Source of the DNA: Octopus vulgaris | Taxonomy: Eukaryota | Reading direction: 5' to 3' | DNA: 64,000 nucleotides | Assembly (NCBI GenBank): GCA_951406725.2 | Contig: OX597819.1 | Span: forward strand, 114,638,001-114,702,000 | Shown here: one piece after another, positions 1-64,000 of the stretch | Position numbering within the stretch: position 1 is the stretch's first letter | Layout of the letters: each line of letters starts with the position of its first letter | Notes under the pieces: model-generated | Databases searched by the model: none | Told to the model about the DNA's origin: nothing | What the model saw: the letters and a program-made list of their open reading frames with translations, nothing else | Program-made: the position numbers and the translations under genes

Positions 1-385
1 CATGGATAATTTCCAGATGTCTTTGGCTTGGCAGTGCTACCAGGGGGACGCTACCAGTTTGAGACAAGCTCTACAGGTACAGATGCACTGTCTGATGGAC
101 TTGTCCAAGGTGTACATAGAATGCCAAAACCATTCTGCATGCTCTCCTTCAGTGTCCAGGCATTGCTGACTTGTGGGGTTATGTTGAACAGCCACTGTCA
201 TGTGTGGGACATATCCGTCTGTTGGCTGAGTTTGTAGTGATTAATGCACCACTGCCCTTCTTCAATCAAGCAGGGAAGGTAGTTTTCCTTTGCCTGGTGG
301 CTGTGGCAAAAGTGGTTGTTTGGTGGACAAGGCTGAAAGGCACGAGGATAGATACATTCCTCTTTAGTAGTGCTCTTATGATTGG
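1..385 (+). mobile_element. Decayed Tx1/L1-clade LINE ORF2 C-terminal fragment
   Basis: Broken frames read ..TILHALLQCPG..LWGYVEQ..VFLCLVAVAKVVVWWTRLKG, resembling the CCHC-knuckle C-terminus of L1/Tx1 ORF2. Homologous to 43531-44508. Confidence 0.65.
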
Positions 386-387
386 AT

Positions 388-932
388 GGTACTTTTTGCA
401 TGCCACCTGCATGGAAGCCAGTCAAAGCGGCACTGGCATCGGTCACATTCCGATGATTCTTATTATGTGCTACCAGCACAGGGCTCACAACTACAATTTC
501 CATTTGATTTGATTTTAATATTGCTGTTGATGTTGATGTACTTGACTCAATAGGTCTCCTCAAGCACAGCATGTTCCCCTACGATCCAAGGTACTTTTGA
601 GTGGGCTGGTTATGCAACACTGGTGTAGGTTACAGCTGTGGACTCACTTTATTTGCTGGGTCTTCTCAGTCACAGCATATCTCCAGAGTCTCGGTCTTTT
701 GTCATAGCCTCTGTGAGGCCCAACATTCGAAGGTCATGCTTCACCACCTCATCCCATGTCTTCCTGGGTCTCCCTCTACCCCGGATTCCTTCCACTGTTT
801 GGGAATGGCACTTCTTCACATAGCTCTCCTCATCCATCCGCAGTACATGACATACCAACGCAAACGTCTCTCATGCACGCCACATCTGATGCTTCTTATG
901 TCTAACATTTCTCTCAGGGCACTTACACTCTG
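388..932 (-). mobile_element. RTE-clade LINE 3' fragment
   Basis: ORF 670..858 (HVLRMDEESYVKKC..GRGRPRKTWDEVVKHDL) is the typical RTE ORF C-terminus. Same family as 36260-38690. Confidence 0.8.
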
Positions 933-1634
933 AGCAAAAGTTATGTCCTGAAAATTATCCATGTGGTTCCCCTTGTTTCAGTTTTTTCTCATCAAAACTA
1001 CTGTTGCGAGTTTTGGTATCCCACTGCCAAAAGGTTATTGAACAAGTCTGACATATAAATATATATATATAGACCATACAGTAATCTGTCTAAATCAGGT
1101 GATTTTCTCTCCCTGCAGCTATATATTGCTAGAATGTTGCCTGATTATCATAGCACTCTGCCTCCATTGCCAAGAGTCACAACACACTGATGAAGTGATC
1201 ATTTAAGTCCATTGTGTAACTAGGGATGCCACTTCTAAACAGTGAAGCACCACAGAAAAGTTGCAATATTAAAAATAGCAAATAGATGAAATGTAAGAGT
1301 TTGAATCATCCTTCCTGCTTAAGTTTCCTGATTTTAATGAGTCAAATATTCTGATGCTATATCATAAGTTGAATATAAGTTTAAAAAGGCAGGATGTATC
1401 TGTAACCTTATATAGGGAGAATACAACATTAGCTATTGCATATTACTTTGATAATTCTCTGTGGATGTTTACTTCACATTGTAATTGCATTTGTGTAAGA
1501 ACTCAACTACAACAGAACAAAACACATATCATCCTCAGTATACAAGTTTGGATTACAGATGATGTTAATGCACTAACCAAGTTACCAAACTGTAAGGATA
1601 TCTCTGAAATCACTGCTTCATCAGTCATTTATAC

Positions 1635-1685
<51 letters not shown>

Positions 1686-1767
1686 GAGCCAGATTTATAT
1701 ATATATAATGACAATCAACATATATACATTGTACTTATTAAACTAGAAACTACACACTTGTTTCAAC

Positions 1768-2691
1768 ATGAATGCAACCTATTTGGCTGATCCTGTTATA
1801 TATTCAAGATTTGTTGCTTTGAATATCATACCTGTATTCCTAATTGTGGGACTCATAGGTAACTTATGTGTGATATATATTTATGCACGACAGTCCCAGA
1901 AAAGCAATGTAGAAACATTCATCCTTGTATTAGCTGTTACTGATCTCACTGGATGTATCCTTGGAATGCCTCTGGAAATGGCTGAACTCTACCTGGCAAT
2001 ACAATCAAAATATTTCTGCAAATTATACAAGTTTGTTATCTTCATGTGTTCTGCCATGTCATCCTTGATTTTGTTTACTATTGCTGTTGAAAGATTCAGA
2101 AAAGTATGTTGTCCACATGGCAAACAAATTACTCCAAAACTACGGCAAACTCTTATTATTTTCATAACTGTAACATCAGTTGCATTGGTATTGCCAGTTC
2201 TGATTTACTTTGAATCTGTTCCCTTTACCTATGAAGATAAGATGTATATGATATGTTGCTGTGACCTTAGAAGGTCACCTGCCTGGTCATACATTCTAGC
2301 AGCATTAATTCTTCACATTATGCTATTCTCAACCATGACTGTACTTTATTCGCTTGTTCAGAAGACTATTACTCAGCATTTCAAGAAAAAGCAAAGTAAA
2401 GAAGCAGCTTGCAAACAAGACCAATTTAGTCGCACAAACATTGTACTTATTTCAATTTCTGTTTTGTTTTTTGTCAGTTTTTCACCAGTTCTTGTTTTTA
2501 TTGTCATACATCCATACTTCAAAGATTCTAACTTGTTGCAGATTTTGAAAGTAGTTTTATACCGTACTTGGATACTAAATTCATCTTTAAATCCCTTTGT
2601 GTATGGATTTTGTAACAAAATATTCCGCAAAAGTTTTGGAAATATATTTACTCAGGATAAAATTGTCTTTGAAATGGAGGAGAAATTTTAA
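1768..2691 (+). CDS. Intronless class A (rhodopsin-like) orphan GPCR, copy 1, 307 aa
   Basis: Seven hydrophobic segments. TM1 GLIGN, TM2 LAVTD, TM3 Cys and ERF (DRY variant), TM6 FVSFSP, TM7 NSSLNPFVY (NPxxY), helix 8 FRKSF, N-terminal sequon NAT. Confidence 0.95.
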   Translation: MNATYLADPVIYSRFVALNIIPVFLIVGLIGNLCVIYIYARQSQKSNVETFILVLAVTDLTGCILGMPLEMAELYLAIQSKYFCKLYKFVIFMCSAMSSLILFTIAVERFRKVCCPHGKQITPKLRQTLIIFITVTSVALVLPVLIYFESVPFTYEDKMYMICCCDLRRSPAWSYILAALILHIMLFSTMTVLYSLVQKTITQHFKKKQSKEAACKQDQFSRTNIVLISISVLFFVSFSPVLVFIVIHPYFKDSNLLQILKVVLYRTWILNSSLNPFVYGFCNKIFRKSFGNIFTQDKIVFEMEEKF

Positions 2692-2816
2692 GATTTGGTT
2701 TACACCACACTTTTTAATATCGAGGAATACTTTCAAGTAGCAGAAACATTTCCTTTGCTTACGATTTCATAGGAAATGCACTAGATTGAAAATAACTCAA
2801 GGATTGAGGTGTTTAA

Positions 2817-2936
2817 CCCTTTAGCGTTCAGATTAATTTGTCAAAAGTAATCCTTATTTATTCACATTAAAAAAAATTTATCTGATATTATTTTGTACCT
2901 TCAAGACCGGATACAGCCGGTTTAAACACTAAAGGG
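2817..2936. mobile_element. piggyBac-type MITE (CCCTTTAG...CTAAAGGG, TTAA TSD)
   Basis: ttaa|ccctttag ... ctaaaggg|ttaa. Paralogous 3' flanks (e.g. about 12697) show the empty ttaa site. Confidence 0.8.
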
Positions 2937-4360
2937 TTAATGAAATAATTACTTTTTCCATTTTTATTTTAATATTTAGAAAATTATATTTTCTTTCATA
3001 AAATTGGAATGTTTCGATAGAAATGTGAACGTTTTAAAATATGCTGTTTGTATCCTTATCACAGAGTCAGTCTAAGGTAGGTTTGTATCAGAAAGATCAA
3101 TTTGAACACCCGAACAGTTTCTCTATAACATATTTATACTAGTTTCTGTTGTTGTTTTACACTTTCTATGGGAACATAGCTGTTTATGCAAGTTCTACTA
3201 TAAACTGAAAACTATTTGAATCCCACAGTTTTTATATTACATTTTAGATCTACATTTGAAAAATTCAGGAAAGTACGAGAAAATTGTTGTTGTTGTTATC
3301 ATCATCATCATCATCATTATCATGATGAGAAAATTTAAGTTGTTAATATTTTTGAAGTTGTGTCAAAACTGCTAAAGCTTAGTAGATTAATAAAGGATGG
3401 CTTAAATTTTTGATGTTTGTTTTATTATGTATTTTTCTTTGTTTTTTGTTTTTATCATCACCTCACTACTAATTGAGAAGAGATCTTTTTTCTTGCTCTT
3501 GAGGATCTGATTTCATCTCACAGGCTTTGATAAAATGAAGTACCATTCAAGGAGTTGTGTTTATGGTATCGGTTTACTTCCTCCCCTTTAAACTTTTGAC
3601 TTTATACCTAAATTAGAAATTATTATTGTTGTCATCATCATAATTATAATCATCATCATCATTGTCATCATCATCATCATCACCATCATCACCATGGTGA
3701 TCATCATACAAAAAATCTAAGTTTAGAATTGCTGAAAATCATTTTCATACCAGTGCAGTGGTGAAAGAAGTGTGTTCCTATGTTTGATATATTGAATTTA
3801 TGGAATGAATCCTGTTTGTAAATGTGTTGAGCCTTGTAATTTTATGCTTTGGAGATTGTATTTAAAGGATGGCTGGAATTGTTCATATTCGTCTTGCTGT
3901 GTTTTTTGTTGCTTATCCCCACATCACTCCTAATTAGGAAAACCTATTTTTTCCTGCTCTTTAGGATCTGATTTCATCTTCTACCTAGGTGATCTTCCTA
4001 GCTTTCATAAAATTACAAACTATTCAAAAACTGGGACTAATGGCATCATTTTACCTCCCCCGCCTCATAATGTCAGACCTTGTATGCAAATTAGAAATTA
4101 TTGTTGTTTTTGCCGTTATCTTCATCATCATCACACTTACATCCACTTTCCCATACTTCAGCTTGTTAGTCAGCTCTTCTCCATGCTGTTCCTCCTCCTG
4201 TATCATCTTTCTAAGTCTCAGAATTTTTAGACTGGCCAATCTATGTAGATCTCCTGGCATTCCTTTGATATCTGCACTGGTTGTGACCTATGCACTTTCT
4301 ATGTCCCTAACAATGCATTCACCTCTTTTGTACAATATTTTTGTCAGACAAAGGATTTAA

Positions 4361-4576
4361 CCCTTTAGCATTCACATTATTCTGTCAAATAAAATGCTTA
4401 GCTATTCACATTATTTTAAATTAATCTTTATCTTATAGCTTTGAGATTTTGATGAGGTAACTGTTAATTTTTAGAATGATATTGTTGGGTTAATGTGAGA
4501 GGCCTGATCTGGCAAGTTTGAACATGAAACAGGTTAAATATTGTGACTGAATCTCCCCATTATAAATGCTAAAGGG
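4361..4576. mobile_element. piggyBac-type MITE, same family as 2817-2936
   Basis: ttaa|ccctttagcatt ... aatgctaaaggg|ttaa. Empty site in the paralogous flank at about 13303. Confidence 0.8.
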
Positions 4577-5024
4577 TTAAAAATAATCTGCTGTGTTTTT
4601 AGTAATTTTGAAACAGTTTCAAAAGCAAGAACTTAAATTTCTCTTTCTATGAAAATGTTTGATATTCTTTGCTGAGTAGAAAATTATTGTTAAACCCACC
4701 AACTCTTCAATCTTTTATTTTACAAACATCATTAGCAATTTTTATACTTATTTAAGAAACAAACCCTTCTAAAGTTGTGATCAACATTATCATCATTGTT
4801 TCACTTTTAACATTTTCCCATGTCTTTGGTACATACAATGTATTTTATTTGTGTGTGTGTATTAATATGTTTGATATATTCAATTTATGGAACACTTCCT
4901 GTTTGTAAATGTGTTGAGCATAGTAATGTTATGTTCTGAAGATTATAGTAATGGATGTGTTGAAATTTACATATTTCTTTACCTGTGTTGTTTGTTGCTT
5001 AACTTTTAAGAAAGTTATCCTCTG

Positions 5025-6530
5025 CTGAACTTGGAAAGTATTGTAATTATATTCTGCCAAAGAAAACAAGTATTGCATTTTCTTTTACTTGAAACTTCGC
5101 CTTTGTTTTGGCACAAAGACTTAATTCATCAGAAAAAACTTCAGGAAAAATCTTTTTTAATTCTATTTTTAACTCCTCTAACACCTTACTTGTACTGGTA
5201 GAAGAACCATTTACATTTTTACAAAGAATATTTATGGGGAGGTCCCATGACTTAAATAACTCCATCCAGTCTATTCCAAATAAATTTGTCATATTATTCG
5301 GTACAAAAACTTTGGCTTTCAAGGTTTTTCCATGAAACATAACATCACTTATCATTTCATCCTTAAAATACAACTTTTTCTTAAAACACCACATGCAATT
5401 TTTGAAGTTTCTTTTATTCTAGGTTTCCTGATTTTTCTCCATGTATCTTTGTTAATTATCGTGATATCACTGCTCATATCCAATTATATCCAATTATAAC
5501 CTGACATTCACATTATTCATTTTTATGAACTCAATTTTTTTTTCTCAGCCTTGCTTAGAATTTTTGTTGACAGTACATTCTTGCCAAAATTCTTTTCATT
5601 AGATTTTGTTTTTGTTATGAGTTTTTATGTCCAGTTTTTCCACACTCAAAACATATTAGATTTTTAAAAGGCAAACCTCCATACCCATAGCATGAATTGG
5701 GTCTTGATGTTTGTTTTTCTTTTTTCTTATCTGTTATAGGTTGATAGACTTGAATATGAGAGCAATCTTTTTCTTCAATTTTATCCATGTCCTGTCTTAA
5801 ATTTATAATTCTCTAGCATTCTTCTGCTACTGCCTGTAGAGTTAATTTTTGGTCCTGTTCTAATTTTGTTAATATCTGGGAACATATACTTTGCATCTTT
5901 GCTTGCAGCTAGACCTTGAACAAAAATTAGTCATTTGAACATGTCCAGAGTTAATTCATTTAATTTGAATTTTTCACACTCTCTGTTAAGAACCCCAGCA
6001 TAGGTGACAAAATCTTCATCTTTTTTAAAGAAATTTAAACACTGCCAGCGAGTATTGAAAAAGGAACTTCTTTCACTGAAAATTTTCAATAAAAAGCTCT
6101 TTCATCAAAACAAATCTCACTTGTTTTCTTTGGCAGAATATAATTACAATACTTTCTATGTTCAGCAGAGGATAACTTTCTTAAAAGTAGTTGCGTTTTA
6201 TTCTTGTCAGTCCAATTTCTACATTCATTGAAGATTTCTTCATATCTTCAAAAATTTGCAGAGAAACTAATATCTTCTTCTGGATTATAAATGAACTCTC
6301 CAATTGAGTTTGCTATGCCATCCGGCAGGATCAAACTTGAAGTATTTTCAGACTTCTTCAACATTCCAGCAACTGTTGATGTTCTTGTTGTTGCTGTTGC
6401 AGCTACTGTTGTTGTTGCTTCTGTTGCAACTGCACCACGCAGGCCAATAAGTCCTCCATATCAATGATTTTTTTCATGGGTTTCGTGTCCAATGCAAGCT
6501 TCAAATATTTCATTGCCACTTTTATATCCT
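5025..6530 (-). mobile_element. Decayed Gypsy LTR retrotransposon gag-protease fragment
   Basis: Minus-strand frames include a protease-like LDMSSDITI, NLFGIDWMELF, and gag-like CEKFKLNELTLDMFK / LIFVQGL, with multiple stops. Confidence 0.75.
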
Positions 6531-6575
6531 TACGTTTGGATAACCCATGCTGGCATGGAAAACGGACGTTAAACA

Positions 6576-6606
<31 letters not shown>

Positions 6607-6774
6607 AACAAAGCAGAGGTAAAGTAATGTCTTCACATGACGTACTTCTACTACTGCTTACACGAAACTCCAAAATGCCTTCTGTTGTCTGAATGATATA
6701 CGTTACTCTTTTTAAGAAATTCAATGAGTCCATCTTATAAACATCCAGGGGTGTTAATGTCTATCACCACAAAG

Positions 6775-7080
6775 ATATTGCACATATTTCCCTGAATGTT
6801 GTCTGCTTTTCACAACACTCTGTCCTCATTGCTATGAATCATAACTCACTGGTAGGTCATTATTACAGTTCATTGTGTGATTAGGGACACCACTAGTGTC
6901 ACAGTAAAACTCCAATATTAAAGAAATCAAATTGGGAAAATGTAAGTGTTTGAATCATCTTTCCTACTTAAGTTTACTAATTTTGTCCCATATTGTGATA
7001 CTAGATTGTAAGATGAATCTGTTGAGTTAAACCAAGTAGAATGTATATTAATCTGTAACTTGATACAAGCAGAATACCAC
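6775..7080 (+). promoter_or_regulatory. Orphan copy of the GPCR upstream module with no downstream CDS
   Basis: Aligns to the region 300-650 bp upstream of copies 1, 6 and 7 (cctgaatgttgtc.., gtgtttgaatcatc.., atgtatattaatctgtaac). It ends at taccac. Confidence 0.6.
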
Positions 7081-7445
7081 TCCTTTTGATGATAGTCAAT
7101 AAAGACAGTATTTTTGCCTCCCAAAAAACTGAGGCCATCGCCTTCTCTGCACATGAAACATCTTAGTCTACTTTGGGGCAGATGAGAAGGGATATTTCTA
7201 CTGCCTGGATTGTCTCTTTGTCTCGGGCTGAAAGTGATGAATCCAAACACTCATCCTAACTTAGAACTGTTCAAGGAAATCAGTTGGATCTGCCTCAAAC
7301 AATATCAGATTTTGCTGTAATGCGATCAGCCTGGTGTGGATCTGTTATCAGAAGACATTGCATTTGCTGAGCAGAAGTGTTCATCATGCCAAGTTCCCCG
7401 TGCAGAATATTTTCAACTGTTTCACAAGATATGCTAATTGATACT
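7081..7445 (-). mobile_element. Decayed mariner (Mos1/SETMAR-like) transposase fragment
   Basis: Minus strand reads ISCETVENILHGELGM.. then ..IHHFQPETKRQSRQ.. and MASVFW, matching the mariner pattern ILHEELGM/WVP..DE.W.HHF.PETK.QS..VMASVFWD. Confidence 0.75.
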
Positions 7446-8789
7446 TTCAAAAGTACAATACTATCAACAGCAACAACAGTTAATATTTTTAAAAAATCAT
7501 CCCAAACACTCAGATAGATAGTTTGGAAGATGGGAATGCTAAGAAGAAGAAACAGAACAACAACAACAATAATAGCAGTAAACAACATTCCATAGAGTGA
7601 AACGCTACTATAGTCCATTTGTATAGGAGTTGCATGAAAGTGAATGTTTTCTTAACAGAAATTGGACAAACGTTAGCATGCTGGGCGAAATGCTTTGTGG
7701 TATTTCATCCGCCGCTGCTTTCTGAGTTCAAATTCCGCCGAGGTTGACTTTGCCTTTCATCCTTTCAGGGTCGATAAATTAAGTACCAGTTACGCACTGG
7801 GGTCAATGTAATTGACATAATCTGTTCAGGGATGCTATCAGTAAGGTGAGGGTCGGCTACAAGTATTGCATATGAATTCAGTGTACATGTAGGGCTTCAC
7901 TAAGGATCAGTCCTTAACACCCTTTTGTTCACTCCTCTGTGCTGTTGACCTTGTTTTTATAGCTGATTGACTACCAGAACTAGAGAAAAAATTTCAGGTG
8001 TGGAAGCAAGGTCTAGAATTTGAGCTAATTTGTCCCCTTTATGTAATTGACATAATTTGACATAATTTGAGCTAGTTTGTCCCCTTTATGTTTAACCCCT
8101 GGTGGGCAATAAAGAGATAAGAAATTGGGCAAACAGAAGTTTTTGTCCTGTTCCAGTTACAAGCAAAAATTGTAGTTGGGAGAATTTTGTCAAACAGAAC
8201 AGCATTTTTTTTACTTGAGGAACAAATCCAGAAGAGCGAAAAACATGGATAATTATTTATCTCTTTTTATGGAATATGGAAAGTGGACTAAATTTGTTTA
8301 CATCAAATAGTACAAGCTATCCCAAAACATTAGAAGAAATCCTCTCAAATGAAAATGGCGTACCTATTTAAGAAATAAATACTTATTTAAGAAATAAACC
8401 CTTCTAGGGTGTGTGTTAATAAGTTTAATATATTCAATTTATGGCACAAATCCTGTTTGTGAAGGTGCTGAGCCTAGTAATTTTATGCTTTGGAGATTGT
8501 AGTTATGGATATTTTCAATATCTTATTATGTTTTATTATGTTTTATTATGTTTTTTTGTTGTTTAGCTTCACATAACACCTAGTTGAGAAGACCTATTTT
8601 TTCCAGCTCTTTAGGTTCTGGCTGCAAAATAAAGTGCCATTCAGTTACTGGAGTCACTGGCATCAGATACCACCTCCCTTCAAAATTGCTGGCCTTGTAC
8701 CTAAATTCAAAATTATTATTGTTGTTGTTATTATCATTATTCTGTCATTTGGCTTGCATAGTATCAGAATGTTATTCTCTTCTCCTTTT

Positions 8790-9340
8790 GAGTCATGATA
8801 GGGATAGATGAGTGGTAGGTGAGAGCTGTAGAAGCCATGTTCAGGGATGCTATCAGTAAGGTGAGGGTCGGCTACAAGTATTGCATATGAATTCAGTGTA
8901 CAAGTAGGGCTTCACTAAGGATCAGTCCTTAACACTCTTTTGTTCACTCCTCTGTGCTGTTGACCTTGTTTTTATAGCTGATTGACTACCAGAATTAGAG
9001 AAAAAATTTCAGGTGTGGAAGCAAGGTCTAGAATTTGAGCTAATTTAGCAAAAACCAAAGTCTTAGTACATAGGAAAGCAGACAAGTCACAGATGCCTTC
9101 AGGTAGATGGTCCTGCTCAATTTGTAGAAAAGGTGTAAGTAGAAACTCCAGAAGATGTACTCAGTGCAAGCTATGGACGCATAAGAAGTGCAGCAATATC
9201 TGAGGAAGGTTAACAGGGAAAATGGTCTTTGTGTGTGGCAGATGCTCTGGTAAAATAAACACTAGAAATATAAAGAAAATAGACTCCATCAAATGCCAGG
9301 GGTGATACCTAGAAGTAGTTGATAGTTTACATTAGCTTTG
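8790..9340 (+). mobile_element. RTE LINE RT fragment (also at about 17470-18005 and 25880-26415)
   Basis: Similar to 37200-37770 (gggatagatgagtgg..ggatcagtcct..tgcaagctatggac..). Confidence 0.75.
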
Positions 9341-9484
9341 TAAATGAACAATCTAGTGTGTATATTTTAATGGCCTACTAATGTACACAGTGCATTTCTC
9401 TACCCTATGTGTCAGGAAGACACTCAGCAAAAAATGGAGACGGAATTGAAAGAAGATTATAATGAAGAAAATGATAATAATATT

Positions 9485-9790
9485 GATAATAAGACGAAAA
9501 ATAGATATATACCATCCTCTTAAGTATGAAATAGCCCGGTTTTGGAAAATTAAAACGGTGAAGATAGTGCCAATTATTGTTGGGTTCTTGGGGACAGTAT
9601 CAGAAGGCATCAAGAGGGATATAAAGATAAATTGGAATAGAGGGTTCAGTAGCACTGTTACAAAAGGTTTGCATCCTTGGCACGGCCAGAATAATCAGGA
9701 AAGTATTAGATAGTTGAAGAGAACAGATAGTATGGTATTGTAGGTTGCAGGAAGCAAGCCTGCTATGCTTGCAAGTCTGCAGGAGTTCAA
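9485..9790 (+). mobile_element. Dong/R4-type non-LTR retrotransposon 3' end (also at about 18155-18450 and 26567-26862)
   Basis: KIDIYHPLKYEIARFWKIKTVKIVPIIVGFLGTVS is the C-terminus of an RLE endonuclease. Preceded by a (TAA)-like tract. Confidence 0.7.
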
Positions 9791-10262
9791 ACAAAACAAA
9801 GGCGGCGAGCTGGCAGAAACGTTAGCATGCTGGGTGGAGTGCTCAGCGGTATTTTGTCTGCCACTACGTTCTGAGTTCAAATTCCTAGCAAGATTTAAAT
9901 TCAGTATGTTATAGGACATAACTAAATACTGCATACAATTTTGTTTGTCTCACAACCAGTTTGAGTGGCAATGATAATAATGATACTAATTGGTATTCCT
10001 AATTTAGGCACAACAATAGCAGTTTTGATGGGACCTGGTTAGTCAAAGCTAATGCCAGTAGTATAGGCGAGGAATTATGAGAGCAGGTGATCAGTCAATA
10101 CCACTGATTCCAAGACTTCACTGGCACATATTTAATCCTCCTCTAAAAGGCTAAAATTCCAACTTGAAATTTGCTGTGTAGGAACTCAGGCAGTAAAGTG
10201 CTGAATCAAATGCCACAAAACTTTTCTCCAATGTGCTAAAGATTATGGCAGTTCATTGCCTT

Positions 10263-10793
10263 TGTAGTGATGTCATATTCCAGTGTGCGCACACGCAACG
10301 TCATTCTTCAGTGTGCATGTGCGGACGTCCTTCCTCAGTGTGCGTGTGCGGGGTTGTAACCTTCTGGAACTTTCTGGAAAGGCATAAGGAAGTTCCCTCA
10401 TGCACATGCGCTAGAGACTGAAGAATAAATTCTATAGCGTTCCTTAATAGCGTCGGGGACTTGAGACATGGCGATAGAAGAGAAAGGACGTATTTTTATA
10501 CGTGTGATTAGCTTATTCGCCTGTCCCAGACGCTTAGGATTTAACCTGTTCTATTAATGCTGAATTGTTGTAAGAAGCTTACAAACGTTAGAATTCAGCC
10601 TTGCTGTGTTGAACTAGGTGGATACCAGTATACCATCGTGTTTCATTGTTGAATAAGAGAATAAAGAATTGTATATATTTTTAAACTTGAATTTCGTTCC
10701 TGACTGGTAGTTTCTAGAAACAAAAGGAAAGGAAATTGTGTTGCACCCAAGTTGCACCCCAAAAGTGTAAAGAAGCAACCAGTTCCCCTTACA
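10263..10793. mobile_element. Solo LTR, 531 bp, with 4-bp TSD
   Basis: cctt|TGTAGTG...CTTACA|cctt. Units B and C show the empty site attg-cctt-taaccc (19247, 27659). Internal aataaa present. Confidence 0.88.
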
Positions 10794-11634
10794 CCTTTAA
10801 CCCTTTAATCTTTCAACTGGTCGACACCAGCCAAAATATTTTGTTTGCTTTATCTTCAAACTGGCCAGATCTTGCCTGTCACACTTACCCTACTATATTA
10901 TTCTAAAAACAATCACATAATTGAAACCTCGAAGCTACAAGCATGACTAATTCAAAAGAATGTGAATAAATAAGCATTATATTTCATAGAGAAATCTCAT
11001 TTAGTCAGGAAGCCTGTAGTTTTAAGAAGAGGGTGTAAGTCAATATCATTGGCCCCAGTACTTGACTGGTACCTTATTCTCTCAATCATAAAGATTTAAA
11101 AGGCAAAGTTGACCTCAGCAAGATTTGGGCTTAGAATGTAAAAAGTGTGAGGAAATATCTTGACATTTTTTGTCCAGTACTATTTGTGCTTCTGGTATTC
11201 ATCATTAAACAATGTAATTTTGTAAAATGTTGTTGCCATTTAGGTTTCTTAATTTTGTACATATTTGAGTTATGATAATATACTTTTAACCTAATTAGTG
11301 AAATAAAACAGGATGTATATTAATTAACAATTCATTAGAGAAGATATTACAAAACTCTCTCTGATAATGCTACTTCACATTGTATTTGTGTAAGAACTCA
11401 ACTGCAACAACAGAACAAAAAAGAATATCATCTCCAGTATACAAGTTTGGATTACAAATGATGTTAATGCACTAATCAAGTTGCTTACCTACAAGTACAT
11501 ATCTGAAACTAATGTAACATTAGTGTTTTATACAGATTTATACACATATATGAACATATGCACGTATATACATTTCAATAATCAACATATATACGTTATA
11601 CTTCCTTTACTGGAAACTACACACTTGTTTCAAC

Positions 11635-12567
11635 ATGAATGCTACTCATTTGTCTTATTCTGTTTTGTTTACAAGATTAGTTGTTTTTAGTATGATACCT
11701 TTCTTCCTAATTGTGGGACTCATAGGTAACATATTTGTGATATATATTTATGCACGACAGTCCCAGAAAAGCTATGTAGAAACATTCATCCTTGTATTAG
11801 CTGTCATTGATCTCATTGGATGTATCTTTGGAATGCCTCTGGAAATGGCTGAACTTTACCCAGCGATTCAATCAAAATATTTGTGTAAATTATACAAGTT
11901 TGTTGTCTTCATGTGTTCTACCATGTCATCCCTCATTCTTCTTATAATTGCCATTGAAAGATTCAGAAGGATATGTCATCCATCTAGCAAACAAATTACT
12001 TCAAAGATGTGCATTACTCTTATTATTTTCCTAATCGTAGCACATCTGTTGTATTGGTACTGCCACCTGTTTTCTACACTGAGGGTGTTCCCTTTTCTCT
12101 TGAAAGCAAGGTGTATATGATATGTGGCAGTGACTTCAGAAGACCATTCCTCTTGTTATATGCTCTCATGGCATTAATTATACACAGTATTGTTGTCCTC
12201 AACATGACTGTACTTTATTCATTTGTTCGGAACACGATTTATAAGCATTTCAAGAAAGAAAAAAATAATGAAGAAACTTCGGAACATGAACGAATCAGTC
12301 GCACAAACATTGTGCTTATCTCGATTTCTGTTTTGTATTTTGTCGGTTTTTCACCAACTCTAATATTTTCTGTGGTCATATATCCATATTGTGTAAGATT
12401 CTATCCTGTTACAGATATTTGAAAGTAATTGTATATCGTACTTGGATACTAAATTCATCCTTAAATCCCATGGTGTATGGATTTTGCAACAAAATGTTTT
12501 CCAGAAAAGTTTTGTAAATATATTTACTAGGGACAAAACTGGCTTTGAAATGGAAGAGAAATTTTAG
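11635..12567 (+). pseudogene. GPCR copy 2, frameshifted (pseudogene or consensus artefact)
   Basis: Full-length homology from ATG to FEMEEKF-stop, but 933 nt rather than 924 nt. Insertions of +2 (about 12041), +3 (about 12361-12374), +1 (about 12396), +1 (about 12421) and +2 (about 12500). Confidence 0.85.
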
Positions 12568-13904
12568 GACTTGGTTTATATGACATTTTCAACAGGGAGG
12601 AATACTTTCAAGTGGTAGAAACATTTTCTTTGCTGACCATAACCAACATTTGTGTGTGTGTGTGTTATATTGAAAATAACTCAAAGTTTGAGGTATTTTT
12701 AATGAAATAACTAATTTTTCCATTATTTTTCTGATGTTAGGAGAATTACATTTTCTTTCATAAAATGGAAATTTAAATATGAACATTTTAAGATATGCTG
12801 TTTGTATCCTTGACCGAGAGTCAGTCTGAGGTAGGTTATTGTCAGAAAGGTCTATTCGAACAACTAATCAATTTCTCTATTACATACTTACTCTGGATTC
12901 CGTTGTTTTAAACTTTCTATAGGAACATATCTGTTTACGTAAGTTCTACTTTAAACAAAATTATTTCAATCCTATACTTTCTGAATTACATGTTGAATTT
13001 GTATTTACAAAAATACTGAGAAGACAGACAAAATTCTTGGCGTTGTTGTCATTCTCATCATCATCATCATCATCATCATCATTACTCTTACATCCACTTT
13101 CCCATTTTTCGGCTTGTTGGTCAAGTCTTCTCCTGCACAGTACTATGCTATTCCTGTCTTTGTATCATCTTTCTAAGTCTCAGAACATTTAGACTGGCCA
13201 GTCTATAATATCTGCACTAGTATGGACATGTTACATATGCACATTATATGTCCCTAACAATGCATTCACTTCTTTTGTACAATACATTTATCAGATAAAG
13301 TGTTTAAAAATAATATACTGTGTTTTAGCAACTCTGAAACAATTTCAAAAATAATGACAACTTAAATTTCTCTTTCAATGTAAATGTTTGATATTCTTTG
13401 GTAAGCAGAAAATCTTCAATATTGTGTTATACATACATCATTAGCAATTTTCATGTTTTTAAGAAATAAACCCTTCTAGAGTTACGATTAATGTTCTTCT
13501 CATTGTCTCACCTTTCAATAATTTCTCATATGTTTTTGGTACATACAATGTATTGAAGTTTGTGTGTGTGTGTGTGTGTTAATTGTTTGATATAGTCAGT
13601 TTATGGAATGCATCTCATTGTCGAGCCTAGTAATTTTACCTTTTGGAGATTGTAGTTAATGAGTGTTTTGAATTTTACATATTTTACACATTTTTTTTTA
13701 CTCTGTTTTTGTTGTTTTAAAATCTTCAGAAAATGTTTTTAAGCACATTACTCATTCACATCCAAAATGATTGCCAAACATACTTATGCTATGAGATTGA
13801 ACACTGCAGTAGCAACAAATAATAATAATAAATACCCTGATGCAATACCAGAGGCAGGCTTGCATGGCTTCTGATCTTAACTGATTGGAAGTGTTATCAT
13901 GGGC

Positions 13905-15218
13905 ATGCTTATTAATTAGGTATGTAACAATTACTAAAAGTACTAAAGGTAAGCAATATTAAAAGCTAGGCTGTCAGGAAATATTTTTATAAATTCATGC
14001 TCTAAGAAATTTCATATAATTTCGATTTCTGAAGTTTATTGAATTTTTTAACATCAAATTCTTGCAAATTGTGACAACTGTTCTGCTCAATACCACAGAT
14101 TTGCTTGTCAGTTGTTTGACCGTAACCAGTTGAGCATGTTCCTTAGTGGCTGGTGAGTTATGCAGCTCTGATCAGGAGCAGAAGTAGTTGAGGAGGATCA
14201 TTGCTATTTGTTGAGAGAAATTCTTTGGGGTTTGAATAATTCACCTCTGGAGAAAGAAGAAAAGAAATTTCAATGTTCAAAAGGAGAAAATGGATATTTA
14301 ACAGTTTAGTTAGCAATTAATGTAAAAAAATCATCCCAAACACTCAGATTGATAGTTTCGAAGATAGCAATACTAAACAAGGGACTTGATTAGTGTCTTA
14401 ACATCATTTATAATCCAAACTTGTCTTTCTGGAGATGATATTTGTTCTGTTTTAGTTGGTCATGTGTAATGGAAACAGAATCATGTCTACATCTCTGTGC
14501 ATATTCTGACATGTGTTCCAGTCATTTTGCCGTGGTTTCATCTGATTCAGTTGCCCATCATTCTCTCTGCCGTTGTGTCTTTGCTGTCCAATTTTCTTTT
14601 TTACTTGCACAATATATGTGAAAGCTTGTTAAAAACTATCTTGCTTAGTATGCTAGGAATAGCAGTGATCACATAGTTATTATTGTAAGCCTTATAGCGT
14701 TCCAAGCAGTCATACCAACTAAATCACTTCTTTAAAAAAAAAAATTATATATATATATATATATACTAGTATATTAAGGAATTTTCATTTTATCAAAAAT
14801 ATTTATTTAACAAACTCTGGAAACTGATAATATTCTTGAAATTGTGCCTTGTATCAAAGATATATGGCTATTATTAAATTATCATTAATTAAAATAGAGG
14901 TGAGCAAGAATGAGAGACTGTTGCAAATAAAAATATAAAATGTTGCCTACAACGAATTAGTATGGTTTATTATTAAACATTAAATTCTACTCAGCAGTGA
15001 AAGCAATAAATATATTCAAATTTATGAAGAATTGGACACAGCGAATGCAATGAATATTTAAATTTGCAAGAATTTGAAGTTAAAAAAATTCAATAAACTT
15101 CAGAAATCGAAATTATATGAAATTTGTTAGAGCATGAATTTATAAAAATATTTCCTGACAGCCTAGCTTTTAATAGTGCTTACTTTTAGTAATTGTTACA
15201 TACCTAATTAATAAGCAT
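13905..15218. repeat. About 165-bp inverted repeat (13905-14070 / 15061-15218). Also 22338-22495 / 23475-23632, and left arm only at about 30765-30931
   Basis: atgcttattaattaggtatg...cttgcaaatt is the reverse complement of aatttgcaag...cctaattaataagcat. Confidence 0.9.
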
Positions 15219-15519
15219 CTTTCTCCATTATAGTCATTATCATTATTATTATTACTTTTAATAAGTCAGTGAGCTAGCAGACTCCTTTGCATGCTGGGCA
15301 GAATCCTTAGTGGCATTTCATCTGTCTATATGTTCTGTGTTCAAATTCCACCAAGGTTGACTTTACCTTTTGTCCTTTCAGGGTTGATAAAATAAGTACC
15401 AGTTGAGTAAGAGTGGGGGTCAATGTAATTGACTTACTCTCTGCCCCAAAGTTGCTGCCCTTGTGCCAAAATTTGAAATTATCATCATCATCATCATTAT
15501 TGTTATTATTATTATTTAT

Positions 15520-16659
15520 TGTCTTTGCACAGCTTCTAACGCTGGAGATGTATTACGGTGTCAACTGTTCACTACCAGTGAACTAAGGTAACACCCCTTA
15601 TTTTTCGAACACTATCCGGAGTATTCGAGCAGTTCCAAGCAGTGCTTTTTTTCTGCAAGTGCTCCACCCTTGTTGCAGCCCCTATTTGTTCCACGTACTT
15701 CTCAAGATTTTACTCACTACTCCCAGGTCTCCAACAATTATTGGTACCACTACCACTTTTTCAGTGACCACAACTGCTTAATCTCCCAAGCTAACCTGTT
15801 ATATCTATCGACTTTTCTCTCTTCCTTATCGTATACCTTGTTGTCAGCTGGGTATGCTATATCTATGATCCAGCATTGTTTGCTTTCTTTCTCAATTAAC
15901 ACTATGTCTGGTTTCCTATTCTCTATCTCATGGCCGCACTGAATCATAAAATCCTATAGGATCTTTTGCATTATCATTTTCGCTTATGCCTTTGGGTTTA
16001 TATTTGTACCACTTTTTCGCTCTGTCAAGTCCATACTTGTTGCAAAGTGTCCAATGGACAATCCTTGACGTCACTTATATTCTTTCTGGGCTAGTGGTAT
16101 ACATTGACTGGTGATATGCCATACGGTTTCGCCATTTTGTGCAAAAATTCTGCACTTATCACTTTCTGATGTGTTGTCTATTCTGTATTTGATGTAACTG
16201 GTTCTTAATGCTTGTTCTTGGGTAGCACAGGTTAGATCCTCTGTTTCTGGTTTTAAATCACTTTTAGTCATCCATAGCCATCTTTTTCTCTGTCTGTCTT
16301 ATCATCAACATCCCTATGAAACTATCCATGCATTCTTTTCTTTATTCGCCTATTTTCAGTTTCATTCATTCTCAAATGCTTGTACAGTGCTTTATCTTTG
16401 CAATCTGCCATCCTACACAAGCCTGACCTTCTTACTTCCAGTAATAGCGCTTCTGTGGCATTTTTTACATACCATGCTATGTTGTTTTCTTCTGCTCTAA
16501 TGCTGTGTTCGGATCCAATCAGTCCTATTCCCCTTCTTTGTCTTGGAACATATAGTCTGTTTATGTCAATTTTGGGTGGAGTTTCCTATATCTAATCAGC
16601 AACTTCTTTGTCTTTCTGTTTAAACTGTTTATTTCATCTACTGTCCATGCAATTACCCC
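15520..16659 (-). mobile_element. Dong/R4-clade LINE 3' part (CCHC zinc finger plus RLE endonuclease)
   Basis: ETEDLTCATQEQALRT..DKCRI..ETVWHITSQC..KEYK, and NRKPDIVLIEK..WIIDIAYP..KVDRYNRLAWEIKQLW. Ends in a (TTA)n tract. Confidence 0.85.
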
Positions 16660-18466
16660 TGCCTTTCATCCTTTCAGGGTCGATAAATTAAGTACCAGTT
16701 ACGCACTGGGGTCAATGTAGTCGACCTAATCTGTTTGTCTGTCCTAGTTTGTCCCCTTTATGTTTAACCCCTGGTGGGCAATAAAGAGATAAGAAATTGG
16801 GCAAACAGAAGTTTTTGTCCTGTCCCAGTTACAAGCAAAAATTGTAGTTGGGAGAATTTTGTCAAACAGAACAGCATTTTTTTAACTTGAGGAACAAATC
16901 CAGAAGAGGGAAAAACATGGATAATTATTTATCTCTTTTTATGGAATATGGAAAGTGGACTAAATTTGTTTACATCAAATAGTACAAGCTATCCCAAAAC
17001 ATTAGAAAAAATCCTCTCAAATGAAAATGGCGTACCTATTTAAGAAATAAATACTTATTTAAGAAATAAACCCTTCTAGGGTGTGTGTTAATAAATTTAA
17101 TATATTCAATTTATGGCACAAATCCTGTTTGTGAAGGTGCTGAGCCTAGTAATTTTATGCTTTGGAGATTGTAGTTATGGATATTTTCAATTTCTTATAT
17201 ATGTTTTGTTGTTTTTTGTTGTTTAGCTCCACATAACACCTAGTTGAGAAGACCTGTTTTTTCCAGCTCTTTAGGTTCTGGCTGCAAGCCCTGCCTACGT
17301 TAGATAAAATAAAGGGCCATTCAATTACTGGAGTCAGTGGCATCTGTTACCACCTCCATTCAAAATTGCTGGCCTTGTACCTAAATTCAAAATTATTATT
17401 GTTGTTGTTATTGTCATTATTCTGTCATTTGACTTGCATAGTATCAGAATGTTATTCTCTTCTCCTTTTGAGTCATGATAGGGATAGATGAGAGCTGTAG
17501 AAGCCATGTTCAGGGATGCTGTCAGTAAAGTGAGGGTCGGCTACAAGTATTGCATATGAATTCAGTGTACAAGTAGGGCTTCACTAAGGATCAGTCCTTA
17601 ACACTCTTTTGTTCACTCCTCTGTGCTGTTGACCTTGTTTTTATAGCTGATTGACTACCAGAACTAGAGAAAAAATTTCAGGTGTGGAAGCAAGGTCTAG
17701 AATTTGAGCTAATTTAGCAAAAACCAAAGTCTTAGTACATAGGAAAGCAGACAAGTCACAGATGCCTTCAGGGAGATGGTCATGCTGAATTTGTAGAAAA
17801 GGTGTAAGTAGAAACTCCAGAAAATGTACTCAGTGCAAGCTATGGACGCATAAGAAGTGCAGCAATATCTGAGGAAGGTTAACAGGGAAAATGGTCTTTG
17901 TGTGTGGCAGATGCACTGGTAAAATAAACACTAGAAATATAAAGAAAATAGACTCCATCAAATGCCAGGGGTGATACCTAGAAGTAGTTGATAGCTTACA
18001 TTAGCTTTGTAAATGAACAATCTAGTGTGTATATTTTAATGGCCTACTAATGTACACAGTGCATTTCTCTACCCTATGTGTCAGGAAGACACTCAGCAAA
18101 AAATGGAGACGGAATTGAAAGAAGATTATAATGAAGAAAATGATAATAATATTGATAATAAGACGAAAAATAGATATATACCATCCTCTTAAGTATGAAA
18201 TAGCCCGGTTTTGGAAAATTAAGAAGGTGAAGATAGTGCCAATTATTGTTGGGTTCTTGGAGACAGTATCAGAAGGCATCAAGAGGGATATAAAGATAAA
18301 ATGGAATAGAGGGTTCAGTAGCACTGTTACAAAAGGTTTGCCTCCTTGGCACGGCCAGAATAATCAGGAAAGTATTAGATAGTTGAAGAAAACAGATAGT
18401 ATGGTATTGTAGGTTGCAGGAAGCAAGCCTGCTATGCTTGCAAGTCTGCAGGAGTTCAAACAAAAC

Positions 18467-18700
18467 AAAGGCGGCGAGCTGGCAGAAACGTTAGCATGCG
18501 GGGTGAAGTGCTCAGCGGTATTTTGTCTGCCACTACGTTCTGAGTTCAAATTCTGCCATGGTCGACTTTGCCCTTCATTCTTTCGGGGTCGATAAATTAA
18601 GTACCAGTTACGTACTGGGGTCGATGTAATCGACTTAATCGCTTTGTCTGTCCTTGTTTGTTTCCTTTATGTTTAGCCCCTTGTGGGCAATAAAGAAATA
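18467..18700 (+). mobile_element. tRNA-derived SINE with 17-bp TSD (copy at 26879-27112, truncated copy at 9798-9884)
   Basis: Head ggcggcgagctggcagaa..gagttcaaattc (A/B-box like), core cctttcggggtcgataaa. TSD aggagttcaaacaaaac at 18450-18466 and 18701-18717. Confidence 0.88.
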
Positions 18701-20092
18701 AGGAGTTCAAACAAAACCTGATTTAAAAAGAATAATGATAATAAGGATGATGAGTATTTCCAACATAAGCACAAAGGGTTATATTTTGTGGGCAGCATAT
18801 AACAGAGATTCTGTTGACCATATTTACCTGATTGATACCATTAATAAACATAGGAAGATGAAATGCAGGATTCATCCTAGCAAGATTTAAATTCAGTATG
18901 TTATAGGACATAACTAAATACTGCATACAATTTTGTTTGTCTCACAACCAGTTTGAGTGGCAATGATAATAATGATACTAATTGGTATTCCTAATTTAGG
19001 CACAACAATAGCAGTTTTGATGGGACCTGGTTAGTCAAAGCTAATGCCAGTAGTATAGGTGAGGAATTATGAGAGCAGGTGATCAGTCAACACCACTGAT
19101 TCCAAGACTTCACTGGCATTTATTTAATCCTCCTCTAAAAGGCTAAAATTCCAACTTGAAATTTGCTGTGTAGGAACTCAGGCAGTAAAGTGCTGAATCA
19201 AATGCCGCAAATCTTTTCTCCAACGTTCTAAAGATTATGGCAGTTCATTGCCTTTAACCCTTTAATCTTTCAACTGGTCGACACCAGCCAAAATATTTTG
19301 TTTGCTTTATCTTCAAACTGGCCAGATCTTGCCTTGTCATACTTACCCTACTATATTATTCTAAAAGCAATCACATAATTGAAGTCTCAAAGCTACAAGC
19401 ATGACTAATTCAAAAGAATGTGAATAAATAAGCATTATATTTCATAGAGAAATCTGATTTAGTCATGAAGCCTGTAGTTTTAAGAAGAGGGTGTAAGTCA
19501 ATATCATTGGCTCCAGTACTTGACTGGTACCTTATTCTCTCAATCATAAAGATTTAAAAGGCAAAGTTGACCTCAGCAAGATTTGGGCTTAGAATGTAAA
19601 AAGTGTGAGGAAATATCTTGACATTTTTTGTCCAGTACTATTTGTGCTTCTGGTATTCATCATTAAACAATGTAATTTTGTAAAATGTTGTTGCCATTTA
19701 GGTTTCTTAATTTTGTACATATTTGAATTGTGATAATCTACTTTAAACCTAATTAGTGAAATAAAACAGGATGTATATTAATTAACAATTCATTAGAGAA
19801 GATATTACAAAACTCTCTCTGATAATGCTACTTCACATTGTATTTGTGTAAGAACTCAACTGCAACAACAGAACAAAAAAGAATATCATCTCCAGTATAC
19901 AAGTTTGGATTACAAATGATGTTAATGCACTAATCAAGTTGCTTACCTACAAGTACATATCTGAAACTAATGTAACATTAGTGTTTTATACAGATTTATA
20001 CACATATATGAACATATGCACGTATATACATTTCAATAATCAACATATATACGTTATACTTCCTTTACTGGAAACTACACACTTGTTTCAAC

Positions 20093-21016
20093 ATGAATGC
20101 ACCCCATTTGTCTGATCCTGTTTTGTTTACAAGATTAATTGTTTTTAGTCTCATACCTTTCTTCCTAATTGTGGGACTCATAGGTAACATATTTGTGGTA
20201 TATATTTATGCACGACAGTCCCAGAAAAGCAATGTAGAAACATTCATCCTTGTACTGGCTGTTACTGATCTCATTGGATGTATCCTTGGAATGCCTCTGG
20301 AAATGGCTGAACTTTACCCAGCAATTCAATCAAATTATTTGTGTAAATTATACAGGTTTATTGTCCTCACCTGTTCTATCATGTCATCCCTCATTCTTCT
20401 CACAGTTGCCGTCGAAAGGTTCAGAAAAATATGTTGTCCACATGGAAAACAAATTACTCCAAAACTACGCAATATCCTTGTGATTTTCATAACTGTAACA
20501 TCTGTTGTATTGGTACTGCCACCTGTTTTCTACACTGAGGGTGTTCCCTTTTCTCTTGAAAGCAAGGTGTATATGATATGTGGCTGTGATTTTAGAAGGT
20601 TATTTCTCTGGATATATGCTTTCATGGCATTAATTGTTCATAGTATTCTTCTCTACTGCATGACTGTACTTTATTTAATTGTTTTGAAGACTATCAATCA
20701 GCAATTCAAGAAAAAGCAAAGTAAAAAAGCAACTTTTGAGCAGGAACAAATCAACCACACAAGCATTGTATTTTTCTCAATTTCTGTTTTATATTTTGTG
20801 AGTTTTACACCAACTCTTATTTTCTTGGTCATATATCCATATTGTGTAAATTCTATCCTGTTACAGATATTTAAAGTAATTGTATATCGTACTTGGATAC
20901 TAAATTCATCCTTAAATCCTATGGTGTATGGATTTTGCAACAAAATGTTTTGGAAAAGTTTTGTAAATATATTTACGAGGAGTAAAAGTAACTTTGAAAT
21001 GGAGGAGAAATTTTAG
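20093..21016 (+). CDS. Intronless class A orphan GPCR, copy 3, 307 aa
   Basis: Intact ORF with GN, LAVTD, ERF, SFTP and NPMVY motifs. N-terminus is MNAP, so the sequon is lost. Confidence 0.95.
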   Translation: MNAPHLSDPVLFTRLIVFSLIPFFLIVGLIGNIFVVYIYARQSQKSNVETFILVLAVTDLIGCILGMPLEMAELYPAIQSNYLCKLYRFIVLTCSIMSSLILLTVAVERFRKICCPHGKQITPKLRNILVIFITVTSVVLVLPPVFYTEGVPFSLESKVYMICGCDFRRLFLWIYAFMALIVHSILLYCMTVLYLIVLKTINQQFKKKQSKKATFEQEQINHTSIVFFSISVLYFVSFTPTLIFLVIYPYCVNSILLQIFKVIVYRTWILNSSLNPMVYGFCNKMFWKSFVNIFTRSKSNFEMEEKF

Positions 21017-23934
21017 GACTTGGTTTATACCACATTTTCAACAGGGAGGAATACTTTCAAGTGGTAGAAACATTTTCTTTGCTGACCATAACCAACATTT
21101 GTGTGTGTGTGTGTTATATTGAAAATAACTCAAAGTTTGAGGTATTTTTAATGAAATAACTAATTTTTCCATTATTTTTCTGATGTTAGGAGAATTACAT
21201 TTTCTTTCATAAAATTGAAATTTAAATATGAACATTTTAAGATATGCTGTTTGTATCCTTGACCGAGAGTCAGTCTAAGGTAGGTTATTGTCAGAAAGGT
21301 CTATTCGAACAACTAATCAATTTCTCTATTACATACTTACTCTGGATTCCGTTGTTTTAAACTTTCTATAGGAACATATCTGTTTACGTAAGTTCTACTT
21401 TAAACAAAATTATTTCAATCCTATACTTTCTGACTTACGTGTTGAATTTGTATTTACAAAAATACTGAGAAGACAGACAAAATTCTTGGCGTTGTTGTCA
21501 TTGTCATCATCATCATCACTCTTACATCCACTTTCCCATTTTTCAGCTTGTTGGTCAAGTCTTCTCCTGCACAGTACTATGCTATTCCTGTCTTTGTATC
21601 ATCTTTCTAAGTCTCAGAACTTTTAGACTGGCCAGTCTATGATATCTGCACTAGTATGGACATGTTACATATGCACATTATATGTCCCTAACAATGCATT
21701 CACTTCTTTTGTACAATACATTTATCAGATAAAGTGTTTAAAAATAATATACTGTGTTTTAGCAACTCTGAAACAATTTCAAAAATAATGACAATTTAAA
21801 TTTCTCTTTCAATGTAAATGTTTGATATTCTTTGGTAAGCAGAAAATCTTCAATATTGTGTTATACATACATCATTAGCAATTTTCATGTTTTTAAGAAA
21901 TAAACCCTTCTAGAGTTACGATTAATGTTCTTCTCATTGTCTCACCTTTCAATAATTTCTCATATGTTTTTGGTACATACAATGTATTGAAGTTTTGTTT
22001 GTGTGTGTGTGTTAATTGTTTGATATAGTCAGTTTATGGAATGCATCTCATTGTCGAGCCTAGTAATTTTACCTTTTGGAGATTGTAGTTAATGAGTGTG
22101 TTGAATTTTACATATTTTACACATTTTTTTTTACTCTGTTTTTGTTGTTTTAAAATCTTCAGAAAATGTTTTTAAGCACATTACTCATTCACATCCAAAA
22201 TGATTGCCAAACATACTTATGCTATGAGATTGAACACTGCAGTAGCAACAAATAATAATAATAAATACCCTGATGCAATACCAGAGGCAGGCTTGCATGG
22301 CTTCTGATCTTAACTGATTGGAAGTGTTATCATGGGCATGCTTATTAATTAGGTATGTAACAATTACTAAAAGTAAGCAATATTAAAAGCTAGGCTGTCA
22401 GGAAATATTTTTATAAATTCATGCTCTAAGAAATTTCATATAATTTCGTTTTCTGAAGTTTATTGAATTTTTTTAACATCAAATTCTTGCAAATTGTGAC
22501 AACTATTCTGCTCAATACCACAGATTTGCTTGTTAGTTGTTTGACCGTAACCAGTTGAGCATGTTCCTTAGTGGCTGGTGAGTTGTGCAGCTCTGATCAG
22601 GAGCAGAAGTAGTTGAGGAGGATCATTGCTATTTGTTGAGAGAAATTCTTTGGGGTTTGAATAATTCACCTCTGGAGAAAGAAGAAAAGAAATTTCAGTG
22701 TTCAAAAGGAGAAAATGGATATTTAACAGTTTAGTAAGCAATTAATGTAAAAAAATCATCCCAAACACTCAGATTGATAGTTTCGAAGATAGCAATATTA
22801 AACAAGGGACTTGATTAGTGCCTTAACATCATTTATAATCCAAACTTGTCTTTCTGGAGATGATATTTGTTCTGTTTTATTTGGTCATGTGTAATGGAAA
22901 CAGAATCATGTCTACATCTCTGTGCATATTCTGACATGTATTCCAGTCGTTTTGCTGTGGTTTCATCTGATTCAGTTGTCCATCATTCTCTCTGCCGTTG
23001 TGTCTTTGCTGTCCAATTTTCTTTTTTACTCGCACAATATATGTGAAAGCTTGTTAAAAACTATCTTGCTTAGTATGCTAGGAATAGCAGTGATCACATA
23101 GTTATTATTGTAAGCCTTATAGCGTTCCAAGCAGCCATACCAACTAAATCACTTCTTAAAAAAAAAATATATATATATACCAGTATATTAAGGAATTTTC
23201 ATTTTATCAAAAATATTTATTTAACAAACTCTGGAAACTGATAATATTCTTGAAATTGTGCTTTGTATCAAAGATATATGGCTATTATTAAATTATCATT
23301 AATTAAAATAGAGGTGAGCAAGAATGAGAGACTGTTGCAAATAAAAATATAAAATGTTGCCTACAACGAATTAGTATGGTTTATTATTAAATATTAAATT
23401 CTACTCAGCAGTGAAAGCAATAAATATATTCAAATTTATGAAGAATTGGACACAGCGAATGCAATGAATATTTAAATTTGCAAGAATTTGAAGTTAAAAA
23501 AATTCAATAAACTCCAGAAATCGAAATTATATGAAATTTGTTAGAGCATGAATTTATAAAAATATTTCCTGACAGCCTAGCTTTTAATAGTGCTTACTTT
23601 TAGTAATTGTTACATACTTAATTAATAAGCATCTTTCTCCATTATAGTCATTATCATTATTATTATTACTTTTAATAAGTCAGTGAGCTAGCAGACTCCT
23701 AAGCATGCTGGGCAGAATCCTTAGTGGCATTTCATCTGTCTATATGTTCTGTGTTCAAATTCCACCAAGGTTGACTTTACCTTTTGTCCTTTCAGGGTTG
23801 ATAAAATAAGTACCAGTTGAGTAAGAGTGGGGGTCAATGTAATTGACTTACTCTCTGCCCCAAAGTTGCTGCTCTTGTGCCAAAATTTGAAATTATCATC
23901 ATCATCATCATTATTGTTATTATTATTATTTATT

Positions 23935-25071
23935 ATCTTTGCACAGCTTCAAACGCTGGAGATGTATTACGGTGTCAACTGTTCACTACCAGTGAACTAA
24001 GGTAACACCCCTTATTTTTCGAACACTATCCGGAGTATTCGAGCAGTTCCAAGCAGTGCTTTTTTCTGCAAGTGCTCCACCCTTGTTGCAGCCCCTATTT
24101 GTTCCACGTACTTCTCAAGATTTTACTCACTACTCCCAGGTCTCCAACAATTATTGGTACCACTACCACTTTTTCAGTGACCACAACTGCTTAATCTCCC
24201 AAGCTAACCTGTTATATCTATCGACTTTTCTCTCTTCCTTATCGTATACCTTGTTGTCAGCTGGGTATGCTATATCTATGATCCAGCATCGTTTGCTTTC
24301 TTTCTCAATTAACACTATGTCTGGTTTCCTATTCTCTATCTCATGGCCGCACTGAATCATAAAATCTTATAGGATCTTTTGCATTATCATTTTCGCTTAT
24401 GCCTTTGGGTTTATATTTGTACCACTTTTTCGCTCTGTCAAGTCCATACTTGTTGCAAAGTGTCCAATGGACAATCCTTGACGTCACTTATATTCTTTCT
24501 GGGCTAGTGGTATACATTGACTGGTGATATGCCATACGGTTTCGCCATTTTGTGCAAAAATTCTGCACTTATCACTTTCTGATGTGTTGTCTATTCTGTA
24601 TTTGATGTAACTGGTTCTTAATGCTTGTTCTTGGGTAGCACAGGTTAGATCCTCTGTTTCTGGTTTTAAATCACTTTTAGTCATCCATAGCCATCTTTTT
24701 CTCTGTCTGTCTTATCATCAACATCCCTATGAAACTATCCATGCATTCTTTTCTTTATTCGCCTATTTTCAGTTTCATTCATTCTCAAATGCTTGTACAG
24801 TGCTTTATCTTTGCAATCTGCCATCCTACACAAGCCTGACCTTCTTACTTCCAGTAATAGCGCTTCTGTGGCATTTTTTACATACCATGCTATGTTGTTT
24901 TCTTCTGCTCTAATGCTGTGTTCGGATCCAATCAGTCCTATTCCCTTCTTTGTCTTGGAACATATAGTCTGTTTATGTCAATTTTGGGTGGAGTTTCCTA
25001 TATCTAATCAGCAACTTCTTTGTCTTTCTGTTTAAACTGTTTATTTCATCTACTGTCCATGCAATTACCCC
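23935..25071 (-). mobile_element. Dong/R4-clade LINE fragment (duplicate of 15520-16659)
   Basis: ORFs 24163..24360 and 24484..24684 are near-identical to those in unit A. Confidence 0.85.
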
Positions 25072-28000
25072 TGCCTTTCATCCTTTCAGGGTCGATAAAT
25101 TAAGTACCAGTTACGCACTGGGGTCAATGTAATCGACCTAATCTGTTTGTCTGTCCTAGTTTGTCCCCTTTATGTTTAACCCCTGGTGGGCAATAAAGAG
25201 ATAAGAAATTGGGCAAACAGAAGTTTTTGTCCTGTCCCAGTTACAAGCAAAAATTGTAGTTGGGAGAATTTTGTCAAACAGAACAGCATTTTTTTAACTT
25301 GAGGAACAAATCCAGAAGAGGGAAAAACATGGATAATTATTTATCTCTTTTTATGGAATATGGGAAGTGGACTAAATTTGTTTACATCAAATAGTACAAG
25401 CTATCCCAAAACATTAGAAGAAATCCTCTCAAATGAAAATGGCGTACCTATTTAAGAAATAAATACTTATTTAAGAAATAAACCCTTCTAGGGTGTGTGT
25501 TAATAAATTTAATATATTCAATTTATGGCACAAATCCTGTTTGTGAAGGTGCTGAGCCTAGTAATTTTATGCTTTGGAGATTGTAGTTATGGATATTTTC
25601 AATTTCTTATATATGTTTTGTTGTTTTTTGTTGTTTAGCTCCACATAACACCTAGTTGAGAAGACCTGTTTTTTCCAGCTCTTTAGGTTCTGGCTGCAAG
25701 CCCTGCCTACGTTAGATAAAATAAAGGGCCATTCAATTACTGGAGTCAGTGGCATCTGTTACCACCTCCATTCAAAATTGCTGGCCTTGTACCTAAATTC
25801 AAAATTATTATTGTTGTTGTTATTGTCATTATTCTGTCATTTGACTTGCATAGTATCAGAATGTTATTCTCTTCTCCTTTTGAGTCATGATAGGGATAGA
25901 TGAGAGCTGTAGAAGCCATGTTCAGGGATGCTGTCAGTAAAGTGAGGGTCGGCTACAAGTATTGCATATGAATTCAGTGTACAAGTAGGGCTTCACTAAG
26001 GATCAGTCCTTAACACTCTTTTGTTCACTCCTCTGTGCTGTTGACCTTGTTTTTATAGCTGATTGACTACCAGAACTAGAGAAAAAATTTCAGGTGTGGA
26101 AGCAAGGTCTAGAATTTGAGCTAATTTAGCAAAAACCAAAGTCTTAGTACATAGGAAAGCAGACAAGTCACAGATGCCTTCAGGTAGATGGTCCTGCTCA
26201 ATTTGTAGAAAAGGTGTAAGTAGAAACTCCAGAAAATGTACTCAGTGCAAGCTATGGACGCATAAGAAGTACAGCAATATCTGAGGAAGGTTAACAGGGA
26301 AAATGGTCTTTGTGTGTGGCAGATGCTCTGGTAAAATAAACACTAGAAATATAAAGAAAATAGACTCCATCAAATGCCAGGGGTGATACCTAGAAGTAGT
26401 TGATAGCTTACATTAGCTTTGTAAATGAACAATCTAGTGTGTATATTTTAATGGCCTACTAATGTACACAGTGCATTTCTCTACCCTATGTGTCAGGAAG
26501 ACACTCAGCAAAAAATGGAGACGGAATTGAAAGAAGATTATAATGAAGAAAATGATAATAATATTGATAATAAGACGAAAAATAGATATATACCATCCTC
26601 TTAAGTATGAAATAGCCCGGTTTTGGAAAATTAAGAAGGTGAAGATAGTGCCAATTATTGTTGGGTTCTTGGAGACAGTATCAGAAGGCATCAAGAGGGA
26701 TATAAAGATAAAATGGAATAGAGGGTTCAGTAGCACTGTTACAAAAGGTTTGCCTCCTTGGCACGGCCAGAATAATCAGGAAAGTATTAGATAGTTGAAG
26801 AAAACAGATAGTATGGTATTGTAGGTTGCAGGAAGCAAGCCTGCTATGCATGCAAGTCTGCAGGAGTTCAAACAAAACAAAGGCGGCAAGCTGGCAGAAA
26901 CGTTAGCATGCGGGGTGAAGTGCTCAGCGGTATTTTGTCTGCCACTACGTTCTGAGTTCAAATTCTGCCATGGTCGACTTTGCCCTTCATTCTTTCGGGG
27001 TCGATAAATTAAGTACCAGTTACGTACTGGGGTCGATGTAATCGACTTAATCGCTTTGTCTGTCCTTGTTTGTTTCCTTTATGTTTAGCCCCTTGTGGGC
27101 AATAAAGAAATAAGGAGTTCAAACAAAACCTGATTTAAAAAGAATAATGATAATAAGGATGATGAGTATTTCCAACATAAGCACAAAGGGTTATATTTTG
27201 TGGGCAGCATATAACAGAGATTCTGTTGACCATATTTACCTGATTGATACCATTAATAAACATAGGAAGATGAAATGCAGGATTCATCCTAGCAAGATTT
27301 AAATTCAGTATGTTATAGGACATAACTAAATACTGCATACAATTTTGTTTGTCTCACAACCAGTTTGAGTGGCAATGATAATAATGATACTAATTGGTAT
27401 TCCTAATTTAGGCACAACAATAGCAGTTTTGATGGGACCTGGTTAGTCAAAGCTAATGCCAGTAGTATAGGTGAGGAATTATGAGAGCAGGTGATCAGTC
27501 AACACCACTGATTCCAAGACTTCACTGGCATTTATTTAATCCTCCTCTAAAAGGCTAAAATTCCAACTTGAAATTTGCTGTGTAGGAACTCAGGCAGTAA
27601 AGTGCTGAATCAAATGCCGCAAATCTTTTCTCCAACGTTCTAAAGATTATGGCAGTTCATTGCCTTTAACCCTTTAATCTTTCAACTGGTCGACACCAGC
27701 CAAAATATTTTGTTTGCTTTATCTTCAAACTGGCCAGATCTTGCCTTGTCATACTTACCCTACTATATTATTCTAAAAGCAATCACATAATTGAAGCCTC
27801 AAAGCTACAAGCATGACTAATTCAAAAGAATGTGAATAAATAAGCATTATATTTCATAGAGAAATCTGATTTAGTCATGAAGCCTGTAGTTTTAAGAAGA
27901 GGGTGTAAGTCAATATCATTGGCTCCAGTACTTGACTGGTACCTTATTCTCTCAATCATAAAGATTTAAAAGGCAAAGTTGACCTCAGCAAGATTTGGGC

Positions 28001-30408
28001 TTAGAATGTAAAAAGTGTGAGGAAATATCTTGACATTTTTTGTCCAGTACTATTTGTGCTTCTGGTATTCATCATTAAACAATGTAATTTTGTAAAATGT
28101 TGTTGCCATTTAGGTTTCTTAATTTTGTACATATTTGAGTTGTGATAATCTACTTTAAACCTAATTAGTGAAATAAAACAGGATGTATATTAATTAACAA
28201 TTCATTAGAGAAGATATTACAAAACTCTCTCTGATAATGCTACTTCACATTGTATTTGTGTAAGAACTCAACTGCAACAACAGAACAAAAAAGAATATCA
28301 TCTCCAGTATACAAGTTTGGATTACAAATGATGTTAATGCACTAATCAAGTTGCTTACCTACAAGTACATATCTGAAACTAATGTAACATTAGTGTTTTA
28401 TACAGATTTATACACATATATGAACATATGCACGTATATACATTTCAATAATCAACATATATACGTTATACTTCCTTTACTGGAAACTACACACTTGTTT
28501 CAACATGAATGCACCCCATTTGTCTGATCCTGTTTTGTTTACAAGATTAATTGTTTTTAGTCTCATACCTTTCTTCCTAATTGTGGGACTCGTTGGTAAC
28601 ATATTTGTGATATATATTTATGCACGACAGTCCAAGAAAAGCAATGTAGAAACATTCATCCTTGTACTGGCTGTTACTGATCTCATTGGATGTATCCTTG
28701 GAATGCCTCTGGAAATGGCTGAACTTTACTCAGCAATTCAATCAAATTATTTGTGTAAATTATACAGGTTTATTGTCCTCACCTGTTCTATCATGTCATC
28801 CCTCATTCTTCTCACAGTTGCCGTCGAAAGGTTCAGAAAAAATATGTTGTCCACATGGAAAACAAATTACTCCAAAACTACGCAATATCCTTGTGATTTT
28901 CATAACTGTAACATCTGTTGTATTGGTACTGCCACCTGTTTTCTACACTGAGGGTGTTCCCTTTTCTCCTGAAAGCAAGGTGTATATGATATGTGGCTGT
29001 GATTTTAGAAGGTTATTTCTCTGGATATATGCTTTCATGGCATTAATTGTTCATAGTATTCTTCTCTACTGCATGACTGTACTTTATTTAATTGTTTTGA
29101 AGACTATCAATCAGCAATTCAAGAAAAAGCAAAGTAAAAAAGCAACTTTTGAGCAGGAACAAATCAACCACACAAGCATTGTATTTTTCTCAATTTCTGT
29201 TTTATATTTTGTGAGTTTTACACCAACTCTTATTTTCTTGGTCATATATCCATATTGTGTAAATTCTATCCTGTTACAGATATTTAAAGTAATTGTATAT
29301 CGTACTTGGATACTAAATTCATCCTTAAATCCCATGGTGTATGGATTTTGCAACAAAATGTTTTGGAAAAGTTTTGGAAATATATTTACGAGGAGTAAAA
29401 GTAACTTTGAAATGGAGGAGAAATTTTAGGACTTGGTTTATACCACATTTTCAACAGGGAGGAATACTTTCAAGTGGTAGAAACATTTTCTTTGCTGACC
29501 ATAACCAACATTTGTGTGTGTGTGTGTTATATTGAAAATAACTCAAAGTTTGAGGTATTTTTAATGAAATAACTAATTTTTCCATTATTTTTCTGATGTT
29601 AGGAGAATTACATTTTCTTTCATAAAATTGAAATTTAAATATGAACATTTTAAGATATGCTGTTTGTATCCTTGACCGAGAGTCAGTCTAAGGTAGGTTA
29701 TTGTCAGAAAGGTCTATTCGAACAACTAAACGATTTCTCTATTACATACTTACTCTGGATTCCGTTGTTTTAAACTTTCTATAGGAACATATCTGTTTAC
29801 GTAAGTTCTACTTTAAACAAAATTATTTCAATCCTATACTTTCTGACTTACGTGTTGAATTTGTATTTACAAAAATACTGAGAAGACAGACAAAATTCTT
29901 GGCGTTGTTGTCATTGTCATCATCATCATCACTCTTACATCCACTTTCCCATTTTTCGGCTTGTTGGTCAAGTCTTCTCCTGCACAGTACTATGCTATTC
30001 CTGTCTTTGTATCATCTTTCTAAGTCTCAGAACTTTTAGACTGGCCAGTCTATGATATCTGCACTAGTATGGACATGTTACATATGCACATTATATGTCC
30101 CTAACAATGCATTCACTTCTTTTGTACAATACATTTATCAGATAAAGTGTTTTAAAATAATATACTGTGTTTTAGCAACTCTGAAACAATTTCAAAAATA
30201 ATGACAACTTAAATTTCTCTTTCAATGTAAATGTTTGATATTCTTTGGTAAGCAGAAAATCTTCAATATTGTGTTATACATACATCATTAGCAATTTTCA
30301 TGTTTTTAAGAAATAAACCCTTCTAGAGTTACGATTAATGTTCTTCTCATTGTCTCACCTTTCAATAATTTCTCATATGTTTTTGGTACATACAATGTAT
30401 TGAAGTTT

Positions 30409-30439
<31 letters not shown>

Positions 30440-31597
30440 TAATTGTTTGATATAGTCAGTTTATGGAATGCATCTCATTGTCGAGCCTAGTAATTTTACC
30501 TTTTGGAGATTGTAGTTAATGAGTGTGTTGAATTCTACATATTTTACACATTTTTTTTTACTCTGTTTTTGTTGTTTTAAAATCTTCAGAAAATGTTTTT
30601 AAGCACATTACTCATTCACATCCAAAATGATTGCCAAACATACTTATGCTATGAGATTGAACACTGCAGTAGCTACAAATAATAATAATAAATACCCTGA
30701 TGCAATACCAGAGGCAGGCTTGCATGGCTTCTGATCTTAACTGATTGGAAGTGTTATCATGGGCATGCTTATTAATTAGGTATGTAACAATTACTAAAAG
30801 TACTAAAGGTAAGCAATATTAAAAGCTAGGCTGTCAGGAAATATTTTTATAAATTCATGCTCTAAGAAATTTCATATAATTTCGATTTCTGAAGTTTATT
30901 GAATTTTTTTAACATCAAATTCTTGCAAATTGTGACAACTATTCTGCTCAATACCACAGATTTGCTTGTCAGTTGTTTGACCGTAACCAGTTGAGCATGT
31001 TCCTTAGTGGCTGGTGAGTTGTGCAGCTCTGATCAGGAGCAGAAGTAGTTGAGGAGGATCATTGTTATTTGTTGAGAGAAATTCTTTGGGGTTTGAATAA
31101 TTCACCTCTGGAGAAAGAAGAAAAGAAATTTCAGTGTTCAAAAGGAGAAAATGGATATTTAACAGTTTAGTAAGCAATTAATGTAAAAAAAATCATCCCA
31201 AACACTCAGATTGATAGTTTTGAAGATAGCAATACTAATCAAGGAACTTGATTAGTGATTTAACATCATTTATAATCCATACTTGTGTTCTGGAAATGGT
31301 ATTTGTTCTGTTTTAGTTGGTCATGTGTAATGGAAACAGAATCATGTCTACATCTCTGTGCATATTCTGACATGTGTTCCAGTCGTTTTGCCGTGGTTTC
31401 ATCTGATTCGGTTGCCCATCATTCTCTCTGCCGTTGTGTCTTTGCTGTCTAATTTTCTTTTTTACTCGCACAATATATGTGAAAGCTTGTTAAAAACTAT
31501 CTTGCTTAGTATGCTAGGAATAGCAGTGATCACATAGTTATTATTGTAAGCCTTATAGCGTTCCAAGCAGCCATACCAACTAAATCACTTCTTTAAA

Positions 31598-31628
<31 letters not shown>

Positions 31629-31629
31629 T
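25072..31629 (+). repeat. 8.4 kb tandem segmental duplication, unit C (partial)
   Basis: Near-identical to unit B until the A/(TA)n tract at about 31595-31629, then switches to Gypsy sequence. Confidence 0.92.
28505..29429 (+). pseudogene. GPCR copy 4 with a single +1 frameshift in an A homopolymer (may be intact in vivo)
   Basis: A6 at 28837-28842 versus A5 in copy 3. ORFs 28505..28951 and 28662..29429 join to a 307-aa protein nearly identical to copy 3. Confidence 0.88.
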
Positions 31630-33172
31630 TAGAATTGAAACTAAAGAACATTTTGTGCAACGTAGTACATAATTTGCCAGTAACACTAGAAGAAATTAAA
31701 TTAAAATTGGAAAAAGATATGTTTATAAACAAGATTAAAAAATACTATTGGAAAGTAGTACGAAAAATAATATAAATGAGCAGAGTGCATGTTCACAGCA
31801 TTATTCAGTATGTGATAATGTATTATTATATGCACAGAGGGTGGTAATGCCTGAAATATTGAAAGACTTCCATGTAGGACATCCAAGGATCGCCCGGATG
31901 AAAAGTCTCATGAGGAGTTATGTGTATTGGCTGAATAAGGACAAACAAATTGAGAGACTGGTAAAACAATGTTGGGGATGCCTTGTAGCAGCAAAGGTGC
32001 CCCCAGTGCAGTTACAGCCATGGCTAAAAACAGATGCAGTATTGTCTAGACTGTATATGGATTTCATAGGACTAATAAATGACTCTTATTATATCATTAT
32101 GGTGGATGGCTATTTGAAATGGCCTGAAGTGTGTATATGTTCAAGACCAACCACAAATGTGACTATTGACTTCTTGGAAGAACTGTTCACTCATTACAGA
32201 GTACCAGATAATGATCGTGTCAGATGATGGCACACAATTCATGGCGAAGGAGTTTAAAAAATTCTGTATGTCAGTCCAGATGAAGAATATGTTAATTCCA
32301 CCTTACCATCCAAAGTCAAATGGGTTAGTAGAAAGATTTGTTGACACATTTAAGAGATCCTTAAGAAAGACCAGACAGGAATCCTTTGAAGATGACAAAG
32401 TTCTTACAGGTATACAGAATAACACTGAATTTAAATACAGAGTAGGTTACCTGCAGATTTGATGTTCTCCAGAAAGATTTGTTCTGTGTTTGACAAATTG
32501 TTGCCAAGATGGAAACGGAAAATACAAAATTCAACATTTTTTAACAGGAGATGAAGTATATTCTAAAATGTATAAAAATGGAAAACAGGACTGGGAACAA
32601 GGTTATATAACTGGATGTCTGGGTAATGTGATGTACATGATAAAAGTACCAAAATATGAACATATAAAAGGCATTTTAACCAATTAAAGAAAAGATATAC
32701 CAAAAATCAAGTAAGGCGAGATGAGCCAATGGATATATGGTATGACATGTTTGAGATCCCAGAACCACAAGTGAAAGCAGAACTGACACGTAGGTCGAGC
32801 AGGAAAACAAAACATGCTGAAATGATGGAAATTATCACCAGGAGAAAGGAATATGCCAATTTCTCACCAAGGAAATAAATTATGATAAAAGTAAAAGAAT
32901 AAATAAGTGAAAAAATAAAAGGACAAAGCCTATCTCAAAAGGGGGAGGTGTTGTGTGGAAGTAGAACACCCCTATTTAGTTGGCTCCTAATGAACTGTGC
33001 CACAATATAAATGGACTTGTGCAGAGTGTGAGGGAGAGTCAGTGAGATGTGTAAAGCCGTGAGTTGTGAATTGGCGAGTGTAATTACAAGTATTGTGTAT
33101 CTTGCATAGAACGATTTGCGAGGAAGTTATTTATCATTCCATTATATCGTACATCGAACATGCGATACAACA
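31630..33172 (+). mobile_element. Gypsy LTR retrotransposon 3' part: integrase, PPT and 3' LTR (32949-33172)
   Basis: HHCC finger FHVGHPRIARMKSLMRSYVYW..C..C, core IVSDDGTQF / PPYHPKSNGLVERFV. PPT aaaagggggagg followed by TGTTGT...ACAACA. Confidence 0.9.
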
Positions 33173-33339
33173 GTGATAGATGTTAGGGAATGAAAATTAG
33201 GGGAAATGTTTGACAAGGCAGACAGAGTAGAGTGGAGGCTGCCCCAGCACGTTCAAGCATACCAAGTAATTTTAGAATATCATTTTTGCTGTGATGGATT
33301 GTTCTTAAACTGAGCAAATTGCCAACCATCTTGGTCTTC

Positions 33340-33530
33340 TGTCTCATGTCTTCCTTGGTCCACCTCTTCCCCAAATTCTCTCCACTTTAAACAATTTACA
33401 CTTATTTATGGAACTGTTCTTGTCCTTATGCATCATATAGCCAAACCAGTGCACTTTTGCACACTCTATCAGATTCCTTTTATGCCTAACCTTTCTCTCA
33501 ATGCATTGACACATCCCTGAATTGAACATG
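33340..33530 (-). mobile_element. RTE LINE C-terminal fragment
   Basis: HWFGYMMHKDKNSSINKCK..VERIWGRGGPRKT. Confidence 0.65.
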
Positions 33531-34129
33531 GCAAAAGTCATGGCACCATATGCTGTACCTTCAAAACTTTAGATTCAGCCAAAGAACAAACTAAAATTGT
33601 CAGATATATTCATGATTAGACAATTGTGCTCCAGTGCATTGGTCAAAGAAATACAAAAGTAACAATAAGGGACATTGGAAGCAACATAGATCTGTGATTA
33701 TTCATTGCTTTTTAATTGTACCATTGGAGATAGGTTAAAACAGAGTTACTGAAAGATGATGTGTGGTCAGAGTGCATGAAAATGGATCTGCAATTGTGAA
33801 AGGCCACAGCACCATACTAGAACTGTGATCAGTAGATGACATACAGGCAAAGGGCATGGGCTTAATAAGCCAGGATAAATCACCTTGTTGTTATATTTGT
33901 TATAGTAATGGTCACCTCACAGCAGAATGCTCAGAAAAAAAAAAGAAATATCAGCAAAAACAAAGGAAAAGGAGAATCAGAAACATGAAAACAGAAGGGA
34001 GAATAAGAATAGCAAAGATCAACAGCAATAACAAAAAAAGAATAGTAAACCCCAGTTTCAAGATCACTATCCGAAGCTCTGGGTATGGCAAGTAAAATCC
34101 CTTTCTGATGATATCAACTCCTTAAACAG

Positions 34130-34470
34130 TGTAGTGTCAATACTTGTCAGGAGAAGAAATGGATAGCTTAGGAATGAACGGAAATTCGAAAAAGTTAAAA
34201 AGAAGCATGGTGTAGATACAAAAGGCCTGAATGTTGAAATTGAAGGACTGAAGCAGTGCATACATGCAAAAAAAAAGTAAAGCTATCTAGGTTTGAACAA
34301 CGGACTAAACAATTTCGACAAAACGAATTGTTTAGAAACAACCAAAAGAGATTTTACCATCAGATTAATGATGATAAAACACGTGTAAGATTACTCCCTG
34401 ATGCTGATGAAAGTTGATTTTTGTGGGATAAGATTTAGAGTAACATAATACTACAGCTGAATGGCTCTGC
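34130..34470 (+). mobile_element. Dong/R4-like ORF fragment from upstream of the RT domain
   Basis: EGLKQCIHAK..KLSRFEQRTKQFRQNELFRNNQKRFYHQIN, recalled as typical of R4/Dong ORFs. Confidence 0.55.
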
Positions 34471-34500
34471 AGGCTGAAGTAAATAGCTTCTTATCCCCAG

Positions 34501-34687
34501 CAGGAAGTTATCCGCTTCACAGAAAACAGTATCAAAAATATGAATTAAAAGATAAACGATTATTATTATTATTATTATTATCATTAGTAGTAATAGTAGT
34601 AGTAGTAGTAGTAGTAGCAGCAGCAGCAGCAGGAAGTTATCCACTTCACAGAAGACAGTATCAAAAATATGAGTAAAAAGATAAGCG

Positions 34688-34718
<31 letters not shown>

Positions 34719-34770
34719 GCAGCAGCAGCAGCAGCAGTAGCAGTAGTAGGAGGAGGAGGAGCAGCAGCAA
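34501..34770. repeat. Tandem duplication of a 60-bp unit with compound (TTA)(TAG)(CAG) microsatellites
   Basis: caggaagttatcc..aaaagataa occurs at 34501 and 34630. Confidence 0.8.
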
Positions 34771-35034
34771 GGCGGCAAGCTGGCAGAATCGTTTAGCTCG
34801 TTGGATGTAGTGCTTAGTGGTATTTCACCTGTCACTACATTCTGAGTTCAAATTCCACCATGGTTTGCTTTGCCTTTCATCCTTTTGGGGTTGATAAATT
34901 AAGTACTAGTGAAACACTGGGGTTGATGGAATTGACTTGTCCCCTCTCACCAAATTTCAATTGGAACAAATTCGCAACAATTTGAAAATGGCAGTCAAAC
35001 AGAAAAGATCTAGCAAATATTTTTTACTGACCAT

Positions 35035-35860
35035 TATTAATGTGGTTTCCCTTGTGTGGGTTCTGAGCAGCTCTACTGCTCCTTAGCTCATTCAGTGGTG
35101 TGATTCTTCCATTCTGTTGGGTGGTTTGGTTTATGCTTACTGTAAGTTCATCAAAGAAGTCTCATTGATACAACTGTTGCGAGTTTTGGTATCCATCTGC
35201 CAAAAGGTCATCTAACAAGTCTGACATATAAATGTATATAGACCATACAGTAAGCTATCTAAAGCAGGTCACTTGCCTCTCATAAGGCTACATATTGCTG
35301 CGTATATCTCCCTGAATGTTGTCCGCTTTTCACGACACTGACTCCATTGTCAAAAGTCACAGTTCGCTAATAAGTTAGACATTGAAGTTCATTGTTCAAT
35401 CTGAAACACCACTTGTACTGAACAAGGAAATGCCAAAGGACAGCTGCAATACTAATAATAGCAAATTAGGAAAATGTGTTTGAATCATCCTTCCTATGTA
35501 AATTTTCTAAATTTGTCCAATATTGCGATGCCGTAATCTTAAGTTAAATCATAAACTAAACAAAGCAGGATGTTTACTAATTTGTAAATGTATATAATCA
35601 GGATACCACACAACCTATTGCATTTGACTTTCATAATTCGCTCTGGATGTTTACTTCACATAGTAGTCGTATTTGTGTAAGGACTCAACTAAACAAATTA
35701 AACAAAATGACTATCATTTCCAGTATACAAGTTTGGATTACAAATGATGTTAAGGAAATTATCATGTTGCTTACCTACAAGTACATTCTCTGAAATTGTT
35801 GCATCACCAATTTTTTAAAATACATACATGCACACACACACACATATATATATATATATG
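35035..35860 (+). promoter_or_regulatory. Upstream module of GPCR copy 5, displaced by 3.5 kb of insertions
   Basis: Colinear with 41140-41910 and 45695-46470, which directly precede copies 6 and 7. Confidence 0.75.
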
Positions 35861-36069
35861 TAGAATTCATCAGATGTTTAGATAAGCACCACGCACACAT
35901 CTAAAACCGCTTTTACAGCGCAAATTATAATTACTTTATTGTTTCATTTCATTATCTATCTATGTAAACACAGTTTCGTCTTCCATGCTGTATGTTTAGA
36001 GAAAACTTTATGATCCTTACACTCAATCCAACCCTTCTTCTTTATCCCTTCTCCCTCTTTTTACGCTCA

Positions 36070-36245
36070 TTACTTCCACCAAGGAAGGAAGTTATGTTTT
36101 CATCGGCGTTGGTTTGTCTGTCTGTCCGCAAAATAACTCAAGAAGTTGTGAACAGTATTTGATGAAACTTGCAGGAAAAGTTGGTAAAGACATAAGGAAC
36201 AGATGATGAAATTTTAACAGTGATCTAGGAATTTTTATGGATTCT
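36070..36245 (+). mobile_element. Helentron/HINE (DINE-like) non-autonomous fragment
   Basis: ttacttccaccaaggaaggaagttatgttttc..gtttgtctgtctgtcc..ataactcaagaagt..gatgaaactt. Confidence 0.55.
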
Positions 36246-36259
36246 TGAAGTATATAGCT

Positions 36260-38687
36260 TCAAATAATGTGGAAGATAACTAGAGGTTCCTATGGGACAA
36301 CCTGTTGAGGGCTACTGACCAGATCTGTGGATGGTGTAAAGTCCCCTCTTAACCTAAGGTAACATGGGGTGGTGGAACAATGTAGTTGACAGTGGTATTA
36401 TGGAGAAGAAACAGGCATAAAAGGACTGGAAGAATGGTGATAGCAGGGAGCTGTATAAGATTGCCAGAAGGGAAACTGGGAGACAAGTTTACTTGGCCAA
36501 AGGGGAAGCAGTTAAGAAAAAAATTACCAATGTTCTGCAACATGAGGACCAAGGATTTGAAGGGTTTTGTGTTGCAAGACAGTTTGTGAGAGAGAATTGT
36601 GATGTCATAGGAGAGAAATGTGTCTGCATGGATGCGGGCTCACATACATTTAATGAGGCTGCAAAGAGAGAAGCTTGGAGACACCACTATGAAGAGAATG
36701 AATGGGAGACAGTCTGCCAAATGTTGACCTAACAGAGGGATCAGCTGTCTAAATTGACAGTTGGTAGATAATGCAATTAAGGATATGAAAACAGAGAAAG
36801 CCCCCGGCCCATCAGGAATCACTGCAGAGTTGCTTAAAATATCTGGCGATGTCAGCTATAGTCTAGTCACCCATATAGTCAACCAGGTGATACATAAAGG
36901 AGTCATATCCAATGACTGGTGTAGCAGTACCATAGTCAACTGCTACAAAGATAAAGGTGAAGCATTAGATACAAATAATTACAGAGGTATCCAGTTGTTG
37001 GATCAGGTAATGAAAATCACAGGGAGGGACATAGACCAACTAATTAGGGAGAGAGTTAGTTTAGACAAGATGCAGTTTGGGTTTGTGCCACTGGAGAAAT
37101 ACTTAGCCAAGGATCAACCTCTGTACCTGGCTTTTGTTGACATGAAGAAAGCCTTTGACAGAGTCCCCTAATCCCTTATTTGGTGGTTAAGGTAGAAACT
37201 AGGGATAGATGAGTGGTTAGTGAGAGCTGTACAAGCCATGTACAGTAAGTTGAGGGTTGGCAACGAGTATAATGAAGAATTCTGGGTAGGGGTAGGGGTC
37301 CACCAAGGATCAGTCCTCATCCCCCTCTTATTCATTATAGTACTCCAGGCAATAACAGAGGAATTCAGAACAGGATGCTCCTGGGAGCTCCTCTATGCTG
37401 ATGACCTTGCTCTAATAGTTGAGTCACTAACAGAACTAGAGAAGCAGATTCAAGAGTGGAAGCAAGGTCTATAACCAAATGGCCTTAGAGTGAATCTAGT
37501 AAAAACCAATGTCTTAGTAGGTAGAAAGGCAGACAAATCACAAATCCCTTTGGGTAGATGTACCTGCTGAATCTGTAGAAAAGGCATAGGTAAAAACTCC
37601 ATAAGATGTACCCATGCAAGCTATGGACACATAAGAGGTGTAGCAATATGAAAGGAAGGCCAACTGGGAAGATAGTTTTTCTGTGTGTCAAATGCTCAGG
37701 GGCAATAAACACTGAAAGCCTCCGTCACATTCCAGGGGAAAAAACTACAAGTAGTTAATAGCTTCCATTACCTAGGTGACCAAGTCAGTAGTGGGGGTGT
37801 ATACTCTGCGAGCATAACTACTAGAATAAGAATAGCCTAGGCAAAGTTCAGAGAGCTCCTACCTCTGCTGGTAACAAAGGGCCTCTCACTCAGAGTGAAA
37901 GGTAGACTGTATGACGCATGTATGTGAACAGCCATGCTACTCAGTAGTGAAACATAGGCTGTGACAGCTGAGGACATGCGTAAGCTTGTAAGAAATGAAG
38001 CTAGTATGCTCTGCTGGATGTGTAATGTCAGTGTGCATACACAACAGTATGTAAGCACCCTGAGAGAAGAGTTGGGCATAAGGAGCATCAGATATGATAT
38101 GCAAGAGAGACGACTGCGTTGGTATGGTCATGTGTTGTGTATGGATGATGATAACTGTGTGAAAAATGCCAGACCCTAACAGTGGAAGGAACCTATGAAA
38201 GAGGTAGACTCAATAAGACTTGGGATGAGGTGGTGAAGCACGACCTTCAAACATTGGGCCTCACGGAGCTAGTGACTGACATCTTTGAAGATATGCTGTG
38301 CTTCAGAAAACCTAGCAAGCCAAGTGAAACCGTAACCATGGCCTCTGCCAGTATAGCATAATCATTGGGCAATGGACTATTCCTGAGAAGACCTGTGGCA
38401 TCAAGTGAAATTATTGTCATGGCTGTTGCCAGTGCCACTTGACTGTGGCTCATAAAAGGCACTATTTAAGTGTGGTTGATGCCAGTACTGCTTGACTGGC
38501 CCTCATGCCAGTGGTATGTAAAAAGCACCCACCACACTCAGAGTGGTTGGCATTAGGAAGGGCATCCAGCTGTAGAAATCTTACCAGATCAGATTGGAGC
38601 CTGGTACAGCCTTCTCACTTTCCAGTCCTCAGTTAAACCATTCAACCCATGCCAGCATGGAAAGCGGATGTTAAATGATGATGATGA

Positions 38688-38690
<3 letters not shown>
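36260..38690 (+). mobile_element. Decayed RTE-clade LINE (RT domain to 3' tail)
   Basis: KAPGPSGI, NYRGIQLL, LAFVDMKKAFDRVP, GVHQGSVLIPLLF, LLYADDLALI, RRLRWYGHV. Tail ccatgccagcatggaaagcggatgttaaa(tga)n. Confidence 0.92.
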
Positions 38691-39364
<674 letters not shown>

Positions 39365-39444
39365 TATATATATATATATATATATCAACAATCAACATAT
39401 ATACTTTATATTTACTAAACTAGAAACTACTCACGTGTTTCAAT

Positions 39445-39805
39445 ATGAATGCAACCCATTTGTCTGATTCTGTTTTGTTTCCAAGATTAGTTGTTTTTAG
39501 TATGATACCTTTCTTCCTAATTGTGGGACTCGTTGGTAACATATTTGTGATATATATTTATGCACGACAGTCCCAGAAAAGCAATGTAGAAACATTCATC
39601 CTTGTATTAGCTGTTATTGATCTCATTGGATGTATTTTTGGAATGCCTCTGGAAATGGCTGAACTCTACCTGGCAATACAATCAAACTATTTGTGCAGAT
39701 TTTACAAGTTTGTTGTCTTCACCTGTTCTATTATTTCGTCTTCATTCTTCTTACCATTGCTATTGAAAGGTTCACAAGAATATGTTTTCCACATAGTAAA
39801 CAAAT
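39445..39805 (+). pseudogene. GPCR copy 5, truncated after TM3/ICL2
   Basis: TM1-TM3 homology, a 1-bp deletion near 39740, and homology ending at aaacaaat (39805). Confidence 0.92.
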
Positions 39806-39937
39806 ACTAATAATAACAAATTAGGAAATTTTAAGTGTTTGAATCATCCTTCCTATGTAAATTTTCTAAATTTGTCCCCAGATTTGTATTGTCCCTATTT
39901 GTTTTCTGTTCGGTCCCTTGTGGTCAATGAAGAAATG

Positions 39938-40970
39938 ATTATTACCTCTGCCTTAGCAAAGCCAGAGGTATTGTTTTCAGTGGTGTTTGTTCTTTGTCCG
40001 TGGACAAGATATCCCAACAACCGCTGGATGGAACTGTCAGGGACGTTTGGCTACATGACTGGCATGGGCTGATTAGATTTTGGGATTGATCCAGTACCAG
40101 ACAAGGATTCTGGATTATTTGTTATATTTACTTTACATGATGTATTATGATCTTACGTTGACTTTCAAGTCTTTCTCTGATTATCTCCCTTGAAAGCTTG
40201 CTCATTGTTTCCACGTAAGGTATGGTGACATTGCTGACCCCCAAGTTTTCTTTTCGTTTCTCTATTATTAATTTTACTCGTATTTCTAACATAGTAGAAA
40301 TTGATGGATGATGGATAAAGAAATCAAACTACATAAACAAACTGCAGCAAAGCTGTTCAGAAATTAAATAACTCTAACGTATTCAGTAACAATAATGAAT
40401 TTAATTTCTTCTTCACAATTTTTATTTTTACCAATCTTGAATATATTGCTCCTGTTTAAAACCTCTTACCTACTTGACAATTACATTTCTAGCTAAGCTT
40501 TACTTATTGGACTGACGTTTTGCGCGCAACATTGTTGTTAAACCTCTGTTAACAGTACCCTGTGCAGGTCCTGTCCATTTTCTTTCACACACAGATGAAT
40601 TTTTCATTATAGACCTTAATGGTTGTAAAGACATTATATCAGTGAATAGACTAAAGAAGACCTTCGGAGACAAAACTGTCCACGTTCCCACAGCGGACAA
40701 CACACACACACACATTACAATCATGGCCCACACATCCACCTTCATATTTCATTTCTACCATTGGGATCGATCTAGTACTGGACAAGGATTTTGGATTATT
40801 TTTCCATTTTTTTTTTTTTTTTACCTAATTTTTGAGAGTGCTTGAGTTCACTTTTAGTATTCTAATTTGTGAGAGCAGTCAGGTTTATTTCAGATATTCT
40901 CATTTTAAAAATCATCTCCGGCTAATCGCTGAGAGGATGCTGATGTTGCCTTGGCAGAGGTTTGTGCTCT
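39938..40970 (+). mobile_element. Helentron/HINE-like element with captured internal sequence (copy at 44510-45535)
   Basis: 5' ttattacctctgcc..gccagaggt and 3' ccttggcagaggtttgtgctct sub-terminal inverted repeats. Confidence 0.65.
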
Positions 40971-40975
40971 TGTTG

Positions 40976-41019
<44 letters not shown>

Positions 41020-41983
41020 GTTGTTATTATTAAAGTAGTGAGGTGGCAGAATTGTTGGTGTACCTGACAGAATTCTCAGTGCTATTTTGTCTGTCATAAA
41101 ATTCTGATTTCAAATTCTGCAGAGCTCAGCTATGTACTGCCCATTATTAATGTGGTTTCCCTTGTGTGGGTTCTGAGTAGTTCCGCTGCTCCTTAGCTCA
41201 ATCAGTGGTGAGATTCTCCTATTCTGTTGTGAGGTTTGGTACATGCTTGCCCTAAGTTCATCAAGCAAGTCTCATCAGCACAACTGTTGCGAGTTTTGTT
41301 ATTCATCTGCCAAAAGGTCATCAAACAAGTCTGCCATATAAATATATATAAACCATACAGTAACCTATTTAAAGCAGGTCACTTGCCCCTCATATGGCTA
41401 CATATTGCTGCTTTTATCTCCCTGAATGTTGTCCGCTTTTCACGACACTCTGCCTCCATTGTCAAAAGTCACAGCTTACTAATAAGTTAGACATTGAAGT
41501 CCATTGTTCAATCAGAGACACCACTTGTACAGGACAATGAAATAGCAAAGGACAGCCGTAATACTAATAATTAGTTAGGAAAATGTGTTTGAATCATCCT
41601 TCCTATGTAAATTTTCTAAATTTGTCCAATATTGCAATGCCGTAATCTTAAGTTAAATCATAAACTAAGCAAATCAGGATGTGTACTAATTTGTAAATGC
41701 ATATAAGTTGGATACCACACAACCTATTGCATTTGACTTTCATAATTCGCTCTGGATGTTTACTTCACATAGTAGTTGTATTCATGTAAGGACTTAACTA
41801 CGACAACTCCAGTATACGAGTTTGGATTACAAACAATGTTACGACAATAATCATTTTGCTTACCTACAAGTACATTCTGTGAAATTGTTGCATACATACA
41901 TATATATATATAAATGAACACACATCATATCTGCATATCAACTATCAACATATTTATATAATACTCACTAAACTTGTTTCAAC

Positions 41984-42907
41984 ATGAATGCAACCCATTT
42001 GTCTGATCCTGTTTCGATTTCAAGATTAATCGTTTTTAGTATGATACCTTTCTTCCTAATTGTGGGACTCGTTGGTAACATGTTTGTGGTATATATTTAT
42101 GCATGCCAATCCCAGAAAAGCAATGTAGAAACATTTATCCTTGTACTGGCTGTCATTGATCTCATTGGATGTATCCTTGGAATGCCTCTGGAAATGGCTG
42201 AACTTTACCCAGCAATTCAATCAAATTATTTGTGTAAATTATACAAGTTTGTTGTCTTCATGTGTTCTATCATGTCATCCTTTATTCTTTTTACGATTGC
42301 CATTGAAAGGTTCACAAAAGTATGTTGTCCACTTAGTAAACAAATTACTCCAAAACTACGCAATTCTCTTATCATTTTCATCGTTGTATTATCAGTTGCA
42401 TTGGTACTGCCACTTGTTTTCTACGCAAATGGTGTTCCCATTTTTCATGAAAACACAATGTTTATGAAATGTGCCAATGTCTTTAGAGGATCATTTCTTT
42501 GGTTATATGTTCTCATGGCATTAATTGCTCATAATATTCTTGTCCTCATTATGACTGTACTTTATTCATTTGTTCGGAAGACTATTAATCAGCGTTTGAA
42601 GAAAAAGCAAAGTAAAGAAGAATCTTCTCAACAAGAACGAATCCGTCACACAGACATTGTACTTGTCACAATCTCAATTTTGTTTTGTGTGAGTTTTACA
42701 CCGATCCTGCTTTTTTTGATCATATATCCATATTGTAAAGAGTCTAACTTATTACAGATTTTGAAAGTAGTTTTACTTCGTACTTGGATACTAAGTTCAT
42801 CCTTAAATCCCATGGTGTATGGATTTTGTAACAAAATATTCCGCGAAAGTTTTGTAAATATATTTACTAGGAGTAAAATTGTCTTTGAAATGGAGCAGAA
42901 ATTTTAG
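41984..42907 (+). CDS. Intronless class A orphan GPCR, copy 6, 307 aa
   Basis: Intact ORF with GN, LAVID, ERF, SFTP and SSSLNPMVY. Confidence 0.95.
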   Translation: MNATHLSDPVSISRLIVFSMIPFFLIVGLVGNMFVVYIYACQSQKSNVETFILVLAVIDLIGCILGMPLEMAELYPAIQSNYLCKLYKFVVFMCSIMSSFILFTIAIERFTKVCCPLSKQITPKLRNSLIIFIVVLSVALVLPLVFYANGVPIFHENTMFMKCANVFRGSFLWLYVLMALIAHNILVLIMTVLYSFVRKTINQRLKKKQSKEESSQQERIRHTDIVLVTISILFCVSFTPILLFLIIYPYCKESNLLQILKVVLLRTWILSSSLNPMVYGFCNKIFRESFVNIFTRSKIVFEMEQKF

Positions 42908-43530
42908 AATTTGGTTTACACTACACTTTCAATAGAGGGGAATACTTTCAAGCAGCAGAGACAGCTATTTTGCTAACAATTTTTAACAAAATACACTGTT
43001 TTTTCTTTGTGATTTTTGTGCAATATTGAAAATAGCTCACAAAGTTTGAAGTATTTAATGAAATAACCAACTTGCTCGTTATTTTGCTGATGTTTGGACA
43101 TGATTAAATTTTCTTTCATAAAATTTGAATGTTTAAATTTAAATGTGAATCTTTTAGAATATGCTATTTTGATCCTTGACCCAGAGTCAATGTAAGGTAA
43201 GTTAGTATCAGAAAAGTCTATTTGAACTCTTAAACAATTTCTCTATTGTATATATGTTTTAGTTTCTGTTGTTAGTTTATACCATCCATGAAACATAACT
43301 GTTTGTGTAAGTTCTACTTTAAACTTAAAACCATTTGGATCCTACAGTTTCCATATTACATGTGAAATATTCATTAAAAGAGAACTGAAAAGAAAAACTA
43401 AATTGTTGCCGTTATTGTTGCCACTGTAATCATCATCCTCATCATAATCATGATGGTGATCATCATACAAGAAATCTAAGTTGTTATTGGTTTTGAAATT
43501 GTTTCAGAATTGCTGAAAATCATTTTCATA

Positions 43531-44508
43531 CAGACCAATGAAGGTGGCTTGGCACCTGGAGTGTTGGCAAGTTCTCACAGCTTTCTGCTAATTAGGCAAC
43601 GCAGTCTGTGGAAGTTCCACCATGGAGTTCTATAGAAGATTAGTGGTGGGCAAGAGCGACGATGTCCTCGGGGAAACTCAGGGAGTCGGAAGGAATCAAT
43701 TAACTGGTCTTTTCTGGAAGGCTTTCAGGCCAGGGCCTATGGATAACTTCCAGAAATCCGTCGCCTGACAGTGCTATCAGGGAGCTCTGCTGATTTGAGA
43801 CAAGCTGTACAGACACAGAATTACTGTCAGACACACCTGTACGAGGTGTTGGAAGGGTAACACAACCATCCTGCATGCTCTGACCCAGTGTCCGTGTATT
43901 AGTGATTTGTAGAGCTTTCTTGAACAGCTGTTATCATGTGTAGGATGGATCTGGTTATCAGCCAAGTCCATCATGAAGATCACTCCATTTTCTTTTGGCC
44001 AGGATAGAAAGGCAGTTTTCCTCTGTCTGGTGGCTATGGCGAAGGAGTTAGTGTGGTGGATGAGATTGAAAGGACTGAAGATGGTTACTTTCCTCTTTGG
44101 CCAAGCCTTCATTGGCCATTTCAAGTTTCACTTGAATAGAGAAGTGAGAGTAGAGAAGGAAGTTCTGCTCCCCTCCCCCAGTAAATTTGTGAAAGGTGGT
44201 TGCGTTTGGCAAGGATGGCCTGTGTGAACGGGCCTACTCTGAACTTTCATTCATAGACCAGGGGATTTGAAGAGGAGAGAGGCGTCTACTGAGGTGCATC
44301 TGGCGGATGGGATAACCAGAATGTGTGAGATTCCTCAGTTGTCCCTGTGAGGAACACCCAGCTTTTGGTGAATTTTATTGTTTAATTGTATTGTTAATTG
44401 TCATTATTTTATTGTTTGCTTGATTTTTGTGTTAAACCCCACATGTCCCCAGATTTGTATTGTCCCTATTTGTTTTCTGTTCGGTCCCTTGTGGTCAATG
44501 AAGAAATG
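43531..44508 (+). mobile_element. Tx1/L1-clade LINE 3' fragment
   Basis: C..C..TILHALTQCP knuckle, then AVFLCLVAMAKELVWWMRLKG..HFKFHL, a T-rich 3' UTR and tail cccttgtggtcaatgaagaaat. Confidence 0.7.
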
Positions 44509-45530
44509 ATTATTACCTCTGCCTTAGCAAAGCCAGAGGTATTGTTTTCAGTCATGTTTGTTGTTTGTCCGTGGACAAGATATCCCAACAACTGCTGGAT
44601 GGAACTGTCAGGGACGTTTGTCTACATGATTGGCATGAGCTGAATAGATTTTGGGATTGATCCAGTACCAGACAAGGATTCTGGATTATTTGTTATATTT
44701 ACTTTACATGATGTATTATGATCTTACGTTGACTTTCAAGTCTTTCTCTGATTATCTCCCTTGAAAGCATGCTCATTGTTTCCACGTAAGGTATGGTGAC
44801 ATTGCTGACCCCCAAGTTTTCTTTTTGTTTCTCTATTATTAATTTTACTCGTATTTCTAACATAGAAATTGATGGATGATGGATAAAGAAATCGAACTAC
44901 ATAAACAAACGGCAGCAAAGCTGTTCAGAAATTAAATAACTCTAACATATTCAGTAACAATAATGAATTTAATTTCTTCTTCACAATTTTTATTTTTACC
45001 AATCTTGAATATATTGCTCCTGTTTAAAACCTCTTACCTACTTGACAATTACATTTCTATCTAAGTTTTACTTATTGGACTGATGTTTTGCGTGCAACAT
45101 TGTTGTTAAACCTCTGTTAACAGTACCCTGTGCAGGTCCTGTCCATTTTCTTTCACACACAGATGAATTTTTCATTATAGACCTTAATGGTTGTAAAGAT
45201 ATTATATCAGTGAATAGACTAAAGAAGACCTTCGGAGACAAAACTGTCCACGTTCCCACAGCGGACAACACACACACACACAACATTACAATCATGGCCC
45301 ACACATCCACCTTCATATTTCATTTCTACCATTGGGATCGATCTAGTACTGGACAAGGATTTTGAATTATTTTTCTGTTTTCTTTTTTTTTACCTAATTT
45401 TTGAGAGTGCTTTGAGTTCACTTTTAGTATTCTAATTTGTGAGAGCAGTCAGGTTTATTTCAGATATTCTCATTTTAAAAATCATCTCCGGTTAATCGCT
45501 GAGAGGATGCTGATGTTGCCTTGGCAGAGG

Positions 45531-45572
<42 letters not shown>

Positions 45573-46540
45573 GTTGTTATTATTAAAGTAGTGAGGTGGC
45601 AGAATTGTCGGTGTACCTGACAGAATTCTCAGTGCTATTTTGTCTGTCATAAAATTCTGATTTCAAATTCTGCAGAGCTCAGCTATGTACTGCCCGTTAT
45701 TAATGTGGTTTCCCTTGTGTGGTTTCTGAGTAGTTCCGCTGCTCCTTAGCTCAATCAGTGGTGAGATTCTCCTATTCTGTTGTGAGGTTTGGTACATGCT
45801 TGCCCTAAGTTCATCAAGCAAGTCTCATCAGCACAACTGTTGCGAGTTTTGTTATTCATCTGCCAAAAGGTCATCAAATAAGTCTGCCATATAAATGTAT
45901 ATAAACCATACAGTAACCTATTTAAAGCAGGTCACTTGCCCCTCATATGGCTACATATTGCTGCTTTTATCTCCCTGAATGTTGTCCGCTTTTCACGACA
46001 CTCTGCCTCCATTGTCAAAAGTCACAGCTTACTAATAAGTTAGACATTGAAGTCCATTGTTCAATCAGAGACACCACTTGTACTGGACAATGAAATAGCA
46101 AAGGACAGCTGCAATACTAATAACAAATTAGGAAAATGTAAGTGTTTGAATCATCCTTCCTATGTAAATTTTCTAAATTTGTCCAATATTGCAATGCCGT
46201 AATCTTAAGTTAAATCATAAACTAAGCAAATCAGGATGTGTACTAATTTGTAAATGCATATAAGTAGGATACCACACAACCTATTGCATTTGACTTTCAT
46301 AATTCGCTCTGGATGTTTACTTCACATAGTAGTTGTATTCATGTAAGGACTTAACTACGACAACTCCAGTATACGAGTTTGGATTACAAACAATGTTACG
46401 ACAATAATCATTTTGCTTACCTACAAGTACATTCTGTGAAATTGTTGCACACATACATATATATATATAAATGAACAAACATCATATCTGCATATCAACT
46501 ATCAACATATTTATATAATACTCACTAAACTTGTTTCAAC

Positions 46541-47464
46541 ATGAATGCAACCCATTTGTCTGATCCTGTTTCAATTTCAAGATTAGTTGTTTTTAGTATG
46601 ATACCTTTCTTCCTAATTGTGGGACTCGTTGGTAACATGTTTGTGGTATATATTTATGCATGCCAATCCCAGAAAAGCAATGTAGAAACATTCATCCTTG
46701 TACTGGCTGTCATTGATCTCATTGGATGTATCCTTGGAATGCCTCTGGAAATGGTTGAACTCTACCCTGCAATTCAATCAATATATTTGTGCAGATTTTA
46801 CAAGTTTGTTGTCTTCATCTGTTCAACCATGTCATCCTTTATTCTTTTTACGATTGCCATTGAAAGGTTCACAAGAGTATGTCGTCCACTTAGTAAACAA
46901 ATTACTCCAAAACTACGCAATTCTCTTATCATTTTCATCATTGTATTATCAATTGCCATGGTACTGCCACCTGTTTTCTACACAGAAGGTGTTCCCATTT
47001 TTCATGAAAACACAGTGTTTATGAAATGTGCCAATGTTTTTAGAGGATCATTTCTTTGGTCATATGTTGTCATGGCATTAATTGTTCAGAGTATTCTTGT
47101 CCTCATCATCACTGTACTTTATTCATTTGTTCGGAAGACTATTAATCAGCGTTTGAAGAAAAAGCAAAGTAAAGAAGAATCTTCTCAACAAGAACGAATC
47201 CGTCACACAGACATTGTACTTGTCACAATCTCAATTTTGTTTTGTGTGAGTTTTACACCGGTCCTGCTTTTTTCGATCATATATCCATATTGTAAAGAGT
47301 CTAACTTATTACAGATTTTGAAAGTAGTTTTACTTCGTACTTGGATACTAAGTTCATCCTTAAATCCCATGGTGTATGGATTTTGTAACAAAATATTCCG
47401 CGAAAGTTTTTTAAATATATTTACTAGGAGTAAAATTGTCTTTGAAATGGAGCAGAAATTTTAG
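46541..47464 (+). CDS. Intronless class A orphan GPCR, copy 7, 307 aa
   Basis: Intact ORF with the same motifs as copy 6. Confidence 0.95.
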   Translation: MNATHLSDPVSISRLVVFSMIPFFLIVGLVGNMFVVYIYACQSQKSNVETFILVLAVIDLIGCILGMPLEMVELYPAIQSIYLCRFYKFVVFICSTMSSFILFTIAIERFTRVCRPLSKQITPKLRNSLIIFIIVLSIAMVLPPVFYTEGVPIFHENTVFMKCANVFRGSFLWSYVVMALIVQSILVLIITVLYSFVRKTINQRLKKKQSKEESSQQERIRHTDIVLVTISILFCVSFTPVLLFSIIYPYCKESNLLQILKVVLLRTWILSSSLNPMVYGFCNKIFRESFLNIFTRSKIVFEMEQKF

Positions 47465-48177
47465 AATTTGGTTTACACTACACTTTCAATAGAGGGGAAT
47501 ACTTTCAAGCAGCAGAGACAGCTATTTTGCTAACAATTTTTAACAAAATACACTGTTTTTTCTTTGTGATTTTTGTGCAATATTGAAAATAGCTCAAAGT
47601 TTGAAGTATTTAATGAAATAACCAACTTGCTCATTATTTTGCTGATGTTTGGACATAATTAAATTTTCTTTCATAAACTTTGAATGTTTAAATTTAAATG
47701 TGAACCTTTTAGAATATGTTATTTTGATCCTTGACCCAGAGTCAATGTAAGGTAAGTTAGTATCAGAAATGTCTATTTGAACACTTAAGCAATTTCTCTA
47801 TTGTATATTTGTTTTAGTTTCTGTTGTTAGTTTATACCATCCATGAAACATAACTGTTTGTGTAAGTTCTACTCAAAACCATTTGGATCCTACAGTTTCC
47901 ATATTACATATGAAATATTCATTAAAAGAGAACTGAAAAGAAAAACTAAATTGTTGCTCTTGTTGTTGCCACTGTAATCATCATCATCATTTTCATCATC
48001 ATCATCATCATCATTGTCCTCATCATCATCATCTTCATCATCATCATCATTATCATCATGGTGATCATCATTCAAGAAATCTAAGTTGTTATTGGTTTTG
48101 AAATTGTTTCAGAATTGCTGAAAATCATTTTCATACCAGTGCAGTCATGAAAGAAGTGTGTTCCTATCTTTGATATA

Positions 48178-48415
48178 CTCTCTTATATTCTTTTACTTGT
48201 TTCAGTCATCTGACGGCAGCCATGCTGGAGCACTGCCTTTAGTTGAGGAAATCGATCCCAGGACTTATTCTTTGTAAGCCTAGTACTTATTCTATCGGTC
48301 TCTGTTGCTGAACCGCTAAGTTACGCGGATGTAAACACACCAGCCTTGGTTCTCAAGCGATGTTGGGGGAGCGAACACAGACACACAAACATATACACAC
48401 ACACATACATATATA

Positions 48416-48457
<42 letters not shown>

Positions 48458-48705
48458 AAGCCCATCGTATATATGTATATATATATATATATCATCATCA
48501 TTGTTAAACGATGATGATATATATATATATACATATATATGATGGGCTTCTTTCAGTTTCCGTCTACCAAATCCACTCACAAGGCTTTGGTTAGCCCAAG
48601 GCTATAGTAGAAGACACTTGTCCAAGGTGCCATGCAGTCGGACTGAACCCGGAACCATGTGGTTTGTAAGCAAGCTACTTACCACACAGCCACTCCTATG
48701 CCTAG
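48178..48705 (-). mobile_element. tRNA-derived SINE with internal microsatellite, TSD gatata
   Basis: Minus-strand head aggagtggctgtgtggtaag..ggttcagtcc. TSD at 48172-48177 and 48706-48711. The empty site is visible in the paralogous sequence at about 49170. Confidence 0.85.
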
Positions 48706-49407
48706 GATATATTGAATTTATGGAATGAATCCTGTTTGTAAATGTGTTGAGCCTAGTAATTTTATGTTTTTGAGATTGTATTTAAAAGATGGCTTGAATT
48801 TTTGATGTTTGTTTTGTTATGTATTTTTTGTTTTGTTTTTTATCACCTCCTCACTACTAATTGAGAAGAGATCTTTTTTCTTGCTCTTGAGGATCTGATT
48901 TCATCTCACAGGCTTTGATAAAATGAAGTACCATTCAAGGAGTTGTGTTTATGGTATCGGTTTACTTCCTCCCCTTTAAACTTTTGACTTTATACCTAAA
49001 TTAGAAATTATTATTGTTGTCATCATCATAATTATAATCATCATCATCATTGTCATCATCATCATCATCACCATCATCACCATGGTGATCATCAAACAAG
49101 AAATCTAAGTTCAGAATTGCTGAAAATCATTTTCATGCCAGTGCAGTGGTGAAAGAAGTGTGTTCCTATGTTTGATATATTGAATTTATGGAATGAATCC
49201 TGTTTGTAAATGTGTTGAGCCTTGTAATTTTATGCTTTGGAGATTGTATTTAAAGGATGGCTGGAATTGTTCATATTCATTTTGCTGTGTCTTTTGTTGC
49301 TTATCCCCACATCACTCCTAATTAGGAAAACCTATTTTCTCCTGCTCTTTAGCATCTGATTTTATTTTCTCCGAAGGTGAACTTTCCAGTTTTGATAAAA
49401 TTATTAC

Positions 49408-49562
49408 TAAGGTGGTGAGCTGGCAGATCCATTAACATACTGGGTGAAAATGCTGAGTTCAGATTTTGTTGGGGTCAACTTTGCCTTTCATCCTTTTACA
49501 GTTGATGTAGTTGACCAGCCCCCTCCTCCAAAATTTGAAGCCCTGTGCCTATATTAGAAAGG

Positions 49563-49606
<44 letters not shown>

Positions 49607-50350
49607 ATTCTGATTTTCAAATTCTGCAGATCTCAGCTTTGGCTTTCATGCTTTCAAAATCAACAAAATAAGTGGCGGCGGCGGCTGCTGCTGCTGCAGC
49701 AACGATCTGGCAGAATTGTTAGCAGACTGGATGAAATGGTTGACTTTGCCTTTCATCCTTTTGGGGTTGATATATTAAGTACCAGTCAAGTACTGGGGTC
49801 AATGTAATCAACTTTCCTTTTCCCCAAAACTTCGGGCCTTGTGTCTACAGTTGAAAAGAATATTCTTCTTCTTCTTCTTCTTCTTCTTCTTCTTCTTCTT
49901 CTTGTATTAAAGTGGTGAGCTGGCAGAATCATTTGCCCACTGGACAAAAGCTTAGCTGTATTTCACCCATCACTCAGTTCTGAATTCAAATTCCGCTGAG
50001 GTCAACTTTGCCTTTCATCCTTTTAGAGTTGATAAAATATGCACCAGTTGAGCACTGGGGTTGATGTAATCCACTTACCCTGTCTCCCAATATTGCTGGC
50101 CTTGTGCCAAAATTTGAAATCATTATTATTTTTAAAGTGGTGAGCTGGTAGAATTATTAGTGTGACTGAAAGAATGCTAAGCAGTATTTCTTCCAGAACT
50201 TTACAATGTGTGTTCGCTCCCTGCAATGGTCAACTTTGCACTTCATTCTTTCATGGTCAATAAAATAAAGTACACATCAAGTGGAAGGTTTGATGTAAGT
50301 GAATTGGCTTTTCCCTTTGAAATTACTGGTCTTGTGCCAAAATGAGAAAG
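49408..50350 (+). mobile_element. Cluster of decayed tRNA-derived SINEs separated by (TTA)n and (CTT)n
   Basis: Repeated ggtgagctggcaga / gtcaactttgcctttcatcc motifs. Confidence 0.75.
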
Positions 50351-52124
50351 AATTGATACCTATTGATACCTGACTAATACTTCATTTTATCGACTGAGAA
50401 AGGATGAGAAGCACATTGGCAGTAAACTTAATCTTTCACCTTTCAGAGTCACCTCAAATTTGTTGTTAACTTTGTGCTTAAACTAGAAACAATTATTCTA
50501 CTACTTACCATTTTATTTAGCAGGGATTTTTTTCTTGAGGTTTGATGACAAGACCCCTCAAATCGTTTGAATAATAAGAATGATAATAAATATATAAACA
50601 AAAATATCCTTATTATAAAGAAATGTTTGCATCATGAAAGCATATTGACTCGGAATTTCAGAAATTGGCTCACAATCATGTCATAGGTTCAATTTCTAGC
50701 CTGGACAGTATGTTGTGTATTTTTTTAATGTGGCTTTTAGTTTATTATTTTTATCTACTGAACTGTAATAGGTTCTGGCCAGGGTACTGCTGCAGTCCTC
50801 TTTTCCTCCAGGTGTGTTACCTGGATGTTTTCCTGAGTCAAATACAAATGGCAGTGGGGGGTGAAAGAGGGTCTATATCTACTTGCATTTACAAAGGCTT
50901 CTAAAATAATTAGCAGAACTATTGTTCATATTCCAAAACTTATATGGTTACAAGTGACAATTGGCTGTACTTATTATAAAGAAATCATTATTATTATCAT
51001 TAGACATCATTTGACTACCAAAGTCACCTGAGAGCAGAATACTCACATACCACATCCCTTCCATTTCATTACCTTTGTCTTTCCTCCCCCACCCCAGGAC
51101 TACTTCCATTCCTTATTATCTTCCTCCAGTCATGCTCTCTCCTTTCGGCTGTACTCAATTCTTAACATTTCCTTTATCCTTTATCACTCCCAATGGCCTC
51201 ACATATCTAACATTACCTATCCACCTGGGCCACTCCTACATCTCTCCCTTTCATTTACAACAGTCACCTCTAACCCATCTCCTCACATCATTATGAGATT
51301 TTCCCCTCTGTCCCCTGTGCTCACACACCCAGTCCAACCCTCTGTGTCACTTCACCTATATTCATCCCACCACTGTACCTTGAGAGTATCTCTGGACATA
51401 TATCCACCACCATCTTCCTCACTATCCCCATCTCTTTCTCTCTAAGTCTCTCAGTCACTCCGTTCTCCAACTGGAGTATACTTGTACATCTTCTACATTG
51501 TGACACCTTTCTCTGCTCTGTTATTCATTCAACCTCTCATCAACTGGCACAGAGTCATCTCCCTTGATACTATTCCTCTCAATTAAGGAGATTGCCTTGT
51601 CTTGGAAGTTCCTTGATGACTCTGCTGGTTCCACAAAAAAGAGCACACATTATACTTTTTAGTGTTGGCATTAGGAAGGGCATCAAGCCATAGAGACCAT
51701 GTCAGAACAGACAATAGACTTTAGCCAGCTCTTGTCAAACTGTTCAGCATGGAAAACAGTTATTGAATGGTGGTTGTGGTGATAATGGTAGAGGTATTGT
51801 TTTTGTTATTGTTTACACTCTCAGACTGTTTTTGTAACACTAAAGTAGAGATGTTTTGGTTATAATCATATTAAATGTTAGACTTGACTCATAAATACAT
51901 TTAAGAAAGTCAACTAGAATACCGAAATCTTCACTTTCAGAATTAATTCTTTCCTTCCTTAAATCAGGTTTGAAGGCCCTGAAAATGGTCATACGCTTCA
52001 TTCTTCCTCATCTGATTAAACTATTAAAAACATTTTTTTCCAAATGAAAAATAAATAAATTTACTTATATAGCACTAGTCACAGCAATCGTGATAATAAT
52101 AATAATTCTTTCCATTATACACAT

Positions 52125-52405
52125 AAGACCTGGATATAATAATAAACAATATCAAACACGTATACACAAGGTATGTGGGTTTTGCCAGTTTGTGGGTAAG
52201 TTGTGATGTATATGTGTAAGAGAATATATTTTCATCAATTTGCTTGAATTCATCTGGGAGTCATAGTCTATGACTTCCAGGTGTTTTAATACCAGGCAAA
52301 TTGATGAGAATATATCCTCTTGTGCCTAGAAATTGCAGCCTGCACTCAAACTAGCAAAACACATTGTGTATATGTGTTTCATATAGTTTATATCTGTCAG
52401 GTGGC
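52125..52405. repeat. Imperfect palindrome of about 280 bp (probable foldback MITE)
   Basis: Centre gggagtcatag-t-ctatgacttcc, with arms pairing out to aaacacgtatacacaa / ttgtgtatatgtgttt. Confidence 0.75.
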
Positions 52406-52450
52406 TTGTCATTCATATTTGCATAATAGTAATAATAACGATGATGATTA

Positions 52451-52482
<32 letters not shown>

Positions 52483-52580
52483 GTAATAATAATAATAATA
52501 ATAATAATAGTAATAATAATAATAATAATAGTAATAGTAATAATAATAATAGTAATCATAATAATAATAATAATAATAAT

Positions 52581-53705
52581 CAAACAAACTAAACAGCTGA
52601 GACAGAAAGACAAGGAAGTTGCTGGCTAGATATGAGATACTCCACCCAAAAAGTGACACAGACAGACTGTATGTTCCAAGACAAAGAAGGGGAATAGGAC
52701 TGATTGGATGCAAACACAGCATTAGAGCAGAAGAAAACAACATAGCATGGTATGTACAAAATGCTACAGAAGCGCTATTATTAGAGGTAAGAAGGTCAGG
52801 CTTGTGTAGGATGGCAGATTGCAAAGATAAAGCACTGTACAAGCATTTGAGAATGAATGAAACTGAAAATAGGCGAATAAAGAAAAGAATGCATGGATAG
52901 TTTCATAGGATTGTTGATGATAAGACAGACAGAGAAAAAGATGGCTATGGATGACTAAAAGTAATTTAAAACCAGAAACGGAGGATCTAATCTGTGCTAC
53001 CCAAGAGCAAGCATTAAGAACCAGTTACATCAAATACAGAATAGACAACACATCAGAAAGTGATAAGTGCAGAATTTGTGGACAAAATAGTGGAACCGTA
53101 TGGCATATCACCAGTCAATATATGCCACTAACCCAGAAAGAATATACGAGATGTCATGACAATATAGCAAGGATTGTCCATTGGACACTTTGCAACAAGT
53201 ATGGACTTGATAGAGTAAAAACGTGGTACGAACAGAAACCCTAAGGCATCATCGAAAATGATAATGCAAAAAATCCTATGGGATTTTATGATTCAGTGCA
53301 AAAATGAGATAGACAATAGGATACCAGACATAGTGTTAATTGAGAAAGAAAGCAAACGATGCTGGATCATAGATATAGCATACCCAGCTGACAACAATTT
53401 ATGCGCTAAAGAAGAAAGAATAGTCGATAGATATAACAGGTTAGCTTGGGAGGTTAAGCAGTTGTGGTTGCTGAAAAACATGTTGGTAGATCCAATAATT
53501 GTCAGAGCCCTGGGAATAGTGAATAAAATCTTGAACAGTACATGGAACAAATAGGGGCTGCAATAAGGGTGGAGTACTTGCAGAAAACAGCGCTGCTTGA
53601 ATACTCTGGATGGTGCTCGAAAAATAAGGGCTATTACCTTAGTTCACTGGTAGTGAACAACTGACACTGTAGTACATCTTCAGCATAAGAAGCTGTGCAA
53701 AGACA
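52581..53705 (+). mobile_element. Dong/R4-clade LINE 3' part inserted in a (TAA)n microsatellite
   Basis: LHPKSDTDRLYVPRQRRGIGL, DKCRICG..HITSQ, RIPDIVLIEK..IIDIAYP. Flanked by (aat)n at 52430-52580 and 53706-53716, consistent with the known TAA targeting of Dong. Confidence 0.88.
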
Positions 53706-53992
53706 TAATAATAATACATGTTTAGTCTTGGTATGAAAGATGGGCTACAGCAAATATTCTGCTCAATACCAAAGATTTGCTTGTCACTTGTTTGACCTTA
53801 ACCAGTTGAATGTGTCCCTTGTTCGCTGATGATATGTACATCTTTGATTGGGAGCAGAAGTAGAGGGGGGAGCATCATAACCAGAGAACAACATCTCATA
53901 TCTGTGAAGATGGTGAAGGATTTGTACGCATCTCTTCCCAGGCATATTGAAGCAATTATTCAATCTGATGGAAGCCACACAAAATATTAATG

Positions 53993-54182
53993 TACTCTTT
54001 TACTCTCTTTTTTTTACTCTTTTACTTGTTTCAGTCATTTGACTGCGGCCATGCTGGAGCACCGCCTTTAGTACTTATTCTATCGGTCTCTTTTGCCGAA
54101 CCGCTAAGTGACGGGGACGTAAACACACCAGCATCAGTTGTCAAGCAATGCTAGAGGGACAAACACAGACACACAAACATAT

Positions 54183-54243
<61 letters not shown>

Positions 54244-54413
54244 TATATACGACAGGCTTCTTTCAGTTTCTGTCTACCAAATCCACTCACAAGGCTTTGG
54301 TCGGCCTGAGGCTATAGCAGAAGACACTTGCCCAAGATGCCACGCAGTGGGACTGAACCCAGAACCATGTGGCTGGTTAGCAAGCTACTTACCACACAGC
54401 CACTCCTGCGCCT
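53993..54413 (-). mobile_element. tRNA-derived SINE, same family as 48178-48705
   Basis: ttttacttgtttcagtcatttgactgcggcc...cttaccacacagccactcctgcgcct. Confidence 0.85.
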
Positions 54414-54789
54414 ATACAGTAACTTTTTGAAATGAATGTTATGTAATATATTTTTGTTATAGACATATTTCTGTTTTAAGACACTGTATCTTGATTGGTT
54501 TATGTGAGGTGGCGAAAATCTTTTGCACAGCCATTTTTGGTGGTCATCTTACATCTCTCATTCAGAACCCCCTCCTAGAAAATAAAATGATTAGGCATGG
54601 AAATTACTCCAACAGAACCAACATTTCATCTGTAAGAAACACAATCCGAAAGACCCACTTACAAGTTGGCAATTAGTAGAAATTTACAGTAGTTTAAAGT
54701 GTCCAAAGACTTTTGCATGGTACTGTACAAAATATCATGATAAAACAATGGCAAGGAAAGCCCTTCCATGGCAAATACTGGCATAAGTC

Positions 54790-55150
54790 AAACAGAAAAG
54801 AAATACAAAATGTGAAATCCCAACACTGGTTGACAAGCTGAAGACTCAAAGCAGAGATTGTAGAGTTTTTGATTGTGGCACAGGATTAAAGCCTCCCCAC
54901 CAGAAACCACCAAAAATACATAATGAAGAAAAATACAATAAGGAACTTCAGAATATATGAAGATGGGGAAGAAACAATAAATCATATTTTCTATGGCTGC
55001 CTAGTCCTGGCTAAGAAGGATTGTATCCACAGACATGACTGATTTGGGACCTACAAACATGGAAAGCTATGCCATCACTATGGAATGACAACAGAGAAAA
55101 GACTATATAGGCATATCCCAGAAAAGGTCTCAGAATATGACAAAGCAAAC
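54790..55150 (+). mobile_element. Decayed R4-like LINE fragment
   Basis: Broken frames FLIVAQD..LPTRNHQKYI..ETINHIFYGC.VLAKK..HRHD. Confidence 0.55.
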
Positions 55151-55154
55151 GTAT

Positions 55155-55562
55155 ACCTGCCAAAAGTTCACCAAACAAGTCTGGCATATAAATGTATAAA
55201 ACTCATAGAGTAAACTATTTAAGGCAAGTGATTTTTCTCCTTGTGCAGCTAGATATTGCTGCGCATATTCCTCTGAATGTTGTCTGCTTTTCAAAACATT
55301 CTGCTGCCAATTCCAGGAATCACACCACACTGGGGAAGGTGTCATTACAGTCCATTGTGTGATTAGGGTCACCACTTGTGTCACAGTAAAGCTCCAATAT
55401 TAAATCAAATTTCAGAAATATAAGTGTTTGAATCATCTTTCATACTTAAGTTTCCTAATTTTGTCCAATATTGTGATACTGGATTGTAAGATGAATCTGT
55501 TAAGTTCAAACAAGTAGGATGTATATTAATCTGTAACTTTCTACAAGCAGATTACCACACAA
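55155..55562 (+). promoter_or_regulatory. Second orphan GPCR upstream module
   Basis: Homologous to 6775-7080 and to the gene-upstream modules. It ends at the same taccac point. Confidence 0.6.
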
Positions 55563-55607
55563 CTTTTTTTCACCAATGGGATCCAAGCACAACGACAATA
55601 ATAATAA

Positions 55608-57038
55608 CAAGCGGTATAGCCTGGCTTTGCCTGGGATTAAGTTAGGATTATTAAGCTAATCAAGTTCTTTATTTCAAACTAATTTCAGAGATGTGGTTGT
55701 AGGCAAAGTAACATTGACGTCAAATTTGGGCAAAATCCATTGAAATTGGTAAACTTTTGACTGAAAATGAGTTGCAGACAACTTGATTGGGTAATCCCAT
55801 AAGGAATCAGTTTATCGATTTTTTTCCACTCATCGATTTTTTTTTTTTTTTTTTGTTTTTGGAGAACTTAAAGCATTCAAAGATCCCATGAGTCAAAGTA
55901 ATGCTGGCATCAAGTTTGAACAAAATACATCAAAATTGGTAAAAGTTATGGTTGAAAATGGGGTTTAGCCAATTTTATTGGGAAATCCTATAAGGAGTCA
56001 GTTTATTGATTTTTTTTTTTTATCCTGATTAAATAGAAAACCCTATAAGGAATCAGTTTATTGATTTTTCACCCCAAATAGGACTTAACCGAATACAATA
56101 TCGCTGATTCAAAAACATCTATATTTATACTTTCAAGTTAGTTTTCACACCCAACCCAGTTCTGCAGAATCAGTGTCGCGACGGGAGCGCATGGGTTGGG
56201 AGTTTGATTGGCAGAGGTGATCAGGTTGCACATGCCAGCCCTTTGGAAACATCACCCCCATCATCTAACTCCCCTTTGCCCATGGATTGGGAACCCTTTG
56301 GGCAAGGAAAATAGAATGCGCAAAAGGGCTCTCGATTCTCTGTGTGAGAAGCAGTTATGTTCAGATCACAACTAAGTATATCTATCTATAGCTCTGTCTG
56401 GCTTGCCAGCTCTGTCTGGCACCAGTGCGGGTGGCACGTAAAAAGCACCCACTACACTCACGGAGTGGTTGGCGTTAGGAAGGGCATCCAGCCGTAGAAA
56501 CACTGCCAGATTTGACTGGGCCTGATGAAGCCTTCTGGCTTCACAGACCCCAGTAGAACCGTCCAACCCATGCTAGCATGGAAAACGGACGCTAAACGAT
56601 GATGATGATGATGATGATGATGATATGGGCAACACTCATACACACACACACGTACGTACATACACCTATTGCATACATGTTCGTGTGTGTTTGTGTTTCC
56701 CGTATATCAACAAAACACTTTTTTCCTCGATGGAAAAAAAAACAACAAAAGTCTTAACAAAAACTTACTCGTCACTAGAAGGGGACTTAACACTTGATTG
56801 TAAACAATGGTGATTTCTTTGACTTGAAAATTGTTAAAAGTTTTGATTGCAAATTTATTTTTACTGCTATTCGCTAGTGCCCCTGGGAAAAATAAGTTGA
56901 CGAAAATACAGCTAGGATCATGACGAATGTCCTTCTAAAATTGGAGTGACATGCATGCTAACTTGTGGATGTGCATAAATTACATTCACGTACACACACA
57001 CACACACAAACATATATCCTGCCTTTTATATATACAGA
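55608..57038 (-). mobile_element. Helitron-like non-autonomous element with internal repeats and a nested RTE-tail element (56390-56625)
   Basis: Hairpin cctggctttgcctggg near one end and ttttatatatacaga at the other. Three taagga(a/g)tcagttta repeats. Terminal CTAG is degenerate. Confidence 0.45.
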
Positions 57039-58074
57039 CAATCCTTCCTGTTATAGGCACAAGGCCTGAAACTTTGGTGGGAGGTGATCTAGTTGATTGA
57101 CCTTAAAGGTACTTATTTTATTGACCCCGAAAGAATGAAAGGTAAATGTGAACTTGGCAGAATTTATTTGAACTCAGAATATATAGACAAACAAAATGTT
57201 ACTAAGCATTTTTCCTGGTGTGCAAATGATTCTGCCAGCTCACTTCATTGCTGCTACTAATAATAATTGATTGACTTTTGACATGGTTGAAACAACCAAT
57301 CCCAACCGGTCAGGATTAAAACCATGGGTTGTACTATTCATTCTTTCAGTCACGAGACCCCCCATTCAGGTGAAATTCCTGAGTCACTATCTCTCCCTTG
57401 TACACCTATCTGTCACAATCTTACCCATTAACAGCTAAGTGAACTGGAGTAATGGGAAATGAAATGTCTTGCTCAAGAATGCAATGCATGGTGTGTTTGG
57501 GAATCAAAAACACAATCCCACAATCGTGAGTTGAACACCTTAGTCACTAATCCATGCTCCTTTACATGATGATGATGATGATGGTGGTGGCGGCGGCAGC
57601 GGCGCGCCGGCCGTCGCCGCCGCTGCCACCGTCGTCGTCGTCAAATTAAACATAAAGGGAAAATATTTTGTGGGCATTTTGTTGATTCTCTTACATGTGG
57701 GATACTTAAATTATTGACAACCCAAGAAGGATGGTATGCAGATTTGACCCCAGTACAATTTAAATTCAGTATGTAAGGGGGTCATAATGAAAAACTGCAT
57801 GGAATTTTGTTCCGCAACCTATTCCACTGGCAATAATAATCCTTTCTAATAATCGGTGTTTCTAATTTAGGCAAAACAACAGCAATTTTGAAGCGATACA
57901 GTTAGTTGATGACACTGACCTCTATATTTAAATGAGACTTTCTTTTATTGACCTTGAAGGGATAGAAGGCTAAAATTTGTTTACAGAATTTGGATTTAGT
58001 TGGTACGAAACTAGAACAAATACTACAAGTATTTTATATAATGTTTTAGTGTTTCTGCTCATCCACTACTACTT

Positions 58075-58600
58075 ACATTGGGCCTAATGGAGGCAGTGAC
58101 ATCAAGCTGAGTGCGATCATAGTCATGGCCGATGCCAGTGTTGTGTAACAGGCCAGTTAAAAGCACCCTTCAATCATGCCATATACTGTGCTTGTGAAGA
58201 CCTGTTAAACCGAGTGAAATTCTAATCATGGCCAATGCCAGTGCCGTGTGACTGGCATATTTGCAGGCGACACATAAAAAGCACCATTCAAGTGTTGGGC
58301 CTCATGGTGGTAGTGACAGGCGACCAAGACCCTTGTTGATATACCGTGCTTGCGTTAACCTGTCAAGCAAAGTGAGACCATGTTGTGGCCAATGCTGGTC
58401 TCAGGTCAATGGCACCCATGCCAGTGGCATGTAAAAGGCACCCACTATACTCTCAGAATGGTTGGCATTCAGCTGTAGGAACCTTGCCAAATCAGATTGG
58501 AACTTAGTGCAGCCTCTGGCTTACCAGTCTTCAGTTAAACTGTCCAACCTATGCCAGCATGGAAAGCAGATGTTAAACGATGATGATGATCAATGATGAT
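58075..58600 (+). mobile_element. RTE 3'-UTR-derived repeat with (GAT)n tail
   Basis: Matches 38320-38690 (tgccagtggcatgtaaaa..cagattgg..atgccagcatggaaagc). Confidence 0.7.
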
Positions 58601-59450
58601 GATTCCAAATTTTGGTTCAAAGCCAGAAATTTGAGGGGAGGGTTTAAGTCAATTACATCAACCCCCAATACACAACTGATACATACATTATCAACCCTGA
58701 AAGGATGAAAGGCAAAGTCAACCTTGGTAGCATTTGAACTCAGAACATAAAGATGGATGAAATGCTGCTAAGCATTTTGTCTGGTCTGCCATCTTGCTGC
58801 CTTTAATAAAAATGGTAATATTCATAATAAGAATTGTTTCTAATTTTTAGAACAAAGCTAGCAGTTTTGAGTGAAGGGGATGTTGATGACATCAACCTCA
58901 GTGCTTGACTAGTACATATTTTATTGACCCTGAAGGCATAAAATGCAAAGTCAACATTTGGCACACTGGCACACCAAGTGTAAAATACCAGAACAAAAGC
59001 CACAGAACTTTTCTCTAACCTTCTGAAGATTGTGCCAGGTGAATGCCCTTAAATGATTTCTGATTTAGGCACAAGGCCAGCAATTTTAGAGGGAAAGTCT
59101 TCATCAAAACCATTGATCCCAGTGCTTTATTGATACTTTATTTTCTTACTCCTGGTGTCATGAAAGACAAATTTGATGTCTGCAGGATTTGAACTTAGAA
59201 TTTAAGGCATTGGAAGAAGTACCACAAGGCATTTTTTTCAACACTCTAACAACTCTGCGAATCCATCATAATTAAGGAATGTAATTTAGGAAACTGAAAA
59301 TGTTAGTATCATTTTTGTTAATTAGGTTTCCTAATTTTGTGCATAATTGTATTTAATTTGAATCTAATTAGTGATATAAAGTAGGATGTTTTTTAATCTG
59401 CCAACTTATACAAGTAGACTACTACACAAGTTATTGCATACTACATTGAT

Positions 59451-59484
<34 letters not shown>

Positions 59485-59739
59485 ACATGAACTTCGCACT
59501 GTAATTGTATCTCTGTTAGAATTCAACTGAGACAGAACAATTTTTGTTCTCCAGAATACAACCCAATAACGGATGATTTGCAGTCTTCTCATCATGCACT
59601 AATCAAGTTAGTTGCCTACAACCACATCTCTGAAATTATTATATAACTGCCTTATATTTACACAGACACACACACACACATATGAACACTCTATATGTGC
59701 ACATACTTAACTATAGATACGCCACATACTTGTTTCACC

Positions 59740-60663
59740 ATGAATGCAACACTATTCACTAATCCAGTTATATTTTCAAGAATAGTTGTTTTTAGTATCA
59801 TACCTTTCTTCCTAATTACGGGACTTATAGGTAACATGTTTGTGGCATATATTTACACACGTCAATCTCAGAAAAGCAATGTGGAAACATTCATCCTGTT
59901 ACTAGCAGTCATTGATCTGGTTGGATGTGGCTTTGGACTGCCACTGGAAATGGCTGAACTCTCCCTCGCAATTCATTCAAAATATTTGTGTAAACTGTAC
60001 AAGTTTGTTGTTTTCAGCTGTTGTCTTATGTCATCCCTTATTCTTCTTACAATTGCCATGGAGCGCTTCAGAAAAATATGCCATCCACTTCGCAAACAGC
60101 TTACTCCAAAACTACGCCGGATTCTTATAATTTTTATGGCAGTAACGTCAGTTGTAACATCACTACCAGTTATCTTCTACACTGACACTTTACCATTTTC
60201 CCAGGAATTGAAAGCCTATAAAGTCTGTGGTAGCAGTCTTAGTAATTCGTCTGCTTGGTCATATGCTGTAGCAGCATTGGTTGCTCACAGTATTTTTTTA
60301 CTGACCATGACTGTACTTTATTCTTTTGTCCAGAACACTATTACTCAGCGTTTGAAAAAACATCAAGGTAAAGAAGAAGCTTCAAAACAAGAAGGAATCA
60401 ATCGCACAAACATTGTACTTTTCTCAATCTCTGTTTTGTATTTTGTCAGTTTTTCACCACTCCTTGTCTTCTGCGTCATATATCCGTACTGCAAAGATTC
60501 TAATTTGTTGCAGATTTTGAAAGTAGTTTTTTATCGTACTTGGATACTAAACTCCTCCTTAAATCCCATGGTGTATGGATTCTGCAACAAAATATTCCGG
60601 AAAAGTTTTGTAAATATATTCACTAGGGGTAAGATTGTCTTTGAAATGGAGGAGAAATTTTAG
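59740..60663 (+). CDS. Intronless class A orphan GPCR, copy 8, 307 aa
   Basis: Start assigned to the conserved cttgtttcaccATG-NAT at 59740, not 59695. GN, LAVID, ERF, SFSP and NPMVY present. Confidence 0.95.
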   Translation: MNATLFTNPVIFSRIVVFSIIPFFLITGLIGNMFVAYIYTRQSQKSNVETFILLLAVIDLVGCGFGLPLEMAELSLAIHSKYLCKLYKFVVFSCCLMSSLILLTIAMERFRKICHPLRKQLTPKLRRILIIFMAVTSVVTSLPVIFYTDTLPFSQELKAYKVCGSSLSNSSAWSYAVAALVAHSIFLLTMTVLYSFVQNTITQRLKKHQGKEEASKQEGINRTNIVLFSISVLYFVSFSPLLVFCVIYPYCKDSNLLQILKVVFYRTWILNSSLNPMVYGFCNKIFRKSFVNIFTRGKIVFEMEEKF

Positions 60664-61280
60664 TATTTGGTTTACACCACATTTTCAATAGAGAGGAATA
60701 CTTCCAAGTACCAGAAGCATTCTCTTTGCTGACTGTTTCAAATGAAATACACTATTTTTTTTTTTTTCTGTGAAGTGTTGAAAATAACTGAAAGTTTGAG
60801 ATATTTTAATGAAATAACCAACTTCTTCCATTATTTTTCTGTTTGGACATAATTATATTTTCTTTCATGAAACTGGAATGTTTTAATTTAAATTTGAACA
60901 TTTTAAAAATATGCTGTTTGTATCCTTAACCCAGAGTCACTCTAAGGTAGGTTAGTATTAGAAAGGTCTATTTGAACTCTTGAACAATTTCTCTATTACA
61001 TATTTATTCTAGTTTCTGTTGTTTTATACTTTCTATAGACACATAACTGTTTGTGTAAGTCCTACTTTAAACCAAAAACTGTGTGGATCCTGCAGTTTAT
61101 GAATTAACATATTAAATCTATATGAAAAATTTACTGAAAAGCTAAAAAGAATATATTAAATTTCGTGTTTGCTATCTTATCATCAGCATAAAATTTCTAA
61201 ATTACTTATCAAATTTCTAAATTAGAAAGGAAGTAAAAAAGATGAGTGTCTTGTCATCGTCACCATTGTTATCCTTATTG

Positions 61281-61316
<36 letters not shown>

Positions 61317-62630
61317 ACGTCATCATTGGCACTTTTATGTCCACTTTTCCTTACTTGCACAAGCTTTATGAGTCCTCCCCAACACAGCATAATGATACAC
61401 TTGGCTTCTCTCTGTGATCTTTGTGATGATCAGTATCCTGAGTTTTGTCTTCACCCCTTCCACAGTTTCTCTCTATGTGGGTCTTCTGGCACTTCTTCTT
61501 TGACAATTGCATTGGTATGGACTAAAATTATTTTTGATTAATCGGACATATTTTTAGGAATTCTGAAACAATGTCAAAACTAATAACAATTTAGATGTCC
61601 CTTTCTATGAAAATGTTTACCATTTTTTGCTGAGCAGAAATTTATTGTTAAACCCTACAATTCTTCGATCTTGTGTTTTAAAAATGAGTGTCTTGTCATC
61701 ATCACCATTGTCATCATCGTCATCGTCATCATCATCATCATCATCATCATCAACAACAACAACAACAACTTCTTCATCATTGACACTTTTATAGCCAAGT
61801 CACTTTTATCCTAATTAAAGAAATAAACCCTTTCAGAGTGGTAATTAACATCATTATTGTCTCACATTTCAACATTTCTCAAACGTCTTTGGTATATGCA
61901 ATGTTATATTATGCTTATTTGTGTGTGAGTCTGTTTTAATGTGTTTGATATAATCCAGTTTCTGGTAAGGATTATAATAATGGTTAATACATGAATTTAT
62001 GTAACCCAGTAGGATGACAAAGTTGACGTTGATATAATTTACATTTAGAACATAAAAAAAAGTACAAGCATTTTACCAAAACTGTTATGATTCCACTAAT
62101 CTATCATAATTAACAGCCTAATTAAGTAAAATGAGAGCGTCGACGTTGCTATTGAAGTTTCCTAATTATGTATTTATTTATGAATTACTGATTTGTTAAG
62201 TTCTTTTTGTATCTAATTAGTAAGACAAAACAGGATATTTATTAATGTGTAACTTTATTTAAACAGAAACCACACAAGCTATTGCATATTACTTTGATAG
62301 CTCTCTCAGGGTGTTTATTTCACATTTTAATTGTATTTGTGTAAGAACTCATCTAAAACAACAGAACAATTTTTGTTCTCCAAGATACATTCTAGGATTA
62401 TGGATGATTTTCAGTCTGCTGTTAATACACTAATCAAGTTATTTGCCTACTAGGACATCTCTGAAATTATTGCATAACTGCGTTATATATATATATATAT
62501 ATATATATACATACATACACACACACATACACACACACACGCACACATACACACACATTGACACTCACTCACACACACACATGCACATTATACTTACTAA
62601 ACTGTAGATAAATTACATACTTGTTTCACC

Positions 62631-63611
62631 ATGAATGCAACACTATTCACTAATCCAGTTATATTTTCAAGAGTAGTTGTTTTTACCATCATACCTTTCT
62701 TCCTAATTACGGGACTTATAGGTAACATGTTTGTGGCATATATTTACACACGTCAATCTCAGAAAAGCAATGTAGAAACATTCATCCTGTTACTAGCAGT
62801 CATTGATCTGGTTGGATGTGGCTTTGGAATGCCAATGGAAATGGCTGAACTCTCCTTTAAAATTCAAACAAAGTATTTGTGTAAACTGTACAAGTTCATT
62901 ATTTTCAACTGTTATATTATGTCATCCTTCATTCAGTTTACAATTGCTGTTGAACTCTTCAAAAGAATATGCCATCCACTTCGAAAACAAATTCTTACAA
63001 TTGCCATGGAGCGCTTCAGAAAAAAATGCCATCCACTTCGCAAACAGCTTACTCCAAAACTACACCAGATTCTTATAATTTTTATGGCAGTAACATCAGT
63101 TGTAGCATCACTACCGGTTATCTTCTACATTGACACCATGCCATTTTCCCAGGAATTGAAAGCCTATAAAGTCTGTGGTAGTAGTCTTAGTGGGTCTTTT
63201 GTTTGGTCATATGCTGTAGCAGCATTGATTGTTCATGGTATTTTTTTACTGACCATGACTGTGCTTTATTCTTTTATCTGGAACACTATTACTAAGCGTT
63301 TGAAGAAAAAACAAGGTAAAGAAGAAGCTTCCAGACAAGATGGAGTCAACTGCACAAACATTGTACTTTTCTCAATCTCTGTTTTGTATTTTGTCAGTTT
63401 TACACCAACCCTTGTCTTCTGTGTCATATACTCACATTACAATGATTCTAACTTATTACAGATATTTAAAGTAGTTTTATATCGTACTTGGATACTAAAC
63501 TCCTCCTTAAATCCCATAGTGTATGGATTCTGTAACAAAATATTCCAGAAAAGTTTTGTAAATATTTTTATTAGTGGTAAAGGTGACTTTGAAATTGTGG
63601 AGAAATTTTAG
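62631..63611 (+). CDS. Intronless class A orphan GPCR, copy 9, 326 aa, with an in-frame 19-aa duplication at TM3/ICL2
   Basis: Intact ORF containing FTIAVELFKRICHPLRKQI followed by LTIAMERFRKKCHPLRKQL. Confidence 0.9.
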   Translation: MNATLFTNPVIFSRVVVFTIIPFFLITGLIGNMFVAYIYTRQSQKSNVETFILLLAVIDLVGCGFGMPMEMAELSFKIQTKYLCKLYKFIIFNCYIMSSFIQFTIAVELFKRICHPLRKQILTIAMERFRKKCHPLRKQLTPKLHQILIIFMAVTSVVASLPVIFYIDTMPFSQELKAYKVCGSSLSGSFVWSYAVAALIVHGIFLLTMTVLYSFIWNTITKRLKKKQGKEEASRQDGVNCTNIVLFSISVLYFVSFTPTLVFCVIYSHYNDSNLLQIFKVVLYRTWILNSSLNPIVYGFCNKIFQKSFVNIFISGKGDFEIVEKF

Positions 63612-64000
63612 GATTTGCATTTCAATAGAGAGGAATACTTCCAAGTAGCAAAAACATTTTCTTTGCTGACCATTTCATTTGAAATACATTGGAAGGCTTT
63701 CATTTGAATCTGAACAGTTTAAAATACGTTGACCATTTCCAACTTTTTTTTTTTTTTGTGTGTGTTACATTGAAAAGAACTAATTTTTCCATTATTTTTC
63801 TGATGTTTGGAGAATTACATTTTCCTTCATAAAATTGGAAGGCTTTAATTTAAATCTGAACATTTTAAGACATACTGTTTGTATACTTGACCCAGAGTCA
63901 GTCTAAGGTAGGTTATTGTCAGAAAGGTCTATTAGAACTCCTAAACAGTTTCTCTATTACATATTTATTCTAGTTTCTGTTGTTTTATACTTTCAATAAG

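What the first reader, a model, noticed from the sequence alone, without database searches (positions are those of the whole stretch)
11461..21240. Inverted conservation: CDS far more diverged than its flanks between duplicated units A and B
Seen: the 174 bp before the ATG are identical by eye in copies 2 and 3 (11461-11634 vs 19919-20092), and the 3' flank is near-identical again right after the stop. Differences start at codon 3 (MNATHLSYSV..LVVFSM vs MNAPHLSDPV..LIVFSL) and run through the ORF. Many copy-2 residues match other paralogs (LVVFSMIP as in copies 5 and 7, SRTNIVLISIS as in copy 1). Inference: ORF-bounded gene conversion swaps receptor sequence into a constant regulatory frame, like a cassette. 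This is the best candidate for an undescribed diversification system in the window.
Basis: partly seen in the sequence, partly recalled or inferred. Interest (0 to 1): 0.8.

Follow-up and report, generated by a model that had tools for sequence, protein, structure and literature searches.

The report
Octopus receptor gene swap between paralogs
Neighbouring copies of an octopus receptor gene have 99% identical flanking DNA but carry coding sequences from two old, different receptor lineages, most likely because ordinary recombination between look-alike genes put one receptor's coding sequence into the other's surroundings, a known way for receptor families to diversify rather than a new cassette system.

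Summary
Units A and B differ at 62 of 7448 flank sites (0.8%) but 116 of 924 coding sites (12.6%); dS outside two suspect patches is 0.31. The genes are single-exon rhodopsin-family GPCRs in an octopod tandem array. Copy 2 belongs to lineage X (O. sinensis P0001, O. bimaculoides P0005). Copies 3/4 belong, from residue 123, to lineage Y (P0006). A clade of copies 2-4 is rejected (p-AU 5e-11). Contigs of runs X2, X4 and X6 join the X-type end to this 3' flank; run X3 joins the Y-type end to it. The 5' third is a patchwork of short tracts in both genes, so this is several homology-limited exchanges, not one cassette event. Copy 2's five insertions and two copy-3-identical patches look like consensus errors. 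Whether A and B/C are tandem or allelic is open. The pattern is known from opsins, olfactory receptors and RPP8; an earlier scan note (e1-8666819) saw a similar pattern in another gene family of this genome. New member of a known kind; interest 0.35.

The parts
8072..10262 (+). Upstream 'tail' of unit A, homologous to 16744-19250 and 25156-27662
   Evidence: blastn self-hits; A is the odd copy at 38 of 47 variable sites in 2163 columns
10263..10793 (.). 531-bp insertion present upstream of A only; TG...CA ends and 4-bp target duplication, likely a solo LTR
   Evidence: sequence comparison with unit B; element class inferred
10794..11634 (+). 5' flank of unit A (shared regulatory frame, likely native to lineage X)
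   Evidence: 12 of 841 differences from B; 228-bp contigs of X2, X4 bridge it to the CDS start
11635..12567 (+). Copy 2: lineage-X GPCR CDS, frameshifted as assembled
   Evidence: aa 101-135, 165-244, 287-307 match P0001 at 22/22, 12/12, 34/36, 43/44, 20/21; tree 100/99 with P0001+P0005
11656..11694 (+). Short 5' tract in copy 2 with alleles mostly shared with copy 5; likely a micro-conversion
   Evidence: alignment; an 89-bp contig of X1 matches 11613-11701 with no difference
12040..12128 (+). Patch 1: identical to copy 3, 2-bp insertion at its left edge; likely consensus artefact
   Evidence: replaced by 67 other letters (69 skipped) in contigs of X2 and X4; P0001 matches only 15 of 29 residues here
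12370..12502 (+). Patch 2: copy-3/4 sequence with four insertions that combine both alleles; likely consensus artefact
   Evidence: contigs of X2 and X4 leave out the extra letters; with the X2 differences the frame is open and matches P0001 at 145 of 147 residues
12568..14745 (+). 3' flank of unit A (likely native to lineage X)
   Evidence: 29 of 2138 differences from B; 355-bp contigs of X2, X4 join it to the copy-2-type C-terminus
14777..19250 (+). Remainder of the A-B spacer (repeat fragments and tail), repeated between B and C
   Evidence: 21 of 4469 differences; period about 8.4 kb
19251..20092 (+). 5' flank of unit B
   Evidence: 2 of 842 differences from C
20093..21016 (+). Copy 3: intact 307-aa chimeric GPCR; aa 1-66 closest to P0001 (X), aa 88-122 closest to P0002, aa 123-307 closest to P0006 (Y)
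   Evidence: PF00001 E 1.5e-28; segment identities; tree 99/94 with P0006; X1 contigs match it
20272..20350 (+). Tract of copy 3 identical to copy 6 (inside an 89-bp exact match)
   Evidence: run of 28 polymorphic sites, permutation p 0.006 after correction; test is lenient here because the region is conserved
21017..23155 (+). 3' flank of unit B, same sequence as A's; inferred right edge of the foreign tract lies at or just after 21004-21031
   Evidence: last clustered A/B differences 21030-21031; 331-bp contig of X3 bridges the copy-3-type C-terminus to this flank
27663..31618 (+). Unit C with copy 4 (28505-29429), a recent duplicate of B; +1 A in a homopolymer at 28837; ends in an (AT)n run
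   Evidence: CDS 8 of 924 differences from copy 3

Best explanation
Units A, B and C share one flanking frame but hold coding sequences of two old receptor lineages, most likely because ectopic (non-allelic) recombination replaced most of the resident lineage-X coding sequence with lineage-Y sequence in the ancestor of B and C. Shown: the flanks are 99% identical; copy 2 groups with X proteins and copies 3/4 (from residue 123) with a Y protein, both lineages being present in O. bimaculoides; X-in-frame and Y-in-frame junctions both occur in contigs of independent runs. Inferred: X is the original resident; the exchange was one long conversion or two successive crossovers, with endpoints in the conserved 5' third and at the conserved 3' end of the ORF, because those are the only places where old paralogs keep long matches; further short tracts from other paralogs were added to the 5' third of both genes; the chimera then duplicated to give B and C. 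The predicted effect is a Y-type binding pocket and signalling loops under X's promoter and 3' UTR. The frameshifts and two copy-3-identical patches in copy 2 are likely errors of a consensus built from mixed X and Y reads.
For: Age mismatch: dS copy 2/copy 3 is 0.31 outside the patches and 0.54 in the centre, within the 0.33-0.73 range of old paralog pairs, against 0.8% in the flanks; dN/dS about 0.5. Tree of 113 unpatched central and C-terminal columns: copy 2+P0001+P0005 100/99, copies 3/4+P0006 99/94, clade of copies 2-4 rejected, p-AU 4.7e-11; in the 5' 87 residues copies 3/4 sit with P0001 (84/90, not starred). Junctions: X2 and X4 each have a 598-bp copy-2-type contig and a 355-bp contig (3 other letters against A) that runs from 69 bp inside the CDS into the 3' flank; X6 has a like 357-bp contig. 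X2 and X6 also hold a separate 621-bp copy-3-like centre (35 and 36 other letters) whose listed alleles turn copy 3 towards P0006 at residues 107, 111, 115, 188, 195, 196; in X2 all depth at 20983-21004 (55.9 of 55.9) is X-type. X3 has a 331-bp contig with the copy-3-type C-terminus and the same flank, its 3 other letters all in the flank. Order: A is the odd unit at 58 of 74 variable flank sites between 8072 and 13500. Homology limit: mean identity of copy 3 to five old paralogs is 0.81-0.92 in CDS nt 1-250 and 0.79-0.92 in the last 120 nt, against 0.52-0.66 in the 150 bp before the ATG; longest exact matches up to 89 bp in CDS 1-300 against 16-22 bp upstream. Artefact: contigs of X2 and X4 lack the insertions, and the X1 copy-3 contig runs unbroken through the patch-1 equivalent.
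Against: No outgroup DNA of the locus was obtained, so polarity rests on parsimony over runs X2, X4, X6. No native Y gene with its own flank was identified in the window or with certainty in any run, so conversion (donor kept) cannot be told from two crossovers. The middle of the swapped tract is only about 70-80% like the other paralogs, which is low for one long conversion. Old paralogs keep some likeness beyond the stop (0.74-0.86 in several 50-bp bins), so homology alone does not force the right edge. Contig depth is no copy number, contigs drop rare variants, X1 and X4 were read to about 80% and 76%, and no listed contig spans a whole gene with both flanks. The 5' assignments have weak support.
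Confidence: 0.7

Rival explanations
1. Same swap, different arrangement: X-in-frame and Y-in-frame are alleles of one locus, and unit A (or its X consensus) comes from the other haplotype, placed in or over a tandem array of Y units by the assembler. Not exclusive with the best explanation.
For: A differs from B/C by 1.2-1.8% over 8072-13500, and by a solo-LTR-like insertion, while B and C differ by 0.2-0.5%. A mixed X/Y consensus in copy 2 is what reads of two alleles at one position would give. Heterotype false duplications are common and often on the same scaffold (PMC9516828, passages). X3 has A's exact 5' flank alleles and a Y-type end (linkage not shown). In X1, flank and copy-3 centre have like depth (120.7, 118.6, 120.2) and the copy-2 branch 36.1.
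Against: No gap or N between the units. The distal 3' flank shows all three units about equally apart (8, 8, 13 odd sites), as expected of real unequal crossovers. X1 depths also fit three tandem units plus a native Y gene.
Confidence: 0.3
2. Opsin-like concerted evolution: X and Y are old neighbours whose flanks were homogenised by frequent conversion while selection kept the coding sequences apart.
For: Gives the same inverted profile; described for red/green opsins and colobine RNases (PMC3924837, passages and section 4 part 1). dS at old-paralog level fits.
Against: In X2, X4 and X6 the flank contigs lie at about the depth of one CDS type and the listed 3' junction is X-type, although a Y-like centre is present in X2 and X6, so the flanks are not shared by X and Y there. 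Flanks of other old paralogs are patchy and cannot be overwritten over 8 kb by ordinary conversion. Divergence covers most of the ORF, not a narrow peak.
Confidence: 0.12
3. One reading: a dedicated cassette system repeatedly swaps receptor ORFs into a constant regulatory frame, copy 2 being the recipient, perhaps in somatic cells.
For: Edges fall at codon 3 and about 15 bp after the stop; at least three coding versions occur in this frame across the window and runs X2, X3.
Against: Copy 2 is the orthologue of P0001/P0005 over most of its length. The 5' third is a patchwork, not one tract. Other paralogs have intact ORFs and their own homologous upstream regions, unlike silent cassettes. X2 and X4, from different studies, give contigs of the same lengths (598, 355, 228 bp), as for a stable inherited gene. 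No repeat pair brackets the ORF: the nearest dinucleotide runs are at -280 and +83, outside the edges.
Confidence: 0.05
4. The whole contrast is an assembly artefact: copy 2 equals copy 3 in the animal and was overwritten by reads of an unassembled paralog.
For: Copy 2 does carry signs of a mixed consensus.
Against: Both junction types exist in contigs of other runs. In X1 the shared flank contigs end at 11642 and begin at 12583, exactly where A and B diverge, and a copy-2-type branch matches 11613-11701 (only 22 bp upstream of the ATG, under the tool's 31-letter bridging rule).
Confidence: 0.04
5. Rapid point mutation under positive selection after a recent duplication.
For: 79 of 119 codon-level differences are non-synonymous.
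Against: dS is about 37 times the flank divergence, dN/dS about 0.5, and both sequences have close relatives in other species.
Confidence: 0.01

Closest known systems
Gene conversion in vertebrate olfactory receptor clusters (review PMC1995454, passages seen, citing Sharon et al. 1999, not read)
   Same: Tandem arrays of GPCRs with single-exon coding regions; mosaic receptors, and conversion of entire coding regions that replaces one paralog by another.
   Different: Here an octopod neuropeptide-receptor-like family; donor and recipient are far apart (central dS about 0.5), and ligands and tissue are unknown.
Conversion restricted to coding regions in yeast whole-genome duplicates (PMC3924837, section 4 part 1 read)
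   Same: Exchange stops at the ORF because purifying selection keeps homology there and not in the flanks.
   Different: There it homogenises a pair; here exchange with a third paralog makes two recent duplicates differ.
Primate red/green opsins and colobine RNase1/1B (PMC3924837, passages)
   Same: Non-coding DNA more alike than coding DNA between paralogs.
   Different: There the non-coding DNA is homogenised and selection spares the coding part; here the runs suggest that the coding part was moved into another gene's flanks.
Arabidopsis RPP8 family (bioRxiv 10.1101/694240, passages incl. part of the abstract)
   Same: Tandem duplicates that share less with each other than with another paralog; copy-number polymorphism; crossing over plus intergenic conversion.
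   Different: NLR immune genes with population data and inferred balancing selection; none of that is shown here.
Cephalopod class A GPCR expansions, groups 1 and 2 of Ritschard et al. 2019 (PMC6408891, passages)
   Same: Rhodopsin-family, neuropeptide-receptor-like, tandem clusters in Octopus; the paper names gene conversion as one possible way to gain new regulatory domains.
   Different: Those groups include squid sequences; 17 of 17 close relatives found here are from Octopus. Membership needs the paper's gene lists, which were not opened.
Sea urchin Sp185/333 (SpTransformer) cluster (PMC3091723, passages)
   Same: Small genes in tandem segmental duplications with mosaic coding sequence and nearby microsatellites.
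   Different: There conservation extends to bracketing microsatellites; here the tract edges lie inside them and no common bracketing pair was found.

Membership tests
Class A (rhodopsin-family) GPCR | 7tm_1 domain above the curated cut-off | tested here: met
   4 of 4 proteins scanned hit PF00001 at 100-118 bits, cut-off 30.5
Class A (rhodopsin-family) GPCR | Seven hydrophobic segments, D/ERY-like and NPxxY motifs, TM3-ECL2 cysteine pair | tested here: met
   ERF at 108-110, NPxxY at 275-279, C84 and C163 in 5 of 5 intact copies checked; hydropathy gave seven segments, the last two overlapping; motif names recalled
Interlocus gene conversion / ectopic recombination in tandem receptor arrays | Segment-wise tree incongruence between flank and coding sequence | tested here: met
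   p-AU 4.7e-11 for the centre and 0.0008 for aa 88-122 against 0.8% flank divergence
Interlocus gene conversion / ectopic recombination in tandem receptor arrays | Donor lineage identifiable | tested here: met
   P0006 lineage for aa 123-307; copy-3-like contigs in X2, X3, X6
Interlocus gene conversion / ectopic recombination in tandem receptor arrays | Tract ends lie in stretches of high donor-recipient identity | tested here: inconclusive
   Identity to old paralogs is highest in the 5' third and at the 3' end of the ORF, but the donor's own DNA was not in hand
Gene conversion in the strict sense | Non-reciprocal: donor gene kept unchanged at its own locus | not testable with these tools
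   No whole genome held; no Y gene with another flank in the window
Programmed cassette switching (yeast mating type, trypanosome VSG; features recalled) | Silent donors without their own promoters | tested here: not met
   Copies 1, 6, 7, 8 have intact ORFs and their own homologous upstream regions; expression not tested
Programmed cassette switching (yeast mating type, trypanosome VSG; features recalled) | One tract with fixed boundaries or cis signals at both ends | tested here: not met
   Patchwork from several donors in the 5' third; no bracketing repeat pair among dinucleotide runs; other signal types not searched
Programmed cassette switching (yeast mating type, trypanosome VSG; features recalled) | Variation among cells of one individual | tested here: inconclusive
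   Long single versions per run, but contigs drop rare variants
Selection-maintained divergence peak under concerted evolution (opsin type) | Both paralogs share homogenised non-coding DNA in each related species | tested here: not met
   In X2, X4, X6 the listed 3' junction is X-type and flank depth is like that of one CDS type; depth is a weak measure
Cephalopod GPCR expansion groups 1/2 (Ritschard et al. 2019) | Placement inside the published clades | not tested
   Supplementary gene lists not opened

The most novel reading that the evidence does not exclude
This locus is a germline 'receptor-swap' hotspot: one promoter and 3' UTR frame is repeatedly loaded with coding sequence from deeply diverged paralogs, the X and Y forms segregate as balanced alleles, and unequal crossover is now fixing both forms on one chromosome, giving octopuses an inherited, fast-cycling way to re-assign ligand specificity to an expression domain.
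Probability: 0.12. Interest if true: 0.7.

Novelty: new member of a known kind. Interest (0 to 1): 0.35.

Why it matters
If true, it is a datable case in an octopod of a receptor gaining another paralog's regulatory frame, the route that Ritschard et al. listed as possible for expression shifts in cephalopod GPCR expansions. It is directly testable: compare tissue expression of the X gene, the Y gene and the chimera, and genotype populations for frame and coding type. It also warns that frameshifted 'pseudogenes' in this array (copy 2, perhaps copies 4 and 9) may be consensus errors. It does not establish a new diversification machinery.

Tried and rejected
No whole genome is held for this window, so a native Y gene outside the window could not be sought. 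A metagenome scan with the family alignment found no locus: 0 of 71 pattern matches confirmed. X6 record 32 (20952-21032, 4 other letters, then an unlike flank) first looked like the native Y gene, but the letters before it read I-F-R where the Y clade has W, so it may be a P0003/P0011-type paralog; dropped as evidence. No copy-2-type centre was laid in X1 or X3; holes prove nothing. A rough k-mer count puts X1's share of 0.77 between 0.63 (no X centre) and 0.84 (X centre, patch junctions absent), below 0.92-1.0; suggestive only. Five of the 24 listed runs were laid (X1, X2, X3, X4, X6). The permutation test over 28 pairs gave three runs under 0.05 after correction (two are patch 1, one is copy 3/copy 6); no run with copy 5 was clear for copy 2 (p 0.17). 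In trees copy 5 was left out of three of four segments (truncated) and P0018 of all. Microsatellite bracketing as in Sp185/333 was not found. Closest solved structures are only distant (NPFF, CCK, NPY receptors, E about 1e-23 to 1e-19), so the ligand is not assigned. One search had an offset error and was repeated. Paper searches for this array (20 of 130 and 15 of 346 hits listed) showed no report of conversion in it; subscription journals are not covered. Earlier-findings look-ups by sequence and by nearby place returned nothing.


Full report
What the region is. The window holds nine copies of a single-exon gene of about 307 codons, all on the + strand: copy 1 at 1768, copy 2 at 11635, copy 3 at 20093, copy 4 at 28505, a truncated copy 5 at 39445, and copies 6-9 at 41984, 46541, 59740 and 62631. 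Four of four scanned proteins are rhodopsin-family GPCRs. The 17 close relatives found are all from Octopus sinensis and O. bimaculoides, 65-78% identical to copy 3; the nearest solved structures are distant peptide receptors. Copies 2, 3 and 4 sit in units A, B and C of an 8.4-kb tandem repeat.

The observation. It is real and far beyond chance: A and B differ at 62 of 7448 flank sites and at 116 of 924 coding sites (p 1e-68). The identical run before the gene is 11288-11642, and the differences run from codon 3 to 15 bp after the stop. But two patches inside copy 2 (12042-12128 and 12373-12500) equal copy 3/4, and five insertions, all in copy 2, lie at the edges of or inside these patches.

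The coding sequences are old. Outside the patches dS is 0.31 and dN 0.15; in the centre dS is 0.54, like pairs of old paralogs (0.33-0.73). Point mutation since the duplication cannot give this. Copy 2 matches O. sinensis P0001 at 131 of 135 residues in its five unpatched segments after residue 100, but at only 15 of 29 in patch 1, where it equals copy 3. In a tree of the unpatched centre and C-terminus, copy 2 joins P0001 and O. bimaculoides P0005 (lineage X, 100/99) and copies 3/4 join O. bimaculoides P0006 (lineage Y, 99/94); holding copies 2-4 together is rejected at p-AU 4.7e-11. Both lineages occur in O. bimaculoides, so they are older than the flanks' 1% divergence by a wide margin. Copy 3 is itself a mosaic: residues 1-66 are closest to P0001, 101-122 to P0002 (21 of 22), 123-307 to P0006, with an 89-bp exact match to copy 6 near residues 60-86. 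Copy 2 has copy-5-like alleles at residues 9-20. The 5' assignments are weakly supported (82-86 bootstrap).

Independent DNA. Contigs of five coded runs were laid on A and B. X2 and X4 (different studies) each have one 598-bp contig over 11914-12519 that follows copy 2 in its divergent parts, replaces patch 1 by 67 other letters and leaves out the other insertions. With the differences listed for X2 the frame is open and matches P0001 at 145 of 147 residues. In both runs a 355-bp contig carries the copy-2-type C-terminus into the shared 3' flank, and a 228-bp contig joins the shared 5' flank to the start of the CDS; X6 has contigs of the same kind. X2 and X6 also have a separate 621-bp copy-3-like centre whose listed alleles agree with P0006 where copy 3 departs from it, while the listed 3' junction is X-type. 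X3, by contrast, has a 331-bp contig that bridges the copy-3-type C-terminus to the same flank. X1 matches unit B at all but one site of its eight listed contigs, and its flank contigs stop at 11642 and restart at 12583, where A and B part. So both X-in-frame and Y-in-frame exist in real DNA. Depth figures (flank 54-63, X centre 49, Y-like centre 51 in X2) fit one frame holding X, but depth of contigs is not copy number.

Mechanism. The simplest history is inferred as follows. The frame belonged to X. After A and the B/C ancestor separated (A is the odd unit at 58 of 74 variable flank sites over 8072-13500) and before B and C did (central CDS identical), Y sequence replaced residues 123-307 and probably the first 15 bp of the 3' flank, by one long conversion or by two crossovers. 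Short tracts from other paralogs were added in the 5' third of both genes. The ORF-bounded look needs no special machine: old paralogs share 81-92% in the first 250 coding bases and 79-92% in the last 120, but 52-66% just upstream of the ATG, so homology-dependent exchange starts and ends inside or at the edge of the ORF. Some homology persists after the stop, so the right edge is less fully explained. The swapped part covers the predicted TM4 to TM7, which in class A receptors carries most of the binding pocket and the third intracellular loop (established knowledge); the chimera would therefore signal like Y in X's expression domain. That is untested.

The artefact inside copy 2. Each insertion contains the letters of both the copy-3 allele and the allele of other paralogs (alignment), two of them with copy-3 sequence on both sides. 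This is what a column-wise consensus of two read classes yields and is unlikely from recombination (inference). The X1 copy-3 contig runs unbroken through the patch-1 equivalent, which a shared 87-bp stretch would tend to break. I put the artefact reading at about 85%. It raises a live rival for the layout: A and B/C may be alleles placed in tandem (PMC9516828, passages). Short contigs cannot decide this; it changes the arrangement, not the swap.

Comparison with what is known. Coding DNA more diverged than non-coding DNA between paralogs is described for opsins and colobine RNases, and conversion limited to coding regions for yeast duplicates (PMC3924837, passages and section 4 part 1). Mosaic receptors and whole-coding-region replacement are described for olfactory receptor clusters (PMC1995454, passages), and tandem duplicates closer to a distant paralog than to each other for RPP8 (10.1101/694240, passages). 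Tandem class A GPCR expansions in cephalopods are described (PMC6408891 and PMC11886862, passages); membership in the published groups was not tested because the supplements were not opened. The features of programmed cassette systems that could be tested were not met. Two searches listed no paper on conversion in this array.

Verdict. Observation confirmed; interpretation partly supported, with the direction reversed and no sign of a dedicated system. New member of a known kind. Interest 0.35: a clean, recent, apparently polymorphic receptor chimera between deeply diverged paralogs in an octopod, worth a population and expression follow-up.

Noticed in passing
window 10263-10793: 531-bp insertion upstream of unit A only, TG...CA ends with a 4-bp target duplication; likely a solo LTR 840 bp before the ATG, which could alter expression of copy 2.
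   Followed up: partly
window 62631-63611 (copy 9): In-frame 57-bp tandem duplication at TM3/ICL2: the first version resembles P0017, the second copy 8. Either a real unequal exchange or another union-type consensus error.
   Followed up: no
window 35025-35862 and 39366-39810: An orphan 5' flank ends in a (CA)/(TA) run at about 35860; truncated copy 5 starts after a (TA) run at about 39366. A 3.5-kb insertion with a reverse-transcriptase-like fragment (36785-37171) may have split this gene from its promoter.
   Followed up: partly
window 41984-42907 vs 46541-47464: Copies 6 and 7 show a milder form of the same contrast: CDS 37 of 924 differences, clustered at 42198-42553, against 37 of 2089 in the 5' flank (3' flank 22 of 550).
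   Followed up: partly
window 28592-28634 (copy 4): Four differences from copy 3 within 43 bp, two of them shared with copies 5, 6 and 7; likely a micro-conversion. The +1 A at 28837 lies in a homopolymer and no such insertion is listed.
   Followed up: partly
protein P0008 (O. bimaculoides): Copy-6-like first part fused, with a duplicated segment, to a P0009-like end: chimeras or assembly joins occur in this family in another species too.
   Followed up: no
window 20495-20934: Of ten listed differences between copy 3 and the X2 copy-3-like contig here, most change residues (7 of 9 codons; only the best-supported rows were listed), a possible sign of fast protein change on the copy-3 lineage.
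   Followed up: partly
window 6773-7080 and 55157-55563: Further orphan pieces of the family's upstream region without a CDS, suggesting lost gene copies.
   Followed up: no

Follow-up and report, generated by a model that had tools for sequence, protein, structure and literature searches.

Divergence within a tandem pair of class A GPCR genes in an Octopus vulgaris receptor array

The copy 6/7 pair and its receptor array

The window (the whole stretch of Octopus vulgaris DNA analysed, 64 kb) holds an array of nine receptor gene copies. Two of them, copies 6 and 7, form a pair of intact class A GPCR genes within a 3.6-kb tandem duplicate that lies 3' of a broken sister gene, copy 5.

41984..42907, + strand: copy 6 coding sequence, single-ORF class A GPCR of 307 aa (ORF, Pfam 7tm_1, AlphaFold2)
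46541..47464, + strand: copy 7 coding sequence, single-ORF class A GPCR of 307 aa (ORF, Pfam, contigs of X5 and X12)
39873..43466, + strand: copy 6 duplicated unit (2.1 kb upstream, CDS, 0.56 kb downstream)
44444..48014, + strand: copy 7 duplicated unit, from alignment to the copy 6 unit
39445..39876, + strand: copy 5, a frameshifted, truncated sister gene, with a 70-nt remnant of the copy 5/6/7-type upstream region

The two units share 96.3% identity across 3602 columns, and the copy 6 unit begins at a short microhomology 3' of the copy 5 remnant. The sequence-only reading that preceded this analysis described both ORFs as clean, and two intact 307-aa reading frames were indeed found. Pfam 7tm_1 scored 105.6 bits for copy 6 and 111.1 bits for copy 7 (curated cut-off 30.5), and the AlphaFold2 model of copy 6 has seven helices at a pLDDT of 91.8. 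Along with this seven-helix fold, the class A set N1.50, D2.50, C3.25, E/D-R3.50, P6.50 and NPxxY is present; the landmarks N32, D59, C84, R109, P240 and N275/P276/Y279 are kept in at least 90% of 135 aligned sequences.

In fold and ECL2 beta-hairpin the pair resembles peptide receptors of solved structure (CCK1R, orexin, NPY Y2, PrRP, NPFF; Foldseek TM-score 0.7-0.83), but identity is only 16-24% and the octopus copies have W4.50, P5.50 and W6.48 replaced. The best sequence match to these receptors reached 63 bits, with many (NPY, NPFF, CCK, orexin) matching about equally. The database labels NPY-, NPFF- and melatonin-like contradict one another and do not denote orthology.

The closest database proteins, at 63-78% identity, include A0A0L8HM69, HNL1, HM91, HMG6, HM63, HMH1 and HM67, the seven group 1 genes given for Scaffold18646 in supplement table S2 (PMC6408891). 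All 17 close matches are from Octopus, and beyond group 1 the next relatives share at most 38% identity. On this similarity, the array appears to belong to cephalopod GPCR group 1, as the counterpart of the Octopus bimaculoides Scaffold18646 cluster (Ritschard 2019, PMC6408891). The exact copy 6 protein was absent from the protein collection searched. As far as the available text of Ritschard 2019 goes, it describes tandem clusters and branch-level positive selection with no individual site at a BEB of at least 95%, and the O. bimaculoides cluster is expressed broadly, in skin, sucker, nerve cord, viscera and testes; conversion is raised there as a possibility without a mapped tract, and the young copy 6/7 pair is absent from its analysis. 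The array is tandem, lineage-restricted and extracellularly variable, as chemosensory-type expansions are. Lophotrochozoan class A expansions are likewise tandem and lineage-specific with more variable extracellular TM segments (PMC11886862), but the cephalopod expansions are reported there to be without the conserved TM3-ECL2 disulfide, whereas in the octopus array C84 never varies and C163 has a conservation of 90% or more.

Where copies 6 and 7 differ

The proteins had been estimated to differ at about 25 residues, and exactly 25 were counted: 16, 72, 81, 85, 86, 93, 96, 112, 115, 134, 138, 140, 144, 148, 149, 159, 174, 177, 182, 183, 184, 190, 241, 245 and 291. Their reported concentration at residues 72-190 plus 241 and 245 was borne out, with 21 of them within 72-190, a clustering beyond chance (119-codon scan, p = 1.5e-4). 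The extracellular half of the receptor also carries 21/25. ICL1, ICL3 and TM7 are identical, as had been stated (0 differences each), and the expected divergence of the extracellular loops stands for ECL2 (3 differences) but not for ECL1 and ECL3 (0 each). Thirteen of the 25 changes are BLOSUM62-positive, and the sites at which the pair differs vary family-wide too (entropy 1.47 vs 0.75, p = 6e-7). The pair was chosen for its extreme look, and the first extracellular boundary was set once the positions were known; among eight other full-length pairs, extracellular bias was weak in the same direction in two (p = 0.04-0.05), opposite in one and lacking in five.

Divergence of the CDS (37/924 nt, 4.0%) exceeded that of the 5' flank (37/2089, 1.8%; Fisher p = 4.8e-4) and of all flank (59/2639; p = 0.006). 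Differences in the 5' flank are spread evenly (p = 0.62), as expected of one event. The description of the flanks as near-identical thus fits the 5' flank and the 168 nt after the stop (0 differences) but fails at 43078-43420, where 14/336 positions (4.2%) differ. One block stands out for its similarity:

42554..43077, + strand: near-identical block (codons 191-307 plus 170 nt) with 3 differences, all replacements

The replacements lie at 241 (6.51), 245 (6.55) and 291, and the 524 nt contain zero synonymous or non-coding differences (min-scan p = 0.036; third-position run, global p = 0.063). Homogenisation between copies 6 and 7 here is possible, although statistically non-significant.

The intracellular face, which had been thought constant, carries the replacements K112R, C115R, M190I and V291L. 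These four replacements in the intracellular half, against a neutral expectation of 6.7, are in line with an omega of 0.52 for the family background; omega in this half stays at 0.3-0.6, and ICL3 is family-wide among the most variable segments (entropy 1.21). The apparent constancy is ordinary purifying selection at about 2% divergence.

Targeting of the ligand pocket, also proposed earlier, depended on the contact list. With the published list (Table 2 of PMC2650788), 6-7 of 23 contacts differ vs 13-14 of 175 other TM positions (p = 0.003-0.016), positions being assigned by generic numbering and not as contacts measured on a model. By contrast, two larger lists (30 and 44 positions) gave no significant enrichment (p = 0.12-0.16), and the pocket was not significantly enriched over the rest of the extracellular half (p = 0.06-0.16). 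AlphaFold2 run on 23 close sequences returned a pLDDT of 47.8 and was unusable.

Probable gene conversion and selection

The three motifs on which a mosaic origin had been argued are all present in the sequence, but only the block that copy 6 shares with copy 3 forms a significant tract.

42157..42245, + strand: conversion tract in copy 6 (CDS nt 174-262, codons 58-87, TM2-ECL1-top of TM3), identical to copy 3
20266..20354, + strand: matching copy 3 stretch, the putative donor, one base away from copy 4

Over this tract copy 6 shows 0/89 differences to copy 3 and 8 to copy 7; the match with copy 3 spans 28-29 polymorphic sites in a row (p < 0.001 and 0.014, global permutation). The partition tree of the tract groups copy 6 with copies 3 and 4 at a bootstrap of just 60, and in a third-position-only test the copy 3-copy 6 tract, which sits in conserved TM2, was absent from the top eight pairs. 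We infer that conversion ran into copy 6. Five of the eight copy 7 bases within the tract also occur in other paralogs, which places the difference before the duplication. The tract explains 4/25 residues (72, 81, 85 and 86), none at a standard pocket position. Conversion in this receptor cluster was not reported in the papers found, most subscription journals lying outside that search.

The CRFYK and LPPVFYTEGVP blocks of copy 7 look like older states retained. Copies 2-4 were rejected as LPPVFYTEGVP donors (synonymous mismatches at codons 148 and 149; run global p = 0.56), as was copy 5 as the CRFYK donor, with which 3 bases are shared yet 8/89 nt differ across the stretch. The remaining 21 residues, for which none of the nine window copies offers a donor, resemble point substitutions acquired on the two branches. 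Elsewhere in the array, copies 2 and 3 are identical across nt 406-492, a further exchange.

Fast divergence was found in the segment from TM4 to TM5:

42383..42553, + strand: fast-diverged TM4-ECL2-TM5 segment of copy 6 (codons 134-190), 17 nt and 13 residues different
46940..47110, + strand: the copy 7 counterpart

Here the copies differ by about 14 nonsynonymous to 3 synonymous changes. The extracellular half without the tract holds 18 replacements, where the flank mutation spectrum predicts 5.1 (p = 8e-6; scan-corrected p = 5e-5); two alternative boundaries gave 14 vs 4.5 and 18 vs 5.6. With the 5' flank as clock, extracellular omega on the copy 6/7 branches was about 3 to 3.5 (vs 1, p = 7e-5 to about 1e-4), two of the four flank counts in the codon model being approximate, 25/1230 and 52/2600 (exact 24/1206 and 51/2593). 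From the CDS only, omega was 2.0, above a background of about 0.7 (p = 0.017) but not significantly above 1 (p = 0.12, purpose-built codon model). Whole-gene pN/pS was 0.76-1.0. Synonymous changes outside the tract also tilt towards the extracellular half (5 vs 2.1 expected, p = 0.06), and a clock of 2.5 times the flank rate there reduces the replacement excess to p = 0.10. Both halves of the earlier proposal, mosaic conversion and/or positive selection, are thus supported, but conversion covers only those four residues and selection is clock-dependent.

Array-wide, extracellular omega was 0.74 vs 0.52 (p = 0.001). The M7/M8 comparison that the sequence-only reading had suggested, run array-wide with tracts masked, showed a better fit for M8 than for M7 or M8a (p = 0.002 in each case) and placed about 9.5% of sites at an omega of about 3; without copy 6 it still gave p = 0.013. 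A single site, 198, which is intracellular, passed a posterior of 0.9. Compared with O. bimaculoides P0001, a two-gene chimeric model and presumed ortholog, the state shared by copies 6 and 7 differs at 8 sites of codons 134-190 (6, 8 and 10 in three other cross-species pairs); copy 6 has 7 private changes, copy 7 has 3, and all differ at 3 more sites.

Explanations for the divergence

We consider it probable that the 25 differences go back to a conversion patch donated by copy 3/4 to copy 6, together with positive selection on TM4-ECL2-TM5 point mutations. A 3.6-kb tandem duplication, which the flank divergence of about 2% would date, would have produced copies 6 and 7, and a short patch would have passed from copy 3/4 to copy 6. 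The replacement excess suggests that selection likely acted on TM4-ECL2-TM5 point mutations in both copies, changes that would retune ligand preference. By generic numbering, the TM2/TM3/TM7 side of the pocket, whose residues E70, E73, Y87, K88, K261 and R266 have low family entropy, is predicted to give the receptors a common anchoring site for a peptide-like ligand, with variation on the TM4/5/6 side. Among GPCRs, olfactory, vomeronasal and taste receptors are known for duplication, conversion and selection acting on their extracellular halves; since all three are textbook, the pattern will not surprise specialists. It is a familiar process in an already catalogued receptor cluster.

It is possible, though distinctly less probable, that the TM4-TM5 segment is older than its flanks, coming from a lost sister copy or persisting as an island spared by homogenisation (the Teshima-Innan pattern), with the usual family omega near 1 and without a post-duplication burst. 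Synonymous divergence in codons 134-190 is 3/47 (6.4%) vs about 2% in the flanks, and the 524-nt block free of synonymous and non-coding differences and the copy 2/3 exchange point the same way. The import of an older segment would also fit the 14:3 ratio (p = 0.09-0.27), and, as the CDS-only omega does not significantly exceed 1, a lost sister copy may have been its source. The remnant of another unit's upstream region after copy 5 and two full-depth X5 contigs that resemble the copy 5 upstream region indicate that further sister copies existed. However, none of the nine window copies is a donor, X5 lacks a second contig at least 88% identical over 42395-42553, and copy 6/7 conversion around the segment is not significant (global p = 0.063 at third positions, 0.49 at all sites). 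Copies 6 and 7 lie 18 and 14 sites from P0001 vs 6-10 in the three cross-species pairs, for which age alone is insufficient, and the persistence of an island would itself require selection. The islands of divergence of Teshima and Innan 2008 (as cited in PMC3728101; RH and opsin examples) similarly peak within the CDS above flank level, but the sole significant copy 6 tract derives from a third paralog.

Relaxed constraint after duplication, a single conversion tract and the choice of a pair that looked extreme would together dispense with adaptive change altogether. Four of the nine window copies are broken or aberrant (copies 2, 4, 5 and 9), whole-gene pN/pS is about 1 and many changes are conservative. 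We nevertheless regard this as very unlikely: replacements at 3.5 times the flank rate exceed what relaxation can give, intracellular omega stays at 0.3-0.6, both ORFs are intact and copy 7 states are kept in the related organism B.

That two alleles of one locus were set in tandem, or that base errors were made, is barely credible despite frameshifts in other copies, a copy 6-type contig in run X1 at half the copy 7-type depth (10.5 vs 22.1) and a unit junction spanned by none of the contigs listed, given that X1 holds both types across 42365-42583 with 15/17 copy 7 bases on one contig, that shared stretches in X2 have a depth of 113-116 vs about 52-70 for single copy, and that the organism B copy is much nearer copy 7 than copy 6 is. 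Both types occur in public contigs and the divergence is therefore not an assembly artefact, in agreement with the earlier view that this pair is less exposed to such artefacts than copy 2. The copy 5 frameshift and truncation joint also recur in contigs of X2 and X5. The TM6 differences were not seen in X1 and X2 contigs; this was left unused as evidence because isolated differences look collapsed there (41709 at full depth).

Beyond the preferred combination of a conversion patch and selected point mutations, it is conceivable, but rather doubtful, that new receptors arise in the array when paralogs exchange pocket modules, in at least two Octopus species, with selection tuning them afterwards. 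TM2-ECL1-TM3 would be the anchor module and TM4-ECL2-TM5 the specificity module, and candidate cases would be copy 3 into copy 6, copy 3 into copy 2, and O. bimaculoides P0015 (copy 7-like front, copy 3-like body). Copy 6 would then be a very young, possibly still segregating, receptor of new specificity, and the pair a natural matched set for a group 1 ligand search. In any case, with 92% identity and one member apparently lacking from a close relative, the two receptors are handy for ligand screens. The pair narrows the branch-level signal of Ritschard 2019 (PMC6408891) to TM4-ECL2-TM5, and the conversion tracts documented in the cluster can bias trees and selection tests there. Only the copy 7 type was seen in X5, and copy 7 states are retained in organism B; contigs of this type also occur in X12, a probable RNA run although none of the runs listed is recorded as RNA, and the copy 7 type is likely transcribed in that organism.

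Gene array and family membership

The array comprises nine copies of a class A GPCR gene with a single ORF, all on one strand, starting at the following positions.

Copy 1: 1768 (spans 1768-2691)
Copy 2: 11635, frameshifted
Copy 3: 20093
Copy 4: 28505, frameshifted
Copy 5: 39445, frameshifted and truncated
Copy 6: 41984 (spans 41984-42907)
Copy 7: 46541
Copy 8: 59740
Copy 9: 62631 (spans 62631-63611)

Copy 9 has a 19-codon insertion. Where its TM3 ends, 57 nt are duplicated internally and in frame, and the first repeat reads ELF instead of ERF. All 17 close database matches were Octopus proteins (63-78% identity), and relatives beyond these reached at most 38% identity. Seven accessions among the close matches and their cluster members are the group 1 genes that Ritschard et al. 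2019 list on O. bimaculoides Scaffold18646, so both the family and its tandem cluster were already catalogued. Homologs of the copy 6 upstream region (68-70%) were also seen at 55157-55563 and 6773-7080, neither directly followed by a GPCR ORF; these may be what is left of deleted copies, or distal parts of promoters.

Divergence and probable conversion in copies 6 and 7

Copies 6 and 7 each lie within a 3.6-kb unit, and the two units share 96.3% identity. As the sequence-only reading had claimed, their coding sequences diverge beyond their flanks, with 37 of 924 nt differing compared to 37 of 2089 nt, spread evenly, in the 5' flank (p = 4.8e-4). The 3' flank showed 0/168 differences followed by 14/336. 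The coding changes alter 25 residues, and another 9 codons differ only synonymously. Topology was assigned using an AlphaFold2 model (pLDDT 91.8) and residue anchors (N32, D59, R109, V134 aligned to W4.50, Y194 taken as 5.58, P240 and P276). On the modelled topology 21 of 144 residues differ in the extracellular half and 4 of 162 in the intracellular half (p = 1e-4); this boundary was set after the sites were known, and the excess persists with two others. The spacer between the units (43467-44443) consists of a decayed high-copy repeat. All three of its minus-strand frames contain stops, and it probably derives from a retroelement. Copies 2, 3 and 4 (8300-31600) lie in repeated units of about 8.4 kb that are 96.8-98.8% identical, whilst the coding sequences of copies 2 and 3 are only 87% identical. 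This pair is a second instance of coding divergence far higher than in the flanks.

A GENECONV-type permutation test on seven near-full copies (21 pairs) found two globally significant runs, between copies 3 and 6 (nt 174-262) and copies 2 and 3 (nt 406-492). Within nt 174-262, copy 6 differs from copies 3, 4 and 2 at 0, 1 and 3 sites and from copy 7 at 8. Five of these 8 copy 7 bases are common to other paralogs, and F86 of copy 7 also occurs in the O. bimaculoides proteins P0001 and P0015. The simplest reading is that a patch from copy 3 or 4 was copied into copy 6, accounting for residues 72, 81, 85 and 86 and 8 of the 37 nt. The tract is well supported but not beyond doubt, because in a third-position-only test the pair fell outside the top 8 and tree support was 60. 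Mosaic conversion had been proposed for three shared blocks; it is supported for the one shared by copies 6 and 3 but not for the other two, where P144, T148 and E149 are states of the outgroup P0001 and the copy 7 codons differ synonymously from those of copies 2-4.

Probable selection and the ligand pocket

Outside the tract, a permutation test found no donor among the copies in the window, and changes fall on both branches. Under the flank mutation spectrum, 18 replacements were observed against 5.1 expected in the extracellular half (tract removed) and 4 against 6.7 in the intracellular half, with 7 synonymous changes against 4.8. Codon models with flank clocks gave an omega of 3.0-3.5 (p = 7e-5 to 6e-4 versus 1). 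Without a flank clock, omega was 2.0, significant versus background (p = 0.017) but not versus 1 (p = 0.12).

The clock is the weak point of the selection argument. If the TM4-ECL2-TM5 segment (codons 134-190) were 2.5 times older than the flanks, the replacement excess would lose significance (p = 0.10), and the synonymous count is compatible with such an age (p = 0.09). Against this, copies 6 and 7 lie 18 and 14 residues from P0001 across these codons, whereas the state they share is at a distance of 8, in line with three other cross-species pairs (6, 8 and 10). The proposed M7/M8 comparison favoured selection across the whole array with tracts masked, M8 fitting better than M7 and M8a (p = 0.002; p = 0.013 without copy 6; p = 0.02-0.03 on the 5 clean ORFs). 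These site models were coded for this analysis and not run in codeml; they used 6 beta classes and M0 branch lengths after scaling.

The pocket itself had been proposed as the target. Of the 23 contact positions in Table 2 of PMC2650788, 6-7 differ between copies 6 and 7 (96, 144, 182, 183, 241, 245, plus 174 by one TM5 numbering). This is an enrichment versus all TM positions (p = 0.003-0.016) but is unclear within the extracellular half (p = 0.06-0.16; 0.02-0.08 with the tract removed). With larger contact-position lists, pocket enrichment was not significant. The polar residues E70, E73, Y87, K88, K261 and R266 of TM2, TM3 and TM7 are equal in both copies and vary little across the family, and the model has an ECL2 hairpin and fold matches to peptide receptors. 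Together these features suggest a shared TM2/TM3/TM7 anchor for a putative peptide-like ligand, with a variable TM4/5/6 side.

Ritschard et al. 2019 already report group 1 tandem clusters and selection at branch level, without sites. In PMC11886862, lophotrochozoan expansions are described as more variable in their extracellular TM segments, and PMC3728101 describes islands of divergence under conversion. The finding in copies 6 and 7 is real, is localised more finely than in the portions of those papers that were consulted, and represents a known process within a known family.

Sequencing runs and other mosaics

Contigs, which demonstrate presence and not absence, were compared for 4 of the 24 runs listed. 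Run X1 has two contigs over 42365-42583: the first carries 15 of the 17 copy 7 bases (depth 22.1), and the second is of copy 6 type with 2 differences (depth 10.5). The copy 6 type thus has half the depth, although depth is noisy; copy 6 is possibly hemizygous, segregating for presence or absence. Run X2 has a depth of about 115 over shared stretches compared to about 52-70 for seemingly single-copy contigs.

In run X5, from organism B, a relative of organism A, an unbroken contig (42231-42807, depth 60.3) has 28 differences from copy 6. Eighteen copy 7 bases are explicitly listed, and the total is consistent with all 25 copy 7 bases to 42553 plus 3 others. On the 3' side, a further X5 contig carries 16 substitutions together with 9 gap letters, counts equal to those of copy 7. 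The organism B copy is therefore copy 7-like, far nearer copy 7 than copy 6 is, and hence the duplication is older than the A/B split. The copy 6 type was not seen among the X5 contigs, which again show presence and not absence.

Run X12, taken as RNA by guess only, has copy 7-type contigs over the coding sequence and about 300 nt further, but zero depth over the repeat at 43236-44475, which is hundreds to thousands deep in DNA runs. Copy 7 is thus likely transcribed. P152S, at a family-invariant proline (42437), is on the X1 copy 6-type and X5 copy 7-type contigs, and the X1 copy 7-type contig seemingly lacks copy 7 bases at 42383 and 42534; these patterns could be short exchanges between copies 6 and 7 or contig mosaics.

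Copies 2 and 3 are identical over nt 406-492 (about 12040-12130; global p < 0.001), a stretch that encodes the top of TM4 and ECL2. The exchange was likely from copy 3 to copy 2, because O. sinensis P0003, an intact look-alike, has its own sequence there. The last 70 codons of copy 2 have several indels and the C-terminus looks copy 3-like. P0015 combines a copy 7-like TM2-TM3 (91%) with a body that resembles copy 3 (86% in 134-190). Together with a gene order on Scaffold18646 unlike that in the window, this suggests segment exchange in O. bimaculoides as well. P0001 is probably two merged genes, since its model spans 8.4 kb and its C-terminal part equals P0006. Copy 1, judged by sequence comparison, is another mosaic: from residue 101 onward it matches O. 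sinensis P0004 at 94-100% identity, but 14 of 56 residues differ in 2-57.
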